Virus record (IMG/VR): IMGVR_UViG_3300018025_000004
Coordinates: 1-61,807 of that record
Source of the DNA: a virus
DNA length: 61,807 bases
Reading direction: 5' to 3' (one strand)
Notes under the pieces: model-generated
Database searches by the model: none
What the model was told of the DNA's origin: nothing
What the model saw: the letters and a program-made list of their open reading frames with translations, nothing else
Part shown: one piece after another, positions 1 to 61,807 of the stretch
Layout: each line of letters starts with the position of its first letter
How positions within the stretch are numbered: position 1 is the first letter of the stretch
Program-made: the position numbers and the translations under genes

Positions 1-125
1 CGGCTCGTCGTGGTGTGTGTATCCACCACGACAGTTTTTCCAATCACGTATTACGACGCCGGCTGTAAGTGACTTAGCGCGGCTCGTCGTGGTGTGTGTA
101 TCCACCACGACAGTTTTTCCAATTA
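1..125. repeat. Terminal 79-bp direct-repeat unit, 1.6 tandem copies (1-79, 80-125)
   Basis: nt 1-67 are letter-for-letter identical to nt 61741-61807. The unit contains inverted CCACGAC cores (TCGTGGTG..CACCACGA). Confidence 0.9.
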
Positions 126-129
126 CACA

Positions 130-301
130 CCACGACGGTTTTTCTTTGTATCCCTCACGCTAGAGTTTCCAATCACACCCTACGACGTTAATTCTTTGGG
201 CCACCGTGTCCCAAACACACACCACGACGCGCGCGCGTTGGCTTGTGACTACTGTGCCTCAAGCTCCACGATGAGAATTCTTTGGGCCACCGTGTCTCAA
301 A
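130..301. repeat. Iteron-like CCACGAC copies interleaved with two operator-like palindromes
   Basis: CCACGACGGTTTTTCTTTGTATCCC (130-154), CTACGACGTTAATTCTTTG (~180-198) and CCACGATGAGAATTCTTT (266-283) resemble the 25-bp iterons at 61148-61290. The palindromes TTTGGGCCACCGTGTC(C/T)CAAA lie at 195-215 and 281-301. Confidence 0.7.
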
Positions 302-384
302 CCATCACGAGCGTGGGCTGCGTTACGGTTAATGAAATTCGACACGCAAAAGAAAACCCACACTTTCGCGCGGGCTTTCTTTAT

Positions 385-420
385 CTCTTTTGTCACGTTC
401 GCCAAACGCCCAAGGGCGCT
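385..420 (-). promoter_or_regulatory. Diverged copy of the hairpin leader module (core AACGCCCAAGGGCGCT, 405-420)
   Basis: TCTCTTTTGTCACGTTCGCCAAACGCCC.. matches the right-arm modules. It lies 6 nt 3' of the stop of the 206-aa gene, so it may act here as a terminator-like hairpin. Confidence 0.5.
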
Positions 421-425
421 CAGCG

Positions 426-1046
426 TCAGGCGGTCAACGCCTTGGTTCCGGCGATAAAGCCCTCAATGACGTGGCGCGCGTCGAATGTCAAAACCTTGGC
501 GTTTTCGTTTTCAAAGCGTGAGAGCATGGCCGCGAGCTGGCCCATGAACGCGATGACACTGGCATTGTCAGCACATTTCTCAATGCGCACGTTATCAGCG
601 TTGAGCGCGACTTTCGCATCTTTGGTAACCGGCGCGTCAACAGGCGCTTTCACGTGGCGCGCGCCGCCGCGCTTGTCAGGATTGACGATTTCAGCCTGCG
701 AAGCAAGCCTATTCCAATGCTTTTCGGCGGCCCGAACCGTGTCATGTTGTGCTTTCGTGCGATAGCCCGCGACTCCTACTTTCTTGTCAGTGAAGGGCTT
801 GAGGCCAATGATGCTAGCAGCCTCATCCTGCTTAATGCCAGTAGCAGCGCAAAGCCGGCCTTCGACATAAGCGCCACGCGAGTTCGCCCAAACGATAATA
901 TAAGCAGCCTCATCGAGATCGGCAAGCGCATTGGTGATGAGAGCGATGGTAGCAGCACGCGCCACTTCGAAGCGCACGAACGATGCGCCTTCCGTCTTAG
1001 CGGCGGAGAAAACGCGAGCGGCGAGATTGTCAGTGAGAACGGCCAT
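426..1046 (-). CDS. Hypothetical protein, 206 aa; candidate DNA-binding regulator by context only
   Basis: ATG at 1046 is preceded by AGGGG 7 nt upstream. Two identical 29-bp operator-like repeats lie upstream. The gene is divergent from the late operon. No family recognised. Confidence 0.7.
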   Translation of the reverse strand: MAVLTDNLAARVFSAAKTEGASFVRFEVARAATIALITNALADLDEAAYIIVWANSRGAYVEGRLCAATGIKQDEAASIIGLKPFTDKKVGVAGYRTKAQHDTVRAAEKHWNRLASQAEIVNPDKRGGARHVKAPVDAPVTKDAKVALNADNVRIEKCADNASVIAFMGQLAAMLSRFENENAKVLTFDARHVIEGFIAGTKALTA

Positions 1047-1077
1047 GATAAACCCCTGTTAGTTAGGTGACGTTATG

Positions 1078-1098
1078 TTTGGGCCATCATGGCCCAAA
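1078..1098. promoter_or_regulatory. Operator-like perfect palindrome TTTGGGCCATCATGGCCCAAA
   Basis: 21-bp dyad 32 nt upstream of the 206-aa gene start. It is part of the exact 29-bp repeat CGTTATGTTTGGGCCATCATGGCCCAAAG. Confidence 0.7.
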
Positions 1099-1184
1099 GC
1101 CCACTAGGGCAGGTCAGCACCGCGCTAACCCCTCAACTATCCCTATAGTCGCATAGATCGCAGGCAATGTCAACAGTCGTTATG

Positions 1185-1205
1185 TTTGGGCCATCATGGC
1201 CCAAA
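1185..1205. promoter_or_regulatory. Second copy of the palindrome TTTGGGCCATCATGGCCCAAA
   Basis: Identical 29-bp repeat, 107 bp from the first copy. Confidence 0.7.
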
Positions 1206-1228
1206 GGCAATTCAAAGATTGCTTTTTC

Positions 1229-1265
1229 GGGGAGGCAAAGGGGCGGAGGGGGGTTTGGGGAGGGG
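1229..1265 (+). other. G-quadruplex-type G-run cluster
   Basis: Five runs of four or more G (1229-1232, 1240-1243, 1248-1253, 1257-1260, 1262-1265) separated by 1-7 nt, followed by the AT-rich stretch CATATATAAAATACC. Confidence 0.5.
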
Positions 1266-1349
1266 CTAGGCTCGGGCATTGCCCGTCACATATATAAAAT
1301 ACCTACTTTTTTCAAGATACATCGTACACGTTAGTACCCTTCAATTATA

Positions 1350-1470
1350 CCCCATCCTCGTGGCTTGCTCGTGCTCGGCCTCAGCCTCAGGCCTGCGCTC
1401 TTGCGCGCGTCACCGAACATCACCGAGCCATAACGCCCAAGGGCGTTTGGCGAGCGTGACAAAAGAGAAA
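1350..1470 (+). promoter_or_regulatory. 60-bp outer element plus hairpin leader module, rightward-facing copy (core 1432-1447)
   Basis: 1350-1414 is the reverse complement of 59551-59609 and 60679-60738. It is followed by CATCACCGAGCCATAACGCCCAAGGGCGTTTGGCGAGCGTGACAAAAGAGAAAGAG. Confidence 0.7.
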
Positions 1471-1580
1471 GAGAAAAAATTTTGTGTGCAAAATCAACAC
1501 CATATCCACCATCCTAGTGTGGCACATATCTTGCAATCGCGCGTGGGCGCGCAGGCGTATAAAGAAAGACACCCACACCC

Positions 1581-1609
1581 TTGACCTGCACACCCGTGGA
1601 GGTTACCAT
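1581..1609 (+). promoter_or_regulatory. Sigma70-like promoter candidate (TTGACC-17 nt-TACCAT)
   Basis: The -35 TTGACC lies at 1581-1586, the spacer is exactly 17 nt, and the -10 TACCAT lies at 1604-1609. Confidence 0.35.
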
Positions 1610-1615
1610 GCTCGC

Positions 1616-1707
1616 ACAACATTGGGGAATGTTGAGGCTGATCTCTGTGGACATGGGGAGAAAGCAACCAAGGGCGGTCCTGCCATCGGGGCCGCCCTTG
1701 TGTTTTT
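1616..1707 (+). ncRNA. Candidate ~90-nt small RNA or leader
   Basis: The predicted start is followed immediately by the hairpin CAACATT-GGGG-AATGTTG (1617-1634). The transcript would end at an intrinsic terminator. The alternative is a 57-codon ORF (1608..1781) behind GGAGG. Confidence 0.3.
1670..1707 (+). terminator. Intrinsic terminator candidate
   Basis: Stem AAGGGCGG / CCGCCCTT followed by GTGTTTTTG. Confidence 0.5.
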
Positions 1708-1740
1708 GCAGGATCAAAGTTACTGTGGAGGCACCCAAAC

Positions 1741-1790
1741 ATCACCGAGCCACACCGCCCAAGGGCGGTTGGCGAACGTGACCAAAGAGA
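1741..1790 (+). promoter_or_regulatory. Hairpin leader module immediately upstream of terS (core ACCGCCCAAGGGCGGT, 1754-1769)
   Basis: Same module with a compensatory A-T to C-G change in the stem. GTGACCAAAGAGAGCGCTGAGCG then runs directly into the ATG at 1801. Confidence 0.7.
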
Positions 1791-1800
1791 GCGCTGAGCG

Positions 1801-2256
1801 ATGGACACCGACTTCGACCCTGCCGGCCTCGGCTGGCCACCCACACTCCCGCTGGAGATTGCCATGGCTGAGATGCCGGTGCGCGAGATATGCGAGAGCT
1901 ATGGCCTGACCCGTGACGACTGGAAGCGGTTGAAGACCGACGAGAAGTTCATCGCCCAAGTGGAGCGTTACCGCGAAGAGCTTATGAAGGACGGCGTGTC
2001 CTTCCAGATGAAGGCTCGGCTACAGGCTGAGGTGCTCCTCAAAGAAAGCTGGCGCATGATCCACGCAACGGATGCGCAGGTGCCACCGGCGGTCAAGGCC
2101 GACCTCATCAAGAGCACCATGAAGTGGGCGGGTGTGGATCAGAGCGCCAAGGCGGCTGCGATGGTGCAGGCCCCGGCCCTGCTGATTAACATCCAGTTCG
2201 CGGGCAAGCCGCCGAGCTTCGCCCCGACCATTGAGGCCAAGGCCATAGAGGCCTAA
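1801..2256 (+). CDS. Putative terminase small subunit
   Basis: 151 aa, immediately 5' of terL. HTH-like N-terminal segment (REICESYGLTRDDWKRL). The assignment rests on position. Confidence 0.55.
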   Translation: MDTDFDPAGLGWPPTLPLEIAMAEMPVREICESYGLTRDDWKRLKTDEKFIAQVERYREELMKDGVSFQMKARLQAEVLLKESWRMIHATDAQVPPAVKADLIKSTMKWAGVDQSAKAAAMVQAPALLINIQFAGKPPSFAPTIEAKAIEA

Positions 2257-2257
2257 T

Positions 2258-2333
2258 GTCACTCCACCCGCGCGTCACTCCACCCACGCGTCACTCCACC
2301 CGCGCGTCACTCCACCCGCGCGTCACTCCACCC
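2258..2333 (+). repeat. Five direct repeats of GTCACTCCACCC at 16-bp spacing
   Basis: Copies start at 2258, 2274, 2290, 2306 and 2322, with GCGC/ACGC spacers. The array fills the terS-terL intergenic gap. Confidence 0.9.
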
Positions 2334-2343
2334 GCGCGAGACC

Positions 2344-2394
2344 AACGCCTTGAAGGCGTTGTCGAGCAAGGGGAATAAAAGAGAGAGAATAAAA
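2344..2394 (+). promoter_or_regulatory. Diverged hairpin (AACGCC-TTGAA-GGCGTT) plus AAAGAGAGAG leader in front of terL
   Basis: Same architecture as the leader modules: hairpin, ~20 nt, AAAGAGAG, then ATG. Confidence 0.4.
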
Positions 2395-3885
2395 ATGACC
2401 TCAATCATTGACTATAAGCCACCGCCGACGATTGAGCAGTTCATCGTGGATTACACGCCGGGCGCGCTGTTCTACGACTGGGTGGTTGGCCCCGTAGGGT
2501 CCGGCAAGACCACCGGGCTGTTCTTCAAGCTGGTGTATCTAGCCAGTCTCCAGTCACCCTCCCGCGATGGCGTCAGACGCTCACGCGCGGTGATCGTGCG
2601 TAACACCATGCCTCAGCTCAAGGACACCACCATCGTGTCGTGGAGCTACTGGTTCAAGGAGGGCGAGGCTGGTGAGTGGAACTTGACGGATAGGACGTTC
2701 ACGCTCCGGTTCGGCGACGTGGAGTGCGTGGTGCTGTTCCGCCCGCTCGATACGCCGGATGACGTGCAGCGCGTGCTGTCACTGGAGGTGAGCTTCGCCA
2801 TCATCGATGAGTTCGTGCAGATCAGGAAAGAGATTGTCGAAGCGCTGTCGGCGCGTCTCGGTCGTTACAAGCTCCCTGACGGCACCAAGCCCACCATCTG
2901 GGGCATGTGGGGTTCGTCCAACCCCTCGACGGAAGATAACTGGTGGTACGACTACCTGAATGACCCTGACACCTGCGAGACCATCGACCTAACGCGTGAC
3001 GACCCGGATGTCCTGCGGGCTAGGCGTGTCATGTCCGACGATACACGCAACGTGCGCTACTTTATCCAGCCGTCCGGTCAACGCCCGGAGGCTGAGAACC
3101 TTGAGAACCTGCCGGGTGGGCGGGAGTATTATACGAACCAGATGAAGGGCAAGAGCGAGACGTGGATCAAGCAGTTCGTGGACGCTGAGTGGGGTTACAG
3201 CGTCAGTGGCAAGCCGGTGGTCAACACGTTCAAGCCGGAGCTGCATATCGCCAAGAAGCGCCTCGTCTATAATCCCCTGCTCCCGCTGATCGCTGGTGTG
3301 GACCCCGGCCTTGCTGGCTCGGCGTTCATATTTGGGCAGCAGGACTTGCATGGACGGCTCAACGTGCTGGGGGAGTGCGTGCAGTCGGGCTATGGCGCGG
3401 AGCGGCTTGTGGCTGAGGTGCTTAAGCCCTACACGCGGCGGCGGTTCCCGCAGGCCAACCTGATCCTCGCGCCTGATCCGGCGGCGGCGAACCGCTCGCA
3501 GAACGACGAGAAGCAGGTGGTGCAGACACTCAGGAAGCACTACCCGGTGAGCATCGAGAGCAACAACCGCTTGCCGCTGCGCTTGAACGCCATCGAGCAC
3601 TTCACAACGAGGCTGGTGGATAGCGGCGCTGCCTTCCAGATCGACCCGTGGGAGTGCCCCATCACGGTGCGGGCGCTCAAGGGTGGTTGGCGGTGGGAGA
3701 TCAACGAGAAGAAGAGTATGATCTCCGGCGATGCCCCGGAGAAGAACGCCTATAGCCATCCCGGTGATGCCCTTGGCTATCTGTGCCGATACTTCCACAA
3801 GCAGACAGAACGTGAGTTGCGGTATGGTCCGCAGTCGGCTATATTTCGGCCACCGAGCTTCAAAAACCAGTACACATATCGCTGA
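2395..3885 (+). CDS. terL: Terminase large subunit
   Basis: Walker A GPVGSGKTT near the N-terminus, ~496 aa, located upstream of the portal gene. ATG 2395 (AAAGAGAGAG upstream) is preferred over the TTG at 2350 in the ORF track. Confidence 0.85.
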   Translation: MTSIIDYKPPPTIEQFIVDYTPGALFYDWVVGPVGSGKTTGLFFKLVYLASLQSPSRDGVRRSRAVIVRNTMPQLKDTTIVSWSYWFKEGEAGEWNLTDRTFTLRFGDVECVVLFRPLDTPDDVQRVLSLEVSFAIIDEFVQIRKEIVEALSARLGRYKLPDGTKPTIWGMWGSSNPSTEDNWWYDYLNDPDTCETIDLTRDDPDVLRARRVMSDDTRNVRYFIQPSGQRPEAENLENLPGGREYYTNQMKGKSETWIKQFVDAEWGYSVSGKPVVNTFKPELHIAKKRLVYNPLLPLIAGVDPGLAGSAFIFGQQDLHGRLNVLGECVQSGYGAERLVAEVLKPYTRRRFPQANLILAPDPAAANRSQNDEKQVVQTLRKHYPVSIESNNRLPLRLNAIEHFTTRLVDSGAAFQIDPWECPITVRALKGGWRWEINEKKSMISGDAPEKNAYSHPGDALGYLCRYFHKQTERELRYGPQSAIFRPPSFKNQYTYR

Positions 3886-3894
3886 GGAGGCCAC

Positions 3895-4197
3895 ATGGGT
3901 GTGCACGAAGCCTTCCACCGCGGTATCGAGACGTTGCGGAAGGCGGGTATGTTGCCCCCACCGCCACCCAATGCTTATGGGCTGAATGGCGTCAGCACCC
4001 CGATGGACGAGGAGATCACGGTGCGAGCGCTCATGCAGAAGCACCTCGGTATGGTTGAGAAGGGCCGTGGGACTGCTGGTGATGCGCAGGTTGATGCTGG
4101 CACGTTTCGGTTGGCCAACCACACTGACCAGCTTGACGCGCTGGAGGCAGCGGCTGCTAACTATCTCGCGAAACAACGCCCCGGTGGGCCTCGATAA
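3895..4197 (+). CDS. Hypothetical protein, 100 aa
   Basis: Strong SD GAGGAGG 5 nt before the ATG. Sits between terL and portal. Confidence 0.6.
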   Translation: MGVHEAFHRGIETLRKAGMLPPPPPNAYGLNGVSTPMDEEITVRALMQKHLGMVEKGRGTAGDAQVDAGTFRLANHTDQLDALEAAAANYLAKQRPGGPR

Positions 4198-4208
4198 GGA
4201 ACTACAAG

Positions 4209-6416
4209 ATGGTCCGAGCTATTGCCCCGGTGGATATTGCCACTCTGACGCCGCCGAACGTGCCGGTCAAGACACCCAAGGATGCGCCGGTCAAGGTCAT
4301 CCATGGGCGTGACCTCAAGCGTGTCGGTGACAAGTTCAACGACCTGTTCACGCAGTACAAGAGCGACAGGCGTCTCGCGGAGCTACGCTGGCTGCGTAAT
4401 CAGCGGCAGTATCTGGGGCTCTATGACCCGGAGATTGACAAGGAGATGTCGCCCAACCGCTCGCGGGCGTATCCGCGTATCACGCGTGTTAAGTGTATCA
4501 GCGTCCTCTCCCGTCTTATGAACCTCATGTTCCAAGGCACCGAGGAAAACTGGACCATCGCGCCGAGCCCGGTTCCCAACTTCAAGGTTGCCGACGTTGA
4601 GGAAGCTATCACCTCCGCGCAGCAAGAAGATCAGGCCGCAGGGGTTCAGAGCACGCTGAGTATCGAGTATGTCAACACCGCGATGCAGCGGCTCGCGCGC
4701 AAGCGTGCGGATGAGCTTATCGACACGATCAAGGATCAGCTCCAAGAGATTGGCGGCAATCAATCGTCGGATTACGTGGCGCTCAACCGGAAGGCTGTGC
4801 AGTCCGGCATCATCTACGGCGTCGGCGTCCTGCGGGGGCCGTATGCCGTGTCGTTCAAGCAGGTGGACGTGTCTCTGGAGCCCATGACGAATAAGCCGGT
4901 GGTGACCGAGCGCACGCGGTATAAGCCGCTGTTCGAGTTCCTGCCGGTGTGGGACTTCTATCCCGACATGAGCGCCAAGACGCTGGAGGGCATGGACGGC
5001 TACTTCACACGCACCGCTATGTCCAAGGCGCAGGTGCGCGCATTGGCTGATCGTGAGGACTTCTTCGCGGACCAGATCAAGGACTATCTCAGGACGAATA
5101 CGGTGGGCAACTACCGCCCCACAGAGTATGAGACCGAGCTTCGCACCATGGGCGTTCGGACCAACGTCAATGAGATGAAGATCGAGACCATGAAATACGA
5201 GATCGTCACATGGCACGGCATGGTGTCCGGCGACTTCTTGCGCATGTGTGGGGTGGATGTCGATGACGACAAGTTGACCGATGACCTTGAGGCCGAGATT
5301 TGGATGATCGCCGGCAACGTCATCAAGGCCGATCTCAATACGTGGCGCAAGCTCGACATGCAGGTCAAGACGCTCCACACGTTCCTGTTCGATGAGGACG
5401 ATACGTCTCCGCTGGGTCAGGGGCTCCCCAACATTGTGCGCGACAGTCAGATGGCCATCAGCGCGGCGACCCGCATGTTGCTGGACAATGCGTCAGTGAT
5501 CTGCGGGCCGAACCTCGAACTGAACACCGATCTGCTGCGCGGCGATCAGGATTTGGCGTCCACGACCGCATACAAGATGTGGTATCGCGAGGGCACCGGC
5601 CCCGATGCGCAGTTTCCGGCTGTCCGCAACGTCGAGATCAACGGTCATCTGGACGAGCTGCTCAAGGTGATCGAGCTGTTCATGAAATTTGCCGATCAGG
5701 AGACCTTCGTGGGGCCTGCGACCGGCGGCGACATGGCGCAGTCACCCTCCGAACCCATGCGCACGGCGGCTGGAGCCTCCATGCTGCGTGGGGATGCTGC
5801 GCTGCCGTTCAAAGACATTGTGCGGCAGTTCGACCGGCTCACCCAGAGCCTGATCCAGAGCCTTGTGTGCTTCAACCGGGCGTTCAACCCCGACAAGGCC
5901 CACGAGGGTGACTATAATATCATCGCGCGTGGCGCGACTTCGCTCATTGCGAAGGAGGTTCGTGGTATGCAGGTTGACCAGCTTGCGCAGACCCTGACGC
6001 CGGAGGAGAAGGATCACGTCGATATGCGTGCGCTTGTCCGGCAACGGATGTTGACGCGGGACTTGGCCGACCTCTTGTTGCCCGAAGACGAGGTTGCGCG
6101 TAATCAAGCGCAGCGTTCGCAGCAGCAGGACCAGCAGCAGCAGCTCGCAACCGCTGCGCAGCAGGCCCAGACCCGCAAGTTGCTGGCCGATGCGTACAAG
6201 AACATCGCGGCTGGCAACAAGAATAACGTCGCGGCGGACGCTCACCAGATCGAGACCGCGCTTAATTTGATGGTGCAGGGGGTGCAAGGTGGTGGACAAG
6301 CTCAACAAGGAGCAGTTGACGGAGCTGCTGGACCGGATCAGCAACCTCAAGGGGACGCCGGTCCACTCGGACCTGATCCGACTGCTCAATTACCGGCTGG
6401 ACAAGTCCAAGGATGA
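4209..6416 (+). CDS. Portal protein
   Basis: 735 aa, in the position between terL and the scaffold/capsid genes. Q-rich C-terminal region. The last 128 nt overlap the next ORF out of frame. Confidence 0.75.
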   Translation: MVRAIAPVDIATLTPPNVPVKTPKDAPVKVIHGRDLKRVGDKFNDLFTQYKSDRRLAELRWLRNQRQYLGLYDPEIDKEMSPNRSRAYPRITRVKCISVLSRLMNLMFQGTEENWTIAPSPVPNFKVADVEEAITSAQQEDQAAGVQSTLSIEYVNTAMQRLARKRADELIDTIKDQLQEIGGNQSSDYVALNRKAVQSGIIYGVGVLRGPYAVSFKQVDVSLEPMTNKPVVTERTRYKPLFEFLPVWDFYPDMSAKTLEGMDGYFTRTAMSKAQVRALADREDFFADQIKDYLRTNTVGNYRPTEYETELRTMGVRTNVNEMKIETMKYEIVTWHGMVSGDFLRMCGVDVDDDKLTDDLEAEIWMIAGNVIKADLNTWRKLDMQVKTLHTFLFDEDDTSPLGQGLPNIVRDSQMAISAATRMLLDNASVICGPNLELNTDLLRGDQDLASTTAYKMWYREGTGPDAQFPAVRNVEINGHLDELLKVIELFMKFADQETFVGPATGGDMAQSPSEPMRTAAGASMLRGDAALPFKDIVRQFDRLTQSLIQSLVCFNRAFNPDKAHEGDYNIIARGATSLIAKEVRGMQVDQLAQTLTPEEKDHVDMRALVRQRMLTRDLADLLLPEDEVARNQAQRSQQQDQQQQLATAAQQAQTRKLLADAYKNIAAGNKNNVAADAHQIETALNLMVQGVQGGGQAQQGAVDGAAGPDQQPQGDAGPLGPDPTAQLPAGQVQG

Positions 6417-6534
6417 GCTGGTAAATTCAGCCCCGGAAGACTTTCTGGTTCGACAAGGCAAGGCCCGCGCTTATAACGAGATGATTGCGGACCTACAACG
6501 GGTGCCCCTCAAACAAGGTGAGACGAGAAAATGA
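6289..6534 (+). CDS. Hypothetical protein, 81 aa
   Basis: GTG start behind AGGGGG. Third-position GC is near 100% in this frame where it overlaps the portal tail. ATGA overlap with the next gene. Confidence 0.55.
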   Translation: MVDKLNKEQLTELLDRISNLKGTPVHSDLIRLLNYRLDKSKDELVNSAPEDFLVRQGKARAYNEMIADLQRVPLKQGETRK

Positions 6535-7439
6535 CCACACAGGCGCTGGAGACCACTGTGACCAAGGCCGAAGAGCCGGTCGATACGTTCGCGGAAGCGT
6601 TCAAGCTCGCAACGCAGGATGATGCGCCGGACGCCGATAACGTTCAGCTTGAGATCGCAAAGGCGGCGGTCGAGGAGCCCGCGCCGCCCGAGCAAACTAA
6701 CTTTGATCCGGTGATCAAGGAGCCCGTGGTGGCTGTCGAGGAGCCCAAGGCCCCGGCGGTCGAGGAGCCCAAGGCCCCGGTGGTCGAGGAACCCAAGGCC
6801 CCGGCGGTCGATGACGGCTTGATGAACCGCTTTGTCGAGGCGCTGACCCAGAAGGTTGCCGCTCCGGCCCCGCAGCAGACCCAGCAGCAGGCCCCGGCGC
6901 TGTTTACGGACGTGGAAGCCAAGCTGCTGCAAGATTATGAGGCGGATTTTCCCGAAGTCGCGCGTGCTGAGGCCCTGCGGCGGCGTGCGGAGAACCAAGT
7001 GCTCGTGCAGCATATCTTTTCGCAGGTTGCGCAGGCGTTGCGCCCCATTCAGGAGGCGCTCGGCGGTGTTGTCGAGACGACCCACGTCGAAAATCTGCAC
7101 AAGGCGGTGCCGGACTACGACGATGTGCGCGATAAGGTCGTAAATTGGGTCGGAACGCAGCCGGCCTACTTGCGTGCTGCGTATGAGCATGTTATCCAAG
7201 AAGGCACGGTCGATGAGGTCGCTGATCTCATCACCCGCTACCGGACGGCGACAGGCGCGGCACCCGCTGCGGCGGCCCCTGTGGCGGTAATGGCCAAGAA
7301 AGATGTCGAGCTGCCTGACACAGCCAAACGAGCGGCTGCTGCGCTGGCCCCAGTCGCATCAAAACGCACGGCGGTCGTGCGAGGATCGGACCCCACTGAC
7401 TTCGATGGGGCGTTCTCGCAGTTCGCCAAAGAGCTTTGA
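6531..7439 (+). CDS. Putative scaffolding protein
   Basis: 302 aa, acidic and Ala/Pro-rich. Three 24-bp in-frame repeats (VEEPKAPA, 6735-6806). Sits between portal and major capsid. Confidence 0.55.
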   Translation: MTTQALETTVTKAEEPVDTFAEAFKLATQDDAPDADNVQLEIAKAAVEEPAPPEQTNFDPVIKEPVVAVEEPKAPAVEEPKAPVVEEPKAPAVDDGLMNRFVEALTQKVAAPAPQQTQQQAPALFTDVEAKLLQDYEADFPEVARAEALRRRAENQVLVQHIFSQVAQALRPIQEALGGVVETTHVENLHKAVPDYDDVRDKVVNWVGTQPAYLRAAYEHVIQEGTVDEVADLITRYRTATGAAPAAAAPVAVMAKKDVELPDTAKRAAAALAPVASKRTAVVRGSDPTDFDGAFSQFAKEL

Positions 7440-7460
7440 TCCTGATAAGAGGAGCCACGC

Positions 7461-8510
7461 ATGTCTCAGATCACGTCTTATGGTGACATCTCGCCCGCAG
7501 TCGCCGCCTACGCGGTGGTGCGTCTGCTCAAGCGCGCGATGCCCTATCTCCACATTGAGAAGTTCGGCCAGACCTACCCCCTGCCGACCAACTCCACGCA
7601 GACCGCCAAGTTCCGCCGTTACTTCCTGCAAGGCGCGGGTGGTTCGGCTGGTACGAACACCAACGGTTCCGCGTTCTATATCCCGCTGGCCACCACGCCC
7701 CTTATCGAAGGCGTGACGCCCAACGGTTCGACCCTCGCCAATCAGGACTATACGGTGCAGCTCGCGCAGTATGGCGACTTCGTGACCATCACCGACGTGA
7801 TCGAAGACACCCATACCGATCCGATCCTCCAGCAGACGACCGACATTCTCGGCGAGCAGGCGGCGGTCACCGTCGAGACCCTGCGCTTCAACGTCCTCAA
7901 GGCGGGTCTGAACGTCTTCTTGGCCGGCAAGGTGGCTGGGCGTGCCCTCGTCGCCACCGCGATTACCCTCGCTGACCAGCGTGCGGTGACCACGGCTCTG
8001 AACCGTCAGAACGCCAAGAAGATCACGCAGGTTGTCGGCTCCACGGCGGACTTCAATACGAAGTCGGTCGAAGCGTCCTACATGGCCATCGTGCATCCCG
8101 ACGTGGAAACCGATCTCCGCAGCATCGCCGGCTTCAAGGTCGTCGCCGACTACGGCCCGCACACCACGCCGTTCGAGGGCGAGATCGGCTCTCTGGAGCA
8201 GGTCCGCTATCTGACCTCCACCGTGTTTACCCCGTGGGCCGATGCCGGCGCTGCCGTCTCCAGCGCGGCGTTCCGCTCGACCTCCGGCATCAACGCCGAC
8301 GTGTATCCGATCCTCGTCTTCGGTCGCGATGCCTTCGGCATTGTCCCGCTGAAAGGCAAGTCGGCCATGACGCCCATGGTGGTCAACCCGAAGCCCGTCT
8401 CCGGCGATCCGCTGGGCCAGCGTGGAACTGTCGGTTGGAAATTGTGGACCGCGACCGTCATCCTGCAAGACGCGTTCATGGCGCGTCTCGAAGTCGCCGT
8501 TTCGGCCTAA
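7461..8510 (+). CDS. Major capsid protein
   Basis: 349 aa with SD GAGGAG, followed by a terminator hairpin. From memory, the N-terminal signature YGDISP..KFGQ..P.P.N....KFRRY resembles N4-gp56-type HK97-fold capsid proteins. Unverified. Confidence 0.75.
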   Translation: MSQITSYGDISPAVAAYAVVRLLKRAMPYLHIEKFGQTYPLPTNSTQTAKFRRYFLQGAGGSAGTNTNGSAFYIPLATTPLIEGVTPNGSTLANQDYTVQLAQYGDFVTITDVIEDTHTDPILQQTTDILGEQAAVTVETLRFNVLKAGLNVFLAGKVAGRALVATAITLADQRAVTTALNRQNAKKITQVVGSTADFNTKSVEASYMAIVHPDVETDLRSIAGFKVVADYGPHTTPFEGEIGSLEQVRYLTSTVFTPWADAGAAVSSAAFRSTSGINADVYPILVFGRDAFGIVPLKGKSAMTPMVVNPKPVSGDPLGQRGTVGWKLWTATVILQDAFMARLEVAVSA

Positions 8511-8516
8511 TCTGGG

Positions 8517-8540
8517 TGGGGGCTTCAGCCCCCATTTCCA
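8517..8540 (+). terminator. Intrinsic terminator/attenuator after the capsid gene
   Basis: Stem TGGGGGC-TTCA-GCCCCCA followed by TTTCC. Confidence 0.55.
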
Positions 8541-8564
8541 CAGTAACTATTCGGAGACAGCATC

Positions 8565-8954
8565 ATGACCATCGACGTTATCGACGTTGCCCTGCACGCT
8601 CCCGCGTTCCCGGTGACCTATACCGGCCCCGGCACTCTGCTGGGCAACCCCTTCTACAGCACCAACCCCGACCTGCTGACCGGCTACTTCACGTCGGACG
8701 GCAACGTTGTGTCGATCCCGCTCGGCTTTGCGCCGCAGGAGATCGAGATCATCAACGAGACTGATGGCATCGTGTGGCAGTGGAACCGCGGCATGTCGGC
8801 CACCCACACCCTCAAGAGCATCGTGGCCGGCGCTTCGTCCCTCGACGCCACCTCGGCCATCGCGGTCACCACCTTCGACGGTCGTTCCACCGTTACGCTC
8901 TCGGCAGCGCTGGCGGCTTCGGCCAAGAACATCATCTACAAAATTCTCGGCTAA
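8565..8954 (+). CDS. Hypothetical virion protein, 129 aa (possible capsid accessory protein)
   Basis: SD GGAGA. Bracketed by two terminator hairpins together with the capsid gene. Confidence 0.6.
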   Translation: MTIDVIDVALHAPAFPVTYTGPGTLLGNPFYSTNPDLLTGYFTSDGNVVSIPLGFAPQEIEIINETDGIVWQWNRGMSATHTLKSIVAGASSLDATSAIAVTTFDGRSTVTLSAALAASAKNIIYKILG

Positions 8955-8976
8955 CGTCCTCCCAGACGTTTCCACT

Positions 8977-9009
8977 GGGGGAGGGTTAATACCCCTCCCC
9001 CATTTTTGT
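8977..9009 (+). terminator. Strong intrinsic terminator
   Basis: Stem GGGGAGGG-TTAATA-CCCCTCCCC followed by ATTTTTGT. Confidence 0.75.
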
Positions 9010-9040
9010 AGGTGCGTACATGGACTGCGGAGCTAGCATC

Positions 9041-9289
9041 ATGACTGACTGCGCGCGCATTAAGCGCCTCGCCAACGGCTATACCATCTCGGTTGACGAT
9101 CCCAAGATCGAGGCCGCGAACCGCAAGCGGAAAGACAGCGTGCCGTGGGTTGATCCGACCCGCGAGTTCGTGTTCGCCAACGTGGCGGACGTGCTGGAGT
9201 GGTTGGAAAAGAACCTCGATAAGGCCTTGCCGGACGACGATTTCGATAGTAGCTTCACGGCTGCATTACTGGAGGACGATGAAAAATGA
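9041..9289 (+). CDS. Hypothetical protein, 82 aa
   Basis: ATG 9041 behind GGAG is preferred over ATG 9020, which has no SD. Confidence 0.5.
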   Translation: MTDCARIKRLANGYTISVDDPKIEAANRKRKDSVPWVDPTREFVFANVADVLEWLEKNLDKALPDDDFDSSFTAALLEDDEK

Positions 9290-9600
9290 GTGAGCCGATC
9301 AAACCGCAGAAGCCCAACCTCGCCGGGCTCTCCAACACCCCGACCAAGACGGTGCGGATCAACGTCGAAGAAAACGACGCCATTCCGCCGTCTGGACTGT
9401 TCGTGTCCCTCAACGGGCGCGCTTATCTGATCCAGCCGGGCAAAAACGTGGACGTGCCTGTCGGCGTTGTTGAAATCCTCGAAAACGCCATCTATGATGC
9501 GCCGCAGGTGGACCCTTCGACTGGCCGTGTTGTCGGTACGTCTTCGCGGCTTCGCTTCCCCTTCCGTCTGGTGCGCAAGGTGGCAGCCACAGAGGACTGA
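9286..9600 (+). CDS. Hypothetical protein, 104 aa
   Basis: ATGA overlap with the upstream gene. Lies in the head/neck gene block. Confidence 0.55.
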   Translation: MSEPIKPQKPNLAGLSNTPTKTVRINVEENDAIPPSGLFVSLNGRAYLIQPGKNVDVPVGVVEILENAIYDAPQVDPSTGRVVGTSSRLRFPFRLVRKVAATED

Positions 9601-9602
9601 CG

Positions 9603-10373
9603 ATGCAGCTCGGCGATCTCCTTGAGGAACTGAGGGAGAATATCCTTCGCGACCGATCCTCCCAGATCGACGGGCCATCCGATCAGCTTTGGACGGACAG
9701 GACGCTTGTCCGCTACATCAACGAGGCCCACCGGCGCTTTGCGCGGATGAGCCTCACCATCCACGACGGTTCCTCGCGTGAGGCGACGTATCTGACCCTG
9801 TTGGACAGCGTCAACACCTACGCGTTGCACCCCTCGGTGCTGGCGGTCGTCTCGGCCAAGATCACAGGCGACACCGCCGACTTGGCGCGCGCAGGCCATG
9901 CGGCCTTCTCGACGTACAGCAAACCCGACCCCTACTTTTTCGATCCGCAGAACCTCTCGACCATGCCGCCCGGTAAGGTGCTGGCTTACTCGACCGATGA
10001 GCAGCTCTCGGAGACGGACGGCGGGGAACGATCCGTAGTTACTTTGACCACCTTTCCGATCCCGGCGGCTCCGTATCTGGCCCAGCCGGTGCGGCTGCGT
10101 GTGGTGCGGCTGCCGCTGAATGATTTTGTGTTGGCCGATCTCACGGCGACCCCGGAGATACCGGAGATACACCATCTGGAGATGCTGGATTGGGCGGCAT
10201 ACCTTGCGCTGCGCATCGCGGACCACGATGCTGGTAACCCGCAGCGCGCCGCTGAGTTTCGCGCTTCGTTTGAGGCCCACGCGGCGCAGGCGAAGAAGGA
10301 CATGATGCGCAAGCTGTTCGCCCCCGCCCAGTGGGGTTTCGGGCGCAACGGTTTCACTTGGGCGGGGAACTAA
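9603..10373 (+). CDS. Hypothetical structural protein, 256 aa (possible head-tail adaptor)
   Basis: Assignment rests on position after the capsid genes. No motif confirmed. Confidence 0.5.
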   Translation: MQLGDLLEELRENILRDRSSQIDGPSDQLWTDRTLVRYINEAHRRFARMSLTIHDGSSREATYLTLLDSVNTYALHPSVLAVVSAKITGDTADLARAGHAAFSTYSKPDPYFFDPQNLSTMPPGKVLAYSTDEQLSETDGGERSVVTLTTFPIPAAPYLAQPVRLRVVRLPLNDFVLADLTATPEIPEIHHLEMLDWAAYLALRIADHDAGNPQRAAEFRASFEAHAAQAKKDMMRKLFAPAQWGFGRNGFTWAGN

Positions 10374-10376
10374 GTT

Positions 10377-11342
10377 ATGACCTCGAAAGTTATGGATATT
10401 AGCGGCGGTGGGATGCCTCCGGTGACCCCGCTGACCCCGGTCATCACCGACAACACCCAAACCACGCCCCCACCCCCGCTCCCGCCGAGACAGGGGTTGG
10501 ATACCGGCACGATTGGCGGGCTGATCGGCGCTGGAGCGGCTGGCGTTGCGAAGGCTGCGCCGTATGTGCAACCTCTCGCGGCGAGGGCGCTTGTGGGCGC
10601 GGGTGCGCTGGGTCTCCCGACTGCGGGTGTTGGTGCGGCTGCGCTGGGTATCCCGCTTGCGGCGGGCGCCGCTGTACCGGCTGTTGGTGGGGTGGTTGGT
10701 CACACGCTGGCAGGCCCCATCGCTGACATGATTATGCCCCAGTCCCCACTGCGACAGCAGCTCAGCCAAGATGCTTCGGCGATTGGCGACGCGTCTGGTT
10801 TCGGCAAGATACAGGCGGCAGTGGGGTTGTACGATAATGCCCGGCTCAACATGTTGAAGAGTGCGTGGGGTGGCTTCGGTGAGGGCATCCAAGGGTTGCG
10901 TGAGGCCATGGCGCAAAAAGGCGTGGTCGGCGGGATGTTGAGCGGGCAACCGTCCGCGCAGGCAGCCCCGGCGCAGGCAGCTCCGGCGCAGGCAGCTCCG
11001 GCGCAGGCAGCTCCGGGGCAGGCAGCTAAGCAGATTGTTCCGGGTAGCCCCGAGCACGGTCAGGCGGCCTTCGCGATGCAGCCTGACCAGTTCAAGCAGT
11101 CGTTGAAAGGTATGACCAACCACGAGGGTATGCAGCTCTTGCAGGCAATGGCACAAATCCCATCGCATGGCGATCAAGCGCTGGCTGAGGTGCACAACCT
11201 GTATAACAAGCAATACGCGGCTGAGCTGAACGATGCCACGTCGCCGGCTGAGCAGCTAAAGGCGTATCAAAATCACGTTGATCGCTTGCTCACCGTCTCG
11301 GTGCGCGGTATTGGTGCTATGAACCCCGATTTACGCAGATAA
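10377..11342 (+). CDS. Gly/Ala-rich virion protein, 321 aa
   Basis: Pro-rich N-terminus, long G/A hydrophobic stretches and four 15-bp in-frame repeats (AQAAP) near 10960-11020. Confidence 0.55.
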   Translation: MTSKVMDISGGGMPPVTPLTPVITDNTQTTPPPPLPPRQGLDTGTIGGLIGAGAAGVAKAAPYVQPLAARALVGAGALGLPTAGVGAAALGIPLAAGAAVPAVGGVVGHTLAGPIADMIMPQSPLRQQLSQDASAIGDASGFGKIQAAVGLYDNARLNMLKSAWGGFGEGIQGLREAMAQKGVVGGMLSGQPSAQAAPAQAAPAQAAPAQAAPGQAAKQIVPGSPEHGQAAFAMQPDQFKQSLKGMTNHEGMQLLQAMAQIPSHGDQALAEVHNLYNKQYAAELNDATSPAEQLKAYQNHVDRLLTVSVRGIGAMNPDLRR

Positions 11343-11361
11343 GCACAGGATAAGCTGGCAC

Positions 11362-14300
11362 ATGGCACAGATCACCGATGTCCAGCAGCCCGCGTTGCCG
11401 GCTGTTGCCAACCTCCCGTCGTTCGCACCACCTCGGGGGTTTGGGCGGGCGTCGTTGGATCAGCTCAATGGTGGTCAACCATCGTTGATTGGTGGCGCAC
11501 TCTCCGCTGGCACACATGAGCTGGGTAGCCAGTTCGGCGGGTTTGTCAGCGCGCTCGGTACGACGCTGGGCATGAACGGCGTCTCTGACTGGGGTCAGCA
11601 GGTTGCGCAGTCGCAGGCAGCGGCTGCGGCGCAGAATGGCCGACCGGACTTGGATGCTGACCCGTGGTCGCCGTCTGGTATGGCTTACGGGCTGGTTAAG
11701 GGCCTGCCGATGTTGACGGGTGTCGCGCTTGCACATCGTCTCGGTGCGAAGCGGCTGGCTCCTGCTCTCGGTGTGTCTGAGGGCGTCGGTGGCACACTCG
11801 GTGCTGGTGCGGCGTTGTATCCCGGCATGGTCGGCAGCAACGTCGAGACTGCGCGCAAAGCCAACGGAGGGGAGCTGACACCGAACGCTGCGGCTGCCTC
11901 GCTGGCTATGGGTGTCCCGGAGGCGGCGATTGGCTCCATTGTGCCGGGTAATGTCGATAAGATGCTCGCGCGCGGTATGGCCGGCGACTGGCTGTCGCGG
12001 CTCGGGAAGGGTGCCGCGATTAACGCTGGTATGGGTGGTGTGCAGGGCGCTGCCAACACCGTGTTCAACCAGTTCCTTGGTGACCAGAGCCGCCCCATCG
12101 CGGATCGGGCGAATGACGTTGTGCAGTCGGCGCTGCAAGGCGCGTTTCAGGGCGGCGTCATCGGTGGCGTCTTCGGTGTTGTGGGTGGTCGGAAGCGTGT
12201 TGCCCCGACCGCGACGGATGACGCCCTGACGAGCGCTGCGACGGTGCCGGGCGCGACGGATGCCGAGCCCGCGAAGACCACTGTTGGCCCTGCTGACGCG
12301 AGCGGTGCTGCGCAGGTGGGCCTCGACCTCCCCGAGCAGCAGACGCCGCAGATGGCGGATCACCCGCTTGCGCCTGAGATGCAAGGCCCGACGATCCCGC
12401 CCGAGATGGTGAATGGCCGGCAGATGTCGCTGTTCACGCCCGACGAAGAGGGTGCGCGGCAGGCCGACATTTTCAAGATGCGCGGCGTGGTGCGTGATGC
12501 GCTTGGCAAGGCTGAGCTGGACCCCAACACCGATACGTCCTTCGTGGATAATCTGAACGCCACCAACACGCCGGAGCTGATTAAGGCCCTACGCGAGCAG
12601 GTAACGCGCTACGACCGCGACAAAGACGGTGCGATGCCTGCGTGGTTCAAAGAGCTTGCCGCTGCGCATGGCGTTGTGGACGAGACGGGCAAGACGCGTA
12701 ACCTCACCGATGAACATGCTGACCTGCTCACGCAGATCGAGACACAGAAGGGTGCCGGGAACGGTACGTATCAGACACTTTTGGAGCGCGCCGCGCAGCG
12801 TAAGGCGGAAGGCAATGACGCTCGGCAGACCGTCCTATTGGATCAAGCAAATACGATCCGCGCGCGAAACGATGAAAAGGTCGCAGCCCTCCAAAAGCGA
12901 GCCGACGAACTAACGCCGCTCATGGACCAGCACGCGCAGGCTGACGCGCTGCCGGATAAGTTCTCGCCGAAGCAGGTGCCTGACACGCTGAGCGACAAAC
13001 CGAAGGCCGCAGCGCTCTATCAGCAGATGGAGCTTTTGCGCGACCACTCGCCTGATCCCAAGATCGCTGAGCGTGCTGCACGGGCGTCTGATTTGCTGCG
13101 GTCGGGGCGGCAGGACCAGATGCGCCGTGCAGCGCAGATTGCGCAGGACTTCGCTGATCGTGTGGCGCGTGAGTGGGGTTACAGCGACAGGGACAAGCCG
13201 GTCGCTCCTGCCGTGGACGAGGACGCTGCCCGGCGAGCCGCTGACGACACTACCCAGCCGGCTCCGGCCCCTGACACGACCGTGGACGAGGACGCTGCCC
13301 GGCGAGCCGCTGACGACACTACCCAGCCGGCTCCGGCCCCTGACACGACCGTGGACGAGGACGCTGCCCGGCGGGTGGCCGCCGAGGCTCCCGAGACGCC
13401 TGCGGAGCGGGAAGCCGCAGTAACTGCGCCCCCGGCCACCCCGGATGCCCAGCCTGTGGTCGCTGCCCCGGAGGGCATCCCGTTCATGGTCACCAAGGCC
13501 ATGCGTAAAACGCTGCTGGAGCGGGGCTATACGGTTGACGACGTGCGCAACATGACGCCTGCGAAGGCGCGGGAGGCGTTGCAAGCTCCCACGGCTCCCA
13601 CAGCTCCCCCGGTTGTGGATAATCCCACCCCGTCGCCCGAAGCGCAGATGAGGGTTCGGGATGAGATTGCCCCGTCGATGTTGGAGGCTCAGCGTAAGGA
13701 GCTTGAGGATCACGTCGCGCGCACGCAGGCGGATCGTGCCACGCGGTTGCAGGCTGAGAGGCAGGCCGCACTTAGCCAGACCGGGGCGTATCAGCCGCCC
13801 AAGAAGAGCATCTCCCTCGGGGGTATCCAGCGGTCGAAGGACGCACTGGCGACCATGGCTGAGCCGGCGGGTCGGACGCAGGCTGACGTGGATGCCGAGC
13901 ACCTGATCTCCAATGGTGCGACCGGCGCGCAGGTGCTCAAGCATATTGAGGACACCACCACCGATCCGAACTTGCGCCGTCTGGCCAAGAAGATGCGGGA
14001 GAGGGGCCTTGACCCCACAATCTCGTATGGCACGCGGGATGAGATTGAGGCGGATGCGCAGGCGACGCAGGGTAAGACCTTCGACGCCACGAACGCGGAC
14101 GCGGCGTATAACGAGACGACGAACCATGTGTGGCTGGCATCGCGTGAGAACACGCACCAGAATATCATGCACGAGATGATGCACTCCGCGACGTGGAAGG
14201 CGATTGAGGCCGGCGGACCCATCGCGAAGCGTATGAACGACCTGTTTGAGCAGGTTAAGCGGTCGGCAGCAGTGCGTCTGGATAAGGCTGCGGGCAAAGT

Positions 14301-17300
14301 GCCGTATGGTCTGACCAACCTGCACGAGTTTGTTGCTGAGGCGTTCACGAACCCGTGGTTCCGTGACACCCTCTCTAAGGTCACGATGCCCGGTGAGACC
14401 AAGACCCTCTGGGGCAAGTTCAAGGATGCGGTTAAGCGGTTGTTCAACCAGCCAGAGAAGACCCGCACGGCGCTCGATGAAATTATGGACATGGGGCAAG
14501 ACCTCATGGACGAGCACCAGAAGATCGACGTGTCGCCGCAAAGTGAGGCGATCATGGCCAAACGCGTTGCGGATGAGCATGAGAAAGTCAGCATAGTAGG
14601 CGCAGGCATCTTCCATCAAGCGCAGGATAGCCTCAGCAAGCTGGCCAACCTCGTCTCAAATCCGAAAGAGATGGGCACGAAGATCAGTGCGTTCGCTGAC
14701 TACAATATGACCCGCACACAGATGATCCGGCGTCATGCGGCTGAGTTTGCGTCCGGCGCAACGCAGCACATGGAGGATGCGTGGGCAGCGCACACGGCCA
14801 TTGGTCAAGCTGCGGCAACGACCGGCTTGCATGTTAAGGTCGCCATCGACGGGATTAAGGATGTTGCGACGCGTGATGCGGCGCTGCGGGATGCGTTTTG
14901 GTCGAGCCAGATCGGGGCGCACCCGTTCAAGACGTTTGCGGAGCAGCCGAACCTCCACAACCGTAAGGATCGGGCGATCATTCAGCCGGAAATCGACCGC
15001 ATCGCGAAGGCGTTCAACGACGTGTACCGCCAGAAGGGCGCGCGTGACGCGATCACGCAGGCGCACGCGGCTGGTGAGGCGCAGAACGCATCGCAGATGA
15101 TGCTGGGGCTGCACGAGTTTATGCGCCGGGAGAAATTCGGTGACTTGATTACCGATGCGGACGTGCACGACCAGTTCGCGAATAATGCCGATGCGCACAC
15201 CCCGGCGACTGCGGCTACGTTCTATAGGGCTGCGCTGGATAAGCAGGTCGCCAACATCAAGCAGTTTGTGGATGCGCAGGAAGGCTCTGTCGCCCATCTG
15301 CCCCAGAACGATAGTGCGCGGCAGGCTGTGACGGCGCAGCTCAAAGACTTGAAGGGTCAGCTCAACGCAATCAGCAGTAACTTGATCACCCACGAGCACT
15401 CGCCGTATATGCCTTCCGGTCGTGAGGGTGAATACGCGGCGGCGTTCACGTTGAAGCTCGGCGACGATGGGCAAATCCACCCGCAGGCGTTGGCGGCGTT
15501 ACAGGACGGGCTTGCTGCGCGCGGCCTGAATGTCGGCATCAATCAGCATGTGGATAACCCGAGTGTGTTTATTCGGGTGGGTACGCTCGACAAAGCGCAG
15601 CAGATTGCCGATCTCGCGCAGGATTTGGGTAAGCGCGGCTTGCTGGACGAAAAGGGCGATGCTCCACTGGCAAAGCGGTTGGATGACGATGCCATGGCGA
15701 GCCGCACGCGGCCTGCGTGGGTGAAGCAGATGATGGACAGTGTGGCGCAGGATACGCGTATTCCCGAGGAGCAGCGGGCCGCGATCCATGACCAGCTTCG
15801 TCAGACGTGGGCTGACATTTTGCCGTCGCGTGACGTGGTGCAGCTCGCCCGCAAAAACGTCCAAGGCTTCTCCACTGACGTGGCGCGGGCGCTGGATCGT
15901 CGTAACAGTGTGTGGGCGAACGGGCTTGCCAATCTCGTGACGCAAGAGCGCAAGAACGTCGCGTTTGGTGAGATGCGGGATGATATTGGCAATCTTCAAC
16001 GGCAGCCCGATGTATCCAAGACGGTCAGCGCGCAGAACTGTCTCAATGAGCTGGCTACGCGTGAAGTTGGCCGTGACTGGCGTCCGCAAACGACAGGGGG
16101 TGATACCTTCCGCTCCGCGCTCCATGCGTGGCAGCTCGGCGTGTCCCCCGCGTATTTTGTGCTGGAGCTGTCGCAGGCCCCCATGTTCGTGCTTCCGGCT
16201 ATGTCTGCGGAGCGGGGTATTGCGAAATCCACTGCTGCGCTGACCAGCAACCTTGCTATGACGATTAAAGTCATGCGCGCTATTTCGAGTGGTCCGCTGG
16301 GCAAGTACGGCGTGTTCACCGCGCAGGGGTTGAAGGACGCGAATATCCCGCCGGCTATCGCTGAGCATCTCCTCAAGTGCAACAATCGTGGCTGGTTTGA
16401 AAACTCAGCCACGCGTGAGCTTGGGATGTCTGCGGACGGTCGCGCACAAACCACCACCCAGAAGGCAATCCACTGGGCGAACTTGTCCGCGCTCTACACC
16501 GAAGTTGCCATGCACGTAAACACGGCTCTGGCCGTGAAATCGCTGCACGATACCAAGCCATTCGCGGAGGGGCTGGATGCCGCGACTGACCGCATCATGG
16601 AGAAGGGTCACTGGAAGTGGGGCGCAGGAGAGAACGCGCGCTCCATGGGCAAGCAGGGTTTTGCCGGCAAAGCGACGCCCTATCTGACGCAGTTCATGGG
16701 CTGGCAGATGAAGGCTCTTGAGACCTATTACCGCGAGCTGCACACTGTGTTCAGCGGCGATGCCTCGCGTGATGCGCGAATACAGTCCGCTAAGTTTATC
16801 GGCGGTCATATGGCTGCGGTTGTGGCGTTCTCCGGCTTGTCCGGTTTGCCCACGACGCCGCTTATGGGTCTGGCGTCGAAGGTCATGAACACGCTGACCG
16901 GGTCGGATCAATACGATTTCGAGCAGAACTATCGTAGTTATCTTACAAGCATGTTCGGCAAGGAGTTCGGTGACGCCATGGCGCGCGGTCTTCCGCATCT
17001 GGCCGGATTTGACATGAGCGACGTGGGTGATGAGGGCTTGGTCCCCGGCGGTCGGTTCCTCGCAGATCAGCGGAAGTGGCAGGATGCTTCCAAAGACGCC
17101 GCGTGGCGGTCGATGGGTGCGGGTATCGGCTTCGCGAGCAACGCTGTTGGCGCGATGCAGGATTGGTCGATGGGTAACCCCGAAGCAGCTCTCCGCAAGT
17201 TGCTGCCGGCCACGCTGCGTAACCCGTATGAAGCGTACATGATGCACGAGCATGGCTACGTCAACAACTCGGGCGTGAAGGCACCGATCCAGCCGACGAG

Positions 17301-17664
17301 CGCGGATGTGTGGAAGAAAGCTCTGGGCCTTGAGCCCGCGAGCATGAAGCAGAATGAGGACTTACGCGATCAGGCGGAACGCACCGAGACCATGCAGCAC
17401 AACATCTCCGGTGCCATTGAGGCGAATATCAAGCGCGCAATATCGTATGGTGATGGCTCCTCGTTGCAGGATGCGATACAGAAGGCGCAGGCGTTCAATC
17501 AGACCCACCCGAATACCCCTATCGACGTGAACAAGGCGGCGGTGGGTGTCCAGATGGAGAACGCACGCGCGATTGGGCTGGGGCTGCCTGCTGGCACCGG
17601 CAAACCGACAGATGCGCGCTTGCGCACACGCCTCGACCCGTATTATATTCCGGGTAAGTCCTAA
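11362..17664 (+). CDS. Giant virion-associated multidomain protein (2100 aa) with an ArdC/zincin-like HExxH motif
   Basis: Single uninterrupted ORF. Gly-rich N-terminus. A 69-bp repeat is present 2.4 times. The motif NIMHEMMHSATW...LHEFVAEAF lies near residues 938-995. Confidence 0.8.
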   Translation: MAQITDVQQPALPAVANLPSFAPPRGFGRASLDQLNGGQPSLIGGALSAGTHELGSQFGGFVSALGTTLGMNGVSDWGQQVAQSQAAAAAQNGRPDLDADPWSPSGMAYGLVKGLPMLTGVALAHRLGAKRLAPALGVSEGVGGTLGAGAALYPGMVGSNVETARKANGGELTPNAAAASLAMGVPEAAIGSIVPGNVDKMLARGMAGDWLSRLGKGAAINAGMGGVQGAANTVFNQFLGDQSRPIADRANDVVQSALQGAFQGGVIGGVFGVVGGRKRVAPTATDDALTSAATVPGATDAEPAKTTVGPADASGAAQVGLDLPEQQTPQMADHPLAPEMQGPTIPPEMVNGRQMSLFTPDEEGARQADIFKMRGVVRDALGKAELDPNTDTSFVDNLNATNTPELIKALREQVTRYDRDKDGAMPAWFKELAAAHGVVDETGKTRNLTDEHADLLTQIETQKGAGNGTYQTLLERAAQRKAEGNDARQTVLLDQANTIRARNDEKVAALQKRADELTPLMDQHAQADALPDKFSPKQVPDTLSDKPKAAALYQQMELLRDHSPDPKIAERAARASDLLRSGRQDQMRRAAQIAQDFADRVAREWGYSDRDKPVAPAVDEDAARRAADDTTQPAPAPDTTVDEDAARRAADDTTQPAPAPDTTVDEDAARRVAAEAPETPAEREAAVTAPPATPDAQPVVAAPEGIPFMVTKAMRKTLLERGYTVDDVRNMTPAKAREALQAPTAPTAPPVVDNPTPSPEAQMRVRDEIAPSMLEAQRKELEDHVARTQADRATRLQAERQAALSQTGAYQPPKKSISLGGIQRSKDALATMAEPAGRTQADVDAEHLISNGATGAQVLKHIEDTTTDPNLRRLAKKMRERGLDPTISYGTRDEIEADAQATQGKTFDATNADAAYNETTNHVWLASRENTHQNIMHEMMHSATWKAIEAGGPIAKRMNDLFEQVKRSAAVRLDKAAGKVPYGLTNLHEFVAEAFTNPWFRDTLSKVTMPGETKTLWGKFKDAVKRLFNQPEKTRTALDEIMDMGQDLMDEHQKIDVSPQSEAIMAKRVADEHEKVSIVGAGIFHQAQDSLSKLANLVSNPKEMGTKISAFADYNMTRTQMIRRHAAEFASGATQHMEDAWAAHTAIGQAAATTGLHVKVAIDGIKDVATRDAALRDAFWSSQIGAHPFKTFAEQPNLHNRKDRAIIQPEIDRIAKAFNDVYRQKGARDAITQAHAAGEAQNASQMMLGLHEFMRREKFGDLITDADVHDQFANNADAHTPATAATFYRAALDKQVANIKQFVDAQEGSVAHLPQNDSARQAVTAQLKDLKGQLNAISSNLITHEHSPYMPSGREGEYAAAFTLKLGDDGQIHPQALAALQDGLAARGLNVGINQHVDNPSVFIRVGTLDKAQQIADLAQDLGKRGLLDEKGDAPLAKRLDDDAMASRTRPAWVKQMMDSVAQDTRIPEEQRAAIHDQLRQTWADILPSRDVVQLARKNVQGFSTDVARALDRRNSVWANGLANLVTQERKNVAFGEMRDDIGNLQRQPDVSKTVSAQNCLNELATREVGRDWRPQTTGGDTFRSALHAWQLGVSPAYFVLELSQAPMFVLPAMSAERGIAKSTAALTSNLAMTIKVMRAISSGPLGKYGVFTAQGLKDANIPPAIAEHLLKCNNRGWFENSATRELGMSADGRAQTTTQKAIHWANLSALYTEVAMHVNTALAVKSLHDTKPFAEGLDAATDRIMEKGHWKWGAGENARSMGKQGFAGKATPYLTQFMGWQMKALETYYRELHTVFSGDASRDARIQSAKFIGGHMAAVVAFSGLSGLPTTPLMGLASKVMNTLTGSDQYDFEQNYRSYLTSMFGKEFGDAMARGLPHLAGFDMSDVGDEGLVPGGRFLADQRKWQDASKDAAWRSMGAGIGFASNAVGAMQDWSMGNPEAALRKLLPATLRNPYEAYMMHEHGYVNNSGVKAPIQPTSADVWKKALGLEPASMKQNEDLRDQAERTETMQHNISGAIEANIKRAISYGDGSSLQDAIQKAQAFNQTHPNTPIDVNKAAVGVQMENARAIGLGLPAGTGKPTDARLRTRLDPYYIPGKS
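13213..13376 (+). repeat. 69-bp in-frame tandem repeat, 2.4 copies (VDEDAARRAADDTTQPAPAPDTT)
   Basis: 13213-13281 and 13282-13350 are identical; a partial third copy follows. Confidence 0.9.
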
Positions 17665-17691
17665 CCACAGTTACTACGCGGGAGCACACAC

Positions 17692-18117
17692 ATGTCCTCG
17701 GCCTATAATAAGTTCAACGCTTTTGTCGCCGATCTGGCGGATAAGGTTCACAACCTCGGCAGCGACACCTTGAAGGTGTCGCTGACCAACACTGCCCCGG
17801 TCGCCACCAACGCGGTGCTTACGGACATCACCGAGATCGCCGCCGGCAACGGCTACACGGCGGGCGGCAACGCTGCGACGGTGACCAGCGCTGCGCAGAC
17901 GGCTGGCACCTTGAAGCTGCTGCTCCAGAACCCCGCGACGTGGACCGCCTCCGGCGGCACCATCGGGCCGTTCCGCTACGCCGTGATCTACAACAGCACG
18001 GCGTCCGGCAAGAACCTCATCGGCTGGTTCGACTATGGCTCTTCGGTGACCCTCAACGCGGCTGAACAGTTTCAGGTCAGCTTCGACCAGACCAACGGCG
18101 TCTTGACGCTCGCCTAA
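17692..18117 (+). CDS. Hypothetical virion protein, 141 aa
   Basis: SD GGGAG. Possible distant paralogue of the gene at 26294..26836. Confidence 0.6.
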   Translation: MSSAYNKFNAFVADLADKVHNLGSDTLKVSLTNTAPVATNAVLTDITEIAAGNGYTAGGNAATVTSAAQTAGTLKLLLQNPATWTASGGTIGPFRYAVIYNSTASGKNLIGWFDYGSSVTLNAAEQFQVSFDQTNGVLTLA

Positions 18118-18155
18118 GTCAACGCAGCATCACGGCTCAGATGTAAGAGGCAACT

Positions 18156-19853
18156 ATGGCGACGAAGTTTTACGATCTGGTCCGTGTCTATACTGCGACG
18201 ACCGGCACGGGCACCATAACGCTCGGCACTGCGGTGCCGGGCTTTCAAACATTTGCCGCAGTGACCGATGGTGTGACCGTCAGTTACGCGATTGAGGAGG
18301 GAGCCAACCGCGAGGTGGGTCATGGCGTCTATAGCGCCAGCGCCGGTACGTTGACCCGCACCCCGCTGGTCTCGACGGCCGGCGCGAACGGCCCCATCAC
18401 GCTGGCTGGTTCCGCACAGGTGGCGATTACGCTTGCCGCCGAAGACCTCATGCTCGCCAACCTGCTGGACGTTAATGCTTCGGCACCGTCCAATGGTCAG
18501 GTCTTGGCGTGGTCCAACACTGACAGTAAGTGGGAGCCCGCGACTGTATCGGGTGGCGGCAGTGGCTCGACCACGCTGGCTGCGCTGACGGACGTGTCCA
18601 TTGCCTCGCCGACCGATGGCCAGTTGCTGGCGTACAGGACGGCGGACAGTAAGTGGGAGCATAGCGACCTGTATCTCACGGCCAGCGCGACGAAATACAC
18701 GCAGGTGAAGCTCACGCTGAATGGTCCCGGACAGTGGGGCATCTACGCCCTCGCTGCGCTGTCGCTCAGCACGGCTGCCGGTGTCGCGACCCCGTCCGGC
18801 ATTAGCGCCAATTCCGACTACAACGCCCGGAGCGACATTACGTCGCAAGCGGTGAGTATCCTCATTGCGTCGCCGGATACGAGCCATGGCTGGTCTTCCG
18901 CGAACTTGACGGATGTTGAGATCGTGCTGACCTACGCGTCAGCTATCGCGCCGACCAGCGTGAACGTGACGCCGATTGTGAGCACGCACGCGGCTTGCGC
19001 CCCGGCTGGGGCGACGATCTATGGGTCGCTTGACAGCGGCGCAACGTGGGTCGAAATCGGCACCAGCACGTTCACCGGGGAGACCGGCGGTGTGCTCTCG
19101 AATGAGGTCATTGTGCCGGTCTCGACCACGATCAGCATGTCCCGCCCGAACGACGTGGACCACACGGTGTCGCCGGCCACGGGTGACGTGCTGATCTGGA
19201 ACGACAGCACTGGAAAGTGGGTGCCCTCGCCCACCGCGTTTGCGCAGTATGCCACCCTGTGGACGGCTCCCCCTGCGCTGGCCAGCTTCACCACTCTCAA
19301 CTCCGCATCGGCTGTCCAGAACGCTGACAACAGCATCTCGGTGACTGGTGTTCCGACCGGCAACAACGTTCAAGCCTATCAAGGCATCTACAAGGCTGCT
19401 CCCGGAACCCCATACCGTATCCGCGCGCTCATCAAGCCCCAACTGATTTGGGCGGCGAATAACTATTGTTGCGTCGGGATCGGCTTTACGGACGGTACGA
19501 AGTTGCAGGTGGTCTCGTTGGGGACCACCGGTATGGCCCCCAACCTCGGTGTCGCGAACTGGGACAGTGTCACGTCCTTCAACAGTAACGTGGGCACCAA
19601 TGTCCCGATGCCTGTCCCCGACACGCTCTGGCTTGAGATCGCCGACGATGGCACGACGGTCTATTTCCAGTATTCGTATGACGGGTACAACTTCATCCCG
19701 CTTTACAGCGTCGCCAAATCAGCCGGCTTCCTTGGGTCTGGCGGCTACACCAACGTCGGCGTGCTCCTCAACACCTACACAACGTCCGCGTATGACGGCA
19801 TCCCCGTGGGTGGTGTGGTATTGTCGTGGAACCAAGCTCTGATCGCGCCGTAA
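18156..19853 (+). CDS. Tail fibre / receptor-binding protein 1
   Basis: The N-terminal ~105 aa are shared with the next gene. Repeated L.DV...P.dGQ.L.W....KW motif. The C-terminus looks ConA/LamG-like (WLEIADDGTTVYFQYSYDGYNF). Confidence 0.7.
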   Translation: MATKFYDLVRVYTATTGTGTITLGTAVPGFQTFAAVTDGVTVSYAIEEGANREVGHGVYSASAGTLTRTPLVSTAGANGPITLAGSAQVAITLAAEDLMLANLLDVNASAPSNGQVLAWSNTDSKWEPATVSGGGSGSTTLAALTDVSIASPTDGQLLAYRTADSKWEHSDLYLTASATKYTQVKLTLNGPGQWGIYALAALSLSTAAGVATPSGISANSDYNARSDITSQAVSILIASPDTSHGWSSANLTDVEIVLTYASAIAPTSVNVTPIVSTHAACAPAGATIYGSLDSGATWVEIGTSTFTGETGGVLSNEVIVPVSTTISMSRPNDVDHTVSPATGDVLIWNDSTGKWVPSPTAFAQYATLWTAPPALASFTTLNSASAVQNADNSISVTGVPTGNNVQAYQGIYKAAPGTPYRIRALIKPQLIWAANNYCCVGIGFTDGTKLQVVSLGTTGMAPNLGVANWDSVTSFNSNVGTNVPMPVPDTLWLEIADDGTTVYFQYSYDGYNFIPLYSVAKSAGFLGSGGYTNVGVLLNTYTTSAYDGIPVGGVVLSWNQALIAP

Positions 19854-19880
19854 GAAACCCACCCAATTGAGGGCGATCGG

Positions 19881-21011
19881 ATGACGAAGTTCTACGATCT
19901 GGTGCGGATGACCACCAGTACGACCGGCACTGGCACTGTAACGCTCGGCACTGCGGTGCCGGGCTTTCTTGCGTTGGCGACCGCCGGTGCGGCGGATGGG
20001 GATCAGATCACCTACACGCTGCAAGACGGCGTGAGCACGGAGCTGGGGCATGGCACGTATAGCGCGTCCGCAGGCACTCTCACCCGCACCGTGCTCAAAT
20101 CCACGAACGGCAATAATCCGATCAACCTCTCAGGCCTTGCGCAGGTGGTTTGCTCGCTTGCGTCGGAGGACTTGAAACTCGCCAACCTGCTCGACGTGAC
20201 GACCGCCGGAGCGACGGATGGTCAGGCGCTGATCTGGGACGCGGCGTCCGGCAGGTTCACGGTGGCGACTGCCGTAACAACCAGCGCAGCAACCACGCCA
20301 TCGCTTATCCAATACAAGTATTCCACCAGCCAGTCTCTCACGTTCGACACAACGCCGACTATCGGTAACTTGGTGATCCTCCTCACTGATGGGGCGACCT
20401 CAATCAGTGATAGCACCATGACCTACGTGGGGAAGCAGGTCAACGGTGACATGGGGCTCTCGATCTTCATGCGTCGCGTGACGGCTGCCAATCAGACCAC
20501 CACCATCAACGCATCTGGCATAACCCACGTTGTCGGTATTGAGGTCGCGAACGCCGGCAGCATCGAGTTCTCCACTGCCGTGGGCGGGTGGACTTCCGAG
20601 AGTGACGGCACCCACTGGACCGGCAGCATCCCGGCTATCGCCGAGAACGCGCTGCTGATGGTCTTCCTTAACGCGTATCCGAGCGCTGCCACGTATGGCG
20701 CTATGACGACGGGATATGCGCAGCTCTCCTTGTTCGATCAGGCCGGTATCGTGGTCGCAGGCCCGGCAGTCACCCCGCCGGCTACACCGCAGCCGTTCGA
20801 CATTCTCGTTGAAGGGTCTGAGGTCTGGTTCGGGATGATCCCGTTCTACATCGTTGGGGAGCCGCCGCACGCGTCACTTACGCAACTGAACGACGTTGTG
20901 GGTGTACCATCTGACGGTGACGTACTTCTGTACGACGCCACCAAGGGCTCGTGGACGCCGGTAAACCTTCTCACCTATATCAGCAGTGGCGGTACGACCC
21001 GCACGGCATAA
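19881..21011 (+). CDS. Tail fibre / receptor-binding protein 2 (N-terminal paralogue of fibre 1)
   Basis: MTKFYDLVR..TGTGT.TLGTAVPGF..GHG.YSASAGTLTRT.. aligns by eye with fibre 1. The C-terminal domain is different. Confidence 0.7.
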   Translation: MTKFYDLVRMTTSTTGTGTVTLGTAVPGFLALATAGAADGDQITYTLQDGVSTELGHGTYSASAGTLTRTVLKSTNGNNPINLSGLAQVVCSLASEDLKLANLLDVTTAGATDGQALIWDAASGRFTVATAVTTSAATTPSLIQYKYSTSQSLTFDTTPTIGNLVILLTDGATSISDSTMTYVGKQVNGDMGLSIFMRRVTAANQTTTINASGITHVVGIEVANAGSIEFSTAVGGWTSESDGTHWTGSIPAIAENALLMVFLNAYPSAATYGAMTTGYAQLSLFDQAGIVVAGPAVTPPATPQPFDILVEGSEVWFGMIPFYIVGEPPHASLTQLNDVVGVPSDGDVLLYDATKGSWTPVNLLTYISSGGTTRTA

Positions 21012-21025
21012 TCTAAGGGGTTGCT

Positions 21026-22900
21026 GTGCTCGGCTATGACGCCTTCGGCCAACTCGCTATTGGTCAAGCCTATTCGACCACGGTCACCACGAGCGGTGCG
21101 CCGGGTGCGATTGGCCAGTTTGCGTTCGGGCAGCTCACCACGAGCGTGCAGGGCCGCGTGCTTAACGCCTATTTCTTCGATGTCGCGACTGGCGCGTTCG
21201 CAGTAACTGGGGTTGACGCATCGCTGACGCATGGTGTGCCGCTCCGTAGCATGGCGGTGACGCCGGGCACATTCACGCTGGTCGGGGATGCTGCAACCTT
21301 TGAGGACGTGCACACCATTAAGGTGCTTACGACCGCTCCGGGCGCGTTTGTGCTGACCGGGCAGCCGACGACGCTGATCCACACACGCGAGCTGGTGACC
21401 GCGCCTGGGGCGTTCGGGCTGAGCGGTCAACCCACGACGTTCCACCGCAAGTACGCGATCACTGCACAAGCTGGGGCTTTCAGCTTCACAGGGTCTCCCA
21501 CGAACTTCTTGAGGCCGCTACGCAACCTCAAGACCGTGACGGGTGCGTTCACGATCTCTGGGGCGGCATCGTTCACTCTGGTGCGTGAGCTTGCGGTTTC
21601 GACAGGCGCATACTATCTCGCAGGCAATGCGGTTCCGGCGGTCTACCCACCGCTTGTCGCGCGCGGGGGTGCGTTCAGCCTACAATCAAGCCCTGCAACC
21701 ATGACGCGGACGCGTGTGTGGTCGCTTTCGACGGGTGCGTTTGCACTGGCTGGTGCGGCTGCGTTCCTGCTATACCGCCCGTTCAACATCGTGACCGGCA
21801 TGTACGCGTTGACAGGCCAGCCTGCGACCATGACGCGGAAGCGCGTGTTGTCGGCGGTGCCCGGAGCCTTCACATTGGGCGGGGGTGCGGCTGCGTTCGC
21901 GCGCAATCTGGCGGCAGCGCCGGGCGTCTATGTGCTGGGCTCCCAAACTGCCGTGCTGAGCGTGGGCCATGTGCTGACGGCTGCGTCGGGCGCGTTCGCG
22001 CTGGGCTCCCCACTCGCATCCTTGACCCGGACCAAGCTGCCTGCCGTCGATATTTTGGCGGCTGCGTTCGTGCTGACAGGCCAGCCCGCCACGTTCAAGA
22101 GGTCGTATGTGCTGTCGGCCACACCCGGCACGTTCGTGCTGGGCGGCTCTGCGACGCTCCTGCGCCCCCGGACGCTCTCGGCCACACCCGGCACGTTCGT
22201 ACTGGGTGGTCTGGCTGGGCTGCAAGTGACTTATGGCATCATGGACGACCCCACGAGATACGCCCTTGCTGGGCAGCCGGCGGGCCTGCTGGCTGGCCGC
22301 GTGCTGGCTCCGGCCCCGGCCTCGGTCGCACTGGCGGGGCAGCCAGCCTCTCTGGCGGTTCTGCGGACGCTCTACGCCCTACCGGGCGCGTTTGTGCTGA
22401 CCGGGCAGCCGACGTCGAACCAGCGGGCGATCACGCTGCAAACCCTCACCGGGGCGTTCGATCTGCTGGGGCGGCCAGCGTCGCCGGCACGGGCCTACGA
22501 GCTGGACGCGGCAGCAGGGGCGTTCCGTCTCGGTGATTACGCAATCTCCATGAACGTGGCACGCAAATTGCAGGTCGGGGGCGGGGCGTTCGCAGTAACT
22601 GGGGTGGGTGCAGCGTTCTCACGCAAGCGGGTGCTTCTCGCCGGCCCCGGCGTGTTTCATCTCGACGGGGCAAGCCTTGTCGGGTATGGTGCGGTCGGTC
22701 GTGCACAAGCGGACTTCGCGCTGGTGGCTCGCACAGAGGTGACATTCATGGACCCGAAGACCAGCGTCGATCTGGAACCTGTGGCGGACGTGGTGCTCGC
22801 GCTTGCGGTCCCCAGCATGTCTGTGAGCTTCGCGGCACAAGGCAGCACCTTCGTGGAGCTGCACGACGCGGCCCTGACGGTCATGTTTAGCGAGGCATAA
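21026..22900 (+). CDS. Repeat-rich fibre-like protein (about 24 repeats of ~26 aa, G-A-F-x-L-x-G core)
   Basis: GTG start behind AAGGGG. The periodic motif PGAFVLTGQPAT(F/L/M).R runs through the whole protein. Confidence 0.65.
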   Translation: MLGYDAFGQLAIGQAYSTTVTTSGAPGAIGQFAFGQLTTSVQGRVLNAYFFDVATGAFAVTGVDASLTHGVPLRSMAVTPGTFTLVGDAATFEDVHTIKVLTTAPGAFVLTGQPTTLIHTRELVTAPGAFGLSGQPTTFHRKYAITAQAGAFSFTGSPTNFLRPLRNLKTVTGAFTISGAASFTLVRELAVSTGAYYLAGNAVPAVYPPLVARGGAFSLQSSPATMTRTRVWSLSTGAFALAGAAAFLLYRPFNIVTGMYALTGQPATMTRKRVLSAVPGAFTLGGGAAAFARNLAAAPGVYVLGSQTAVLSVGHVLTAASGAFALGSPLASLTRTKLPAVDILAAAFVLTGQPATFKRSYVLSATPGTFVLGGSATLLRPRTLSATPGTFVLGGLAGLQVTYGIMDDPTRYALAGQPAGLLAGRVLAPAPASVALAGQPASLAVLRTLYALPGAFVLTGQPTSNQRAITLQTLTGAFDLLGRPASPARAYELDAAAGAFRLGDYAISMNVARKLQVGGGAFAVTGVGAAFSRKRVLLAGPGVFHLDGASLVGYGAVGRAQADFALVARTEVTFMDPKTSVDLEPVADVVLALAVPSMSVSFAAQGSTFVELHDAALTVMFSEA

Positions 22901-22902
22901 CG

Positions 22903-23196
22903 ATGAGCGTCTTTACGCGCCAGAACCAGTTGACCATCACTGTTCAGTTCGTGGCAGCCGATGGCACCCCGACCCAGCCACAAAACGCGACGCTACGTCT
23001 CGTGTACGTGGGCCTGACCAGTCAGAAGGTGATCGAGGATATAACGCTGTCTTACATGTATGGCGTGTGGTCCGGCGTATGGGATAGCACCCCCTGCAAG
23101 GGCGGGGTGGTTGCGTGGGTGGCACGAGGCTATGGCGGCTATAGTGCCGCGAAGCAAGGGTCGTTTATCATTGATGCGAACGCAGCAAATATGTGA
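22903..23196 (+). CDS. Hypothetical protein, 97 aa
   Basis: SD GAGG. Beta-rich small protein directly downstream of the fibre genes. Confidence 0.55.
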   Translation: MSVFTRQNQLTITVQFVAADGTPTQPQNATLRLVYVGLTSQKVIEDITLSYMYGVWSGVWDSTPCKGGVVAWVARGYGGYSAAKQGSFIIDANAANM

Positions 23197-23204
23197 GGTT
23201 GATT

Positions 23205-23552
23205 ATGAGCACTGAACCGATTACGCCCGTTACGCCCGTCAAACCCGTTGCGCCCGTTGCGCCCGTCAAACCCGGCTGGAGCGTGAGGATCACGCAGCTC
23301 TGGACTGTGGACATGGAGCCGCACATCCTCGGATGGCTCGATGAGCACTGCATCGCTTCGTGGCGCGTGAAGATCACGCAGCTCTGGACGATCCGGGTGG
23401 CTCTCTTCTGGATTATCTTGTCGGCCATCGCGACGATCTGGTCCGCGTTGACCGAGGTCATGCCGTTGTGGGTCTACGCCGTGCTCGGCATCCTTATGAA
23501 TGTGACGCTGGGCATTGCCCGCATCGCCAAGCAGCCGGGAGTGGACGAGTGA
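23205..23552 (+). CDS. Putative holin (pinholin-type partner of a SAR endolysin)
   Basis: Two C-terminal TM helices (IRVALFWIILSAIATIWSAL, LWVYAVLGILMNVTLGIA). Stop overlaps the endolysin start (GTGA). ATG 23205 follows GAGG. Confidence 0.6.
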   Translation: MSTEPITPVTPVKPVAPVAPVKPGWSVRITQLWTVDMEPHILGWLDEHCIASWRVKITQLWTIRVALFWIILSAIATIWSALTEVMPLWVYAVLGILMNVTLGIARIAKQPGVDE

Positions 23553-24052
23553 CCGACGCGCCGAACCCCCAGAGGAAGATCGCTGGACGCCTCAAGACCC
23601 ACGGGTTGTTGGCGGCGCTTGCGGTCACCACTGTCGGCAGCCTTGAGGGGCTGCGACAGACAGCTTATCCCGACCCCGCCACACGGGGCAAGCCGTGGAC
23701 GGACTGTTACGGCCACACCGGCCCGGACGTTCGTCGCGGTGTCCGCGAGAGCCTTGCGCAGTGCAAGGAGCTGTTGCTGGCCGACCTCGCCAAGGCTGGC
23801 GGCGGCATCGACCGCTGCATCACACACCCCACGACCGATGGTCAGGCTGTCGCCTTTCTGTCGCTCGCCTACAACATTGGTGTTGGCGGCTTCTGCCGGT
23901 CCAGCATCGCGCGGGACTTCAACGCGGGGCGCGTCACGCAGGCGTGCAATGACCTCATGAGGTATGACCGCGCTGCTGGGGTCGTGTTCCCCGGTCTGGA
24001 GCGTAGGCGCGCGATTGAGCGCCACCTGTGTCTCGGCCAAACGGAGGAGTGA
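23549..24052 (+). CDS. SAR-type endolysin, GH24 (T4/P21-like lysozyme)
   Basis: E-x8-D..T catalytic pattern (LEGLRQTAYPD...T) and YNIGVGGF. N-terminal Gly/Ala-rich weak TM GLLAALAVTTVG. Confidence 0.8.
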   Translation: MTDAPNPQRKIAGRLKTHGLLAALAVTTVGSLEGLRQTAYPDPATRGKPWTDCYGHTGPDVRRGVRESLAQCKELLLADLAKAGGGIDRCITHPTTDGQAVAFLSLAYNIGVGGFCRSSIARDFNAGRVTQACNDLMRYDRAAGVVFPGLERRRAIERHLCLGQTEE

Positions 24053-24054
24053 CT

Positions 24055-24501
24055 ATGGGTGAGCTATTCAACCTCATCCCGCACGCCGGGGTGATCTTTT
24101 GTGTACTGTGCTCGGTCGCGGCGCTGGCGGCGTTCATCTATATTCCTGACCCGTTCAAACATTACGCGACCGACGCTTTACTGGTGCTCGGGCTCGCGTC
24201 GTTCATTTATGGGGATGGCTACGCGGCTGCGGAGCGCATCTGGAAATCCAAGTTCGACGTGGCCATGGCGGACATCAACGCCGAGAACGAGAAGGCTGTC
24301 GTGGCTGCTGAGGAGCGTGTTCGCGCCACCGACGCAGCCAATGCCACCACCTTGAAGACCCAGCTCGATCTTCTGACTGCGCAGCACGACGCGGATCAGT
24401 TGGCGCTTCAACCCATCCGAAATGAGATCGCAAAGGCCGGCGCGGATGCCGACATGTCCGCTCCGTCGTTAATTCTCGACGCAATCAGGAGCGCGAAATG
24501 A
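24055..24501 (+). CDS. i-spanin (Rz-like)
   Basis: N-terminal TM (VIFCVLCSVAALAAFIYI) followed by a coiled-coil-like domain. SD GGAGGAG. Confidence 0.65.
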   Translation: MGELFNLIPHAGVIFCVLCSVAALAAFIYIPDPFKHYATDALLVLGLASFIYGDGYAAAERIWKSKFDVAMADINAENEKAVVAAEERVRATDAANATTLKTQLDLLTAQHDADQLALQPIRNEIAKAGADADMSAPSLILDAIRSAK

Positions 24502-24767
24502 GGCAACTGTGGGTGCTGGCACTGCTCATGCTGGGGGCATGCGATCCGTCGCAGCCCATCGTCATGACCTCCCCGCCACGGATCGAAAAAACCTTGCTCA
24601 ACAAGATCATCCCGACCGGGGTGCTCTCCTGCCTGCGCGAGCCTGACGGCTCGGCGGTTACGTCAATCCGGCAGTCGGCGACATATGTCATTGACCTGAA
24701 AAAAGCTGGTCGCGACTGTCGCCAAAAGCTCCAGATTGTGCGAAACATAATCCAGAGAGAACAGTAA
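24498..24767 (+). CDS. o-spanin lipoprotein (Rz1-like), encoded separately rather than embedded
   Basis: Lipobox LLMLGA|C. 89 aa. ATGA overlap with the i-spanin gene. Confidence 0.65.
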   Translation: MRQLWVLALLMLGACDPSQPIVMTSPPRIEKTLLNKIIPTGVLSCLREPDGSAVTSIRQSATYVIDLKKAGRDCRQKLQIVRNIIQREQ

Positions 24768-24782
24768 CTATTGGACCGGATC

Positions 24783-25163
24783 ATGGAATTGATGGCGTTC
24801 GCGGGGGCCGTGGCTGCCAGTCACGGCCCCATGATATTGACGATAGGGGCACCATTCATCTCAGCGTACCTCACTTGGGTGATGGCGCACAAAAAGCTCA
24901 AGATGGAGCAGGATGCGCAGACAGCACACCAAGACGAGATGGTGCATGCGGAGACCGCTAACCAGACCGACGCTTGGACGCGCCGGTTCGATGCGTTTAT
25001 TAACGCTGCCGAGGCGCGCAATAAAGACCTCTACACGGAGGTAATGACCTTGCGGCGTGAGGTGGTGCTGCTTCGGAAGGCGCTAGATCGGCGTACTTCT
25101 CTCTGCTCGGGCTGCGACAAGTTGCAGTATGTGGCATCGGAGGCTCCCTATGGCTCAACCTGA
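24783..25163 (+). CDS. Membrane-anchored coiled-coil protein, 126 aa
   Basis: N-terminal hydrophobic helix followed by heptad-like helices. The start is uncertain (TTG 24771 or ATG 24783). Confidence 0.5.
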   Translation: MELMAFAGAVAASHGPMILTIGAPFISAYLTWVMAHKKLKMEQDAQTAHQDEMVHAETANQTDAWTRRFDAFINAAEARNKDLYTEVMTLRREVVLLRKALDRRTSLCSGCDKLQYVASEAPYGST

Positions 25164-26283
25164 TCCGAACGCCCCGCCGGAGACCATAGCCTTTAGTGGC
25201 TTCTCCGGCATGAAGAACACAGTTACTGCGGAGCGCCTGACAGCCGATGAGCTGGTTCGGGCGCTTAACGTGGATATTGACGACAAGGGGCAGTTGCTCC
25301 GGCGGCGGGGCAAGACGCTCGTGGCAGGCGGCGACTTTCACAGTCTGTTCGCCGCCAACGATGGCACCGTATATGGTGTGCGCAACAACAACCTGTGCAT
25401 CATCAACCCGGACTACAGCACGGAAGTGCTCAAGACCGGCCTCAACTCGGACCCGGCCACCGGCCTGAGCCCGTTGTGCTATCTCCAGATCGGCGAAACC
25501 ATCTATTTCTCGTCGTTGCAGGACAGCGGCAAGATCATCGGTGACGTTGTGAAGCCTTGGGGTCAGCAGAATGATGCTGGGTTGTGGCTCTCGCCGGTGA
25601 TCCACCCCACACCCACGCTCGCGGCCATCCGGGGCAAGCTGCTCAAGGCTCCACCCATGGCCACCGCCATGACGTACTGGAATGGGCGCATCTATATGGC
25701 CAACGGTCGGCAGCTATGGGCCACCGAGCTGTATCTGTACGACTACGTGGATGCGACGCGTACATTCTTCACGTTCGAGACCGACATTACGCTGCTCGGC
25801 ACCGTGGGCGACGGCTTCTACGTTGGGGGTCTGGACGGGCTATGGTTCATGTCAGGGCCTCGGCTGGATGGCCTCAAGCGACAGAAGGTCATGGACAGCG
25901 CCGTCATCCCCGGATCGAGTGTGGACGTGCCGGCTGAGCTGGCGAACCCACCCCAGATACCCGCCACCAGCGACACACCGACGCAGGTGTCGATTTGCTT
26001 CTTGACGGAGAACGGCTTCTGTGTTGCGCAGGACAGCGGACAAGCCTACAATCTGACCGAGGCCAAGTTCATTTTCCCCGGCATCCAGCGAGCTGCTGCC
26101 ATGTTCCGTCGTCAGGACGGTGTGAGCCAGTATCTCGCGGTGGGGGACAGTGGGGGAACGCCGACAGCGGCAGCACGCATCGGCGATTTCGCAGATGCAG
26201 AGATCATTCGAGGCGGTGGTCGCTGGAGCCTCGTGGTGGATCAGGTTACATTCGGCGATGCAGTTGACGCGACGGTCATATAA
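25150..26283 (+). CDS. Hypothetical structural protein, 377 aa
   Basis: ATG behind GGAGG. Beta-rich sequence. First gene of the second structural block. Confidence 0.6.
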   Translation: MAQPDPNAPPETIAFSGFSGMKNTVTAERLTADELVRALNVDIDDKGQLLRRRGKTLVAGGDFHSLFAANDGTVYGVRNNNLCIINPDYSTEVLKTGLNSDPATGLSPLCYLQIGETIYFSSLQDSGKIIGDVVKPWGQQNDAGLWLSPVIHPTPTLAAIRGKLLKAPPMATAMTYWNGRIYMANGRQLWATELYLYDYVDATRTFFTFETDITLLGTVGDGFYVGGLDGLWFMSGPRLDGLKRQKVMDSAVIPGSSVDVPAELANPPQIPATSDTPTQVSICFLTENGFCVAQDSGQAYNLTEAKFIFPGIQRAAAMFRRQDGVSQYLAVGDSGGTPTAAARIGDFADAEIIRGGGRWSLVVDQVTFGDAVDATVI

Positions 26284-26293
26284 GGAGCAGGTT

Positions 26294-26836
26294 ATGAACG
26301 AACAGTATGAGCGCCGCGACAGCGGCTTGATGGTCCCCAAGGCGCAGGAGCTGCTCGTGGGCGGCAAGTATACCGGCCAGATCATCCGCAACAGCAAGGT
26401 TGTCGATGAGTTCGAGGACTTCAATCTGGTGACGAACGAGGGCCTGAACAGCCTCCTGAATGTCGGCCTGAACGGTGCGACGCAGCTCACCGCGTGGTAT
26501 CTGGGCCTGTTCCAAGGCAACTACACCCCGGTCTCGACCGACACGGCGGCGGTCATCGCCGGCAACTCGACGGAGAGCAGCTCCTACGCAGGCACCACGC
26601 GTCCGCAGTGGACCCCGGTGGCGGCGTCGGGCCAGTCGATTACCAACTCGGCGGCGCGCGCGTCCTACACCTTCAACGCCTCGGTCACGATCTACGGCGC
26701 GTTCCTCATTTCGAGCGCGGTTATCGGCGGCGCCACCGGCGCGCTGTTGTCGGCGGCGCGCTTCACGACGGCCAAGCCCGTCGTGGCGAACGACCAGCTT
26801 CTGCTGACCTACACCCTGAGTGCGGCGTCGGCCTAA
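26294..26836 (+). CDS. Hypothetical abundant virion protein, 180 aa
   Basis: SD AAGGAG. Followed by an intrinsic terminator. Possible paralogue of the gene at 17692..18117. Confidence 0.6.
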   Translation: MNEQYERRDSGLMVPKAQELLVGGKYTGQIIRNSKVVDEFEDFNLVTNEGLNSLLNVGLNGATQLTAWYLGLFQGNYTPVSTDTAAVIAGNSTESSSYAGTTRPQWTPVAASGQSITNSAARASYTFNASVTIYGAFLISSAVIGGATGALLSAARFTTAKPVVANDQLLLTYTLSAASA

Positions 26837-26878
26837 GTTCGGATGGCGGCGAACGGCACCCTCGCCGCAGTCTGAAAC

Positions 26879-26917
26879 GGCCCGCAGCGTCCTCCAGCGT
26901 TGCGGGCCACCCTTTTG
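26879..26917 (+). terminator. Intrinsic terminator
   Basis: Stem GGCCCGCAGCG / CGTTGCGGGCC followed by ACCCTTTTGTG. Confidence 0.65.
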
Positions 26918-26929
26918 TGAGGTGGGATA

Positions 26930-28336
26930 ATGTCTGACGCTCTCGGCACTGGCGCAATCGCTCAAGACGCAATCGGCCAGACTTCCGAGGCCGTCCCCAC
27001 GATCTACACTCTCAGTGCGGTGACAGGCGCGTTCGCGCTGACCGACACCGGCACGACGGTGCTGGAGCTGCCCACCGGCCTCTACACTCTCAGTGCGGTG
27101 ACAGGCGCGTTCGCGCTGACCGACACCGGCACGACGGTGCTGACGCACCTCGTTGGGGGTAGCGCATCTTACACACTCACTGCGCTGATCGGCTCGTTCG
27201 CGCTGATCGACACCGGCACCACGTCCTTGCATAGCAATACCGGCCTCGTGATGGCGGACAACACCAGTATGCTCGACGGGGCATACCCGTCCATGGCGTA
27301 CACGCTCACGTCGTCCGTAACTGTCGGCGGTGCGGTCGCTTACTCGTTTCAGCCGGTCGCCATCGTGACGGACGGGCTGATCGCAACCGCGAGCCCCACA
27401 GTTAGTGCGATCTACGGACTGACATATCAGGAGCTGTTGACGCTCAACAGCATCATCACCGCCGGTTACCCGGTGTCGGTCTCCAGCGGGTTCACGCTGC
27501 ACGACACACAGACGCCGCTCGTGGCGTATCTCATGCTCGAACGTATGGGGTTCCATGACACGCTGGCTGGGGCTGCGACATACGGTCAGGTGATGCTCGA
27601 CCTCCTCAAGATGGGGGACGGGTTCTACAACTTCTTCGGCGGCACCATCGTTGACACGTTGCGCTTGACGGATGGCATGATGCTGACCTACTATGCCAAC
27701 GCAAGCGCAGAGGACGTGGTGCGGTTGACAGACACGTTCGCCAACACCCTATACGTCTCTGCGCTAGTGCAGGATGGTGTCGAGTTTAACGACACCGAAC
27801 TTCTCATGATGATTTACAGCGGCGACCCGCTGCTCGACCGGATCGAGTTGTTCGCGGGCTATGTCGGTCCCGCCGGTGACTTCACGACGTGGGCGATCAA
27901 CACACGCACCAACGCCGTGTCGGAATACGACAACTGGGACTTCAACAGCTTCGCCAAGATGGGGAACAAGTATCTCGGCGCGTCCGCTGCCGGCTTGTTC
28001 GAGCTGAACGGCAATGACGATGCTGGGGCGAACATCCGCGCGCTGGTCCGGTCAGGCATATTCCAAGTGTCGGGCTCGCACCTCGCCGGGTTCAAGGCTG
28101 CGTATATCGGCGCACGGATCAAGGATGACGCGCCGGATGTTTATCTGCGGCTCATCGCGGACGATAACAAGGTCTACACTTACGCCGTCAAAGTGCGTGA
28201 CATGAAGACCTCGCGCGTCGATTTCGGCAAGGGTCTGCGCCACCGCTATTACGCGTGGGAGCTGGAGATACCCGCCGCCGACTTCGACCTCGACACCATC
28301 GAGTTTCTCCCCCTCGTGATGCAGCGGCGGATATGA
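26930..28336 (+). CDS. Structural protein, 468 aa, with N-terminal TGAFALTD repeats
   Basis: Exact 62-bp duplication (27003-27064 and 27081-27142) plus a diverged third unit. The motif is related to the repeats in the gene at 21026..22900. Confidence 0.6.
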   Translation: MSDALGTGAIAQDAIGQTSEAVPTIYTLSAVTGAFALTDTGTTVLELPTGLYTLSAVTGAFALTDTGTTVLTHLVGGSASYTLTALIGSFALIDTGTTSLHSNTGLVMADNTSMLDGAYPSMAYTLTSSVTVGGAVAYSFQPVAIVTDGLIATASPTVSAIYGLTYQELLTLNSIITAGYPVSVSSGFTLHDTQTPLVAYLMLERMGFHDTLAGAATYGQVMLDLLKMGDGFYNFFGGTIVDTLRLTDGMMLTYYANASAEDVVRLTDTFANTLYVSALVQDGVEFNDTELLMMIYSGDPLLDRIELFAGYVGPAGDFTTWAINTRTNAVSEYDNWDFNSFAKMGNKYLGASAAGLFELNGNDDAGANIRALVRSGIFQVSGSHLAGFKAAYIGARIKDDAPDVYLRLIADDNKVYTYAVKVRDMKTSRVDFGKGLRHRYYAWELEIPAADFDLDTIEFLPLVMQRRI

Positions 28337-30930
28337 TTAACCCCCCCATTATCGCAAATATCGGCGGCGCACCGTGCGCTGTCTCGTATGGGATCGTTCT
28401 GCCGCCCGGTCAGACCTCCCCGTCCTCCACGCAAGTGGGGGATGCCGAGGTGTGGCTGCTGCAATATCAGGCAGAGGTGCTGCATCTTGTCGCTGCCGCC
28501 CGCCAGCAAAACCAGCTCAATGAGCTGGGTCAGCGCAGCGCATATGGTGAGTGGGGGCCGGTCACTGCGCTGTATCAGAGTAACCAAGGTCTGGAGACGC
28601 TGAGGCTTACGGTCGCGGTGGGCGGGCATGCCGAGGCCGGCGGGGTCGAGATCGGCGGCGTGTTCGACATAAAGGTGGCCTTCACGGGCTTTCCGTACCC
28701 CAGCATGGGGGCTTACAACACCGGGTGGGCGGATCATTTCCAGTTCAACGGCCCGGTGTACCAGTGCGACCCGGCGTTCTCGCCGAGTGACCCCGGTCCT
28801 CGGTCGAGGTTCGATACGTCGAACGCGGTGTGGGTGTGTGATGCTCCGGTGAAGGAGCCGGACATGAACGCGACCCTCGCAGGCCCGCCACTGCTGGCCG
28901 AGGGTGTGAGGTCACCGCTGCCCCTATACACCATAGAGACCGGGTCGGGCACCACAGCAGCGGTGACCCTTGGCAACCCGGATACGACTGTCGGGATCAT
29001 GCAGCCTGACTGGTGTGCTGGGGTGGGCGGCTCAGCGATCCTCACCACACCGCTGAGCGGGAAGCAGTATTGGGAAGTCGAGATCGTCACACTGCCGCAC
29101 AAGGTGCCGGCCCCGTACAATACGGACCTGTCGGGCTTCACCGTTACGCACACGATAGACAACGGCACGCCACACCCGACCCATGAGACGGTCGCGTACC
29201 ATATCCCCATCGCCTTTTTGACGGTACTACAGCAGGGGTTAGGCTTTCAGGGTAGCTTCACTACCACATGGCCATCCGGGCTGGACGCTTTCGGGTCGCC
29301 GTGTATCGGCATCGTGCCGGGATATTATCTACCTGCCGATATGCTGCCGGGTATCTCTACCGCACCACCACTGCACTTTCAGGACTACACACGGTCGGTC
29401 GGGCTTGACCCCGTGATTGACCCGAAGGGTGACAAGTCCAAACTCGCGCGCTCGATCTACCTAACCCGCACGTCGGCGATTGCGCAGGCTCAGCTTGTTC
29501 CCTCAAGCAGTACGGCAGCACCATCCACCACCATCAATTATCCGGGTGTGTGGGAAGTTCCGGTCGTCCTTGGCAGCGATCAGATCACACAGGCCGAGGC
29601 GTATTTGCAGGCTCAGGTCGATGGCACCGCAGGGTCGTACCCGGCAGGGTCTGCTAGCGCTGCGCTAACCACACTTGGGGTGAGTGACCTTGCGGCATAC
29701 AAGGCAGCGGTGCTGGCGTATAGTGCTGACCCCACACACGCCCCCGTACCAGTTATGCCTGCTGTAGCGTATATCAAGGCCGACCCCAGCACTGGGGTTT
29801 CGACGGTTGAGGCCGGAGCGATCACAGAGCGTAACGGCTGGAGCTTCTGCTGCGCAGATAACCCTGTTCTCAAGGCCCCTCCCGGCGGGACGCTGACGCC
29901 GGATTACGAGGTCGTATATGGGCAGCATATGTACTTCCCGATGGCAGGGGATCGAGGGATTTACCTAGTTACAGGCCTCGCCCCCAACCTCATATACCCA
30001 ACACCGACCACACTTGCAAACATTACCCCTGTCGATGCTGCGTTCGCTGCTGCGCAGAAAAACGGCTACGTGTTTATGGGTATGGCGTCCGGGCCTGACT
30101 TGACTGGCGCTGTCGTTACATCGTCGAGCGGTTCTGGTGCGACGTATTACGTCAATCAGGCATACCAAGGGTGGAATTACTCCATGTATGTGGCTGCGAG
30201 CTATGTCGGTGGCACGGATGCGGACGGTCGCGCGTACCCACGGTACACGTCCGGCTATACAGCCACGATAGTCAGCCAGCCCAGCCCCGGCAGCGATGCG
30301 TACACGGTGTACTACTTTGCGTCGGACAATTATACCACGACGCTCGCTGCGGTGACGGACGTATCTGCGGTGTGGTCAGCTAGCCCCAAGCCGACGCAGG
30401 GGCTGCATAGTGCCGGCTATCACGCCCCCGTCTATGTGGGGCGTGTGGACAGCGTAGCGGATGACACCAAGATCGGCGACGGCACGACGATACCACTGGA
30501 CGGCTCACTCGCCAACGTCGGTCAGACCATGGGGCTGATCGGGCAATTCACCGGCGTTGACCTCGGCCCGCTGGTCGAGGGCGACGTGGTGATGATGGCG
30601 GCGGACACGGCCAGCGGGAAGGTCTGGTTCGGCAAGAACGGTGACTGGTATGCCCCCGGCAGCCAGTACGTCGCCAGCGCCGTGCTGGACGCAACGTCGG
30701 ACGGCCCCGCGTTCGGGACCAAGTGGGCGGCGATCATGGATGGGGGCAAGAACTCGGCGACCCCAGTAACTGTGGACGCGACCACCCCGACGAAGGATCA
30801 GCCGCCGGAGTATTTCCCGGCGGTGGGCTTCCGTCAGGGGCCACTTGAGGCTAAGATACACTACGGCTCCGGCATGAAATACAAGACGCCGAACGGCTTC
30901 ACGATTTATGGCCTGACGCAGGTCGTGTAA
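28333..30930 (+). CDS. Structural protein, 865 aa, with SPRY/B30.2-like signatures
   Basis: ATGA overlap start. LSGKQYWEVEIV near 29059. C-terminal GDVVMMAADTASGKVWFGKNGDWY...EYFPAVGF...IHYGSG..YKTPNGF (30520-30927). Confidence 0.6.
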   Translation: MINPPIIANIGGAPCAVSYGIVLPPGQTSPSSTQVGDAEVWLLQYQAEVLHLVAAARQQNQLNELGQRSAYGEWGPVTALYQSNQGLETLRLTVAVGGHAEAGGVEIGGVFDIKVAFTGFPYPSMGAYNTGWADHFQFNGPVYQCDPAFSPSDPGPRSRFDTSNAVWVCDAPVKEPDMNATLAGPPLLAEGVRSPLPLYTIETGSGTTAAVTLGNPDTTVGIMQPDWCAGVGGSAILTTPLSGKQYWEVEIVTLPHKVPAPYNTDLSGFTVTHTIDNGTPHPTHETVAYHIPIAFLTVLQQGLGFQGSFTTTWPSGLDAFGSPCIGIVPGYYLPADMLPGISTAPPLHFQDYTRSVGLDPVIDPKGDKSKLARSIYLTRTSAIAQAQLVPSSSTAAPSTTINYPGVWEVPVVLGSDQITQAEAYLQAQVDGTAGSYPAGSASAALTTLGVSDLAAYKAAVLAYSADPTHAPVPVMPAVAYIKADPSTGVSTVEAGAITERNGWSFCCADNPVLKAPPGGTLTPDYEVVYGQHMYFPMAGDRGIYLVTGLAPNLIYPTPTTLANITPVDAAFAAAQKNGYVFMGMASGPDLTGAVVTSSSGSGATYYVNQAYQGWNYSMYVAASYVGGTDADGRAYPRYTSGYTATIVSQPSPGSDAYTVYYFASDNYTTTLAAVTDVSAVWSASPKPTQGLHSAGYHAPVYVGRVDSVADDTKIGDGTTIPLDGSLANVGQTMGLIGQFTGVDLGPLVEGDVVMMAADTASGKVWFGKNGDWYAPGSQYVASAVLDATSDGPAFGTKWAAIMDGGKNSATPVTVDATTPTKDQPPEYFPAVGFRQGPLEAKIHYGSGMKYKTPNGFTIYGLTQVV

Positions 30931-30957
30931 CGGTGTCCACCACGAGGATAGTGTTCT

Positions 30958-32841
30958 ATGTCGATGACCCCCGCGTTCCCCGCCATCCCGGTCCCGCCCG
31001 TTCAGGCAGCACCCGGCACGTTTAGCAGCCCGGACACCGTGATCGCGACCGGCGGCCAGATGGTTGCTCTGGCGCAAGACTTCATGGGCCGCCTTGAGAG
31101 TGCGGCCTATTTCACCGCGCCCACCATCAACACGGACCTCCCCACCATCCCGGCGGCTCCCGCGCCTGTCACCGCGCCGATGCCTACGCTCGCGGACGTT
31201 ACGTGGGTCGTACCGGGCTCGCCTGCTGACCTTTCGGCGGTGGTGCCGGACGTGACCCAGTATCTTCCCGGCCCGTTCTCCGGCACGCTCCCCGGCCTCG
31301 TGTTCGGCACCATGCCCATCGTGGATTATGGCAGCGCCCCGGATCAGCCGGCTATCGACCTGAACTTCACTTATCCGACGCTCAATCTCAATCTGCCTGT
31401 CGCGCCGTCGCTCATGAGCGTGAGCGTTGGCCTGCTGGGCGACGTGGTTCTGCCGACGTGGACCGCAGAGATGCCGATCCTGCTGGCGATGCCTCCGAAT
31501 ATCGTGGGTTATGCTGAGGGGGCGATTTACACCTCGACCCTGCTCTCGTCGCTCTCGAACGACCTGAACCTCGCCATCACCACCGGCCAAGGCCTTGTCG
31601 TCGGCGGCGACATTGAGACCGCCATGTGGGACCGCGCGCGAGAGCGTGAGTACCGCCAGCAGGCCGACGCCCTCGCCGACCTTGAGCGCATGGAGGAGCT
31701 AGGGTACGCCTTCCCGCCGGGCATCTACCTCGACGCTCGGATCAAGGTCCAGACCGAGACGAACAACACCATCGCGGGGCTCAGCCGCGAGATCATGGTC
31801 AAACAGGCTGAGAACCTGCTGGAGAACTTGAAGCAGGCGCGCACCATCGCGACCGAGCTGGAGGGCAAGCAGATCGACTATGCAAACCTGATCGCCCAGC
31901 GTGCGTTCGAGAGCGCCAAGTTTGTCGCCGAGGTCTCTGTCCAGATTTACAACGCCGAGGTCGAGGCCTTCAAGGCGCAGCTCGACGGCTACCGCACGCA
32001 GGCGCAGGTCTTTGAGACCCTGCTGAAAGCCGCCGAGACGCAGGTCGAGATATACAAGGCTGAGGTCGAGGCCGAGAAGTTGAAGGTGGACATGAACACC
32101 TCCATCGTCGCCCAGTACGAGGCTTTGATCCGGGCGCAGAGCCTGTTCGTGGACATTTACAAGGCAGAACTTGGGGCTATCGAGACGCAGGCCAATCTCC
32201 AGAAGATCGTGGTGGAAGCCTACGGTGCGGAAATTCAGGCCTATACCGGCAAGATCGGCGCATATTCCGCCGAGGTGAACGCCTACAAGACGCAGATCGA
32301 CAGTCAGCAGGTTATCGTCAGCGCCTACAAGACGCAGGTGGACGCTTACGCCGCGCAGGTGCAGGCCGGGGCCACCAGCGCCAACGCCGTGATCGAGGGG
32401 TACAAGGCCACAGTTACTGGGTACACCGCCCGACTGGACGCCTACCGCGCGCAGCTCATGAGCATGTCCGAGCAGGCCAAGGCGGCGTCCGAATACAACA
32501 CGGCGACTGCGGATGTATATCGGTCGGAAATGTCCGCGCTGGCGTCGTACAATGAGGTCTTGACAAAGCAGTGGCAGGCCGGCATCGAGATCGCCGAGAA
32601 GCAAGCGGAGGTGGCTGTGCAGGCTGCCAAGGCCAACGGCGATCTGTATTTGCAGGCCAAGACCGTAGCGGTTGAGGCCATCAAGGGTGGGGCACAGGTC
32701 TCGGCGCAGATCGGCGCAGCGGCCCTCAACGCCATCCACTTCTCCACCTCGGCATCGTGGTCCTCGGCCATGTCGCAAAGCTACGCCGGCTCGATTGGGG
32801 CCAGCTTCTCGCAGGTCGAGAGCGAAAGCATCAGCGGATAA
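30958..32841 (+). CDS. Coiled-coil structural/ejection protein, 627 aa
   Basis: Long heptad-like region (AYKTQVDAYAAQVQ..) after a Pro-rich N-terminus. SD GAGGA. Confidence 0.6.
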   Translation: MSMTPAFPAIPVPPVQAAPGTFSSPDTVIATGGQMVALAQDFMGRLESAAYFTAPTINTDLPTIPAAPAPVTAPMPTLADVTWVVPGSPADLSAVVPDVTQYLPGPFSGTLPGLVFGTMPIVDYGSAPDQPAIDLNFTYPTLNLNLPVAPSLMSVSVGLLGDVVLPTWTAEMPILLAMPPNIVGYAEGAIYTSTLLSSLSNDLNLAITTGQGLVVGGDIETAMWDRAREREYRQQADALADLERMEELGYAFPPGIYLDARIKVQTETNNTIAGLSREIMVKQAENLLENLKQARTIATELEGKQIDYANLIAQRAFESAKFVAEVSVQIYNAEVEAFKAQLDGYRTQAQVFETLLKAAETQVEIYKAEVEAEKLKVDMNTSIVAQYEALIRAQSLFVDIYKAELGAIETQANLQKIVVEAYGAEIQAYTGKIGAYSAEVNAYKTQIDSQQVIVSAYKTQVDAYAAQVQAGATSANAVIEGYKATVTGYTARLDAYRAQLMSMSEQAKAASEYNTATADVYRSEMSALASYNEVLTKQWQAGIEIAEKQAEVAVQAAKANGDLYLQAKTVAVEAIKGGAQVSAQIGAAALNAIHFSTSASWSSAMSQSYAGSIGASFSQVESESISG

Positions 32842-32853
32842 AGGATATAACCT

Positions 32854-33627
32854 ATGGACATCGGTTCGCTCGTACAACAGAAATACAACATCGCGCAGCA
32901 GGACGCCAACGCGCGCACCACGCAAGTGCAGTCTCAGGCATCGCTCGACGCGGTGCGTGCAGGCCTCATGCCGCAACAGCTCAACAACGAGGGGCTGTTG
33001 CAACGCGCGCAGGCTGGTCACCTCGACGCCCAGACAGGCATGGTCGCCCCTCTGGGGCAGGCCAGCATCGACGCATCCCGCGCGCAGATCGGAGTGGCTG
33101 GCGCACAGACCGGGCTGCTCGGCGCACAGACCGGGCTGCTCGGCGCACAGACGGCGTCGGCCAAGCTGGACCTCCAGCCCATGAGCCAGCCGATGATTGA
33201 CGCTCTGAGCGCGGCGCACGCCGGGCGCATGGGCACCAACGCGCGCCTCCCCGGCCAGCTCGGGCAGCCGTCCTCGCTCCTCGAAAAAAACCCCGATGGC
33301 ACGCCTAAATACGGTGCGGTGAGGGGTTACGCGTCTGGCACGTCCGACGTCCCCGGCCCCGGCAGCGGCGCGCAGGACAGCGTGCCGGCTGAGCTGGCAC
33401 CGCATGAGGCGGTCCTGAACCAAGGCGCAACGGCGCACCTCGGCCCGCAGCTCATCGACGTGCTGAACGCGCTCGGCGCGCACAAGATGGCCATGGAGGG
33501 CAATGCGCCTCAGACCCCGCCCGGCGGCGCAGCCCCCGACCAGCCCGACGACCAGCCGGCCCCCAAGGCCGAAAAGAAGCCGCCGGGCAAGGGGATGCCG
33601 GCGGCGAAGAAAACAGCCAAGAAATAA
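32854..33627 (+). CDS. Gln/Ala-rich virion protein, 257 aa
   Basis: GAQTGLL repeats. The motif GSGAQDSVPAELAPHEAVLN resembles, from memory, the SD(S/T)IPA.LS.GE.V motif of tape-measure/ejection proteins. Lys-rich tail. Confidence 0.55.
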   Translation: MDIGSLVQQKYNIAQQDANARTTQVQSQASLDAVRAGLMPQQLNNEGLLQRAQAGHLDAQTGMVAPLGQASIDASRAQIGVAGAQTGLLGAQTGLLGAQTASAKLDLQPMSQPMIDALSAAHAGRMGTNARLPGQLGQPSSLLEKNPDGTPKYGAVRGYASGTSDVPGPGSGAQDSVPAELAPHEAVLNQGATAHLGPQLIDVLNALGAHKMAMEGNAPQTPPGGAAPDQPDDQPAPKAEKKPPGKGMPAAKKTAKK

Positions 33628-33645
33628 TTTCCGGCTTTTTCCGGC

Positions 33646-33671
33646 TGACGATCAGTGGAAGCTGATCGTCA
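33646..33671. terminator. Bidirectional hairpin between the convergent arms
   Basis: Perfect 10-bp stem TGACGATCAG-TGGAAG-CTGATCGTCA. It lies where the plus-strand and minus-strand blocks meet. Confidence 0.6.
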
Positions 33672-33768
33672 GGTGGGCGAAGGCCCACGCCACTAGCCAG
33701 CCGCAGCCGCACACGACAGCCAGAAAACCGATCACCGCGAGCGCGATAAGCGGCCTCAGATCGGGCAT
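33652..33768 (-). CDS. Possible 38-aa hydrophobic peptide
   Basis: ATG 11 nt after the primase stop. The sequence PLIALAVIGFLAVVCGCGWLVAWAF is TM-like. No clear SD. Confidence 0.25.
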   Translation of the reverse strand: MPDLRPLIALAVIGFLAVVCGCGWLVAWAFAHLTISFH

Positions 33769-33779
33769 ACCGTAATCGC

Positions 33780-36758
33780 TCATTTGTCTGTCCCTGTTTT
33801 GGTCATGTCCGTGCCACCGATCACCTTGAGGTCGTGAGCCGACAGGCGTGGAGCCGTAGTTCCTGTGGTTGCGTTGGTCACGGCGGTGGTGATCTCCTCC
33901 GACCGCTTTGCAACCGCCTCATGGTCCATGTTGACCACGTAGGTGTTGACGCGACCACCCTCCAGATACGAGCCCTCGGCGAGGCTCTTGCGCGTCATGC
34001 GTAGGATCACCCCCTGCTCGATCAGCGCGTCAACGAAGTCGCGGCGAGGGTATTTGCCCCGTTGACAGAAGCGGTGGAACGCGTCCGTCGCGAGATAGAG
34101 CAGGTTCTTGTGCTTCTCCAGCCGCGCCTTGACACTCTGGTGCGTGGGCAGCTTGAGGTCCACGAGCACGTTCTTACCCGCATCCACCAGCACCGTGCCA
34201 TGAACGACCTCACCAATGCAGTCGTTCAGCGCGGCGGCGGGAGAGATGTACTCCTCAACCAATATCCCGCGCATACGGGGCAGCATGATGTTGAACGCGT
34301 AGTCACGCACGGCGTTGGGCTCGAACGACAGCAGCCCCAGATGCTTGGCGATGCGCAGCCCCAAGACGGTGCAGCACACAGAGATAGTCCAGAAGCGCTC
34401 GCTGACTTTCAGATTATACTTCTTCTCAGCGTTGGCCACGAGCTGCGTGAGGGTCTGCTTCGCCCAATCATACTGCTCCATCGTGTAGATGATGACGGCT
34501 TCGCCGATATGCCCATAGTTCTCGGCCAAGGTTTGCATCATGATCTCGGCCTGCAAACGGTTCGACGTAGCGGGCGGGATATTAAGCTCGATCACACGCA
34601 TGGAGGTGGCATCGCCGACCTGCGAGCCCTCGGCGAGGAGGGCGTGCAGGCTGCCATTGCCAGTCGAGAGGATCAGGTTCGCCTTCGTGTCGTTCGCCTC
34701 ACCGCTGGAGCCAGTCGGTTTGATAAGTGAGCGGTTCGCTTGCAGGCCCAGACGTGCGCGCGGCTGCGACACTTCGTAAGCGAACGACCGCGCTCCCTCA
34801 GGGAGAAGGCCGGACAACTCATCCACACCGAACGGCAGGCTATGTAGGGCGAACATACACTCGGATCGTGCCTTGGGGGTCGCACCCACGTCCTTGGTGG
34901 CGTTGAGATAGTTGGCTCGCGGGTCGCCGAAGAAACCCATCGCAGCCATCAGCATCGCCGACTTGCCGCCGCCGGAAAGGCCGCTGGCGTGGACGATGGC
35001 CCCATGCTGCCCAGTCATGTGCATGAACAGCGAGCCCAGAGCCGCACCAATATAGAACTGCTGGGGTAGGTATTCCGGGCGGTTGTAAAACTCCATCGCC
35101 GAGATTTGTTCTTCGATGGTGCCGGCCTTGCCCAGACGCAAAATCTCAGCAAAACCGGCGGTGTTGCCGCCGTACTGCACCGGGCGCTTGGAGCCGTCGC
35201 GCATGATCTTGGTGTGGCCGAGCGCGAAGGCCTGATAGTTGTCGATCCAGCCCATGTGTGTGTGCTGGGCTTCTGGGGCGGTGTCCCGCTGGAGCTTCCG
35301 AATGTACGCGACCATGAAAGTCTGCACCAGTTTGATGTTTGCGGCGTCGATGTAGATTGAGAGATCGGCGAGTGCCTGTACGAGCTTGTTCAGATCATAG
35401 ATCACACCCGACGCGAACACCACCATTTTTGGTTTTTCGTTCGGAACGTAAGCGCACCATACGTGCTGGTCGTTGCGTCCGTTGCTGTCGGTCTGGCGGG
35501 TCACCGGAAAGAGCTTGTATTGGAGCACGTTCTGCCAGAAGGTTTTCTCGCCCTTCTCCATGCGGATGGCAACACCCTGCTTGGTCCACGCGTAAGCCTC
35601 GGGTAGCTCCGGCGGTTCCACAGTCAGCTCGGCGTCACCACCCATTGAGAGCTGCATCGCCGGTGGCGGCTCGTTGGTGATCTGCGGCACATACGGCGCA
35701 CGCACCGGGCTGGAGCATACACCCCAGAGCGGGCACTTACCGCATATGTCGTTACCCGACTGGTCGTTCAGTACGTTGCATGTGGTCGGGCCAACGTGAT
35801 GTTTGTCCTGATCGGCGAGTTTCTTGTCCACATACGCAGCGTCATACTCAGGATAGTCCTTCGCGGACAGCTCGTGACACTTCTCCACGCCATCGGAGCA
35901 CTTGCGCACGGCGGCTATCAGCTTGTGCCAGTAGGTATATGTGATGCCGCCACCCACCTCGGCGAAGTGACGGAACTGCCCGCACACCTCGGCGACCTGA
36001 TCGAACGACGGGACTTGCCCGCTAAACTCCATGGTAGTGTTGGACCCGAGACCCCCAGTGTCGCCCGCAGTAACTGTGAACGATGCGTCAATGTCGGTCG
36101 AGATGCCGGCTTCCTCGCACGCATCGTAGAGCGCCTGATACAACTCGTCGGGTTCCGTCGCCACGCCGACGTGCTTCACGACAACAGGGCGAGGGGCCGT
36201 CTGCTTGAAGTTCAATGTGTTGGGGATGCGCAGGACCGACGACTGGTCCTTGATCCGCGCGCGGTCGGCCTTGAAGCCGTGGTGAAGTACCAGCCGGTAC
36301 AGCAGTGTGGCCGAGTACAGCCAGCGTTTTGTCGAGATGTCACGCGTGAACGGCCAGTAGACGTGCACGCCCCCACCGGAGCCCACGAGTGTGGGTTCGG
36401 GGAAGCCGATAGTCTTGCAGAACGCTTGAAGCTCGGAGACGGCCTCACCGCGGGATGCGAACTTGTGGCCGCCGGTGCCAACGTCAAGGTCGAGAAACAG
36501 GCAGCGCGCGCGGGCCATGTTGGTCTGCGCGCGCTTGCCCTTCTTCAAGTTCTCCTTGAGCGTATGGATGCAGAAGTACACGTCAACCGTTTTGCGCAGT
36601 AACTTGGCTTGCTGCACGACCTGCTGGATGTCGGTACGAACGTAGTGTCTATAGCCGGAACACTCTTTACCGTTATCGTCGGTCCACTTGACTTGCACGG
36701 CAAGGCAGTAGTTGCCTTCATCCGGCCACACGGATTGCAGAAATTCCAGCATATTCAT
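33780..36758 (-). CDS. Primase-polymerase (AEP) fused to an SF3/D5-type helicase
   Basis: N-terminal FLDLDVG and SGGGVHVYW prim-pol motifs. Walker A GLSGGGKS at about residue 595. 992 aa. Confidence 0.8.
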   Translation of the reverse strand: MNMLEFLQSVWPDEGNYCLAVQVKWTDDNGKECSGYRHYVRTDIQQVVQQAKLLRKTVDVYFCIHTLKENLKKGKRAQTNMARARCLFLDLDVGTGGHKFASRGEAVSELQAFCKTIGFPEPTLVGSGGGVHVYWPFTRDISTKRWLYSATLLYRLVLHHGFKADRARIKDQSSVLRIPNTLNFKQTAPRPVVVKHVGVATEPDELYQALYDACEEAGISTDIDASFTVTAGDTGGLGSNTTMEFSGQVPSFDQVAEVCGQFRHFAEVGGGITYTYWHKLIAAVRKCSDGVEKCHELSAKDYPEYDAAYVDKKLADQDKHHVGPTTCNVLNDQSGNDICGKCPLWGVCSSPVRAPYVPQITNEPPPAMQLSMGGDAELTVEPPELPEAYAWTKQGVAIRMEKGEKTFWQNVLQYKLFPVTRQTDSNGRNDQHVWCAYVPNEKPKMVVFASGVIYDLNKLVQALADLSIYIDAANIKLVQTFMVAYIRKLQRDTAPEAQHTHMGWIDNYQAFALGHTKIMRDGSKRPVQYGGNTAGFAEILRLGKAGTIEEQISAMEFYNRPEYLPQQFYIGAALGSLFMHMTGQHGAIVHASGLSGGGKSAMLMAAMGFFGDPRANYLNATKDVGATPKARSECMFALHSLPFGVDELSGLLPEGARSFAYEVSQPRARLGLQANRSLIKPTGSSGEANDTKANLILSTGNGSLHALLAEGSQVGDATSMRVIELNIPPATSNRLQAEIMMQTLAENYGHIGEAVIIYTMEQYDWAKQTLTQLVANAEKKYNLKVSERFWTISVCCTVLGLRIAKHLGLLSFEPNAVRDYAFNIMLPRMRGILVEEYISPAAALNDCIGEVVHGTVLVDAGKNVLVDLKLPTHQSVKARLEKHKNLLYLATDAFHRFCQRGKYPRRDFVDALIEQGVILRMTRKSLAEGSYLEGGRVNTYVVNMDHEAVAKRSEEITTAVTNATTGTTAPRLSAHDLKVIGGTDMTKTGTDK

Positions 36759-36790
36759 GACGACATCCAGCAGCGGTTATATTGACGTAA

Positions 36791-37429
36791 TTAGAGTTTG
36801 CCGCGCAGGAAGGCCTCCAAACTCGCGTCAAGTTCGGACTGGGTGGTGCTGCGCAGATAGCCGGTGAAGATCGTCGGCCTCGGCACCTCAGCCTCCGGCG
36901 TATGCTTCGCTCCGAAGGTTTTCCCGTCCAGCACCGGCTTCGTTCTGGGCGTAGGCTCCTGCGCGACGGTGTCGCGACGGCCCTCATAGGGGTCACGTTG
37001 GGGGCCGTCGCGCATGTAAGTCGGCTTGGTCTGGGCGTTCGTGGTGGCCGCCTCCCTCATGCACCCGAACTCATCGTAGATCAGGTGCCGCAAGTCGGCG
37101 TCACCGCGCTCGGCGAGGATAGCCTTGAGGAGGATCAGGTAAACGATCATGTCGTCCACGCGGCCAGACAGCGGTTCCGCACGATCACGGACCACACCAT
37201 CCTGAATGTCCTGAACGTACTGCATCACCGCGTCGTGGTGCTTGTTATAGTAGATACTCCAGACGACCTCCATGGGGACGTGCGTCTGTGCCGCATTACG
37301 GCGGAAGTTGGCGAGGCGGTCAGTGTCGCCCGCGTATTCGCCACCCTTCAAGACGCTGAGCTGGTTGATCTTGTCTTGGGTCTGGTCAACAAGCCGGTCC
37401 CATGCCGCGAAGTTAAAAGTCTGCGCCAT
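36791..37429 (-). CDS. DUF1599-like (all-alpha NTP-pyrophosphatase superfamily) protein
   Basis: KGGEYAGDTDRLANFRR...YYNKHHDAV...DDMIVYLILL pattern recalled from DUF1599. SD AAAGGAA. Confidence 0.4.
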   Translation of the reverse strand: MAQTFNFAAWDRLVDQTQDKINQLSVLKGGEYAGDTDRLANFRRNAAQTHVPMEVVWSIYYNKHHDAVMQYVQDIQDGVVRDRAEPLSGRVDDMIVYLILLKAILAERGDADLRHLIYDEFGCMREAATTNAQTKPTYMRDGPQRDPYEGRRDTVAQEPTPRTKPVLDGKTFGAKHTPEAEVPRPTIFTGYLRSTTQSELDASLEAFLRGKL

Positions 37430-37463
37430 CGTAGTTCCTTTAATGTTTTCCGGGGGTTGGGGA

Positions 37464-37489
37464 ACGCCCCACCAAAACTGGCGGGGCGT
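37464..37489 (-). other. GC hairpin ACGCCCC-12 nt-GGGGCGT in an intergenic gap
   Basis: The stem sequence is related to the leader-module hairpin. No U-tract. Confidence 0.35.
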
Positions 37490-37523
37490 CTATTATCTGG
37501 GCTCGATCAGGCTAATGCAAGCC

Positions 37524-38789
37524 TCAATCGTCGTCCCACTCGCCGAGCAGAGCCTCGACATTCTGGGGGGTCGCAACCGGCTTGACGGGCTTGGCCGGCG
37601 CATCCTCATCGTCCTCCACGACGACGGGCTTCTTCTTCTTGACCACGACCGGCGCATCCTCATCGTCCTCCACGACGACGGGCTTCTTCTTCTTGACCAC
37701 GACCGGCGCATCCTCATCGTCCTCCACGACGACGGGCTTCTTCTTCTTGACCACGACCGGCGCGTCTTCGTCATCCTCGACCGGCGCGGGCTTCTTCTTG
37801 GGCGGCAGAACCGGCGCGTCTTCGTCATCCTCGACCGGCGCGGGCTTCTTCTTGGGCGGCAGAACCGGCGCGTCTTCGTCATCCTCGACCGGGGCCTTGG
37901 GCTTCTTCTTGGGCGGCAGAACCGGCGCGTCTTCGTCATCCTCGACCGGGGCCTTGGGCTTCTTCTGCGCCACAACCGGCGCAGCGGCGGGGGCTTCAAG
38001 CACCTTGTGCCCATCCGCGCCTTCCGGCGACCACGTACCGGACAGCAGCTTGAGGACTTCGGGCGACTTCGACAGCTTGGCGACGATGGCGAGATCAGCC
38101 GGCTCCAACCATTTCTCCGGCGAGAAGATGACCTTGGGATAGTCCGTCTTCGGATCGAACTTGAGCTTGGTCACCAGCGCACCAGTGTGCTTGATGCCTT
38201 TGGTGCGCAGGTATTCCGTATAGTTGTCGAACGCGAACCAGCCGGCAGCCTCCAGCTCGGGGGACTGACCATCGTAGATGGACGTGATCGCGAGCTTCAA
38301 GCGCAGCGGCGTGAAGGACAGATCGTTCGACGGGATGACAGCCACCATACGGTGCTGCGAACAGGCCGTAACCGCCTTGTTGTTGTCCGACACCTTGGAG
38401 CCCTTCTGCGACCACGGACAGGTGTCGCACTTCTTCGACGGCGCATCGACCACCGAGGGGTGCGGCGTAATGCCATCGTCCGACCAGCACGCCGGCTTGC
38501 CGGGCTTGTCCGGGTCATACGCACCCTCGTAATAGGCGCGGCCACGACGGGGCGCATAGCCAAGGATGATGGCGCGGAAGATCGCCGCCGGAACCAGATC
38601 GCCGTCAGCGTCGCGCTTCTCCAGAATGGTCTTCTCGCCATTCAGGTTGATCGCCCACTTTTTGCCACCGTAGGTCAGCGACGGTACGGACTGGCGGTCA
38701 GCGATATTGCTGCCCTCGTCCGAGTTGAAGAAGTCCTGAATGTGCGCCGGGAGTGCCGGTGCTTTGAAGATAGCGAGATCATTTGCCAT
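37524..38789 (-). CDS. Putative ssDNA-binding protein with a repeat linker and an acidic tip
   Basis: Cys cluster CWSDDG..CDTCPWSQKGS. Seven charge-alternating repeats of 18-19 aa. The C-terminus ends ..LLGEWDDD. Confidence 0.45.
   Translation of the reverse strand: MANDLAIFKAPALPAHIQDFFNSDEGSNIADRQSVPSLTYGGKKWAINLNGEKTILEKRDADGDLVPAAIFRAIILGYAPRRGRAYYEGAYDPDKPGKPACWSDDGITPHPSVVDAPSKKCDTCPWSQKGSKVSDNNKAVTACSQHRMVAVIPSNDLSFTPLRLKLAITSIYDGQSPELEAAGWFAFDNYTEYLRTKGIKHTGALVTKLKFDPKTDYPKVIFSPEKWLEPADLAIVAKLSKSPEVLKLLSGTWSPEGADGHKVLEAPAAAPVVAQKKPKAPVEDDEDAPVLPPKKKPKAPVEDDEDAPVLPPKKKPAPVEDDEDAPVLPPKKKPAPVEDDEDAPVVVKKKKPVVVEDDEDAPVVVKKKKPVVVEDDEDAPVVVKKKKPVVVEDDEDAPAKPVKPVATPQNVEALLGEWDDD
37597..37980 (-). 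repeat. Seven tandem 54/57-bp in-frame repeats (three subtypes)
   Basis: Unit starts: A x3 at 37597, 37651, 37705; B x2 at 37759, 37813; C x2 at 37867, 37924. Near-exact at nucleotide level. Confidence 0.9.
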
Positions 38790-38810
38790 TGTTATGCTCT
38801 CAGATTGAAG

Positions 38811-39230
38811 TTAGTTGGATGTACGAACGCGGATTTCGCGCTCACGCAATACACTGACGCCCGGCGGCAACTCGCCTTGGTGGGCATCCATGTATTCTTT
38901 GACGAACGTCGTTTTGATCCGACGCTCCAACGCATCAAATGCGCCTTCCTTCGCGACGAACGCATAGAACGCGTTCCAGTCGTCGCCACGAGGGATAACC
39001 TTCTCTTGCCAATAGAACTGGCCAGCCGCAGTGTTGGCCGACTTGGCGCTGTTGGCGTTGAGAAAGTTCAACATAGCCGCTTCAAGCGTCTTCTGCTGTT
39101 CTTTGATCGCGTTATCCGCAGCGTCAAACTCGCGCTTGAGCTGGGCACGCTTGTCTCGCATCTTGTTGTAGATGCGCACGACACGTTCGGTGTCGAGGTG
39201 GACTTGGGCGTTGGCTGCATCTTGGTCCAT
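38811..39230 (-). CDS. Coiled-coil protein, 139 aa (Gam/Gp157-like, guess only)
   Basis: N-terminal coiled coil followed by a globular C-terminus. Located inside the recombination/replication block. Confidence 0.5.
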   Translation of the reverse strand: MDQDAANAQVHLDTERVVRIYNKMRDKRAQLKREFDAADNAIKEQQKTLEAAMLNFLNANSAKSANTAAGQFYWQEKVIPRGDDWNAFYAFVAKEGAFDALERRIKTTFVKEYMDAHQGELPPGVSVLREREIRVRTSN

Positions 39231-39239
39231 GGGGGATAC

Positions 39240-40808
39240 CTACGCTATGTACTTGCGGTACAGTTGGAGCATATCATACTGGTTCTTGGTTGCAACATCC
39301 GTCTTATCGTAATAGTCCCACTCAAGCGGATGCGCGCCAATGCGTACCAGTGTCATATGATTTTTCTGTCCCGCACGGTTGAAACGCTCGATCACCTGTT
39401 GAAACTGGGCATTGGAGAAGATCGGAGCGTAGAAGATGGTGGTGTCAGCCTCAGTCAGATTGAGGCCATGCGACATAACTTTCGGGTGGCACAGTAGGAC
39501 GTGGGGGTCAGCCCCGCTCTTAAAGTCTTGTATGGTCTTGCGGCGCTGTCCGGGCGACACATCGCCGTTCAGAACCCCCACACTGTACTGCTTCGCGATC
39601 TCCTTGGCAAGGCTCTTAATGATGCCTTTGAATGGCACGATCACAATAACCTTCGCGTTGGCCCTCGCAATGCAGTCCATCAATACCTGCACTCGTGGTG
39701 CGTGATCGATGGTCATGTACGTATCACTATCGGGGTCTTTCACGCAGCCGCAGAGAATTTGCCGCAGCTTCGTGATACGGTCGGCAGCGTTGACTGCCGT
39801 AATCATCCCCCCATTGAGTTGGTTCTTCACGTCCTCAAGATACATCTCCTCCTTCATGGTGTCAAACGCCTTGCGCTGCGCGGCGGTGAGTTGCGCTTGA
39901 CGGCGTGTAGTAACTACGGGCGGCAGAGTTATGCAGTCCTGCTTACGGAACCGGATTGCCGGCTGCATAACTTCATAGGCGAGGCTGTTCGCGCCCCTGC
40001 GGGGCACCCACTTGAACGGGGTGATCTGCATCATTGTGTCGCGCTTGAACTGGCCAAAGTATTTCGGCACCCCAGTGGGGTTGACCAGCTTGGCTTGCGC
40101 CCACGCGTCGGTCGGGTCGTTGGGGCACGGCGTACCAGTCTGCCACCACAGGCGCATATCAGGCCGCAGCATAGCCGCAAGTGCCTTGTACTTCTCAGAC
40201 TGGGCGTTGCGAAACTCGTCACCCTCATCGATGATGACGACGGATATGTCCTTGTCGCTACGGATGATCTTATTGATCTCGGCGATCTTCACCCCATCGT
40301 GGTTGAGGATGTAGAAGTCGAAGCTGCCCGACAGTGCCTTCTTGCGCTGGTCACGCGAGCCATGGACGACCACAGCCCGGCGGTGCATCAGCGTGTCGAA
40401 AATGTCTTGGAGCCACACAGTCTCCAGCGTCGAGAGCGGTGCACAGATGAGCACCTTCTTGATCTCGCCGAGCTTCATGAGATAGTCGGCGGCCCAGAGT
40501 GCCGAGTTGGTCTTCATCGTGCCGGGGTCCGACAGGTTGAAGCCGCGCTTGTTCAGCGTCCAGAACTCAGCCATCTCGATCTGGTGCTCATACGGCTGGA
40601 ACCTACCCGGCCACAGATAGCCGCACCGGATGGGGGATGGCACCTCGTAACCGAGGTTACGGAGCACCCTCGTGTTGTGCAGCGTCCACTTCGCGGCGAA
40701 GTTATATTCTGGGTCATGCAGTGTCCTCGACTGCGGGAGCAGCCCGCGTAGGTAGAAGGGGTCTTCAACGTGAAGCGCAATGCTCTGCGTAGCCGAGGAT
40801 ACATACAT
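39240..40808 (-). CDS. SNF2-family helicase
   Basis: Motif I-like DPGTMKT, DExx box VIIDEGDEF and C-terminal helicase motifs (SHGLNLTEADT). Confidence 0.85.
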   Translation of the reverse strand: MYVSSATQSIALHVEDPFYLRGLLPQSRTLHDPEYNFAAKWTLHNTRVLRNLGYEVPSPIRCGYLWPGRFQPYEHQIEMAEFWTLNKRGFNLSDPGTMKTNSALWAADYLMKLGEIKKVLICAPLSTLETVWLQDIFDTLMHRRAVVVHGSRDQRKKALSGSFDFYILNHDGVKIAEINKIIRSDKDISVVIIDEGDEFRNAQSEKYKALAAMLRPDMRLWWQTGTPCPNDPTDAWAQAKLVNPTGVPKYFGQFKRDTMMQITPFKWVPRRGANSLAYEVMQPAIRFRKQDCITLPPVVTTRRQAQLTAAQRKAFDTMKEEMYLEDVKNQLNGGMITAVNAADRITKLRQILCGCVKDPDSDTYMTIDHAPRVQVLMDCIARANAKVIVIVPFKGIIKSLAKEIAKQYSVGVLNGDVSPGQRRKTIQDFKSGADPHVLLCHPKVMSHGLNLTEADTTIFYAPIFSNAQFQQVIERFNRAGQKNHMTLVRIGAHPLEWDYYDKTDVATKNQYDMLQLYRKYIA

Positions 40809-40811
40809 GGC

Positions 40812-41237
40812 TTATTTACCCGTAATCAGCAGTGTCGGTTCGGTGAGGGTGCGAGCAATGTTCAGCAGCTCAGCGCCGACCGCGTCAGGCAACTTCTCGC
40901 CCATGGAGGTGTGCACCGTTGCGGTCTCGAACAGCGCCAGCCATTTGGCGAACAGCCCGATGGTCTTTTCGTCCACCACGAACCCGAAACCATCCTCAGC
41001 GTAAATTGACTGGAGATACTGTTTCTGGTTTATGGTCGGTTTGTTTCCGCCGAACTTGGCTTCGACAGCGATGAAGACGCCACGCTTGAGCGCGTTGATG
41101 TCGGACACACCGACCTTGCCGAAGCCGTTGGCCGGCGGCATCCACCAAAACGCACCCCACGCATCCAGCAGCTTCTTGATGTCGTCCTTGACGTGGCGTT
41201 CAGACCCATAGGTCGTGCGTAGCTTGTATGGTTTCAT
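40812..41237 (-). CDS. VRR-NUC domain nuclease
   Basis: GVSDINAL...FIAVEAKFG (D..ExK of the PD-(D/E)XK fold). The pairing with an SNF2 helicase is typical. Confidence 0.7.
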   Translation of the reverse strand: MKPYKLRTTYGSERHVKDDIKKLLDAWGAFWWMPPANGFGKVGVSDINALKRGVFIAVEAKFGGNKPTINQKQYLQSIYAEDGFGFVVDEKTIGLFAKWLALFETATVHTSMGEKLPDAVGAELLNIARTLTEPTLLITGK

Positions 41238-41569
41238 GCTTGATCCCTCCTAATTAACCCACAACCAATCTCGTTCGAGATTGCATCGACAGCCGCTCTA
41301 TACGCGTCATAGACTGGCTCCATACGTTCGACAAACTTAGGCATGAGTAGGTGCCAGTCGGCCGCGTCGAAGTCATCCTGTTCCGGGGTGAACATCGCCG
41401 GAGGACGTTTCGGTATTGTGTCCCAATAGACGAATGTGAATAATCCCGGCTCGTCACGCGTTGCCTTTCGCACGTAGTGACCAACTTCGTCGCAGTGCGT
41501 TCGCCATGCAATCCGTGTGATATACACACCATTCTTGACGAGACGTTCTAGTGCGTCATCCCATGTCAT
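41234..41569 (-). CDS. DUF2829 / Tad2-like domain protein
   Basis: MTWDDALERLVKNGVYITRIAW ... FTPEQDDFDAADWHLL matches the remembered DUF2829 pattern. It carries a ~35-aa C-terminal extension. Confidence 0.5.
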   Translation of the reverse strand: MTWDDALERLVKNGVYITRIAWRTHCDEVGHYVRKATRDEPGLFTFVYWDTIPKRPPAMFTPEQDDFDAADWHLLMPKFVERMEPVYDAYRAAVDAISNEIGCGLIRRDQA

Positions 41570-41571
41570 GG

Positions 41572-42237
41572 TTACATCCTCGGGGGTTTCCAGTGCTCAC
41601 AGGTCTTGACGGGGCACCAGCCGTTGCAGAGCCCGGAGGGTCGCGCCTGCCATATGTCCGTGCTGTAGGCCTGTTTATACTGGCGTAGGTCAGGGATGAA
41701 CAAGTCCCACATTTCCGGCACCTGCTCGCGGGTGTAGGTCTTCGTCGTCTCCTTGCACGTCTTGGTCCAGTAGAAGGCAGTTTCGATCTGCTCCAGAGCC
41801 GGATACATCGCGAACATGTGGATGGCGAAGAGTGCGAGCTGGTGCGGCTTGGTGTGGGGCTTGCCAGTCTTGTAGTCCACGGCCTTACCATACGGGCCGT
41901 GGACGTTGTGCCAATCGATGATGCCTCGGAAGAACGTGTCCGGGGCGAAGAAGTGGCACGGGTGAAGTTTCTTGTCGAGTGCGATCTTACGCTCCGTAAA
42001 CGAGTGACCGGCCATATTGGACAGCTCCCCCATGTACAGCTCGTGTTCCTTCAACTCATATGGCAGTGGCACACCACTCTCGATACGATCCTCGAAGTGC
42101 TTATGCACGCGCTCACCCCAGACCATCTGGGGTGATTGCTCCTCCTTGACGGTCTTCGACACGTACTTCGCCTCATACTGCCGAGGGCAGTTCTTGAAGG
42201 TGTCGAGCGCACTAAATGACCACGCCTTTGGTTTCAT
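41572..42237 (-). CDS. Cas4/RecB-like PD-(D/E)XK exonuclease
   Basis: GIIDWH..AVDYKTGK core and C-terminal Cys cluster CNGWCPVKTC. ATG 42237 is preferred over the upstream alternative start. Confidence 0.7.
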   Translation of the reverse strand: MKPKAWSFSALDTFKNCPRQYEAKYVSKTVKEEQSPQMVWGERVHKHFEDRIESGVPLPYELKEHELYMGELSNMAGHSFTERKIALDKKLHPCHFFAPDTFFRGIIDWHNVHGPYGKAVDYKTGKPHTKPHQLALFAIHMFAMYPALEQIETAFYWTKTCKETTKTYTREQVPEMWDLFIPDLRQYKQAYSTDIWQARPSGLCNGWCPVKTCEHWKPPRM

Positions 42238-42265
42238 AGTTACTGTTGCTCCTGCGGTTTCTGGT

Positions 42266-43096
42266 TCAGCCGCCCATGGCCTCAACCAGTTTGTCGATGC
42301 GAGCCTGCAACGCCGGCTCCAGATCGTTCTCGTACAGGGCCGTGCTGGCGAGGTTCAGGACGAGCTTCGCTTCATCCCGGCTCCACTTGGCTGCGACCGG
42401 GGCCGGACGGGGCGTAAGGGCCGCCTGACCCTTCGGCTCGTGCAGGATCGAGTGCTTCTTGGTGGCCTTCGTCTTGCCCTCAGCCGCCGCCGTGGCCACC
42501 GCGTCCTTGAGGATCGTCGTGGCTTCCGTGGCGTGCTCGCGGACAGTCTCAGCAGCGAAGGTCGCCGACACACGCCCCTCCCGAACGAGCTGGTGGACCT
42601 CAGCCGGGGCCGACTGGAAGTCGAGGAGCTGCGCCACGCACGACTGGCTCTTGCCGATCCGCCGCGCCACGTCGGTGATGGACAGACCGAAGGTGAGGGC
42701 GCGCTTCACGAGCTGCCCCTCCTCCAGCATGGTGAGGGCCTTGCCAGAGTTGGACGTGCTCTGCCGCAGCAGCCGGTCCACGTCGTTGATGCCGCGTCCC
42801 TCCGGCACGCAGGGGACGGTCGGGATTTCAAAGCCCTCGGCGATCAGCTCCTTGACCGCAGTCAGGCGGCAGTGCCCAGCGCCGACGAAGACCTCGTCAC
42901 CGACCGAGAAAATCTCCAGCGGGTGGGAGGGCAAGAACCCCACCTCGCGGATGGAGGCCTTGAGATAATCAATGTGCACGCGAGTGTCCGGCGAGGTCAG
43001 ATCGCGTGCGTTGAGGCCCGGCTGGATGTCAATTTCCAACGGGTTAAAATTCAGGAGAGCCGAACGGCTCACCGCCATATCTTTTAAGCTGGCCAT
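42266..43096 (-). CDS. ParB-like nuclease-domain / HTH protein
   Basis: ParB N-domain GAGHCRLTA and HTH ITDVARRIGKSQSCVAQL. No parA partner seen. Confidence 0.65.
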   Translation of the reverse strand: MASLKDMAVSRSALLNFNPLEIDIQPGLNARDLTSPDTRVHIDYLKASIREVGFLPSHPLEIFSVGDEVFVGAGHCRLTAVKELIAEGFEIPTVPCVPEGRGINDVDRLLRQSTSNSGKALTMLEEGQLVKRALTFGLSITDVARRIGKSQSCVAQLLDFQSAPAEVHQLVREGRVSATFAAETVREHATEATTILKDAVATAAAEGKTKATKKHSILHEPKGQAALTPRPAPVAAKWSRDEAKLVLNLASTALYENDLEPALQARIDKLVEAMGG

Positions 43097-43119
43097 GGTT
43101 GCACCTTGGGGATTGAGGT

Positions 43120-43665
43120 TTAGTCGAGGGTGATGCTGAGCGCGCACGCCACCTTGTGCAGGTGCAGCGCTTGAGTGATCGCATCGTCCACGGCGTTGTG
43201 GAACACGCCGGAACGCTCCAGTTTGAGGGTGGGGGCGAGGCTCTTGACCGTGCGGTAGCAGCGGTCATGCCAGAACTTCCACGGTGTTTCGAGACCCAGA
43301 CGCTCGTAGGCGCGGCGCAGGATCACGTTGTCGAAGGTCGAGCCGTTGCCCCAGAGGGGCAGGCTCTTGTCGCCGAACCACATGGCGAGACCCTCCAGCG
43401 CCGACACAATGTCAACGCGGTCGGAGCCGAGCAGCGACGTGCGAGCCTCGTTACGCTCGGCGTCCATCCACCAGAGGACAGTGGCGGGGTCCATGACGCC
43501 GCCGAACTTGTGGGCCGACGCCGGGTCGATGGCGACGTAGAACTTGTCGCGGATGGGGTTCTCGTTGGCCGGGGTGTTGGGGTCGAACTTCACCGCTCCA
43601 ATGGAGAGGATCAAGGCGTCGTTGTTGGTGCCGAATGTTTCGATGTCAACCATAACATGGTTCAT
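43120..43665 (-). CDS. DnaQ-like 3'-5' exonuclease
   Basis: ExoI VDIETFG, ExoII GNGSTFDN, ExoIII HNAVDDA. The start at 43665 lies just downstream of an operator palindrome. Confidence 0.8.
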   Translation of the reverse strand: MNHVMVDIETFGTNNDALILSIGAVKFDPNTPANENPIRDKFYVAIDPASAHKFGGVMDPATVLWWMDAERNEARTSLLGSDRVDIVSALEGLAMWFGDKSLPLWGNGSTFDNVILRRAYERLGLETPWKFWHDRCYRTVKSLAPTLKLERSGVFHNAVDDAITQALHLHKVACALSITLD

Positions 43666-43691
43666 TGGGGATACTCGTGTCGGGGGTTGGC

Positions 43692-43713
43692 TTTGGGACA
43701 GGGTTGTCCCAAA
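43692..43713. promoter_or_regulatory. Operator palindrome TTTGGGACAGGGTTGTCCCAAA
   Basis: 22-bp dyad filling the gap between the stop at 43715 and the exonuclease start at 43665. Confidence 0.7.
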
Positions 43714-43714
43714 G

Positions 43715-43969
43715 TTAGTGTTGTTGGGGGCTGGCTGCACCGCAGCGCATGATGCCCATGCTGTCGTGGTCGGTGAATTGCTCCGCCGCGTGCAGAGCCT
43801 CCACGGCGTCTTCCGGGTTGCCATACAGGCCGCCGATCATGACGCCGATAGCAGCAACAACAAGCCACGCCTCGCGCCCCATGCAGAAAATCTCCAGCTC
43901 CGTGGCGAAGTCGGCGATCTGCTGCATCTGCTCTCGTGTGGCAGTCTCTGTGTGGGACTGATCGGTCAT
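43715..43969 (-). CDS. Hypothetical protein, 84 aa
   Basis: 4-nt overlap with the upstream gene. Contains a central hydrophobic helix. Confidence 0.55.
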   Translation of the reverse strand: MTDQSHTETATREQMQQIADFATELEIFCMGREAWLVVAAIGVMIGGLYGNPEDAVEALHAAEQFTDHDSMGIMRCGAASPQQH

Positions 43970-44256
43970 GCCATGCCTGCGCCCTTGGTGCGCTTGTAAC
44001 TGCGGTTTGCGTGCTGGGATACGGCGCGCAGGTTGGCGGTTGCAGTCTCAGAGCCACCCTTGACCAACGGCTTCTTGTGGTCAATGTCCTTCTTGGAGCC
44101 GGGCTTAATCATCCCCAGCTTGATCGCCTTGCGCCGGGCGCGGTGCCGGACAGCACTTCCGCTGTCGTGTCCCGTCGCCACTTCCCCGCGCGCTTTGGCG
44201 GTCTTATACTCCTCGGCGTAATTTCTGTGGTAACCCGCTGAGCTAGGCATCATCAT
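43966..44256 (-). CDS. Small HNH-like protein
   Basis: DIDHKKPLVKGG...NLRAV resembles the HNH core. Start at one of ATGATGATG directly after GAGGAGG. Confidence 0.45.
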   Translation of the reverse strand: MMMPSSAGYHRNYAEEYKTAKARGEVATGHDSGSAVRHRARRKAIKLGMIKPGSKKDIDHKKPLVKGGSETATANLRAVSQHANRSYKRTKGAGMA

Positions 44257-44455
44257 CCTCCTCGACATCGTCGTCGGTTTTCGGGGCCGCAACCTCGACG
44301 GGGCGATACCCCATCTGTTTGAACTGCTCTTTCGAGAAGCGCTCAGTGAAGTCGCCTGCGGGGCCGGTCAGGACCATGTGGCCGCTGTCCTTGTCCCACG
44401 ACTTCACGAGGTACGTCTTGCCGGTGTTCTTGTTCTGAAACGCGATAGCCATCAT
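44243..44455 (-). CDS. Hypothetical protein, 70 aa, with an acidic tail
   Basis: ATGA overlap with the polymerase stop. Confidence 0.55.
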   Translation of the reverse strand: MMAIAFQNKNTGKTYLVKSWDKDSGHMVLTGPAGDFTERFSKEQFKQMGYRPVEVAAPKTDDDVEEDDDA

Positions 44456-46419
44456 TTCGCTCCTTTATCCGGGTGGTAGTCACGCAGCCCACCCCACGAC
44501 GGACCTGTCTTGCAGTCCCATGTGAGGGGTATTGGTGGGCTGAAACCCCATGCTCTCTTGTAGGGTAGATTATCAAGAATGTACTTGATGTCAACCGCCG
44601 CACGCTGAACTTTGTCGTTCGGCACGAACAAATATATGCCGTCGTGCAAATCCCATGCGAAGTACGCACCTATATCACGAAGGTACGGTGCGATGCAGGC
44701 CATGGCCAGATACTTCTGATCCGCGCCTGTCCCCTGAATGGGGTAGTTGATCGACGTACTCTCCATGCTCCACGACAGTGGACCGCCCCAGTCACCCACC
44801 ACCTGCACCCGTCGTCCGCCCAGCGTCTCGACGTAGCCGATTTTGCGGGTTAGCGCGATCTGCGCACGCCAGTATTTGGGGACGCCAGTATAGGTCTTCT
44901 GGTACGTGAAGTGAATGACCTTCGCTTCCCCCTCCGTCATCGGAATATCGTACTGCGAGCGCGCAACGACACGCAGCTTACGCGCGCTGGTTCTATATTG
45001 GAGGGACAAGTTTCCCACCTTGCCACTCTTACGCGCGTTCTTCGCCTCCTTGTCCTCCTCCTTGTTCTCCATGATCCAGTGATAGTCACGCCCAGCAATC
45101 TTTGCACCCATGTAACTGTGGGCGTCTTCGCCGGGCATACAGAGCTGGAGCATCGTCTCGTCTCCGCTCTTGATAGCCATCCAGCGGAACTCCTGCCCCG
45201 CCGCGTCAAACTCCATGACAGTGAAGCCGACCGGAGCGACAACCTGACCACGGAATAACTTGTCGTTCTTCATCTGGTGCAGGGCGAACCCGATGGGCAA
45301 CAGTATGTTCTTGGTGGTGCCGGCACGCACACCGGGACCAGTGCCCTTCTGGCTCGACGCGTAGGTCAGGCGGCCCGAGTAGGTGCCAAAGATAATCGCC
45401 TGCGGGTGCACGCGGAAGTCACCGTTGTATCTGGTGCTCTTGACCATGGCGTCTGCGAACTTCGTCTTGAGGTTCAGCGCCTCACGATAGTTACGCACCC
45501 CCTTGGCGCGCTCGTCCTCCAGCCCCAGCTCGTGCAGCGTCTCCTTGTCGGTGGAGCGCGCGGTTACGCCGGTGATCTTCGATCTGGTCTCCTTGAGGAC
45601 CGGCAGCCCCCACTGGTCGTAGAGCAGCTTAGCCAGTTTGGCCGGCGAGCGGACGATCTCCTCGGTGACGCCGTGGTGCTGGAGGGATTTCAGCTCCCGC
45701 CGTGCGTCCCGAGTTAGTTTATTCGACAGGTCGTGGCTCGACAGCGTGTCCACGATCAGCCCTTGGAAGTTGGCGCGGGCGAACATGGGGATGGTCTTGG
45801 CCTCAGCCAAGGCAGCCCGACGCTGCTGGGGCTCCAGCACGTTCCAGTAATGCCGAGCACCGATGTAGGTGAAGATGTTGTCCTTCTTGTTATACGCGTG
45901 CAGTGCCGCGCGGGCTTCCGGGCTACGGTCGTGGAAGTCAATCTCTGTCTCGTAACCCGCGTGGTGCGGCATGAACTCACGCACGAACTGCTTGAGGCTA
46001 TAAGACTGCCGGTTCTTGGGGTTGGCATCGTACTCCGGCTCGACAAAGTAATGCTTCCACAACAACATACCGTCGAGGTACTTGTTGTCGAACACCAACT
46101 CCTCAAGGTCATAACCGAGGAGCACCTGAATATCGAACTGTACGTTCCAGCCCACGATGGTGAGCTTCTTGTCTCGCGCCATGGTCAGCATCGTCTTTGC
46201 TAACTCGCGTGTGCGCTCATAGTCGTGCGGGTTGTCTTCGTCATCCTGCACGCCACCCCAGAAGCGGTTCTTCTCGCCGTCATGCCGCAGCCATACGAGG
46301 CTGGTTCCCCACGCACGGCCTTGGGGGATGCGCCACGGTTGCAGCGCGTACTCCTTCTTGGTGCCCGACGTTTCCCAGTCGAACGTCAGGTAGTTGTTGT
46401 CGTCGCCCCACTCAGACAT
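44452..46419 (-). CDS. Family-A DNA polymerase with a 3'-5' exonuclease domain
   Basis: ExoI FDWETSG; Pol A motif A FDAAGQEFR, motif B KSGKVGNLSLQY, motif C DLHDGIY. ATG 46419 is preferred (8-nt overlap with the upstream gene). Confidence 0.9.
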   Translation of the reverse strand: MSEWGDDNNYLTFDWETSGTKKEYALQPWRIPQGRAWGTSLVWLRHDGEKNRFWGGVQDDEDNPHDYERTRELAKTMLTMARDKKLTIVGWNVQFDIQVLLGYDLEELVFDNKYLDGMLLWKHYFVEPEYDANPKNRQSYSLKQFVREFMPHHAGYETEIDFHDRSPEARAALHAYNKKDNIFTYIGARHYWNVLEPQQRRAALAEAKTIPMFARANFQGLIVDTLSSHDLSNKLTRDARRELKSLQHHGVTEEIVRSPAKLAKLLYDQWGLPVLKETRSKITGVTARSTDKETLHELGLEDERAKGVRNYREALNLKTKFADAMVKSTRYNGDFRVHPQAIIFGTYSGRLTYASSQKGTGPGVRAGTTKNILLPIGFALHQMKNDKLFRGQVVAPVGFTVMEFDAAGQEFRWMAIKSGDETMLQLCMPGEDAHSYMGAKIAGRDYHWIMENKEEDKEAKNARKSGKVGNLSLQYRTSARKLRVVARSQYDIPMTEGEAKVIHFTYQKTYTGVPKYWRAQIALTRKIGYVETLGGRRVQVVGDWGGPLSWSMESTSINYPIQGTGADQKYLAMACIAPYLRDIGAYFAWDLHDGIYLFVPNDKVQRAAVDIKYILDNLPYKRAWGFSPPIPLTWDCKTGPSWGGLRDYHPDKGAK

Positions 46420-46693
46420 CCCACATCTCCTCCAGATCGGTGCCCCACAGCATCTTGGAGGTGCGGTGCAGTTTGGTGCTATGGCGATGCGTCGCCTCAC
46501 GCTGGAGGCAGCCACACGACCGTGTCGGGTCCGTTGTGCGCATTAAGCCAGCGCGCCCAACAACTTTTTTCGTGCCACACGAGCATGAGCACATGTATCG
46601 TGATCGACCGCGCACACCGTTCGCCGCACGGCTCAAGACCGTGAGACGACCGAACCGTGTGCCTGCCACTAAGTCTGGTACTATAATTGCCAT
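46412..46693 (-). CDS. Cys-rich small protein, 93 aa
   Basis: The pattern FGRLTVL...C.CSCG......SCGC is common in phage DNA-binding or HNH-associated proteins. GGAG lies 6 nt before ATG 46693. Confidence 0.5.
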   Translation of the reverse strand: MAIIVPDLVAGTRFGRLTVLSRAANGVRGRSRYMCSCSCGTKKVVGRAGLMRTTDPTRSCGCLQREATHRHSTKLHRTSKMLWGTDLEEMWDV

Positions 46694-46695
46694 AG

Positions 46696-46908
46696 TCACT
46701 CCATGGGTCTGGGCATATCAGGGTTAGTGTCTTTGCTCGGGGCAATGTCGTCCCAGCAAATGTCGCACAGTAGTGTGTGTCGCGGCTTCTCACACTTTCC
46801 CTCAACGCGCATCGTGACTTGTACGAAGCCGTCCGGGGCATCCACCGCAATATCCGTCTCGTGCGCCTTGCCGCAGCGGTCGCACACCCACACCATTCTC
46901 CGAGCCAT
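46696..46908 (-). CDS. Zinc-ribbon protein, 70 aa
   Basis: Contains CDRCGK ... CDIC. Confidence 0.5.
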   Translation of the reverse strand: MARRMVWVCDRCGKAHETDIAVDAPDGFVQVTMRVEGKCEKPRHTLLCDICWDDIAPSKDTNPDMPRPME

Positions 46909-46917
46909 TCCGGCCTC

Positions 46918-47256
46918 CTATGTGTCAGCACGCACCCAGTGCACAAGGCGTTTGGGCGACCAACGCCAATCATCTTGGGGGATTGAGCGGCCATGGGGCA
47001 AGCAGTTTTTCGCGGCTTTGTGCCACGCAAGGGCTGCTTGTTCGGCGGCCACAGTAACTTTGACAAACGCGCCGGTCGCCAGCACGTCGTCAGGATTGCC
47101 GAGCTGCCACTGGCGGAACTCGTCAAGCAGCTCCCACCGCTTGACGATGCCCTTAGCCAACTTATCGAACTGCGCATCCTCCAAGATGGGGGATGCACGT
47201 CGATAATAGAGATAGCTCGACATGACGTAAATACGAGCGCCGAGGTCGGGTGACAT
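46918..47256 (-). CDS. Hypothetical protein, 112 aa
   Basis: Compact ORF in an operon context. Confidence 0.5.
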   Translation of the reverse strand: MSPDLGARIYVMSSYLYYRRASPILEDAQFDKLAKGIVKRWELLDEFRQWQLGNPDDVLATGAFVKVTVAAEQAALAWHKAAKNCLPHGRSIPQDDWRWSPKRLVHWVRADT

Positions 47257-47259
47257 AGA

Positions 47260-47889
47260 TCAGCCCCCAGCCTTCGGGTGACGCAGGAGGGAGTAGATCA
47301 GCTCTTGCAGCTCTTTGACGCGGTTGGCGTACTTGGCCGTGAGCTTGGTTATCTCCTCCTCGAACTCCATGCGCAGGAACTCAACATCCTCGCGCAACTT
47401 GGTGATGCGGGGGTCTTCGGCCAGCTCGCCGTATGCCGACGTGCGGATGCCGACTACCAGCGGGAGGGCGACAGATAGCTCTTTGGCAACCCGCTCATCA
47501 CTCCAGCCGGCGGCGTAGGTGCGGGTCGTCTCGTTGAAGCGCTCGTCCAGCGCCGCGTAAACCTTGCGGGCGATCTTCGGGTCCGGGGCGGTCTGGAGGG
47601 TGGGGGTGGGGATCGAGAGGGTTTTGGTCATTCGGTTTGCTTTCTGACACTCTGGGCAGATGGGGGGTTGCTTGAAGCCGACGTTCCAGCCGCGCTTGCT
47701 GAAATGGGTGGCGATCAGTTGTGGTGGTGCGTTGTTTGCTGCACCAACAACGCTCTCGGCATTACACACAGAGCAGTTAACATACCACGCTGCGCGGTCG
47801 TTACGTGTGGCGTAGGTAAAGTTGTATTTCGCGGCTTCTAAGTTGAGCCGCTGCTGGACCGACCCGCCATGGCGGGTCTTGAGGCTCAC
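47260..47889 (-). CDS. Zinc-ribbon / coiled-coil protein, 209 aa
   Basis: CSVC...CPEC motif. GTG start with GAGG upstream. Confidence 0.5.
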   Translation of the reverse strand: MSLKTRHGGSVQQRLNLEAAKYNFTYATRNDRAAWYVNCSVCNAESVVGAANNAPPQLIATHFSKRGWNVGFKQPPICPECQKANRMTKTLSIPTPTLQTAPDPKIARKVYAALDERFNETTRTYAAGWSDERVAKELSVALPLVVGIRTSAYGELAEDPRITKLREDVEFLRMEFEEEITKLTAKYANRVKELQELIYSLLRHPKAGG

Positions 47890-47975
47890 GCCGGGCCTCG
47901 TAAGCTAAGGGTGAGTGCGGCGATGGGCAGCGTGAACAACGGCATCTTGGTGGTCTGTTCAGTTTTCTTGGTCAT
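47886..47975 (-). CDS. Possible 29-aa peptide
   Basis: AGGA 8 nt upstream. The stop overlaps the next start (GTGA). Confidence 0.25.
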   Translation of the reverse strand: MTKKTEQTTKMPLFTLPIAALTLSLRGPA

Positions 47976-48080
47976 GGGGAATGTCCTGTCATTAGTGTGG
48001 GTGGGGCCGGCCACCAAGGGTGGTAAAGCCGGCCCCTAGCTGAGGTTACAGTTCAACGACTTGGGTGGTCGTCCTTGGCC

Positions 48081-48401
48081 TCAGCTATCTGTGTATCGGG
48101 CCTCAACGTGCAGATACACCGGCTGGTGGTGAGTGTATTGCAGGCGGCGGCGGATGTCGATAAATGCCGGGTCACGCGGGTCGAGGTCTCCAGCAACCTC
48201 CATGATCCTAAGCACGGCGCGCAGGTCACGGATTTCGCTGACCAACGCCTCACGATTGTTGAGGCCATCGTTGTAACTCATGGCATATCCGTGGCGTATG
48301 ATCTTGCCAACGGCCTGCACAATCTCACCGGCCTCCTCAAACAGCATCGCCAAGCGCTCTGTCTCGGCGGGTGAGAGCTGGTTAAAGTTGTCCTCGCTCA
48401 T
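48081..48401 (-). CDS. MazG-like nucleotide pyrophosphohydrolase
   Basis: LFEEAGEIVQAVGK and EIRDLRAVL helices match the all-alpha NTP-PPase pattern. Confidence 0.55.
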   Translation of the reverse strand: MSEDNFNQLSPAETERLAMLFEEAGEIVQAVGKIIRHGYAMSYNDGLNNREALVSEIRDLRAVLRIMEVAGDLDPRDPAFIDIRRRLQYTHHQPVYLHVEARYTDS

Positions 48402-48970
48402 GTGGGGGTCTCCTCATACCGTGGGCCGTGGGCGGCGCGGGTCTGGTGTTGGTATTTGCCGTCATACGGCCTATCGGTGGGCTTGTCCAGCACCGTGAAG
48501 ATCAACTGAACGATGGGGTCGCCGCGCTTGATGATGATGGGCATCGGCCCATGGTTCACCAGCTCCAGTGTCAGGTTGCCGATGAAGCCGGGGTCGATGA
48601 ACGTATTGAACGCCGAGCAAAACAGACGCGCATACGTGGACTTGTCAGCCACCTGCGCCGTGATGTGGTTCGGGATGCGCAGGTCTTCCATCGTGTACGC
48701 CAGTGCGGCGGGTGGGGGATTATACCGCAGCGCATACCGCAGGTGGACCATGTCGTCATGCTCGAAATCGTACCCGTTCAGGATATGGTCCGAGATGAGC
48801 AGCGCCGGGTTCACACCAAGTATGAGGTCGTGGTCAATGCGCAGGTCATACGATGCGCAGGACAGCCCCGCCGACGTGCCGTTAATCACCAGCTTGTCCG
48901 CACTGTAGGGACGGATCATGTCCCCAAGGTCGCAGAACTGGTGGATGGTCTGTGGTGATAGTTGCGACAT
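48398..48970 (-). CDS. dcd: dCTP deaminase family protein
   Basis: Motifs SYDLRI, DPGFIGNLTLELVN, PIVQLIF. 190 aa. Confidence 0.8.
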   Translation of the reverse strand: MSQLSPQTIHQFCDLGDMIRPYSADKLVINGTSAGLSCASYDLRIDHDLILGVNPALLISDHILNGYDFEHDDMVHLRYALRYNPPPAALAYTMEDLRIPNHITAQVADKSTYARLFCSAFNTFIDPGFIGNLTLELVNHGPMPIIIKRGDPIVQLIFTVLDKPTDRPYDGKYQHQTRAAHGPRYEETPT

Positions 48971-49001
48971 TCAACCCTCCTTCGGGCACAGGCGTTTGGT
49001 T

Positions 49002-49985
49002 TCATGCTCCGTCATCTTCGTCCCCACCGTTTGCGGTTGTGTGGATATGTTGTATCTCGTTCATGATCTGGCGGTACTGCACCCAGCCGGGGCAGAAGTT
49101 GCCGCGCCGATCCTGCCCCACCCAGCCGCGATCAATGCGGTGCACGTCGGCCCTCGCCTGATGCTCGAACGGTGAGGCATGGGTCGGCGTCGCATGGGCC
49201 AGACGGTCGAACAGCGCCGTGGCGCGCTCCATGGTCATGCCGAGGCCTTCGACCGTCCTGTACGAGGTCGAGGCGCAGCAGGCGACCGATAGCCTCAGAG
49301 CCGCCCCCAGCTCGGTGGTCAGCTCGGTGGTGTGCTGAACCCTGACGTCCGCGAACGGCAGGTGCCACTCGTTGGGGCGCAGCCGCTGCACCACAGCCTC
49401 GCCGCGCGCCTTCATGATCGCCTGCGCCAGCAGTTGCATGTGGGGCTCAGCATCGGGATGGTTCCGAAGCTGGATGAAATTGTCCCAGTCCGTCGCCGTC
49501 ACCACGACCGTAATGTGTGTGAAGGGCTCCAGCAGACGGTTCACGAGCTGCTTGTGATAGCCGGCATCGGCGAAGCCACGGGCAGCTTGCACGGCTCGAT
49601 CACGAGCGAAGAGCCAAGCATCTTCACGCGTCGCGTCTTCTCCCACCCCAGCGAAATCGACGCTTTGATCGTAGGGGGAGTTGGCCAAAGCCATTTGCAG
49701 GTCCGTGACTTCCACGGCCGCATCAAGCTCAGCAGCGGCCTGCATCCCCTTCTGGTTCCCACCCCAGTGAAGAGGGACGGCGGGGTCGTCAATGGCCGAC
49801 TGGATCAGCCGCTCGACAGGGATAGCGCGCGAGCTGGAGGCGTTGCGGGAGAAGACGCGATGCGTCATGAACTCGGCATGTATCCAGCGCGGATAGCGCA
49901 AGAGCAGGGTGTCGATGCGGTTGCGCCCAGTCGGGTCGGCAGCGAGCGAGCTGGCAAGCACGCTCTCAGCGGAAATAGTTGTCAT
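49002..49985 (-). CDS. thyX: Flavin-dependent thymidylate synthase (ThyX family)
   Basis: ThyX-type signature HRVFSRNASSSRAIP. 327 aa. Confidence 0.7.
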   Translation of the reverse strand: MTTISAESVLASSLAADPTGRNRIDTLLLRYPRWIHAEFMTHRVFSRNASSSRAIPVERLIQSAIDDPAVPLHWGGNQKGMQAAAELDAAVEVTDLQMALANSPYDQSVDFAGVGEDATREDAWLFARDRAVQAARGFADAGYHKQLVNRLLEPFTHITVVVTATDWDNFIQLRNHPDAEPHMQLLAQAIMKARGEAVVQRLRPNEWHLPFADVRVQHTTELTTELGAALRLSVACCASTSYRTVEGLGMTMERATALFDRLAHATPTHASPFEHQARADVHRIDRGWVGQDRRGNFCPGWVQYRQIMNEIQHIHTTANGGDEDDGA

Positions 49986-50000
49986 GGGGGATGGCTCCAG

Positions 50001-50038
50001 AAAGTGAAACAGGCCCGGAACGAAATGCGCCGGGCCTG
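50001..50038 (-). terminator. Intrinsic terminator (minus strand)
   Basis: Stem CAGGCCCGG / CCGGGCCTG followed on the minus strand by TTTCACTTT. Confidence 0.65.
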
Positions 50039-50062
50039 TAATAGTGCGGTCAGATCAGACGA

Positions 50063-50467
50063 TCACTCGTCGTCTTCGTCACCGGCATCCGCCGTGCCGT
50101 TCTTGGCGGCCAGAGCGGCGCGGCGCTTGGCGGCGGCGATGGCCTTGAAGGCAGCTTCGGCAGGGGTGTCGTCGGCAGCGCGCCAGACGCCGATGCCCTG
50201 CACCGCGTCTTCGGTCTCGGCGGTCACATCGTCCAGCAGCCACGAGCCGTCTTCCAGCTCGACGGCGAAGGTCAGGCGGGTGATGAAATTGCGACCGAGG
50301 GTCTTGCCGGCAGCCGACGCATGGCTCGACAGCGTGTTCTTGTCCTTGTTCGGGACGAAGAAGAAGTCGCTGACGCCCAGATCGACGTAGGGGTATTTGC
50401 GCTGAACGGTGGCGGGGTCGCGGGTGGTGGCCGGGATCGGAACGCCACGCTGGATTTTAAAGGTCAT
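50063..50467 (-). CDS. Hypothetical protein, 134 aa
   Basis: ATG 50467 behind AGGGTG. Acidic C-terminus. Confidence 0.55.
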   Translation of the reverse strand: MTFKIQRGVPIPATTRDPATVQRKYPYVDLGVSDFFFVPNKDKNTLSSHASAAGKTLGRNFITRLTFAVELEDGSWLLDDVTAETEDAVQGIGVWRAADDTPAEAAFKAIAAAKRRAALAAKNGTADAGDEDDE

Positions 50468-50563
50468 CGTATGCACCCTGTAGGGTTGGAGTTAACGCTT
50501 GCACCCTAGCACTACGGCAGAGCGTTGTAAAGCCGGGTAGCGCCCGGAAGTTAGTATGGTTGG

Positions 50564-50782
50564 TTAGGCTTGATGCTGCGCTCGCCGCAGCGTGGGGTGA
50601 GGGCTGGCAGGCTCCACAGGACCAAGGCGGCGTTCGGCTATGGACAGCGCTACACACATGGCTTGCGCATAGCCTGCCGCCCGAGCCTCCTCTTGAAGTT
50701 GTGTCACGACCGTGCAGATAGCTGACGGGTTGTTGCGGGCGCACAGTAGTAAGTCGGCTGCCCAAGACTTCGGTTCACGCAT
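50564..50782 (-). CDS. Hypothetical protein, 72 aa
   Basis: GGAGA ~9 nt upstream. Moderate third-position GC. Confidence 0.4.
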   Translation of the reverse strand: MREPKSWAADLLLCARNNPSAICTVVTQLQEEARAAGYAQAMCVALSIAERRLGPVEPASPHPTLRRAQHQA

Positions 50783-50839
50783 GGGGGTTAGTCTCCAGAC
50801 CCCCAGACCCTACCGCATGTTTTGTGCGCCTGCAACATT

Positions 50840-51154
50840 TCAGGTCTGGGGCTGGATGGAGAGTGTGACGATGTATTTGCCGTCCACGATCAGGTCCACG
50901 TCCCTATCGTCCCAGTCCGGCGGAAGCGTGTTCATGATCTCGCGGAGGGACGCACCGACAGTCGGTACGTCGATGGTGCCGGCATCCCCCACAACCCCGA
51001 GCCAGCGCGAGCGCTGCGTGCCGGTGTCGAAGCCTTGCGCCTCCATGAACTTGGTGAGGCGTGTCTCGATCCGCCGCGCCCGGTCACGGGTCTCGGTAAT
51101 CATGTGCTCCGGGGTGATGTTCTCTTCACGGGGCTTGCGAAAACGGTTGGTCAT
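50840..51154 (-). CDS. Hypothetical protein, 104 aa
   Basis: TAATG overlap with the upstream gene. Confidence 0.55.
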   Translation of the reverse strand: MTNRFRKPREENITPEHMITETRDRARRIETRLTKFMEAQGFDTGTQRSRWLGVVGDAGTIDVPTVGASLREIMNTLPPDWDDRDVDLIVDGKYIVTLSIQPQT

Positions 51155-51525
51155 TACTCTTGTCCTTTGTGTGACGTGTATAGCGCTTCACGGGCATTAC
51201 CGTAAAGCACACGGTCGATTGTGGTTTGGGCGTCCATACGCCCAAGATAGTGCCGTGTCGCGCGTGGGTGCGCTGGTGCCTCGATTGATACAATCTCACC
51301 CACATGCAGCGAGCGCAGGATGTCGTCTTGCCAAGTTGGTGCGTCGCCGAGCGGGGGGAGCACAACCCAGTCACCAAACTTGGGACAGTCATCCTCTGGC
51401 ACCAAGTATGAGACTAGAACGTCGCCGAGCGGTCTGGGTGCTAGGGTACGGAGCGCCCTTGTCTGGGATTTCCTGCGTCCGTCAGGGATACGGACAGCCA
51501 CACTCCTCAGTCCTGCCGGCATCAC
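51154..51525 (-). CDS. Hypothetical protein, 123 aa
   Basis: GTGATG start overlaps the upstream stop. Confidence 0.5.
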   Translation of the reverse strand: MMPAGLRSVAVRIPDGRRKSQTRALRTLAPRPLGDVLVSYLVPEDDCPKFGDWVVLPPLGDAPTWQDDILRSLHVGEIVSIEAPAHPRATRHYLGRMDAQTTIDRVLYGNAREALYTSHKGQE

Positions 51526-52385
51526 ACACCCCCGAACGAACGCATGAAGCCCTTCATGGTCTCCATGATGTCCGCAGCCTCGGCGACCACGCCGTCGCGC
51601 ATATCCTTATCCTTGCGCAGTTCCTTCGGTGTGCAGGAGCTGACCAGCGCGCGCAGTTCCTTGTAGATGCGCGTCATGTTGGTGTCGCCGGTCAGGTTCA
51701 GGCCGGGCAGGATTTCCACCAGCTCCTGCAAGTTGGTGATGGTGGTGTTACGGAACACCGCCGTCTCGTCGCCGAGCTTCGTAACGAAGTGGGTCAAGGT
51801 TTGGGACAGTCTGTCCCAAACGTCCGCCATCGCACGACCGAGACGTGCGTTCATCGCCGCGTCCATCGACGCCTGAATTTCAGCCACGGCGGCGTCGTCC
51901 AGCGTCACGCGGAAGTCGCTGGCCTCCGTCACCGCGTCGATGGACAGGTTGACATAGAACTTGCCGCGCAGCTCCTCCGCGTTGGGATAGTCGTTCTCAT
52001 CGAACAGCGTCCCCATACGGAACTCAGCGCGCGCGCGAGCCTCGGGGTAGGTGCGGGTCAAGAAGACTTCCACCGCGTCGGTGAACTCGCCGACCAGCAC
52101 TTCATGCTGGGTCATGAAGCTGGCGTACATCTTGCGCGTCAGCACGCGGTCGCCGTTGTCCTTCCATGGCAACGTCTTGTTGTAGAGGTGCGCGCGGATC
52201 AGCCCGTAGGTCGTGGTGACAGTCTTCAACGCTTCACGCGGGATGAGGTGCTTGTTGACACGCGCGGCGTCGTCGTTCGCGCCAGCGTTATCGGTGACCT
52301 GCTTGGAGGCCAGCTTGTCGAGGCGATAGCCCTGCCAAGCGCCCATCGAAAGGTTCACAATCATGCAGTTGGTCGAGATAGACAT
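51522..52385 (-). CDS. DUF3150-like protein
   Basis: The N-terminus MSIS.NCMIVNLSMGAWQGYRLDK.. recalls the DUF3150 proteins that accompany CobS/CobT-like pairs on plasmids and ICEs (from memory). Confidence 0.45.
   Translation of the reverse strand: MSISTNCMIVNLSMGAWQGYRLDKLASKQVTDNAGANDDAARVNKHLIPREALKTVTTTYGLIRAHLYNKTLPWKDNGDRVLTRKMYASFMTQHEVLVGEFTDAVEVFLTRTYPEARARAEFRMGTLFDENDYPNAEELRGKFYVNLSIDAVTEASDFRVTLDDAAVAEIQASMDAAMNARLGRAMADVWDRLSQTLTHFVTKLGDETAVFRNTTITNLQELVEILPGLNLTGDTNMTRIYKELRALVSSCTPKELRKDKDMRDGVVAEAADIMETMKGFMRSFGGV
51800..51820. promoter_or_regulatory. Intragenic operator palindrome TTTGGGACAGTCTGTCCCAAA
   Basis: Perfect 21-bp dyad inside the DUF3150-like CDS (codons V-W-D-R-L-S-Q-T). 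Confidence 0.6.
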
Positions 52386-52394
52386 GGTACACTC

Positions 52395-52763
52395 CTACTG
52401 GTTACGTGGTTTGTTGCGGTTCTTGAAGCGACGCATCTTGAGCTTTTGTTCCCACGCGTCACGGTCGTAGATTGTGGATGGTTTGCCATAGAGCATGTCA
52501 AGCGTTTGACGCCTGCTATCTGACATATCAACGCTCAACTTGTCAAGCATGTCCTGCAACGTATTGAACGTCGCCTCAGCCGGAGGTTGGGAACGCCCAA
52601 CCTCAAGCAGCAGCTTCATAAGGGCGCACTCGAACGTCTTAACGCCGAGCAGCATACGCATGAGTGGGTTGATGCGGCGCTTGGCCGCATCCCTCTCCTC
52701 CTCGCTAAGCGTTTGACCTATACATGCTCCTCCGTCTCCTGATCTGTATCCACTGTGTATCAC
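52395..52763 (-). CDS. Hypothetical protein, up to 122 aa
   Basis: The only upstream start is GTG 52763, which gives a 59-nt overlap with the preceding gene. The start is uncertain. Confidence 0.45.
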   Translation of the reverse strand: MIHSGYRSGDGGACIGQTLSEEERDAAKRRINPLMRMLLGVKTFECALMKLLLEVGRSQPPAEATFNTLQDMLDKLSVDMSDSRRQTLDMLYGKPSTIYDRDAWEQKLKMRRFKNRNKPRNQ

Positions 52764-53562
52764 TGTTGATGTACGGAAGCTCCGTCGAAGTAACTACGTT
52801 CTCCAGTGTGTAGATCGCCAGCCGCGCATTGCGGAGCAGCTCGTTCAAGGCCCACTCCTGTTTTGACATGGGTGTGACCTGTACCCACCCGGTCACACCC
52901 ATGGGTAGGAGGTGTCGTAGCTCATACTCAGAGATTGGCGCGTACCACTTTTTGGTCTCATCCTCATCCTCCTCCTCCTGCATCGCGGCCTTAGCGCGGA
53001 TGAAGCTTGCGAACCCGACGTAGTCGTACTTGACCAACGCGACACGAGCCATCGCAGCGTCCACGCGCGGAGAATAGATCGGTGTAGTGTCATTTGGGTC
53101 CACCACCCACACGCCGTCACTCACCATCGTTAGGGTGCATCTGGTCCCGCGCAGCATGTGCCCCTGCATCAGCGTCGGTTCCCACAACCACCCCCCCATG
53201 CCGTAGCCATACTTCTCGGTGCGAGTCCAGACGACGTAGTCGTAGTCTCTGCACGAGAACCTCACACCCGTGGGTGAGAGCTGAGCTTGGAACGACCGGC
53301 TGGAGTTGCTGGGGTACAAGTCCAGTGTGAGCCTGCCGTCTTTATGGTACGTCACCATGTCAGTGCTGTAAAGGCGGTAGATGATCTCACCATCCGCCCC
53401 CTGCCGCACTGACATGTGCTTCTTGCGCCGCCCACTCAGAGACGACGTGAGCGGGCGAAAGCCGTCGTCCCAAGTCTTGAGGACCGGCATAGCGTTGTAG
53501 TGCTCCAACGCGGCACTGTAGTCTTCAACAGACCTACACTCAATCTTGCATCCGAATGACAT
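52705..53562 (-). CDS. Hypothetical protein, 285 aa
   Basis: GGAG 6 nt before the ATG. No family recognised. Confidence 0.6.
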   Translation of the reverse strand: MSFGCKIECRSVEDYSAALEHYNAMPVLKTWDDGFRPLTSSLSGRRKKHMSVRQGADGEIIYRLYSTDMVTYHKDGRLTLDLYPSNSSRSFQAQLSPTGVRFSCRDYDYVVWTRTEKYGYGMGGWLWEPTLMQGHMLRGTRCTLTMVSDGVWVVDPNDTTPIYSPRVDAAMARVALVKYDYVGFASFIRAKAAMQEEEDEDETKKWYAPISEYELRHLLPMGVTGWVQVTPMSKQEWALNELLRNARLAIYTLENVVTSTELPYINSDTQWIQIRRRRSMYRSNA

Positions 53563-53917
53563 GTCTCACTCCTGTTAATGTGCGCAGCTCAAAGCTGCAT
53601 TGCATGATGGTCGCAGCTACGGCAACATCGAAGTCGTCGTAGGTCTTGAGCGTATGTTCGTCCAGTGTCCAGCGTACATGCGGCGGCAGGTGATTTCTGC
53701 TACCGAACTGTAACGTCACTGCACGGTTGAAGTCCACAACATACACCGGGCTGGGGTCTTTCCCCAACCTCACGGGTATGAAGAGGCCGTATCGCCCATC
53801 CGGCGGAACCGTACTCGCCCAGTACGCGAACGTCGAGGAGCTATACGGCTCCACATGAATAAACTCGCCATACACGGTGACGAAGCCAAAGGGCCAGATG
53901 CGATCTGTCTCGTCCAT
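53540..53917 (-). CDS. Hypothetical protein, 125 aa
   Basis: Compact ORF with a 23-nt overlap with the next gene. Confidence 0.55.
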   Translation of the reverse strand: MDETDRIWPFGFVTVYGEFIHVEPYSSSTFAYWASTVPPDGRYGLFIPVRLGKDPSPVYVVDFNRAVTLQFGSRNHLPPHVRWTLDEHTLKTYDDFDVAVAATIMQCSFELRTLTGVRHVIRMQD

Positions 53918-53924
53918 ACCAACC

Positions 53925-55046
53925 TCACACAGTTACATGGATCGTGCGCCCAACGGGTGCCACCACCTCCGTCGTACACAGGACGATGAGGGGGTATGGT
54001 GGCTCCTCCTCCGGCCAAGGCGTATATCCATCGGTGATGAGCACGCACACGATGGGGTTGAACTGCTCAGAGTGCTTGAGCGGCAGGCGCATGTCAGTCC
54101 CGCCCCCGCCCTTGGGGTGCAGCTCCAGATTGTCGCCGGCTTCAAACACCTCCTCCAACGCACACTCCACAGCATCGGCCCAGATGATGCGGATGCGTTC
54201 GGGCTTCAACACGTCGATGATGTAGCCCAGCTCGGCAGCGACACGCGCGAACGTGTCGCCACCAATCGAGCCGGACGTGTCGCCGATCACATGCAGCTCG
54301 CCCATGCACTCACTATGTCGTGAGGGCAGGATGGTCTTGAACCGCCGATTGCGGCGGGACCAGCTTTCGTTGTCCTGCGAAATCTCCAGCATGTATTCCC
54401 GCAGCACCTCCTCCCACGCGATCTGCGGCTGGAGGATGCCGTTGACCATGCGTTCCAGATCGGCAGAGAACTGGCCAGCAAGCCGGGCCTGCGTGGCGGC
54501 CACGGCCACACGGCCATTGATGGTGCGCTCAATTTCAGCCCGCTCAGCGTCCGTCGCAGGCTGGGGAATGAGGTCTCGACCGAGGCCGTCCTCGTTGTTT
54601 TTGTGCTGTCCGGGGTTTTCGGCCTCCTCCTGCCTCAAGATGTCGTAGATGACCTCAGCAGTCATCCCTGCGAAGCGGGGGTCAATGAGGCACCGATCCC
54701 ATAGTTTGATGCCGGCCTTACGGAGCTGCCAGTTGATCGCGTAGTCGCCGGCTTTGTTCCACAGTTCATGGTCTCGCGAGCCCTGCCGCAGGCCGTGCTT
54801 GAGGATGATATGGAACAGCTCATGCAGCAGGACGAAGATCACTACGTCGGTGCTCAGCTCGTTGATGAACTCCGGGTTGATGTATATCTTCTTCATGTCC
54901 GTCGCGGCACGCGGTACAGTCTGCGTCATCTCAAGAGGCGTCGAGAGGATGAGGTTCGCGAAGAACGCATTACGGAATATGATCTTGGATCGTGCGAGCT
55001 GCACCGCTGTCAGTGTGACACGCTCGACTTGCTTGGCAACAGCCAT
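53925..55046 (-). CDS. Zincin (HExxH) plus VWA-domain protein (DUF2201/CobT-like)
   Basis: LLHELFHII metallopeptidase-like motif. MIDAS DxSxS motif in VIGDTSGSIG. SD AGGAG. Confidence 0.7.
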   Translation of the reverse strand: MAVAKQVERVTLTAVQLARSKIIFRNAFFANLILSTPLEMTQTVPRAATDMKKIYINPEFINELSTDVVIFVLLHELFHIILKHGLRQGSRDHELWNKAGDYAINWQLRKAGIKLWDRCLIDPRFAGMTAEVIYDILRQEEAENPGQHKNNEDGLGRDLIPQPATDAERAEIERTINGRVAVAATQARLAGQFSADLERMVNGILQPQIAWEEVLREYMLEISQDNESWSRRNRRFKTILPSRHSECMGELHVIGDTSGSIGGDTFARVAAELGYIIDVLKPERIRIIWADAVECALEEVFEAGDNLELHPKGGGGTDMRLPLKHSEQFNPIVCVLITDGYTPWPEEEPPYPLIVLCTTEVVAPVGRTIHVTV

Positions 55047-55070
55047 GTGGGTTACTCCTGTTGGTTAGTG

Positions 55071-55146
55071 TTTGGGACCACGTATGACCGGCTGCGCCGG
55101 TCATTCTGGTTTGGGACAGTATGTCCCAAACAATCATGTCCCAAAC
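55071..55146. promoter_or_regulatory. 75-bp composite operator element, copy a
   Basis: Order of parts: TTTGGGACC; palindrome ATGACCGGCTGCGCCGGTCAT (55084-55104); TTTGGGACAGTATGTCCCAAA (55110-55130); half-site TGTCCCAAA (55137-55145). Confidence 0.75.
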
Positions 55147-55166
55147 CATTAGTGGTTAGGCGTACA

Positions 55167-55388
55167 TCAAGCCTTGAAGACGCCGTCCCAAGCGAGGGCA
55201 AATGCCCGCGCCTCGAACTCTTGGTCGTGCGGAAACCTGTAGGTGCACCGCATTACACGCACGTCATCCACGGACGTTAGTGGCACCCCATACTTGTCAC
55301 ACCACACAAGAACGTACCATTTCCCGTCGCCCGGACGACGGCGCGAGTTCGGTTTAAGGTATTCAGGCAGACCACGGGGGCTGGGCAT
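55167..55388 (-). CDS. Hypothetical protein, 73 aa
   Basis: Excellent SD AGGAGG 6 nt upstream of ATG 55388. Confidence 0.6.
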   Translation of the reverse strand: MPSPRGLPEYLKPNSRRRPGDGKWYVLVWCDKYGVPLTSVDDVRVMRCTYRFPHDQEFEARAFALAWDGVFKA

Positions 55389-55390
55389 TG

Positions 55391-56434
55391 TTACCTCCTG
55401 AACGTATCCCGGTAGAGCTTGGAGTAATCCATGAACGCCGGGGTGGCGTAGAGGGCCTCGTCTCGCTTGGTGGCGAACTGCCACGCAAGTGCCACGAACT
55501 CCGGGTCCATACGCTTGATATACGTGTGGATGGTCGTAGCGTTGGTCACAGTCATGTCGCCGGCCAGCGCCATGGTGACGGCGTAACGCATCGCCAGCTC
55601 CTCGTCTTTTGGGACCGGCGCAGTAGTCGGGTCTTTCATGATGCGAGGGATATAGTCCTTGAGCGTGGCCCACACATCCGCGAACGCATAGGCTTCGGCA
55701 GCCGGGCCATCGCCGATAGCGCCAGCCATTGCCGCCTGCTTCACCGCATCCGGCGCGTTCGCTTTCCAGAACTTCCACGCTTTCTCAGCGGTGCGCGGCG
55801 TGCTGACTGTCTTGATCGTGGGCTTCGACGGATCGAAGGTGTTCAACAGCTCCTTGCGAAACTGATAGAACGCCAATGCGATGGGCGGCAGCACGCCTTT
55901 CTGCTGCTGATAGTGGCACCAATCATCGACGGATACCACGACCTCGGCATGAACAAAGCGGTTGGCCAGCGGCAGGGGCTGCTTGTTGGTCACGCCCCTG
56001 TCGATCTCGCGGTTACCCGCCGCCACGATGCGCACGTTCTTGCGCAGACGATGCTCGCCAACACGACGGTCGTTCACGAGCTGGTATGCGACCGCAGCCG
56101 TGGCCGCCGACGCCGCGTTAATCTCATCGAGGAATAACCAGATGATCCCCTTATTGGAGAACGCCGGGTTACCGATGAACGGCAGCGTGGCCGGTGCGTA
56201 CCATGTGGTCAGGCTGGTCACTTCGTCCACGCCGGGGAAGCCGCGAAGGTCCACACTGTCGTACTGCGATAGGCGCACGTCAACGAGCACGGTGTCCTCC
56301 GTTTCGTCGGCGAGCTGCGCCATCAGCTCCGACTTGCCGACGCCGAATTGGCCCCAGAGCATGACGGGCTCGTTCTGTTCCAGAGCGACAAAACGAATAA
56401 AGGCTTTGGTTTCGGGGATCGTGAGGCTGTGCAT
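55391..56434 (-). CDS. AAA+ ATPase, MoxR/CobS-like
   Basis: Walker A GQFGVGKS and Walker B WLFLDEIN. SD AGGAG. Confidence 0.8.
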   Translation of the reverse strand: MHSLTIPETKAFIRFVALEQNEPVMLWGQFGVGKSELMAQLADETEDTVLVDVRLSQYDSVDLRGFPGVDEVTSLTTWYAPATLPFIGNPAFSNKGIIWLFLDEINAASAATAAVAYQLVNDRRVGEHRLRKNVRIVAAGNREIDRGVTNKQPLPLANRFVHAEVVVSVDDWCHYQQQKGVLPPIALAFYQFRKELLNTFDPSKPTIKTVSTPRTAEKAWKFWKANAPDAVKQAAMAGAIGDGPAAEAYAFADVWATLKDYIPRIMKDPTTAPVPKDEELAMRYAVTMALAGDMTVTNATTIHTYIKRMDPEFVALAWQFATKRDEALYATPAFMDYSKLYRDTFRR

Positions 56435-56460
56435 AATGTATTACTCCTGTTAAAGTGTGC

Positions 56461-56478
56461 GGCCCACATGTGTGGGCC
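56461..56478. promoter_or_regulatory. Perfect 18-bp palindrome GGCCCACATGTGTGGGCC
   Basis: Lies between the AAA+ gene start and a plus-strand ORF. The half-site TGTGGGCC resembles TTTGGGCC but is in everted orientation. Confidence 0.45.
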
Positions 56479-56497
56479 ATGTGAGAGGATAGTTACT

Positions 56498-56815
56498 ATG
56501 GTTGACGAACCGAATGTCGAAGTCGATGCGGCCGTGATCGAAATTACCATCCGGGTCGCTGGCGTCAATGGGCACCAGCCGCTGACGCCGCAGAACGCCG
56601 CCGCCGTGGGCGTTGACCCTGCGGCGGCTCAGCCGGGCAGCGCCTCGGCCAGCGACCAGACCACGGCCGCCGTGGGCGTTGACCCTGCGGCGGCTCAGCC
56701 GGGCAGCGCCTCGGCCAGCGACCAGACCACGGCCACCACGACCGTCCAGCCCAGCGCCGGCCAGAACGCCGCCCAGAACCCCGCCCAGAACCCCGCCCAG
56801 AACCCGGCGGTGTAG
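56498..56815 (+). CDS. Possible plus-strand repeat protein, 105 aa
   Basis: GAGAGGA 9 nt before the ATG. Two 66-bp repeats and three AQNP repeats. Its 3' 121 nt are antisense to the transposase-like ORF. The two frames share wobble positions, so codon bias cannot decide between them. Confidence 0.35.
   Translation: MVDEPNVEVDAAVIEITIRVAGVNGHQPLTPQNAAAVGVDPAAAQPGSASASDQTTAAVGVDPAAAQPGSASASDQTTATTTVQPSAGQNAAQNPAQNPAQNPAV
56600..56805. repeat. 66-bp tandem repeat x2 (56600-56731) and 12-bp GCCCAGAACCCC x3 (56769-56805)
   Basis: Exact nucleotide repeats. Confidence 0.9.
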
Positions 56816-57636
56816 AGGTGCAAGTCTTGACGGCTGACCTGATGGTGTGCGCCGTCAAGACTGCGCTTGCTATTGCCGAAAAAGCCCTCAACGGTGTTCG
56901 TCGTCACGTTTCGGCCAGAACGATAGTCGTAATAGCCATACTCATCGGCAGAATGGTTCACCGTCGAGTGTGATGCAAAATCCTTGCCCGCCTTGGTGTA
57001 GAGCGGGGACTCGTCGGTATTGAGGTGAGCCTCCTCCGACACATGATGCTTTAAAAGTGTGCTGATGGTTTTCCCGTTGACGCGCTCGGCAACCGTAGAC
57101 CGCACATCACCGCCACGTTGTACCAGAGACACCACAGCAATCTTGTTGCCGGTATAGCCACGCCCCTTACCCTTTGCCTTTCCGCCGATATAGGTTTCGT
57201 CGGCCTCGACCTCACCAGTCAGCAACCCGGCAGGATTCGCATCCTTGAGGGCGAACCGGATGCGGTGACAGAGAAAGAGCGCCGTGCGGTAGGAGCCAAG
57301 CTCAAGCTGGCGCTGCAACTGGAGCGCCGAAACCTGCGTCTTGCTGGCACACATCATATAGAACGCGATCAGCCACTTATTCAGCGGGATTTTCGACGCC
57401 TCCATGACGGTGCCGACGGTTACGGTGAAGGTGTCAGTGCATTCGCCACATTTGTAGAGGCCGGGCCGCGTGCCCGTCTTGGCGTTTGCGGAGCGCGCGT
57501 AAATTTTCTCGCAGCTGCCGCAGTGCGGGCAGACCGGGCCATTCGGCCAGCGCACACGCTCGAAATAGGCGCGCGCGGCCTCCTCGGTGGAGAACCGACG
57601 CATGATTTCCATAAGGGTTAGATCAGGATAGATCAT
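56695..57636 (-). mobile_element. IS1595/ISXO2-family transposase-like gene, C-terminus replaced; no IS ends identified
   Basis: Zn-ribbon CPHCGS..CGEC. DDE contexts EADETYIGG, LNTDES, TNTVEGFF. Family similarity stops after ..DLHLY and continues as GFWAGFWAGFW. Start at ATG 57636, behind AAAGAGAG. Confidence 0.7.
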
Positions 57637-57667
57637 TGTCTTACTCTCTTTAGTTGGGTCATGAATG

Positions 57668-57718
57668 TTTGGGACATTCTGGTTTGGGACACGAAAGTTT
57701 GGGACATGGTGTCCCAAG
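57668..57718. promoter_or_regulatory. Operator array: three direct TTTGGGACA half-sites at 15-bp spacing, the last forming a palindrome
   Basis: Half-sites start at 57668, 57683 and 57698. The dyad TTTGGGACATGGTGTCCCAAG spans 57698-57718, 32-82 nt upstream of the transposase-like start. Confidence 0.7.
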
Positions 57719-57820
57719 GTCTTACGCGGTGGCCGCGCATCGTGTCGAGACCACGTTGCAAGTCATGGAGAAGTCTCTTGAGTATGCTGTACCATACCAC
57801 ACCCTAGGGGTGATGTCAAG

Positions 57821-58132
57821 TCATACCCCCCTCCCACGCTCAGCCATTGCGCGTAATATAGGACCGTCAGGCATAGCGAAGCCCGCACTCGCTAAACAAG
57901 CGAGACACTCATGCAGTGAGGCGTCCCGCATCATCAGCGTAGAGACACCGAGTGTACGTGCTAAATGCCAGTGAGGCGCTTTATAGGCCAGACGCAACAC
58001 AACGATTGCATGTTGTGTCCGATTACCCGCACGCGTTGTCTCGCAACACTCAAATACGGTGATAGCCTCACCGGTGTGCGAACTACCGCACGCCCTCCAA
58101 AACTCTACGGTCTCAAAGACTTCCTTGGCCAT
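57821..58132 (-). CDS. Early hypothetical protein, 103 aa
   Basis: ATG 58132 behind AAAGGAGAAAGCG. The upstream extension in the ORF track is a translation of the leader module. Confidence 0.55.
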   Translation of the reverse strand: MAKEVFETVEFWRACGSSHTGEAITVFECCETTRAGNRTQHAIVVLRLAYKAPHWHLARTLGVSTLMMRDASLHECLACLASAGFAMPDGPILRAMAERGRGV

Positions 58133-58213
58133 CGCTTTCTCCTTTGTCACGTTCTCTTTTGTCACGTTCGCCAAACGCCCTTGGGCGTTATGGCTCGGTG
58201 ATGTTCGGTGATG
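58133..58213 (-). promoter_or_regulatory. Hairpin leader module (core 58174-58189) plus two GGTGATGTT(C) units
   Basis: GTCACGTTC.. x2, then CGCCAAACGCCCTTGGGCGTTATGGCTCGGTGATGTTCGGTGATGTT. Confidence 0.7.
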
Positions 58214-58288
58214 TTTGGGACCACGTATGGCCGGCTGCGTCGGTCATTCTGGTTTGGGACAGCATGTCCCGAACAATCATGTCCCAAA
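58214..58288. promoter_or_regulatory. 75-bp composite operator element, copy b
   Basis: Same order and orientation as copy a. The inner palindrome ATGGCCGGCTGCGTCGGTCAT (58227-58247) carries two G.T positions. The dyad lies at 58253-58273. Confidence 0.75.
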
Positions 58289-58326
58289 GATCGCGGCGTA
58301 GTAGTTACTTTCTATTTCCAGCGCGG

Positions 58327-58515
58327 TCATCGGTTGCGCTCGCGGTCAGCCTCAGACGCAGTGCGCGCACGCCGCACACGTTCCCGCCGTGTCAGTTCGG
58401 GGTGGTTATTGTTCAGGCTTGCGCAGACCGTAGGCGCGGTCAACGCTATCGACATGAGAGAGCGTACATTCGTGAGGGCGCGCAAGTCTCCCAACTCCAG
58501 CATGTAAGTCATCAT
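58327..58515 (-). CDS. Early small basic protein, 62 aa (tentative)
   Basis: ATGATG behind GGGAG. Arg-rich C-terminus. The alternative is a 49-codon ORF (58406..58555) that starts right after AAAGAGAGCG. Confidence 0.35.
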   Translation of the reverse strand: MMTYMLELGDLRALTNVRSLMSIALTAPTVCASLNNNHPELTRRERVRRARTASEADRERNR

Positions 58516-58555
58516 CCAAGCTCCCAATTGCAAGTGCTATCGTCTCAAAGCTCAT

Positions 58556-58675
58556 CGCTCTCTTTGATCACGTTCTCTTTTGTCACGTTCGCCAAACGCC
58601 CTTGGGCGTTATGGCTCGGTGATGTTCGGTGATGTTCGGTGATGTTCGGTGATGTTCGGGACACCATGTCCCAAA
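58556..58675 (-). promoter_or_regulatory. Hairpin leader module (core 58595-58610), four 10-bp GGTGATGTTC units and the operator TTCGGGACACCATGTCCCAAA (58655-58675)
   Basis: Exact repeat family. The operator abuts the stop codon of the 232-aa gene. Confidence 0.7.
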
Positions 58676-58677
58676 GG

Positions 58678-59376
58678 TTAGCCAAACAGCCGCGCGAGGA
58701 TCGAGGCGATGACCCCACGCTTGGGCTGCGCGTGCGCCCCACCCATCTCGCCATAGCCGGCCTTGAAGTTCTTGGCGGGGTGGGCGATGAAGTGATCTTG
58801 GATAGTGGGCGCGCGTGAGGGTGATACACCCTGCGCACCATAGGTGGTGAGGCCAAGCAACGAGGCGTTGGAGGCCTCGTTAAAGAACACGTCGGCCACG
58901 ACAGCCTTCTCTTTTTCATCCACGCCGGGGAAGCCGCACGTGTCATCGAGGGGCTGGTCATGGTTACGGTCATGGTTACGGTCAAGAAACTGAGCGTAGA
59001 TGGCCTTGGAAATCGCCATCATGGCCTGCTCGTGCTCAGCGTAGGCACGCTCGTGCCGCGCCAGCCGGGTCTGGAGGTCAGCCGCCGAGCCGGCAGGTAG
59101 GGAGACCCCATAGGCAGGCAGGGAGGGCTGGAGGGGCTCGCCCTCGTCAAACAGGAGCCAGTCCGCTCCGAGGCTCACGGCCAGCGCGATGCAGGCGTTC
59201 AGGTCGTGCTGGAGTAACTGCGATCCCTCATGGACGACCGCCACCATCCAGCCAGTTTCACCGTGCTGGTAGGTCTGCGGAACCGTCACGTCGTTGCAGT
59301 CCAGCGCCAGTTTGGTGAGCGGGGTCAGGTGGCGAGTGGATAGGGCGAGGATGCTCTCAAGGGGTGCGTTGGTCAT
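58678..59376 (-). CDS. Early protein, 232 aa
   Basis: ATG 59376 behind GTGACAAAAGAGAGAATAAAC. No family confirmed. Confidence 0.6.
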   Translation of the reverse strand: MTNAPLESILALSTRHLTPLTKLALDCNDVTVPQTYQHGETGWMVAVVHEGSQLLQHDLNACIALAVSLGADWLLFDEGEPLQPSLPAYGVSLPAGSAADLQTRLARHERAYAEHEQAMMAISKAIYAQFLDRNHDRNHDQPLDDTCGFPGVDEKEKAVVADVFFNEASNASLLGLTTYGAQGVSPSRAPTIQDHFIAHPAKNFKAGYGEMGGAHAQPKRGVIASILARLFG

Positions 59377-59609
59377 GTTTATTCTCTCTTTTGTCACGTT
59401 CTCTTTTGTCACGTTCTCTTTTGTCACGTTCGCCAAACGCCCTTGGGCGTTATGGCTCGGTGATGTTCGGTGATGTTCGGTGATGTTCGGTGATGTTCGG
59501 TGATGTTCTCTTTTGTCACGTTCGCCAAACGCCCTTGGGCGTTATGGCTCGGTGACGCGCGCAAGAGCGCAGGCCTGAGGCCGAGCACGAGCAAGCCACG
59601 AGGATGGGG
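59377..59609 (-). promoter_or_regulatory. Two tandem leader modules (cores 59436-59451, 59528-59543), GTCACGTTCTCTTTT x3, TGATGTTCGG x5 (59461-59508) and the 60-bp outer element (59551-59609)
   Basis: All are exact or near-exact copies of sequences at 58.1-58.7 kb, 60.4-60.7 kb and 1.35-1.47 kb. Confidence 0.75.
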
Positions 59610-59617
59610 CGCAGTAG

Positions 59618-60382
59618 TTATGGGCAGATTATATCGTCGTCGTCATCGTCAGCGTGGATAACCACACCCGAGAACTTCAAGGCTTTGGTTTGGGACGCCT
59701 TGTCCCAAAGCTCGAAGCGGGTCCAGCCGCCACCAGCCCCAAGGGCGGGCTCATGGCGTGGCCGCCAGAAGGCAGTGCCGAGGCCGTACTCGGTGTCGGT
59801 CTCCAGCAGGCGCAGCACATGGTCCTCGGGCTGCTCACCCATGTCGGCAAGGAAGTCTTTGAACTTGTGCCAACGTGGGTGCAGGTAACGCGGCGGGTTA
59901 AAGCGCCGGCTCTCGTCCGCGCCCATACACCGCATCTTGATGAATGTGTATGTGCGGTAAGTCTTGGTCTGGTTCTCGCCAGCGTGGCCGTGGCTCACGT
60001 TGCCATGCAGTGTCATGTCCATGTCAGCCGGCGTGAGTGCAGGTCGCGCTCTGCTTGCCTCAAGGCGGCGCTGCGCAGCGTGCAACACCGGAGGCTCATG
60101 TGTTACTGGCTCAACCAATGGCTGGAGCTTGCGACCGAAGGACGTGGCGCTATGCTCTTTGATCTGGTCAATCTTCACTCTGGAAGTTTCCAGCGCTGTT
60201 GTCCTTGCTTCACGTATTATGCGTTGGGCAGTTTCGCGCTGCTCTCGCTTTGCCTCATGGCGCGCAGCGATCTTGGCCGCGCCCTCGGGCGTATAGACAC
60301 GCGTCTTGTATGTCTTGCGTTTGGGTGGGTGACGTTTGGCGAACGTCCCGTCAGGCTGCTTGACCCAGATCGTCTCGGACAT
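59618..60382 (-). CDS. First early protein, 254 aa, with an RC-x-n-W..F..F..DMG-type putative DNA-binding domain and a poly-Asp tail
   Basis: KTYRTYTFIKMRCMG....RYLHPRWHKFKDFLADMGEQPEDHVL pattern. ATG 60382 behind GTGACAAGAGAGAGAGAGCG. Confidence 0.6.
   Translation of the reverse strand: MSETIWVKQPDGTFAKRHPPKRKTYKTRVYTPEGAAKIAARHEAKREQRETAQRIIREARTTALETSRVKIDQIKEHSATSFGRKLQPLVEPVTHEPPVLHAAQRRLEASRARPALTPADMDMTLHGNVSHGHAGENQTKTYRTYTFIKMRCMGADESRRFNPPRYLHPRWHKFKDFLADMGEQPEDHVLRLLETDTEYGLGTAFWRPRHEPALGAGGGWTRFELWDKASQTKALKFSGVVIHADDDDDDIICP
59689..59709. promoter_or_regulatory. Intragenic operator palindrome TTTGGGACGCCTTGTCCCAAA
   Basis: Lies inside the 254-aa CDS (codons L-W-D-K-A-S-Q-T). 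Confidence 0.6.
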
Positions 60383-60738
60383 GATGTTCGCTCTCTCTCT
60401 CTTGTCACGTTCGCCAAACGCCCTTGGGCGTTATGGCTCGGTGATGTTCGGGACACCATGTCCCAAAGGTTAGCCGAACGCCCTTGGGCGTTATGGCTCG
60501 GTGATGTTCGGTGATGTTCGCTCTTTTGTCACGTTCGCCAAACGCCCTTGGGCGTTATGGCTCGGTGATGTTCGGGACACGATTGTTCGGGACATGCTGT
60601 CCCAAACCAGAATGGCCGGCAGCGCCGGCCATACGTGGTCCCAAAGGTTAGCCGAACGCCCTTGGGCGTTATGGCTCGGTGATGCGCGCAAGAGCGCAGG
60701 CCTGAGGCCGAGCACGAGCAAGCCACGAGGATGTGGGG
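60383..60738 (-). promoter_or_regulatory. Array of four hairpin cores (60417, 60477, 60541, 60655), operator 60447-60467, inverted composite element c (60571-60645) and outer 60-bp element (60679-60738)
   Basis: Densest repeat cluster in the window. No ORF with a plausible start. Confidence 0.75.
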
Positions 60739-60815
60739 ACAGACCCCGACTTACCTATGTACTATACACCACCCCCAAGGCGTTGTCAAGGGGGTCACCC
60801 TCGTGGCTTGCGCGT

Positions 60816-60869
60816 GTCACTTACAGCCGGCGTCGTGGTGTGTGATTGGAAAAACCGTCGTGGTGTTTG
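60816..60869. repeat. Left arm of a 54-bp inverted repeat
   Basis: 48 of 54 positions match the reverse complement of 61681-61734. Confidence 0.85.
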
Positions 60870-61147
60870 TGTTTTGAAAATGTCCTCGCTACATAAGGAC
60901 TTAGACGTGCTCGTGATGGTTATGGTCGAGTGCTGTTTTATGTAGATGCGCACCCCCAAGTGGTTGCAATCACACACTAATTTTTTTACGAATTTACACT
61001 TGTGGTTACATATGGATTCGCAATGGTCGGGTCGCGGATTTCTGTAAGTGATTGAATTGATTTGGTTTATTCGGTTTATGGCAGAAATGTCCTCACTTTC
61101 AAGTATACACCCCCCTATAGGGCTTTTTTATGCGGGTCACACACACA

Positions 61148-61290
61148 CCACGACGTTAATTCTTTGTATCGTCCACGACGTTAATTCTTTGTATCGTCCA
61201 CGACGTTAATTCTTTGTATCGTCCACGACGTTAATTCTTTGTATCGTCCACGACGTTAATTCTTTGTATCGTCCACGACGTTAATTCTTT
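61148..61290 (+). repeat. 25-bp iteron CCACGACGTTAATTCTTTGTATCGT, 5.7 tandem copies
   Basis: Exact copies start at 61148, 61173, 61198, 61223 and 61248; a partial copy starts at 61273. Confidence 0.95.
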
Positions 61291-61308
61291 GGGACACGGT
61301 GGTCCAAA
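61288..61308. promoter_or_regulatory. Operator-like dyad TTTGGGACACGGTGGTCCAAA fused to the last iteron
   Basis: Matches the reverse complement of the 195-215 site apart from one position. The CGACGTTAATTC flank is in direct orientation at both sites. Confidence 0.6.
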
Positions 61309-61680
61309 CACGTATTACGAGCGTGGTGTGTGTTGATGGTTACGTTACCAGCAGCTTCTCACGTGGAAAAAAAAGCTGAATTACCCGACCAAAAGTGGAT
61401 TTTTTGCCAAAAACGCGTTGCCCCAGGTGGTTAAACAGCACGAACAACAAAATTTTGTATATCTCTCTCTCCCTAAAAGACTGATATATATATATATAAC
61501 AACTAATACGAACAGGATTTTTTGTTTTCCCCCAAAAACACTGGGGAAACCGCCTACATAGATAACCTGAAGTTTTGGTCGTGTTTTGTGTTTTTTATGT
61601 CCTTTTGGGGGGTCAAAAAACACGTTTTGGCGGCGTTACATAGGTAATTAAAATATCGCGCGTCGTGGACGTTGTGAAAT

Positions 61681-61734
61681 CAAACACCACGACAGTTTTT
61701 CCAATCACGTATTACGACGCCGGCTGTAAGTGAC
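61681..61734. repeat. Right arm of the 54-bp inverted repeat
   Basis: See 60816-60869. It overlaps the terminal 79-bp unit family. Confidence 0.85.
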
Positions 61735-61807
61735 TTAGCGCGGCTCGTCGTGGTGTGTGTATCCACCACGACAGTTTTTCCAATCACGTATTACGACGCC
61801 GGCTGTA
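61686..61807. repeat. Terminal 79-bp unit copies (partial 61686-61740, then 61741-61807 = nt 1-67)
   Basis: Exact identity with the left end of the window. Confidence 0.9.

What the first reader, a model, noticed from the sequence alone, without database searches (positions are those of the whole stretch)
1350..1800. Rightward copies of the module head the late operon, and one shows a compensatory stem substitution
Copy 1754-1769 reads ACCGCCCAAGGGCGGT against the consensus AACGCCCAAGGGCGTT. Position 2 changes A to C and its pairing partner, position 15, changes T to G, so base pairing is preserved.

A double change that keeps the stem intact argues that the hairpin itself (as RNA or extruded DNA) is under selection, not merely the primary sequence.

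The same module family therefore serves both the early leftward genes and terS/late genes. That is unexpected if it were simply an early promoter.
Basis: seen in the sequence. Interest (0 to 1): 0.65.

Follow-up and report, generated by a model that had tools for sequence, protein, structure and literature searches.

The report
Repeated leader hairpin cassette before phage genes
A short GC-rich stem-loop, repeated about a dozen times in the untranslated leaders of a 62-kb phage's first early genes and its two terminase genes, keeps its base pairing through matched double changes, so it is a real selected hairpin within a portable ribosome-binding-site cassette and not a promoter; what it does is still unknown.

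Summary
Window 1754-1769 reads ACCGCCCAAGGGCGGT against the consensus AACGCCCAAGGGCGTT. Positions 2 and 15 change together, turning A-U into C-G.

One such event is weak evidence alone (chance about 0.02). A wider set of related modules supports it. These include a partial copy at 405-420, a hairpin before terL at 2343-2361, and copies from close relatives (L119, L158, L162). In that set 98.6% of stem cells pair. Four of seven stem pairs change on both sides. Pair 2/15 appears as A-U, C-G, U-A and G.U.

The hairpin belongs to a cassette: C/A-rich tandem repeats, then GAG, a 2-4 bp lower helix, a bulged pyrimidine, a 7-8 bp stem, CGA(G/A)C and a purine-rich ribosome-binding site. Six of the twelve window hairpins lie 31-59 nt upstream of a start codon.

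It has no sigma-70 hexamers and no U tract, and no phage RNA polymerase or sigma factor was found. I read it as an RNA-level leader element. It also marks sites where genes were gained or lost.

"Heads the late operon" is only partly right. A conserved promoter, a short RNA and a terminator lie between the two rightward copies. The family is confined to this phage's close clade.

The parts
1352..1431 (+). Element C, rightward copy, running up to the hairpin. It is a roughly 75-nt conserved structured segment and carries small insertions compared with the two leftward copies.
   Evidence: Three copies are identical apart from one base and small insertions in the rightward copy, while their upstream sequences differ completely. 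The long stem shows two compensated pairs against the L162 homologue. This stretch is replaced by unrelated sequence in L158.
1421..1460 (+). Module copy with the consensus hairpin at 1432-1447. The 3' flank reads CGAGC where other copies read CGAAC. No start codon follows it.
   Evidence: 47.5 bits with model R1.
1581..1609 (+). Sigma-70-type promoter-like site, TTGACC-17-TACCAT. It starts the conserved late leader and is not part of the module.
   Evidence: Relatives have better -10 elements at the same place: L158 TATAGT, L160 TATAGT, L161 TATGGT.
1669..1708 (+). Strong intrinsic terminator: 14 pairs followed by TGTTTTTG. It lies between the two rightward module copies.
   Evidence: The stem covaries and the loop GCCAUCGGG is invariant in four lineages.
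1743..1782 (+). Variant module copy with hairpin 1754-1769, ACCGCCC AA GGGCGGT. It lies in the terS leader, with its stem ending 31 nt before the ATG at 1801.
   Evidence: folding; 45.7 bits with R1.
1801..2256 (+). Putative small terminase, 151 aa. The assignment rests on its position next to terL only.
   Evidence: no Pfam family, one PHROG of unknown function. terL follows at 2395-3885.
2258..2338 (+). Tandem array of GTCACTCCACCCGCGC, 5.1 copies. It is the counterpart of the GAACATCACC arrays, placed upstream of the terL-type hairpin.
   Evidence: In strains L149, L151 and L153 one alignment gap falls somewhere in window 24-2400; I infer that it reflects copy number of this array.
2334..2372 (+). 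terL-type module: GCGCGAG ACC, then CAACGCCT TGA AGGCGTTG, then TCGAGCAAGGGG. The terL ATG is at 2395.
   Evidence: 42.4 bits with R1.
392..431 (-). Partial module with hairpin 405-420: AGCGCCC TT GGGCGTT on the - strand, with G.U at pair 2/15 and an inverted loop. It sits between the stop codon of ORF 426-1046 (-) and an intrinsic terminator at about 347-375 (-).
   Evidence: 34.4 bits with R1.
60642..60681 (-). Module copy with hairpin 60655-60670. It follows the leftward copy of element C downstream of the sigma-70 promoter at 60789-60761. Its 3' flank is a hybrid (TTCGGCTAACC) that matches a gene end followed by a B palindrome.
60528..60567 (-). Module copy with hairpin 60541-60556, in the untranslated leader array.
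60464..60503 (-). Module copy with hairpin 60477-60492. It has the hybrid 3' flank, as does the copy at 60655.
60404..60443 (-). Module copy with hairpin 60417-60432, ending 34 nt upstream of the ATG (60382) of the first early gene (254 aa).
59515..59554 (-). Module copy with hairpin 59528-59543. It follows the second leftward copy of element C, just after the first early gene.
59457..59508 (-). Array of GAACATCACC, 5.2 copies. Shorter arrays of the same unit lie at 58616-58659, 58195-58215 and 60498-60520.
59423..59462 (-). Module copy with hairpin 59436-59451. It is followed by 3.1 copies of ACGTGACAAAAGAGA (59385-59431) and the ATG at 59376 of the DUF5983 gene.
58582..58621 (-). Module copy with hairpin 58595-58610, ending 39 nt upstream of a small ORF whose ATG is at 58555.
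58161..58200 (-). Module copy with hairpin 58174-58189, ending 41 nt upstream of the ATG at 58132 (103-aa gene).

Best explanation
The hairpin is a selected stem-loop that acts in RNA. It is part of a portable 5'-leader and ribosome-binding-site cassette.

**Cassette layout, 5' to 3'**
1. C/A-rich tandem repeats: GAACATCACC, or GTCACTCCACCCGCGC before terL.
2. (C)GAG.
3. A 2-4 bp lower helix.
4. A bulged U or C.
5. A 7-8 bp GC-rich stem with a 2-3 nt loop.
6. CGA(G/A)C.
7. A purine-rich, weak Shine-Dalgarno region. Six of the twelve window hairpins are then followed by a start codon 31-59 nt after the stem; the other six have none.

**Proposed working**
Host RNA polymerase transcribes through the cassettes from ordinary sigma-70 promoters (60789-60761 on the - strand, 1581-1609 on the + strand). 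The stem-loop then works after transcription. It would hold the neighbouring A-rich ribosome-binding site in a defined, unpaired context and protect or delimit the mRNA.

The near-identical cassettes also serve as sites of homologous recombination. Through these, genes are gained, lost and duplicated.

**Shown**
- The repeat family and its significance.
- Pairing preserved through compensatory and G.U changes.
- Orientation matching the genes.
- No sigma-70 hexamers and no U tract.
- Gene insertions and deletions at the cassettes.

**Inferred**
- That the hairpin acts in RNA and not in DNA.
- The stabilising or insulating role in translation.
For: **Pairing**
- 11 copies against 0.59 expected.
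- The extended fold (UCAC/GUGA, GCCA/UGGC and the stem) has dG -19.9 and z -4.7.
- On 10 variants the main stem is 98.6% paired, and 4 of 7 pairs change on both sides. No shuffle reaches the covariation score (0 of 500), and the slid controls are far lower.
- L158 (terS 84% identical) aligns in register without manual help and flips two pairs.
- L162, the orthologue of the first early gene at 83% identity, has ATCGCCC TGA GGGCGAT, so pair 2/15 is U-A there.

**Sense strand**
- Two of the three non-Watson-Crick cells are G.U when read on the sense strand: 405-420 on the - strand, and GGTGTT in L119.

**Transcription context**
- Canonical promoters and canonical U-tract terminators exist elsewhere in the genome, and the module matches neither.
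- No RNA polymerase or sigma factor was found.
- The 2100-aa virion protein carries an HExxH motif and has no match among PDB sequences.

**Placement**
- Modules precede early genes, terS and terL alike.

**Recombination**
- L119 carries an extra small gene flanked by two module copies.
- Copies 60655 and 60477 have hybrid junctions with a gene end.
- In L158 the stretch holding C and the 1432 hairpin is replaced by unrelated sequence, and in L162 the hairpin after element C is missing.
Against: - Half of the window copies (6 of 12) are not directly followed by a start codon. These are the three copies in the leader array, plus 59528, 1432 and 405.
- The fold is equally stable on the opposite strand (-20.2).
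- Copies within the genome are almost identical over about 50 nt, unpaired flanks included. That fits sequence-specific recognition or recent spread better than purely structural selection.
- The comparative set is small: 10 variants from 4 lineages. I put the loop and two flank gaps into register by hand.
- More distant relatives (terL 57-70% identical) lack the module altogether, so terS expression does not need it.
- No transcript or probing data exist.
Confidence: 0.45

Rival explanations
1. The module is a phage-specific promoter, so the B palindrome plus the module would be a terminator-promoter cassette like the T4 PeSLs. It would be read by host RNA polymerase redirected by an unidentified phage factor, or by an undetected phage polymerase that recognises an extruded hairpin, as in N4.
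For: - About 50 nt is conserved in many copies oriented with the genes, as with T7 or N4 promoters.
- Tandem copies sit at the head of the early operon.
- The 1754 copy lies just downstream of a strong terminator.
- A B palindrome precedes several copies.
- Most proteins of this phage have no assigned function.
Against: - No -35 or -10 elements.
- No RNA polymerase or sigma family in any called gene.
- Hairpin sequences differ between orthologous sites while pairing is kept.
- The same element precedes both early and late genes.
- Copy 405 is followed by a terminator about 30 nt downstream.
- In relatives the equivalent palindromes sit in gaps of about 60 nt between genes, with no room for a promoter.
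Confidence: 0.12
2. The hairpin is the binding site of a phage-encoded sequence-specific protein. That could be an RNA-binding translational repressor or antiterminator (like a coat-protein operator, RegA or boxB), or a dimeric DNA-binding protein using the palindrome as an operator. The protein would control the leading early genes and the terminase genes together.
For: - Copies within the genome are near-identical, including a conserved bulged pyrimidine and lower helix.
- An array of copies in the early leader could titrate a protein.
- Element C and the hairpin form two adjacent stem-loops just after a strong promoter, and a copy lies upstream of the late-leader terminator.
Against: - Loops differ between variants: CAAG, UGA, GA and an inverted UU.
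- All four bases occur at position 2, so little besides pairing is constrained.
- Symmetric changes would weaken both half-sites of a DNA operator.
- No RNA-binding protein or N-like protein was identified.
- The boxA-like CGCTCTT in element C is not kept in L162.
Confidence: 0.18
3. The palindrome has no function of its own. It is a selfish element, or a by-product of recombination, spread by gene conversion or unequal crossing-over. The symmetric changes arise from intrastrand template switching between palindrome arms and not from selection.
For: - It is confined to one young clade.
- It is present at some orthologous sites and absent at others.
- There are tandem arrays and hybrid junctions.
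- CGAGC(A) direct repeats flank the hairpin, most clearly in L162 (GCGAGCA on both sides).
- The loop is inverted in copy 405.
- An IS1595-family transposase gene lies nearby at 56695-57717.
Against: - The asymmetric features (bulge, lower helix) are kept across variants.
- G.U states occur on the sense strand.
- Four stem pairs covary across lineages.
- No terminal inverted repeats flank the transposase gene.
- Template switching still requires the hairpin to form.
Confidence: 0.15

Closest known systems
PeSL cassettes (promoter-early stem-loops) of T4-type phages (PMC2839356, PMC4122927)
   Same: Both are short conserved regulatory cassettes containing a stem-loop, repeated between small early genes. 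Gene insertions, deletions and replacements between close relatives occur at the cassettes. Here that is seen as an extra gene flanked by two copies in L119, hybrid junctions in the window, and presence or absence at orthologous sites.
   Different: PeSLs combine a strong sigma-70-like promoter with a stem-loop that works as a terminator. This module has neither sigma-70 hexamers nor a U tract. It carries the ribosome-binding site and also precedes the late genes terS and terL.
Start-associated sequences (SAS) and extended SAS of Cluster K mycobacteriophages (PMC3203893)
   Same: Both are repeated motifs in one orientation that overlap the ribosome-binding region just upstream of start codons, in some cases with an inverted repeat immediately upstream. 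In both cases the function is unknown and the motif is specific to a lineage.
   Different: For the extended SAS, the authors report that departures in the two arms do not support RNA pairing, and they favour DNA-binding sites. Here the departures do preserve pairing. The stem here is 7-8 bp and not 17 bp, and some copies lack a downstream gene.
Lambda nut sites (boxA and boxB) and HK022 put RNAs
   Same: Stem-loops in leader RNA lie just downstream of an early promoter, and another copy lies upstream of a terminator that must be read through. Element C contains CGCTCTT, a 7-nt match to boxA as I recall it.
   Different: The boxA-like string is not kept in L162. The loop is not a GNRA-like pentaloop. 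There are about 12 copies, not two. No N-like protein was found. Antitermination was not tested.
N4 virion RNA polymerase hairpin promoters
   Same: Both are short GC-rich DNA hairpins (5-7 bp stem and 3-nt loop in N4, from my own knowledge) near the start of the early region.
   Different: No virion RNA polymerase was detected. The 2100-aa virion protein has no PHROG, Pfam or PDB-sequence match and carries an HExxH motif. The element also precedes late genes.
T7 RNase III processing sites and 5'-terminal stabilising stem-loops such as the ompA leader
   Same: Both are structured elements between genes or in leaders, placed ahead of each cistron of a polycistronic early transcript.
   Different: The extended helix here has only 14-15 pairs in three segments, which is short for RNase III. 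Processing was not tested.

Membership tests
PeSL (T4-type promoter-early stem-loop cassette) | Contains a strong sigma-70-like early promoter | tested here: not met
   The consensus scan finds no -35/-10 pair inside the module. The only hit (GTGACA-16-CATCAT at 60408) runs into the start codon.
PeSL (T4-type promoter-early stem-loop cassette) | The stem-loop is an effective transcription terminator | tested here: not met
   The stem is followed by TTTGG, TTG or TTC and not by a U tract. Canonical U-tract terminators are used elsewhere in this genome.
PeSL (T4-type promoter-early stem-loop cassette) | Gene insertions and deletions between close relatives are bounded by cassette copies | tested here: met
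   L119 has an extra gene flanked by two copies. There are hybrid junctions at 60655 and 60477. In L158 the stretch holding C and the 1432 hairpin is replaced, and in L162 the hairpin after C is missing.
SAS/ESAS of Cluster K mycobacteriophages | An asymmetric conserved motif in the Shine-Dalgarno position, 3-7 bp from the start codon | tested here: inconclusive
   A conserved purine-rich segment (ACAAAAGAGA or GCAAGGAGA) precedes the starts, but its spacing varies and 6 of 12 copies have no start codon.
SAS/ESAS of Cluster K mycobacteriophages | 17-bp imperfect inverted repeats whose departures do not support pairing | tested here: not met
   The stem is 7-8 bp, and departures preserve pairing in 98.6% of cells.
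Lambda-type nut site | A boxA sequence conserved upstream of the hairpin | tested here: not met
   CGCTCTT is present in the window's element C but replaced in the L162 homologue. Most hairpin copies have no element C.
Lambda-type nut site | A boxB hairpin with a conserved purine-rich pentaloop bound by an N protein | tested here: not met
   Loops are 2-4 nt and vary between variants. No N-like protein was found, although N proteins are hard to detect.
N4-type hairpin promoter | A virion-packaged RNA polymerase is encoded | tested here: not met
   No RNA polymerase family appears in any called gene. The giant virion protein has no match.
Intrinsic terminator | A GC-rich stem followed by a U tract | tested here: not met
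   The terminator scan reports no terminator-like site at any module hairpin; its only hit in the module region (1762-1745, - strand) pairs half of the 1754 hairpin with its upstream flank.
RNase III processing site | About 20 bp of mostly continuous double-stranded RNA | tested here: inconclusive
   The minimum-free-energy fold gives 14 pairs in three helices separated by a 3x4 internal loop and a bulge. Cleavage cannot be tested here.
Any Rfam family | A match at the gathering score | tested here: not met
   No match at gathering score over the whole window. Only chance-level sub-threshold hits were found in the two regulatory regions.

The most novel reading that the evidence does not exclude
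The stem-loop with its conserved bulged pyrimidine is the recognition element of a post-transcriptional regulon run by the phage. An unidentified phage or host RNA-binding factor would use it to co-ordinate processing, stability, translation or antitermination of the first early genes and of terS and terL. The composite of element C plus the hairpin, placed upstream of the late-leader terminator, would help polymerase read through that terminator. The same cassettes would act as the recombination joints that shuffle genes in this phage clade.
Probability: 0.15. Interest if true: 0.65.

Novelty: new variant of a known kind. Interest (0 to 1): 0.4.

Why it matters
Repeated regulatory cassettes in phage genomes, such as PeSLs, stoperators and SAS/ESAS, are known, but their mechanisms are mostly unsolved. 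This case is unusual in three ways:
- The comparative data favour base pairing over primary sequence.
- The element travels with the ribosome-binding site.
- It serves both early and packaging genes.

That makes it a small, testable model of how a leader hairpin affects phage gene expression and how such cassettes drive gene gain and loss. The phage group is uncultured. It comes from peat and soil metagenomes, and the closest isolate found is Pseudomonas phage Rollin at 42% terL identity. Any regulatory rule learned here would therefore be new for this group. If the element turns out only to stabilise or insulate mRNA, the result is ordinary.

Tried and rejected
**Searches for more module copies**
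- Degenerate flank pattern in viral contigs: only chance hits, none with a hairpin.
- Exact module patterns in viral and metagenome contigs: nothing.
- Type-2 hairpin pattern and a generalised pattern (GCGCGAG, gap, CGAGCAAGG): only L119 plus chance hits.
- Sensitive blastn of the regulatory regions against 29 related loci (terL 47-98% identical): no homologous module.
- Covariance model R1 over 33 sources: no new members beyond the training set.
- Megablast against GenBank phages: no match.
- Strain-level contigs L148-L154: identical copies, so no extra information.

**Searches for relatives of the neighbouring early genes**
- DUF5983 gene: none in viral contigs or in the protein database.
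- One 80%-identical homologue of the first early gene had no DNA on file.

**Known RNA families**
- Rfam at gathering score and by E-value: nothing credible.

**Phage polymerase or sigma factor**
- None found.
- The 2100-aa virion protein carries an HExxH motif and has no PDB-sequence relative.

**Side ideas**
- Phage-encoded sigma-54 activator: the AAA+ protein at 55391-56434 has a weak Sigma54_activat hit but no GAFTGA motif. It looks like a MoxR/CobS-type ATPase.
- Hairpins as miniature transposons of the IS1595-like gene: no terminal inverted repeats flank that gene, and the present/absent sites show no target duplication.
- Small ORFs reading through the modules (ATG at 1608, GTG in element C): rejected, because indels against L158 shift the frame.

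Full report
**Context**

The window is a complete phage genome of about 61.8 kb. Its first and last 68 nt are identical, and contig L148 from another assembly runs straight through the junction.

- Late and structural genes lie on the + strand from 1801 to about 33627. They include a putative terS (1801-2256), terL (2395-3885), the portal gene (4209-6416, best PHROG labelled head-tail adaptor) and a 2100-aa virion protein.
- Early and replication genes lie on the - strand from 60382 down to 33780. They include a DUF927 primase-helicase, a family A DNA polymerase and an SNF2 helicase.
- No RNA polymerase or sigma factor family was found in any called gene.
- The closest isolate found is Pseudomonas phage Rollin, at 42% terL identity.
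- Related uncultured genomes have 47-98% terL identity.

**The observation**

The 16-mer AACGCCCAAGGGCGTT, allowing up to 3 mismatches, occurs at 11 sites where 0.59 matches are expected. Eight sites are on the - strand between 58174 and 60670. Two are on the + strand (1432-1447 and 1754-1769). One partial copy at 405-420 is placed on the - strand by its 3' flank.

The 1754 copy reads ACCGCCCAAGGGCGGT, so positions 2 and 15 change together from A-U to C-G. Each single change costs 2-3 kcal/mol, and the double change gives -22.3 against -19.9 kcal/mol for the consensus. Given four substitutions in the 54-nt module, a compensated pair is expected by chance about 2% of the time.

Inside the window it is a single event. 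Near-identical strain contigs add nothing.

**Anatomy of the module**

Read in the direction of the genes, the module has these parts:
1. (GAACATCACC)n.
2. GAGCCA, T, AACGCCC, AA, GGGCGTT, TGGC, GAAC, GTGAC, AAAAGAGA.
3. (ACGTGACAAAAGAGA)n.
4. In six cases, a start codon 31-59 nt after the stem.

It folds into three stacked helices: UCAC/GUGA, then GCCA/UGGC, then a bulged U and the 6-7 bp stem. The fold has dG -19.9 and z -4.7. The opposite strand folds equally well.

In three places the hairpin is preceded by a nearly identical segment of about 75 nt, element C. Element C is itself a long imperfect stem-loop, with two compensated pairs against its L162 homologue.

**A wider family**

A related module sits before terL: five copies of GTCACTCCACCCGCGC, then GCGCGAG ACC, CAACGCCT TGA AGGCGTTG, TCGAGCAAGGGG, and the ATG.

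Close relatives carry further variants:
- L119 (terL 98% identical) has AGGTGTTG, which gives a G.U on the sense strand. It also has ATCGCCC TGA GGGCGTT, which has a U.U mismatch.
- L162, the orthologue of the first early gene at 83% identity, has ATCGCCC TGA GGGCGAT.
- L158 (terS 84% identical) has ACCGGGC GA GCCCGGT at the same place as window 1754-1769. MAFFT aligned it in register without my help.

All variants share GAG on the 5' side, a bulged pyrimidine, a short lower helix, CGA(G/A)C on the 3' side and a purine-rich ribosome-binding site.

I counted pairs on the 10 distinct variants:
- The main stem is paired in 98.6% of cells.
- Four of 7 pairs change on both sides.
- The covariation score is 0.368, against 0.118 for shuffles (0 of 500 reach it) and at most 0.083 for slid partners.
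- Pair 2/15 occurs as A-U, C-G, U-A and G.U.
- Two of the three non-Watson-Crick cells are G.U on the sense strand.

Caveats: the variants come from only four lineages, and I set the loop and two flank gaps in register by hand using N placeholders.

**What it is not**

- It is not a sigma-70 promoter. Canonical promoters exist elsewhere (60789-60761 TTGACA-17-TATAGT; 57819-57791; 1581-1609), but none lies inside the module.
- It is not an intrinsic terminator. There is no U tract, while canonical terminators are used elsewhere.
- It matches no Rfam family.
- The N4-type hairpin promoter reading lacks a polymerase. It also does not fit an element that precedes terS and terL.
- A DNA operator is unlikely. 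All four bases occur at position 2, and L158 flips two inner pairs.

**The late operon head**

Only the 1754 copy lies in the terS leader. Between the two rightward copies there is a block conserved in L158, L160 and L161:
- a sigma-70-type promoter;
- a non-coding stretch of about 90 nt;
- a strong terminator whose stem covaries while its loop GCCAUCGGG is invariant.

In L158 the stretch holding element C and the 1432 hairpin is replaced by unrelated sequence. Relatives at 64-65% terS identity have no hairpin before terS. The module is therefore a lineage-specific accessory of the leader and not the late promoter.

**Turnover**

Several observations show that the cassettes act as recombination joints, much as PeSLs do in T4-type phages (PMC2839356):
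- In L119 a small hydrophobic ORF is inserted between terS and terL, flanked by two module copies.
- Copies 60655 and 60477 have a 3' junction (GTTCGGCTAACC followed by a B palindrome) that matches the end of a gene. This suggests genes were deleted between cassettes.
- L162 lacks the 26-nt hairpin core between element C and CTAACC.
- One indel distinguishes strain L153 in the early leader, and one indel falls in window 24-2400 in strains L149, L151 and L153. I infer that these reflect (AG)n length and 16-nt repeat copy number.

More distant relatives lack the module. They carry their own perfect palindromes in short gaps between early genes. These correspond to the window's B family, TTTGGGACA-N3-TGTCCCAAA.

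**Verdict**

The hairpin is real, and its pairing is maintained. The best reading is an RNA stem-loop within a portable leader and ribosome-binding-site cassette, with a second role as a recombination joint (confidence 0.45).

The rivals are a protein recognition site (0.18), a functionless or selfish palindrome shaped by template switching (0.15), and a phage-specific promoter (0.12).

It resembles PeSLs and SAS/ESAS in layout but fails their defining tests. I therefore class it as a new variant of a known kind and of moderate interest.

Noticed in passing
window 1581-1712 (+); L158 372-505; L160 about 4249-4376; L161 about 741-862: The late leader is conserved: a sigma-70-type promoter, about 90 nt of non-coding RNA (with a CATTGGGGAATG-like motif) and a strong terminator. 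The terminator stem covaries, but its 9-nt loop GCCAUCGGG is invariant in four lineages. It lies 40-100 nt before terS. The layout recalls lambda pR'-6S-tR' and suggests regulated read-through.
   Followed up: partly
window 1520-1535 (+) and 22557-22572 (+); L158 250; L160 2918: There are two exact matches to the sigma-54 promoter consensus TGGCAC-N5-TTGCA, both on the late-gene strand (0.06 expected; at least 2 matches in 2 of 300 simulations). The first is conserved in L158 as TGGCAT-N5-TTGCA. No GAFTGA-type activator was found, so this may be chance.
   Followed up: partly
window 195, 1078, 1185, 43692, 51800, 55110, 57698, 58253, 58655, 59689, 60447, 60586, 61288: A second palindrome family (B) reads TTTGGGACA-N3-TGTCCCAAA; at 195, 1078 and 1185 one or both arms read GGGCC instead of GGGAC. 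Relatives each have their own version (TTTGCGACA.., TTTGTGACA.., GTCACGTNACGTGAC, CTGGGTAGCTACCCAG). Most copies sit in short gaps between an early gene's stop codon and the next ribosome-binding site.
   Followed up: partly
window 1078-1098 and 1185-1205: Two identical 21-bp palindromes, TTTGGGCCATCATGGCCCAAA, lie in the gap between the leftward 206-aa gene (426-1046) and the rightward leader. They flank a TTGACA on the - strand, which looks like an operator arrangement.
   Followed up: no
window 60735-60671 (-), 59605-59544 (-), 1352-1431 (+); L162 826-890: Element C is a segment of about 75 nt, identical in three copies apart from one base and small insertions in the rightward copy. It forms a long imperfect stem-loop, and two pairs are compensated in the L162 homologue (GGCC UCA GGCC against GGUC UAA GACC). 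Its boxA-like CGCTCTT is not conserved.
   Followed up: partly
window 56695-57717 (-): An IS1595-family transposase gene lies inside the phage early region, just downstream of a sigma-70 promoter (57819-57791) and B palindromes. Pfam hits are DDE_Tnp_IS1595 at 2e-26 and its zinc ribbon at 9e-14. No flanking terminal inverted repeats were found.
   Followed up: partly
L119 about 150-390, against window 2258-2394: The 98%-terL relative has a small hydrophobic ORF (about 24 aa, MVMFTMGVVTFALAILAIIITRRH) inserted between terS and terL. It is flanked by two copies of the terL-type module.
   Followed up: partly
window 2258-2338; L149, L151, L153; window 60390-60405 against L153: Strains differ by single indels. 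One falls in window 24-2400 in L149, L151 and L153, where terL is called as 537 aa instead of 496; I infer it lies in the 16-nt repeat array. One falls in the early leader of L153, where the module listing shows an extra AG in the (AG)n run at the ribosome-binding site of the first early gene.
   Followed up: partly
window 60800-61807 and 1-350: A non-coding region of about 1.3 kb is dense in repeats: 5.8 copies of a 25-bp unit (61148-61291), 80-bp units at both window ends, (AT)7.5 at 61484-61498, and many CCACGACG motifs. It is probably an origin or packaging region.
   Followed up: no
window 11362-17664 (+): The 2100-aa virion-module protein has no Pfam, PHROG or PDB-sequence match. It carries an HEMMH zincin-like motif and long low-complexity stretches.
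   Followed up: no
L159 3814-7125: In a relative with 64% terS identity, terL is called as 1103 aa with a faint LAGLIDADG hit. This suggests an intein or homing-endonuclease insertion.
   Followed up: no
window 347-375 (-): The intrinsic terminator after ORF 426-1046 (GCCCGCGC GAAA GUGUGGG UUUUCUUUU) uses two G.U pairs. These pair only on the - strand, which confirms leftward transcription through the partial module at 405-420.
   Followed up: no

Follow-up and report, generated by a model that had tools for sequence, protein, structure and literature searches.

The window, the whole 61,807-nucleotide stretch of viral DNA that was analysed, contains a single 2100 amino acid open reading frame with an ATG start at the place where the original prediction had put one. 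The genes upstream of this giant gene are structural (Table 1). Between the capsid gene and the giant gene lie five genes, encoding proteins of 129, 89, 104, 256 and 321 amino acids, one of which is an SU10-type adaptor. The predicted order of portal, scaffold, capsid, five small genes and giant was therefore found, and it mirrors the late region of phage N4, in which portal gp59 is followed by gp58, gp57, capsid gp56, gp55 to gp51 and finally gp50; the comparison with N4 on which the prediction drew was correct. This structural operon order around the giant gene is kept in distant relatives at 24-29% identity and also in the cultured Pseudomonas phage Rollin. The phage carrying the giant gene appears to be uncultured.

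Table 1. Coordinates of the giant gene, its modules and the upstream structural genes
Feature	Coordinates	Strand	Basis
Upstream structural genes	2350..11342	+	Pfam and PHROG matches
terL	2350-3885	+	
Portal	4209-6416	+	
Scaffold-sized gene	6531-7439	+	
Capsid	7461-8510	+	
SU10-type adaptor	9603-10373	+	
Giant gene, probable gp16/IVP-D-class internal virion (ejection) protein	11362..17664	+	ORF, homologous clusters, synteny
Gly/Ala-rich conserved N module, aa ~40-275	11479..12186	+	Homologue alignment
Acidic Ala/Pro-rich linker, aa ~301-860, poorly conserved	12262..13941	+	Composition
Perfect 69-bp x 2.4 tandem repeat (23-aa unit) in linker	13211..13373	+	TRF
Predicted lethal-factor-type zincin metallopeptidase module, aa 861-1070	13942..14571	+	Profiles, AF2, Foldseek, hhalign
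HEMMH, predicted zinc ligands H937 and H941, catalytic base E938	14170..14184	+	LF alignment
YGLTNLHEFVAEAF (Y982-F995), predicted third zinc ligand E989 and LF Tyr728 counterpart	14305..14346	+	LF alignment
All-alpha C module, aa ~1175-2100	14884..17661	+	Homologues, AF2, BFVD Foldseek
NCBIfam NF032893 'tail-700' / PLxRFG domain, aa 1446-2064	15697..17553	+	NCBIfam profile

The C-terminal 1200 amino acids of the giant protein matched 1682 protein clusters at E<=1e-3, 395 of them at E<=1e-30. Nearly all of these are 2000-2750 amino acids long and collinear with it, so the giant is a real gene and did not arise as a fortuitous reading frame of GC-rich sequence. Its scaffold recurs in more than 1600 metagenomic clusters, some of which have a different middle domain (ART, pyrophosphatase). 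The giant protein has no predicted transmembrane helix of strong hydrophobicity, and it contains no RNA polymerase, methylase or helicase.

The N-terminus is Gly-rich, as had been noticed at the outset, with a Gly content of 15-18% in each of the first three 100 amino acid blocks. GxxxG-type motifs such as GGVIGGVFGVVGG are abundant in the N module, and 17 of the 27 glycine-zipper-like motifs of the protein fall within its first 300 residues. The module was found in 107 of 164 homologues, with the consensus GRPDLE..PW, LGVPEAA and GGVFGG, and also inside POI1126 gp30 (E 2.5e-20). It shares 34-47% identity with the relative P0001, whereas the remainder of the giant protein is 91-100% identical. 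We regard it as a candidate membrane-interacting or partner-binding part. In the linker that follows, residues 461-860 were matched by only four of the 164 homologues.

The middle of the protein had been described as carrying an HExxH...E motif, and both halves of it are present, HEMMH at H937/E938/H941 and LHEFVAEAF at residues 987-995; the numbering H941/E942 given for the site was slightly off, since HEMMH spans H937-H941 and the predicted catalytic Glu is E938. When aligned with anthrax lethal factor (LF), HEMMH corresponds to HEFGH, and YGLTNLHEFVAEAF corresponds residue for residue to LF YGRTNEAEFFAEAF, whose end is residue 741. The functional roles of the LF residues (Tyr728 and others) behind our site assignment are established. 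By this alignment the predicted active site (H937, E938, H941, Y982 and E989) is complete and apparently intact. Across 38 sequences at 25-37% identity, H937, H941, E989, E993 and N997 are invariant and E938 is kept in at least 90%. An AF2 model of the module (pLDDT 87.5) has two helices, a three-stranded sheet, the HExxH helix and a Glu helix, the topology expected for a zincin, in agreement with the zincin fold that had been suspected.

A profile of the module run against the PDB found the gp16-like ejection proteins 23sg_S (E 3e-14) and 9sfn_G (E 5e-13), PhiM1 gp48 (8vb2, E 5e-10) and anthrax lethal factor (E 0.008). The best Foldseek matches of the model were LF (prob 1.0) and N4 gp50 (9pnr, prob 0.84), with E about 1e-2 and TM 0.33-0.40; PhiM1 gp48 was absent among the 50 Foldseek matches listed. 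In hhalign comparisons the module matched the PhiM1 gp48 family at 98.6% (E 7.5e-16) and the N4 C1 family at 97% (E 9e-11). LF, whose catalytic domain is MEROPS M34, is the top structural match (TM 0.35-0.40, identity about 15%) and, like the giant protein, has HExxH followed about 40 residues on by YG.TN..EF.AEAF; unlike it, LF is secreted as a toxin and has further domains that bind the substrate. An ArdC/MPTase-PolyVal identity, which the original prediction had favored, did not hold up. Neither the giant protein nor 38 family members matched that domain in Pfam, where the only hits were sub-threshold (SprT-like, ATLF and Tox-MPTase4), and no ArdC structure was among the 50 Foldseek matches listed. 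Profiles and model thus indicate that residues ~861-1070 form a zincin of the anthrax lethal factor type, not of the ArdC/MPTase-PolyVal type. By profile, this zincin is present in 81 of 143 full-length relatives; others have different middle domains, for example ART-PolyVal in P0006 and InPase with LPD39 in P0017.

It had been thought that most residues of the giant protein match nothing that can be named, but much of its C module is the curated NCBIfam tail-700/PLxRFG domain, matched with 172 bits (E 1.6e-50) against a cutoff of 100 bits. The domain also occurs in POI1126 gp30 (923 bits) and in the Rollin giant, and the C-module HMM matched the C-terminus of H66 gp60 (E 3e-49), whose record reads 'PLxRFG domain-containing protein' and 'verified by mass spectrometry as part of the virion'. 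The C module is found in 155 of 164 homologues. Its AF2 model (pLDDT 78, pTM 0.69) gave Foldseek matches in BFVD with E down to 1e-20 and TM ~0.6. These included the final chunks of giant phage proteins of the polyvalent, methylase and helicase kinds (E 1e-20), as well as the proteins named 'Internal virion protein D' in the Roseobacter phages CRP-5 and CRP-4 and one Vibrio ICP2 protein (E 3.5e-6). The module therefore appears to be common to the whole family and to the C-terminal chunks of giant phage polyvalent proteins. Foldseek found no PDB match for it, and no similarity was seen to N4 gp50 C2, by hhalign or Foldseek, or to PhiM1 gp48. By hhalign the C module aligned weakly with gp6, the internal virion protein of ICP2 (80.5%, E 1.3e-5, over 435 collinear columns). 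This one moderate hit, Foldseek comparisons with predicted structures and a stepwise HMM argument from the literature together make up its tentative link to IVP-D.

The same C-terminal tail-700 domain is found in the giants of F116/PBC5-type podophages (H66 gp60, F116 p60, POI1126 gp30 and Skulduggery gp28), and the Pseudomonas phage H66, the Ochrobactrum phage POI1126 and Rollin are among the closest known systems. As here, the gene lies late in the structural block of the F116/PBC5-type phages and of Rollin. The giants of H66, POI1126 and Skulduggery are 3700-4800 amino acids long and have methylase and SNF2-like segments that the present protein lacks. Closest above all others is the Rollin giant, of similar length (2184 amino acids), with a weakly similar zincin (HEMGH at 1052, iE 0.016); terL, portal, capsid and adaptor are shared with Rollin at 32-45% identity. 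The N-module HMM found no N module in H66 or Rollin.

Some tetrameric ejection proteins of the T7 gp16 class (PhiM1 gp48, 8vb2; an 'internal virion protein', 9sfn; gp10, 23sg) have a homologous HExxH...HEF module. They are large, helical, located in the virion core and ejected at infection (PMC11440229). They come from Autographiviridae and are about 1250-1340 amino acids long, compared with 2100 here; their likeness is confined to ~120-130 residues, solely from the HExxH helix onward, and no similarity to the N and C modules was detected. N4 gp50, an ejection protein with HExxH in subdomain C1 (PMC13434306) and described as holding a metallopeptidase in a work that also describes polyvalent proteins (PMC5512222), has the same place as the giant here, closing a run of portal, scaffold, capsid and five further genes. 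The analogy with N4 turned out to be more than positional, for the zincin of C1 is homologous. In both proteins a Gly-rich region at the N-terminus leads into a long linker of low complexity, and the capsid protein shows weak similarity to N4 gp56. However, gp50 has an RNA polymerase domain that the giant protein lacks, and comparison of the N module with the N-terminal domain of N4 gp50 gave no significant match. The extended T7 IVP-D family already includes the gp50 C-terminal domain and F116-group giants such as H66 gp60 (Hardies et al. 2016, PMC4819975).

Taken from sequence, the giant is probably a gp16/IVP-D-class ejected virion protein with a zincin, from a short-tailed phage of ~62 kb, and its functional slot is most likely that of T7 gp16 (IVP-D) and N4 gp50. 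That it is an ejected virion protein had been proposed before, and this accords with the homology of its zincin to in-capsid ejection proteins with solved structures and of its C-terminal domain to that of H66 gp60. An ejection protein with an apparently intact lethal-factor-type zinc peptidase belongs to a class already known, and so is not a new kind of system. Its packaging, ejection and membrane role can be outlined as follows. A few copies would be packaged in the capsid, which would need the C-terminal tail-700/PLxRFG module, the sole part common to the whole family. At infection the protein would be threaded through the tail in a largely unfolded state, either preceding the DNA or together with it. 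The inner part of a trans-envelope conduit might then be built in part from the Gly-rich N module and the all-helical C module, and the long flexible linker could give the middle domain reach to its site of action. The zinc endopeptidase would be the single enzymatic cargo, a place taken in relatives by an ADP-ribosyltransferase, pyrophosphatase, methylase or helicase and in N4 by an RNA polymerase, and may cut the giant protein itself after delivery or a host protein early in infection. We give about even weight to the middle domain being an active protease, its target likewise being deduced.

The HExxH module might instead be a non-catalytic remnant, its metal site serving folding or internal-core assembly in a protein that is purely a conduit and packaging component. 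Protease activity is nowhere reported for the solved gp16-like ejection proteins that have the module; these align from the HExxH helix onward only, and in some the Y...EF.AEAF signature is incomplete. For N4, encapsidation reportedly requires this region, and gp50 reportedly enters the capsid without being processed (PMC5512222). However, the N-terminal sheet half of the zincin fold is present here and modelled with confidence, and the whole LF-like signature YG.TN.HEF.AEAF, with the Tyr728 counterpart, is conserved although overall identity is only 25-37%. That conservation, and that of the general base E938, speaks against a purely structural site, which would not need them, and we think a remnant rather unlikely. 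A role as tape measure, or as another structural component of the tail in a long-tailed phage, with HExxH arising by chance, is highly improbable. The giant is large, its C-terminal half is strongly helical and its gene lies in the structural operon, all of which would fit, but no tape-measure family matched it in Pfam or PHROGs, one of its neighbors is an SU10-type podophage adaptor, and HExxH is invariant across the family and inside a zincin fold. Moreover, the C-terminal domain is shared with the cultured POI1126, a documented podovirus, and with F116/H66, treated as a podovirus group (PMC4819975).

A DarB/ArdC-type anti-restriction effector, which would enter along with the DNA and block the restriction enzymes of the host, had been suggested and has only a small chance of being correct. 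The C-module relatives POI1126 gp30, Skulduggery gp28, Itty13 and PBC5 have a DarB-like annotation with methylase and SNF2-helicase-like segments, a role against host defences has been proposed for polyvalent proteins, and ArdC/MPTase-PolyVal (PF18818) of conjugative elements is likewise a zincin in a protein delivered with invading DNA (PMC5512222). Yet the DarB-like label stems from domains missing in the giant protein, in which Pfam (E<=1) and NCBIfam found no methyltransferase, helicase or ArdC-N, the ssDNA-binding domain of ArdC. T7 gp16 and phiKMV gp36 carry a transglycosylase, which the zincin would replace if it were the wall-breaching activity of the ejectosome, cutting peptidoglycan peptide cross-links or a periplasmic envelope protein. 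Lethal-factor-type zincins, however, are protein endopeptidases, and we know of none that cuts peptidoglycan. Neither a lysozyme nor a transglycosylase domain turned up in the giant or in those neighboring structural genes that were scanned, although a muralytic domain may sit elsewhere in the window. Podophage internal proteins commonly have a muralytic domain, once a D,D-endopeptidase (PMC4819975), but C1 of N4 gp50 is proposed to refold in the cytoplasm (PMC13434306), and we consider a wall-breaching role improbable.

The 69-bp repeats attributed to the giant gene do exist and are perfect (2.4 copies of period 69 at 100% identity, TRF score 326), encoding VDEDAARRAADDTTQPAPAPDTT within the low-complexity linker. 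They are not special to this gene, since the repeat is present with substitutions in P0001, an 89%-identical relative, and perfect tandem arrays are frequent across the whole genome.

The 2100-aa open reading frame considered here (the giant) is a genuine gene. It is unbroken, starts with an ATG that has a weak AGGA approximately 12 nt 5' of it, and in an exhaustive HMMER search its last 1200 aa matched 1682 clusters at E ≤1e-3, of which 395 were at E ≤1e-30, nearly all of the 1682 being 2000-2750 aa in length with collinear C-termini. The Gly-rich N-terminus (15-18% Gly over the first 300 residues), the 69-bp repeats, the HExxH motif and the LHEFVAEAF sequence on which the original prediction was built were all there. 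The position of HEMMH makes E938 the catalytic glutamate, and not E942, so that the motif was correctly recognized while the residue numbers H941/E942 proposed for it were wrong.

Positions of the giant, its modules and other features in the window
Feature	Window (nt)	Giant (aa)	Description
Direct repeat at window ends	1-67 and 61741-61807		67 bp, exact
Dispersed inverted copies	~1350-1480 vs ~59400-60740		several, 60-120 bp, 83-98% identical, linking the genome ends
Tandem arrays	2258-2338, 37595-37982, 56600-56734, 58616-58659, 59457-59508, 61148-61291		perfect or near-perfect
Hairpin	8976-9002		strong, GC-rich, then a T-run; directly after the capsid gene
321-aa gene	10377-11342		adjoins the giant upstream
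In-frame array in 321-aa gene	10592-10662		36 bp x2
In-frame array in 321-aa gene	10956-11027		15 bp x4.8
Giant	11362-17664 (+)	1-2100	single ORF
Region of low identity to P0001	11362-12261	1-300
N module		core ~40-275	Gly/Ala-rich, GxxxG-type runs; in 107/164 relatives
Linker		~300-860	acidic, Ala/Pro-rich, poorly conserved, holds the 69-bp repeat; aa 461-860 matched in only 4/164
69-bp tandem repeat	13211-13373		2.4 copies, perfect
HExxH module		861-1070	by profile in 81/143 full-length relatives
HEMMH		937-941
LHEFVAEAF		987-995
C module		~1175-2100	in 155/164 relatives
NF032893 match		1446-2064	E 1.6e-50

The genes 5' of the giant were, in order, those for the large terminase, the portal, a scaffold-sized product, the capsid (Phage_capsid_4), three small products, an SU10-type adaptor and the 321-aa product, and this gene order was kept in distant relatives (24-29% identity) on contigs of 64.6 kb and 135 kb. 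The order in the N4 late region is portal gp59, gp58, gp57, capsid gp56, gp55-gp51 and gp50, in agreement with the original description of the giant. By structural module the closest cultured genome was Pseudomonas phage Rollin (61.3 kb), with identities of 42% for terL, 38% for the portal, 45% for the capsid and 32% for the adaptor; the capsid protein also had a weak similarity to N4 gp56 (E 3e-6), and no phage genome was matched when 22 kb were searched by megablast. Since the window ends overlap exactly, the stretch is probably a circular assembly of a complete phage genome of ~61.7 kb. No tRNA genes were found in the window, and among 10 other large ORFs scanned the sole domain of note was an SNF2 helicase on the opposite strand, with no RNA polymerase domain in any of the 10.

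Comparison with 164 collected relatives divided the giant into the four modules listed in the table. Many relatives without a profile match to the HExxH module show an HExxH in the corresponding position. In the closest relative, the 89%-identical P0001, identity was 91-100% from residue 300 on and fell to 34-47% in residues 1-300; the N-terminus is thus mosaic, and by this comparison the Gly-rich N module looks like a recombinational swap. The 23-aa repeats encoded by the linker, originally taken as recent, are also present in P0001 with a few substitutions and, because perfect tandem arrays are common genome-wide, they are better regarded as a trait of the linker and of the genome than as a mark of novelty. 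Polyvalent proteins (Iyer et al. 2017) join several effector domains of differing activity in one delivered chain; in the giant a single enzymatic domain is recognizable. Relatives built on the same scaffold have ART-PolyVal, or InPase with LPD39, in the middle, and methylase or helicase domains also occur among them; the ART-PolyVal or InPase and LPD39 domains at this place fit a delivery scaffold with exchangeable cargo.

Conservation of the HExxH module was assessed from an alignment of 38 sequences sharing 25-37% identity, in which H937, H941, E989, E993 and N997 were invariant and E938 was present in at least 90%. The AlphaFold2 model of the module (pLDDT 87.5, pTM 0.83) comprises two helices at the N-terminus, a sheet of three strands, the HExxH helix (H937-E938-M-M-H941 on helix 81-100 of the model) and a later helix with E989. 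Using the profile of this module to search all PDB sequences, we found three significant matches, every one a large phage ejection protein: 23sg_S ('gp10', E 3e-14), 9sfn_G ('internal virion protein', E 5e-13) and, at E 5e-10, 8vb2_A, which is gp48 of Pectobacterium phage PhiM1, an ejection protein that forms tetramers. Chains of anthrax lethal factor (LF) came next in the same search (E 0.008-0.015). In the alignment the HEFGH of LF lies opposite the HEMMH of the giant and YGRTNEAEFFAEAF of LF (last residue 741) lies opposite YGLTNLHEFVAEAF of the giant, placing Y982...E989 on LF Y728...E735 within the signature YG.TN..EF.AEAF. This LF segment contains Tyr728, which is catalytic, and Glu735, which is the third zinc ligand; their counterparts in the giant are Y982 and E989. 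LF structures were also on top when the model was compared with the PDB by Foldseek (E 1e-2, probability up to 1.0), with N4 gp50 (9pnr) eighth (E 4e-2, probability 0.84) and other zincins lower; TM-scores were 0.33-0.40 and none of the matches reached E 1e-3. Pfam searches of the giant and 38 relatives gave only sub-threshold matches, to SprT-like, ATLF and Tox-MPTase4, that to ATLF occurring in 3 of the 38 family members. Sequence comparison and modeling together support the HExxH module as a zincin of LF type with a conserved predicted catalytic signature.

Most of the ~2000 residues of the giant had been thought to match nothing that could be named. Its C-terminal part matches the NCBIfam model NF032893 ('tail-700, PLxRFG domain-containing protein'), which scored 172.3 bits against a curated cutoff of 100, with positions 64-660 of its 681 covered. 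Tail-700 is also C-terminal in gp30 of the Ochrobactrum podophage POI1126 (4841 aa, 923 bits) and in the 2184-aa giant of Rollin (366 bits), and our C-module HMM located a counterpart in Skulduggery gp28 (3695 aa), again C-terminal. A tblastn search with the POI1126 C-terminus reached 73 phage records, among them F116, H66, LKA5, PBC5, PEp14, Klebsiella LASTA and Vibrio douglas 12A4, under labels as varied as methylase, DarB-like, transglycosylase, structural protein and PLxRFG. The C-module HMM also matched the C-terminus of H66 gp60 (3787 aa, E 3e-49), the record of which states that it was 'verified by mass spectrometry as part of the virion'. The papers on POI1126 and Shewanella phage Y11 contained no proteomics of the giants of these phages. 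Published virion proteomics of Bcep22 gp75 was considered as evidence; tail-700 is absent from that protein, and the Bcep22/JC1 giant proteomics was for this reason not used.

An AlphaFold2 model of aa 1170-2100 was mostly helical (pLDDT 78, pTM 0.69). It had no match in the PDB, and among predicted viral structures it matched the final segments of giant phage proteins whose annotation is large-polyvalent-protein-domain, methyltransferase or helicase (E down to 1e-20, TM ~0.6). Weaker matches (E 3.5e-6 to 1e-4) were to 'Internal virion protein D' of Roseobacter phages CRP-5 and CRP-4 and to a 1416-aa protein of Vibrio phage ICP2. With ICP2 gp6 ('internal virion protein') compared as a single sequence, the C-module alignment gave an hhalign probability of 80.5% (E 1.3e-5, 435 collinear columns) and the HMM scored 20 bits, 200 shuffles reaching at most 5.5. 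By stepwise joining of HMMs, Hardies et al. [quoted passage not shown] The ICP2, CRP and H66 matches of the C module agree with this family (PMC4819975), and the giant is, like IVP-D proteins, large, strongly helical and encoded among virion genes. The relation is strong to H66 gp60, moderate to ICP2 gp6 and CRP-5, and absent for PhiM1 gp48 outside the zincin. Judged by these matches, the giant is a member of the tail-700/PLxRFG group and, through those giants, probably of the extended IVP-D class.

A zincin had already been found in the encapsidation region of N4 gp50 by Iyer et al. 2017 (PMC5512222), and a 2026 cryo-EM study placed an HExxH in its subdomain C1 (2124-2375), followed by C2, the next 1125 aa, said to have no known structural relative (PMC13434306). 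Against an alignment of the gp50 C-terminal domain with 11 relatives (12 sequences), the zincin family of the giant matched C1 (hhalign 97%, E 9e-11, 140 columns), whereas the C module did not match C2 (hhalign 0.1%), and 9pnr was absent among the 50 Foldseek matches listed for the C-module model. BLAST and phmmer found nothing similar between the giant and gp50 outside the HExxH region; a BLAST match of 16 Gly-rich residues with gp50 229-244 (E 0.3) was taken as compositional resemblance only. PhiM1 gp48, represented by a 30-sequence alignment of its relatives, gave a similar picture: the zincin matched at 98.6% (E 7.5e-16) from the HExxH helix onward (gp48 380-513), whereas the C module had no similarity. 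Neither C2 nor gp48 was matched by the C module using hmmsearch with shuffled controls, hhalign or Foldseek, and the N module matched neither terminal domain of N4 gp50 nor gp48. Whole-protein phmmer of the giant against the PDB gave no match. A profile of the full-length family alignment against the PDB gave coiled-coil and low-complexity noise only, a weak negative since it also missed the zincin matches, an indication that this alignment is poor in the middle.

8vb2_A (PhiM1 gp48, encoded at 6957-10748 of the phage genome), 9sfn_G and 23sg_S each contain an HExxH...HE(F/M/L) module homologous to the zincin and to N4 C1. A peptidase in these ejection proteins goes unmentioned in the structural papers on PhiM1 and the phiKMV-like phage.

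Several other identities were considered for the giant. Searches of the whole protein with Pfam (E ≤1) and PHROGs gave noise or no match. The core had been predicted to be ArdC/zincin-like; the zincin half of that proposal is supported by conservation, the AlphaFold2 model and the LF matches, and the ArdC half is not, as the MPTase-PolyVal domain (PF18818) gave no Pfam match at E ≤1 in the giant or at E ≤0.1 in 38 family members, and the ArdC-N ssDNA-binding domain gave none across the 2100 aa. The giant occupies the position of the N4 virion RNA polymerase and, as anticipated, does not appear to be one: unlike gp50, it is without a T7-like single-subunit RNA polymerase domain by Pfam. An RNA polymerase, methylase or helicase domain was likewise not found with Pfam and NCBIfam together, and the polymerase identity was rejected, as was that of a P1 DarB-like anti-restriction protein, for which methyltransferase and helicase domains were sought. 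Reading the giant as a tape-measure protein was also rejected.

To the directly observed domain identities, conserved synteny and conserved, complete LF-like catalytic signature we add a mechanism in which the giant, by analogy, would work like T7 gp16 and N4 gp50. It would be packaged in the head and ejected at infection, the shared tail-700 module serving for incorporation and contributing to the inner conduit. The Gly-rich N module may contact the membrane or a partner protein, and its mosaicism between near-identical phages suggests that such a contact is host- or partner-specific. The linker could serve as a flexible tether, by analogy with N4 gp50, in which the N-terminal domain, which binds lipid, is joined to the remainder of the protein by a low-complexity linker of ~100 residues (907-1006). 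After delivery the zincin would act on either the giant itself or a host protein. A bolder and rather doubtful proposal is that the ejectosome delivers the zincin as an active protease, an activity shared, though overlooked, by N4 gp50 C1 and the solved gp16-like proteins of phiKMV/KP34-type phages; within the first minute of infection it might cleave a host protein, either a defence or an envelope component, or it might cleave the ejection protein itself so as to release or dismantle the conduit, with the hypervariable N-terminal 300 aa adapting it to host-specific partners.

The IVP-D class and the idea of polyvalent proteins have been published before, as has the N4 zincin, and the family is very large. 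The specific LF-like signature including the Tyr, the homology with unremarked modules in solved gp16-like proteins and the compact single-enzyme architecture of the giant may be new. The giant offers a compact example of a mostly metagenomic family, consisting of an N module, a linker, one enzyme and tail-700, and its comparison places the HExxH of N4 gp50 C1 and of the solved gp16-like proteins in what appears to be one LF-like zincin lineage, with the whole catalytic signature kept in the family of the giant. Whether podophages inject an active protease, and what its substrate is, can be tested in cultured Rollin, PhiM1 and N4. The database labels 'OppA', 'DNA methylase' and 'DarB-like' are corrected for proteins that share the delivery scaffold only. 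The Rollin giant (9366-15920 of that genome) is labeled 'oligopeptide ABC transporter, periplasmic oligopeptide-binding protein OppA', almost certainly a mis-annotation given its tail-700 match and an HEMGH at 1052.

Tandem arrays were numerous in the window, the 69-bp repeat of the giant being one of many; examples are an array of 16 bp x5 immediately before terL, one of 25 bp x5.8 close to the end, two that consist of TCGGTGATGT, and 54/108-bp arrays within a coding region. The dispersed inverted copies may be regulatory repeats in an early or intergenic region. The hairpin after the capsid gene is as expected of a terminator or attenuator that raises capsid expression relative to the downstream genes. 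The 321-aa gene had no family match, and its counterparts in relatives range from 186 to 419 aa, a size spread suggesting that its product, too, may be a rapidly evolving internal or tail protein.

Follow-up and report, generated by a model that had tools for sequence, protein, structure and literature searches.

Among the closest known systems to the one described here are the stoperators of cluster A mycobacteriophages and their immunity repressor (L5 gp71 and relatives), in which asymmetric 13-14-bp sites are read by a monomer and oriented relative to transcription (PMC9283540, PMC6550527). In the window, by which we mean the whole 61,807-nt stretch of DNA analysed here, one short site is likewise repeated many times after promoters, in the gaps between genes of transcribed early regions. 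The candidate reader would likewise be a phage-encoded regulator, with site and protein specificities diverging together among relatives. However, the window sites are palindromic with free centres, and a composite module containing them is present in both orientations. Moreover, the protein families are unrelated, and no integrase, lysogeny module or gp71-type repressor domain was found among the ~45 proteins scanned. A second parallel is IncP plasmid RK2, where KorB and KorA exert global control through palindromic operators (PMC11790492, PMC3199767). In both cases a mobile element carries about a dozen palindrome copies at promoters or operon boundaries, and a regulator controls its own operon, as we propose for the window. 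KorB is a ParB-family CTPase clamp, whereas the candidate here is an orphan protein of ~135-206 aa without a ParB domain.

In lambdoid phages, a Cro or CI dimer recognises an operator dyad with its specificity bases spaced by roughly one helical turn and autoregulates its own promoter, and related phages of different immunity groups possess different operator-protein pairs. Dimeric reading at such a spacing and autoregulation are also proposed here, and relatives of the window have different putative operator-protein pairs. However, no HTH_3/Cro fold was detected by Pfam or Foldseek, 14 sites are spread over 18 kb in place of two tripartite operators, and the window has no divergent repressor/cro switch. 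In phage phiC31, a conserved 17-bp inverted repeat bound by the c repressor recurs at numerous early promoters of a single genome; host phylum, protein family and site sequence all differ from those considered here. Lastly, T4-type phages contain PeSL cassettes, promoter-plus-hairpin units between small early genes and at mosaic junctions. The window resembles these in having repeated regulatory units that separate small early genes and fall at mosaic junctions. We know of no dedicated phage binder proposed for PeSLs, whereas the dyad core described here changes together with a phage protein.

Distribution of the dyads

The repeated site is a 21-base palindrome, TTTGGGACA-N3-TGTCCCAAA with near variants, and was defined by ≤2 mismatches to TTTGGGAC-N5-GTCCCAAA. 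At this threshold GGGCC-type variants start at 195, 281, 1078 and 1185, and the other dyads at 51800, 55110, 57698, 58253, 58655, 59689, 60447, 60586 and 61288. A first-pass annotation had described a family of about 14 dyads; we find 14, and all of its dyad coordinates stand (Table 1). In the shuffle comparison that it had put forward, there were 8 exact copies of GGGAC-N5-GTCCC against 0.11 expected, and none of 100 shuffles reached 8. Similarly, TTTGGGAC is present in 23 copies against 1.22 expected. The isolated half-sites that it reported were all recovered, with two coordinates needing correction by one base; they lie at 55071, 55138, 57668, 57683, 58214, 58281, 60571 (TTCGGGAC) and 60638, either 15 or 39 bp from dyads. 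Several copies fall within longer duplicated intergenic units, and so the independent occurrences number ~8 rather than 14, which is far above chance even so. The duplicated units are an 87-nt module (55059-55145 and 58202-58288, with an inverted copy at 60571-60645), a 42-nt unit (58646 and 60438) and a 29-nt unit (1071 and 1178).

Although coding sequence makes up 90% of the window, 12 of the 14 dyads fall outside it. The two exceptions are those at 51800 and 59689. Most dyads follow the promoters at 60789 and 57819 and are placed in transcribed leaders or between genes. Between 2 and 43 kb we found no dyad even at ≤3 mismatches, in agreement with the region scanned by eye in the annotation, whose term "phage-wide" is nonetheless too broad: the sites occur only in the leftward arm of early and replication genes and in a repeat-rich non-coding region. 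Within the site itself the 3-nt centre is free while the arms are conserved in sequence (22 different triplets among 55 sites). The base pairs proposed to determine specificity are positions 5-6 of each arm, 11 bp apart. At the hybrid sites at 195 and 281 each arm is a valid half-site, yet the arms are not mutually complementary.

Table 1. Dyads, promoters and the proposed regulator gene in the window.
Feature	Position	Strand	Remarks
Hybrid dyad TTTGGGCC-N5-GTCCCAAA	195..215		Repeat-rich non-coding region downstream of gene 1
Hybrid dyad TTTGGGCC-N5-GTCTCAAA	281..301		
Gene 1, 206-aa orphan protein, proposed dyad-binding regulator	426..1046	-	Motif RAAEKHW111-N112-R113LASQAE...KRGGAR
Dyad TTTGGGCCATCATGGCCCAAA	1078..1098		31 nt upstream of gene 1 ATG, between promoter-like element and ribosome-binding site
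Gene 1 promoter-like element TTGACA-20 nt-TATAGG	1145..1180	-	Non-canonical spacing
Second GGGCC-type dyad, identical to 1078-1098	1185..1205		11 nt upstream of gene 1 TTGACA
Longer-centre dyad (+1 base)	43692..43713		26 nt upstream of exonuclease-ParB operon
Perfect dyad	51800..51820		Inside 287-aa gene (51522-52385)
Composite module: half-site, GC-rich hairpin, dyad (55110-55130), second half-site	55071..55145	+	Upstream of VWA/DUF2201 gene
Two direct half-sites 15 bp apart, then dyad (57698-57718)	57668..57718		Downstream of promoter 57819-57791; dyad 61 nt upstream of IS1595-type transposase-like gene
Sigma-70-like promoter TTGACA-17-TATGGT	57791..57819	-	TG before second hexamer; 10/12 matches
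Composite module, copy 2, dyad 58253-58273	58214..58288	+	
Dyad	58655..58675		2 nt past DUF5983 gene stop codon
Perfect dyad	59689..59709		Within 254-aa gene, 3′ part
Leader dyad	60447..60467		64 nt upstream of 254-aa gene
Composite module, copy 3, inverted, dyad 60586-60606	60571..60645	-	Leader downstream of early promoter
Strong sigma-70-like early leftward promoter TTGACA-17-TATAGT	60761..60789	-	11/12 matches
Degenerate dyad TTTGGGACACGGTGGTCCAAA	61288..61308		Closes array of 25-bp tandem repeats

Gene 1 as the probable regulator

The dyads probably serve as DNA operators of a regulator that the phage itself encodes, namely the gene 1 product, which on sequence evidence is most likely a small and previously undescribed DNA-binding protein. 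The first-pass annotation had found no regulator gene to account for the sites. Indeed, no known repressor family was detected among the window proteins profiled, and the 206-aa protein has no Pfam, PHROG or PDB match. However, synteny, operator adjacency and residue-to-base covariation now point to the 206-aa protein, which the annotation had named only among those to be tested, as the probable binder.

By genomic position, the 206-aa protein is orthologous to a ~135-aa family encoded in an uncultured group of 47-65 kb phages, in which the family gene always comes first and is divergent from the terminase genes. Window and group have a common architecture of small terminase divergent from gene 1, small early genes, AAA ATPase, DUF2201/VWA and DUF3150. 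The proposed homology rests on ~40 aligned residues plus synteny. Pairwise comparison with the family gave E 5e-5, hhalign gave a probability of 83% (E 8.7e-6) over the helix plus RGGAR, and an HMM built without window-type sequences matched the window protein at E 3.4e-5. The family motif, G-x-x-F-Y...A-A-x-x-x-W/Y-X-R...R-G-G (alignments A4 and A6), is found in the window protein, in the family's genomic position, as G91, Y95, A107, W111, R113 and R126-G127-G128. In the AF2 model of family member P0010 (pLDDT 84) the motif falls in a helix (residues 72-85); the model of the window protein was poor (pLDDT 49). The family is an orphan by Pfam, PHROG, PDB and Foldseek, and with the pLDDT-84 model Foldseek returned nothing below E 0.4 and no recognisable DNA-binding fold.

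Dyads are closely associated with this gene. Of the 12 phages read, 11 have a dyad ~9-32 nt (all within about 35 nt) ahead of the family gene start, and in the twelfth a dyad precedes a small ORF just upstream of the family gene. A second dyad is often found just after the stop codon. In the window, the promoter-like element of gene 1, which was not called in a promoter scan at 16-18 nt spacing, is bracketed by two dyads whose centres are 107 bp apart. In an alignment with L148-L150 this element is invariant and the flanking dyads vary. Moreover, in the gene 1 promoter of L162 a dyad sits 22 nt before the -35, and in that of L189 it abuts the -35. Dyad operators at the regulator's own promoter, as in Cro/CI systems, are present in all three phages (window, L162 and L189); a Cro/CI repressor itself (XRE, HTH_3) is rejected, with no helix-turn-helix found by Pfam, PHROG, PDB profile or Foldseek.

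Relatives have TTTGCTACA or TTTGCGACA dyads at matching positions, and all sites of one genome switch type together. The switch tracks a single residue of the gene 1 helix, the one between the conserved W/Y and R, where N/D accompanies a GG core, S/T a CT core and Q/E a CG core. The GG core (TTTG-GG-ACA) occurs with W-N/D-R in the window, L015, L008, L010, L155, L002, L006 and L156; the CT core with W-S-R in L153/L154, L158 and the hybrid protein of L161; and the CG core with W-Q/E-R in L159, L163-L165, L160, L181, L186 and L187. This correspondence recurs in a second lineage, the window's own clade (50-64% protein identity), in which L162 has CT-type dyads and W-T-R, and IMGVR_UViG_3300028558_000003 has CG-type dyads and Y-E-R. 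For the latter, Q/E had been predicted before the gene 1 sequence was fetched. The one exception is the pairing of W-D-R with CG-type dyads of N2 spacing, seen in L185 and L182. L184 is ambiguous, and in L148/L149 the two gene 1 dyads are unlike those of the window despite an identical helix. The annotation's suggestion that the sites form the regulon of a single dimeric DNA-binding protein agrees with the conserved arms and free centre, the flanking half-sites, the hybrid sites, the dyad upstream of the -35 and the concerted change in relatives.

Alternative explanations

It is also conceivable, though unlikely, that in early transcripts the dyads fold into RNA hairpins with a 9-bp stem and a 3-nt loop, bound by the gene 1 protein via its arginine-rich RGGAR and controlling translation, RNA stability or terminator read-through in the manner of lambda N/boxB or a translational repressor. 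Most sites do lie within transcribed leaders or intergenic gaps, and the arms change jointly in relatives with pairing kept. Upstream of gene 1 in group-b phages, the dyad falls within the 5′ UTR at a distance of 8-12 nt from the ribosome-binding site, and an intrinsic terminator comes within 3-9 nt of the dyad that follows the gene. The composite module also has a terminator-like hairpin with a T-tract overlapping a dyad arm. However, terminator pairing is regular only for the dyad after gene 1, the module is present in both orientations relative to transcription, and no Rfam family matched. A fixed stem with an unconstrained loop is the opposite of most protein-hairpin recognition. A DNA rather than an RNA target is further supported, at the level of sequence, by the isolated half-sites, for which stems are impossible, by the mismatched arms of the hybrid sites and by location, with dyads upstream of or against the gene 1 -35 in three phages and others in the repeat-rich non-coding region. 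Antitermination of the lambda N/nut type is rejected on the same unconstrained 3-nt centre and lack of an Rfam match, and on the boxA-like string CGCTCTT, which occurs in the repeated leader but is not adjacent to dyads.

Of the window proteins, only the ParB/KorB-like one (42266-43147) has a DNA-binding domain that could be recognised (HTH_ParB, 8e-7; KorB, weak match; phrog_1033, 5e-48). It might use the dyads as dispersed binding sites of parS or OB type and silence neighbouring genes like RK2 KorB, which works via palindromic operators scattered on its plasmid (PMC11790492). Ahead of the exonuclease-ParB operon lies the dyad at 43692-43713, and the matching position of a relative carries a TTTGCGACA-type dyad (L180:6514). 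The putative recognition helix reads KSQSCVAQ in the GG-type window and KSAGYVSQ in a CG-type relative; however, this lone comparison differs at 40% of positions anyway, whereas the twice-repeated covariation at the level of a residue belongs to gene 1. L147, which has a 52%-identical ParB relative, is dyad-free across 12.6 kb. Moreover, no homolog was found in the dyad-rich early regions of group-b phages (in the parts of genomes read), and no ParA is present. The ParB-like protein thus seems not to be the leading candidate for the dyad binder, and we consider this explanation improbable.

Least probable of all is that the dyads are structural or recombinational boundaries of exchangeable early cassettes, or small mobile intergenic units, without a dedicated binder. 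The early region is made of repeated ~40-100-nt intergenic units bearing dyads, one of which is an insertion relative to close relatives, and single "foreign-type" dyads lie at mosaic junctions in L008, L158, L159 and L163-L165. In mobile elements of Clostridia (see below), the dyad flanks cargo and transfer genes. Such a role is compatible with that of an operator, and taken on its own leaves unexplained the one core shared within a genome and differing between close relatives, its tracking of one gene 1 helix, and the promoter-proximal gene 1 dyads. REP/MITE-like mobile palindromes are rejected, because the core and gene 1 change in step and the far end of the IS1595-like gene lacks a matching inverted repeat.

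Proposed mechanism and implications

Returning to the gene 1 product as a DNA-binding regulator, we infer physical binding, dimer geometry and the sign of regulation (repression or activation) as follows. A symmetric dimer would set one alpha-helix per half-site (in the window ...AAEKHW-N112-R...), with the basic RGGAR tail coming after this recognition helix. Both helices could reach the same face of the DNA, because 11 bp is one turn of B-DNA. The regulator would control its own gene via the two dyads bracketing the promoter-like element, and would act also at dyads that follow the two early promoters or separate early gene cassettes. Its target dyads would be those preceding the 254-aa, 103-aa, transposase-like, VWA and exonuclease-ParB genes, with others in the repeat-rich non-coding region. 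Since most sites fall inside transcribed leaders and intergenic gaps, the action would most likely be negative, combining autoregulation with a roadblock to, or shut-off of, early transcription.

A wider and more speculative proposal, which we think doubtful as a whole, is that the gene 1 family represents a new DNA-binding fold with a near one-residue code, giving heterotypic "specificity groups" among apparently virulent phages. If so, the regulator of a resident phage would silence the early genes of newly entering phages of its own type, amounting to immunity without lysogeny, and the operator dyads would double as junctions for exchange of early-gene cassettes. The proposal extends to the Clostridia, where the identical dyad is abundant in conjugative and mobilizable elements. 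The gene 1 protein was absent from the 8-kb stretches read of these dyad-bearing elements, and on this view the dyad there would point either to an unrecognised related reader or to strong convergence on the site across phyla.

We also observe that the dyads around gene 1 are GGGCC variants, unlike the GGGAC sites in the rest of the window; for this reason two affinities or two binders are possible.

Repeated dyads and genome organisation

The repeated dyad, a palindrome of 21 bases, is a real feature of the window. At a G+C content of 60.5%, GGGAC-N5-GTCCC is present in 8 exact copies against 0.11 expected and TTTGGGAC in 23 copies against 1.22 expected. Wherever the first-pass annotation had placed a dyad we recovered TTTGGGAC-N5-GTCCCAAA, allowing at most 2 mismatches, and its report of an empty 2-43 kb region agrees with a mismatch-tolerant scan, which found nothing dyad-like there. 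The true consensus is TTTGGGACA-N3-TGTCCCAAA. Twelve of the 14 dyads are non-coding, even though 90% of the window is coding by a simple gene call. The isolated half-sites (single arms) that had also been described are genuine, each separated from a dyad by 15 or 39 bp. Several dyads are copies inside repeated intergenic units of 40-100 nt that make up the early region; since they were duplicated with these units, the number of independent occurrences is about 8. A literature search with the dyad string returned unrelated primer matches only.

Both window ends share an 80-bp repeat, and in other assemblies of the same phage the 206-aa gene (gene 1) is joined to the 254-aa gene via ~1.6 kb of non-coding DNA. 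This implies a genome that is either circular or terminally redundant. Its leftward arm encodes a DUF927 primase-helicase, an SNF2 helicase, a PD-(D/E)XK nuclease, a ParB-like protein, an exonuclease, PolA, dCTP deaminase-like and ThyX-like proteins (both named by eye), a 287-aa protein that is the counterpart of the relatives' weak-DUF3150 gene and has no Pfam match of its own, DUF2201/VWA and AAA_5 ATPase proteins, an IS1595-type transposase-like protein, DUF5983 and several small ORFs. Downstream of both leftward promoters, ahead of the first ORFs, lie dyads and composite modules, each consisting of a half-site, a GC-rich hairpin, a dyad and a second half-site. Pfam and PHROG scans of ~45 proteins gave neither an integrase nor a classical repressor, and Rfam and tRNA scans found nothing. 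No close cultured phage was found: neither arm matched cultured phages by megablast, and the window PolA has only 28% identity to those of Xp15 and Acinetobacter phages.

Coordinates of features in the window and, where a locus number is prefixed, in related phages or bacterial contigs
Feature	Position	Direction	Observation
End repeats	1-120, 61685-61807		~80 bp, with CCACGAC/GTCGTGG motifs
Gene 1	426-1046	minus	206 aa
90-nt leader, fourth copy	1356-1470	rightward	insertion relative to close relatives L148/L149
Structural genes	1801-33627	rightward	include terminase, portal, Phage_capsid_4 capsid protein
2100-aa ORF	11362-17664		in structural arm; no Pfam match
Tandem repeat in 2100-aa ORF	13211-13373		perfect, 69 bp
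Leftward arm	33780-60382	leftward
Tad2-like (Thoeris anti-defence 2) match	41234-41569		weak, 8e-5; possible counter-defence gene
66-bp and 12-bp tandem repeats	56600-56805		continue from 3' end of IS1595-like gene
IS1595-type transposase-like gene	56695-57636		DDE_Tnp_IS1595 at 1.7e-26, plus zinc ribbon
Strong sigma-70-like promoter	57819-57791	leftward	10/12 matches
Strong sigma-70-like promoter	60789-60761	leftward	11/12 matches
Repeated intergenic units, including one of ~104 nt	58135-60736, 1356-1470		~104-nt unit in 6 copies
Short tandem arrays	58137-58169, 58616-58659, 59385-59431, 59457-59508		immediately 5' of early ORFs
DUF5983 domain	58678-59376		1e-12; possible counter-defence gene
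254-aa ORF	59618-60382		first past early promoter; C-terminal residues 134-211 match phrog_8790 (annotated restriction endonuclease), 2e-6; 40%-identical homolog at same place in CG-type relative L174
25-bp repeat	61148-61291		perfect, 5.8 copies, terminated by a dyad
Extended -10 promoter (TGnTATAAT)	L157:9870-9970, L155:9880-9990		~65-90 nt upstream of gene 1 dyad
Other-type dyads in single-type phages	L008:4897; L163:8769; L164:6829; L159:8845, 9012; L158:4109		one or two per phage
Clostridia dyads, example	L112:263-6955		identical to the window dyad

An orphan protein family accompanies the dyad

A search of IMG/VR found the exact 21-bp pattern in 20 stretches, and 3-5 intergenic copies in many of them. 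One dyad-bearing group of contigs (~50% G+C) has only the AAA/VWA pair in common with the window, at ~25% identity, and in all contigs of this group a ~135-aa ORF starts 20-32 nt past a dyad. This ORF shares a short motif, ...AAxKxWNR...KRGGAR, with the window's 206-aa protein; the two match at a pairwise E of 5e-5 and an hhalign probability of 83% (E 8.7e-6), and a family HMM built without window-type sequences matches the 206-aa protein at E 3.4e-5. The family falls into ~100 clusters when grouped at 90% identity and, among 1.84 billion proteins, into 48 at 50%, all of them metagenomic and none carrying a Pfam domain, and tblastn of one member, P0010, against cultured phages gave no match. 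In every case the family gene comes first, facing away from the small terminase gene, and is followed by small early genes and then by AAA ATPase, DUF2201 and DUF3150, as in the window. The AF2 model of the 206-aa protein is poor (pLDDT 49). That of P0010 is good (pLDDT 84) and, besides the motif helix at residues 72-85, shows a pair of long helices, a beta-hairpin, a basic RGGAR segment that is disordered, and two helices at the C terminus; Foldseek searches with it against PDB and BFVD gave no match below E 0.4.

The dyads had been read as the regulon of one dimeric DNA-binding protein for which no gene was apparent. That reading was right in kind, and the 206-aa protein, which belongs to a new family, is the probable regulator that had been missing.

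In group-b phages, the uncultured relatives with the ~135-aa protein, an extended -10 promoter precedes the gene 1 dyad (Table). Between the two, L157 has a terminator-like hairpin (GCCAAGC...GCTTGGC, then a T-run), an arrangement that may represent an attenuator or a small leader RNA.

The dyad core covaries with the gene 1 helix

Some family members come from phages without the GGGAC dyad, which at the same positions carry TTTGCTACA-N3-TGTAGCAAA, TTTGCGACA-N3-TGTCGCAAA or forms whose centre is 2 nt long. Within group b, the dyad core (positions 5-6 of each arm) tracks residue X, which in the most conserved helix is flanked by an invariant W and R: the core is GG where X is N or D, CT where it is S, and CG where it is Q or E. 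In the hybrid protein P0019 the upstream part of the motif is still GG-type, yet WSR-TIGK is present and the phage has CT dyads; this localises the specificity determinant. The CG-type proteins P0071 and P0088 have 67% and 35% identity to P0010, respectively, and are thus distant from each other. Moreover, the rule is also seen in the window's own clade, a separate lineage. In L162, whose terminase shares 61% identity with that of the window, the dyads are CT and the helix is W-T-R; one dyad lies 22 nt ahead of the gene 1 -35. IMGVR_UViG_3300028558_000003, with many genes 50-64% identical to those of the window, has CG dyads, one of them placed like that at window 43692; Q or E was predicted before its gene 1 was fetched, and the helix proved to be Y-E-R. 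A dyad lies directly against the -35 of this gene. Exceptions are L185 and L182, which combine W-D-R with CG dyads of N2 spacing, L184 being ambiguous. A second departure is that the two gene 1 dyads of L148/L149 are unlike the window's, yet the helix is identical.

Proposed function and alternatives

Gene 1 forms an insulated unit. Around a promoter-like element that relatives keep unchanged lie two identical GGGCC-type dyads, their centres 107 bp apart. The remaining dyads are found in the gaps between early cassettes and in the leader that follows each of the two early promoters. On the simplest reading, in which we infer both binding and its sign, the gene 1 product would exert negative autoregulation and act as a roadblock to, or shut off, early transcription; activation or antitermination is also possible. 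The system would be of a known kind, one phage regulator acting on a regulon of many operators.

We consider it probable that the dyads act as duplex DNA read by a dimer. Their centre is unconstrained, with 22 different triplets among 55 sites; the base pairs that vary are separated by 11 bp, or one helical turn; and half-sites are found alone. At the hybrid sites 195 and 281 each arm is valid and the arms do not pair together, the composite module is present in both orientations, and in three phages the gene 1 -35 has a dyad upstream of it or directly against it. Action at the RNA level is unlikely, though many sites are transcribed, and in group b the dyad ahead of gene 1 is next to the ribosome-binding site while the one past gene 1 comes before a terminator.

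The ParB-like protein is the sole recognisable DNA-binding protein in the window and as such a rival binder. However, dyads are absent from the neighbourhood of a 52%-identical relative, and it is with gene 1 that the residue-level covariation recurs. The putative ParB recognition helix differs between the window (KSQSCVAQ) and the CG-type relative (KSAGYVSQ), as do 40% of all positions of these proteins. If the dyads were purely recombinational boundary elements, the concerted, protein-linked switch of their core would be left unexplained. A host protein was considered since contigs that are otherwise unlike each other carry the exact dyad, and was dropped because close relatives carry switched dyads. 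N4-type hairpin promoters for the 2100-aa protein were rejected on unconserved flanks, sites without direction and the covariation with gene 1, and a sigma-54 or ECF promoter on unsuitable spacing and key bases.

A homologous junction (...ctctcaaagaag, then a dyad) carries a GG, CT or CG dyad depending on the phage, and the downstream sequence differs. Otherwise single-type phages also contain occasional dyads of another type (Table). This suggests that cassettes are exchanged at dyads; foreign-type dyads at mosaic junctions likewise suggest that the dyads have a further role as marks of exchange points.

Gene 1 as regulator would give a probable function to an orphan family and to a conspicuous repeat in uncultured phages for which no cultured relatives were found, and the punctuation, possibly the exchange, of their early-gene cassettes becomes visible. 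Moreover, it would provide three natural operator-regulator pairs and a testable recognition rule, such orthogonal pairs being useful for synthetic regulation.

The same dyad in Clostridia mobile elements

The exact dyad also occurs in at least 120 bacterial genome stretches (L021-L140) against ~9 expected, by our own estimate for 18 specified bases in 596 Gb. Among the matches listed, nearly all are conjugative or mobilizable elements of Oscillospiraceae or Lachnospiraceae, where the dyads precede relaxase, PrgI-like, methylase and cargo genes. These sites also read TTTGGGACA-N3-TGTCCCAAA, with a centre that is mostly AAA/TTT, and often number 3-7 per 8 kb. Neither the W-x-R...RGG motif nor the family HMM detected a gene 1 relative near them (120 loci, 8-kb stretches). 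The dyad shared with mobile elements of gut Clostridia is a lead.

Repeats and the IS1595-like gene of the early region

The IS1595-like gene lies within the early operon and has its own promoter and operator array. It shows no sign of terminal inverted repeats, and the dyads were ruled out in that role, there being no matching repeat at the gene's far end.

Besides the ~104-nt unit, a 90-nt leader (CCCCATCCTCGTGGCTTGCTCGTGCTCGGCCTCAGGCCTGCGCTCTTGCGCGC..., with a boxA-like CGCTCTT) is present in three minus-strand copies and one rightward copy, and the hairpin AACGCCCAAGGGCGTT is found again in most repeated intergenic units of the early region. The tandem arrays beside early ORFs are built of a 10-nt unit, TCGGTGATGT, in 4-5 copies and a 15-nt unit, TCTCTTTTGTCACGT, in 2-3 copies; on the coding strand the latter reads GAACGTGACAAAAGA and extends into ribosome-binding sites. 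The 25-bp repeat and the ~80-bp end repeats look like iterons or a packaging/replication region adjoining gene 1.
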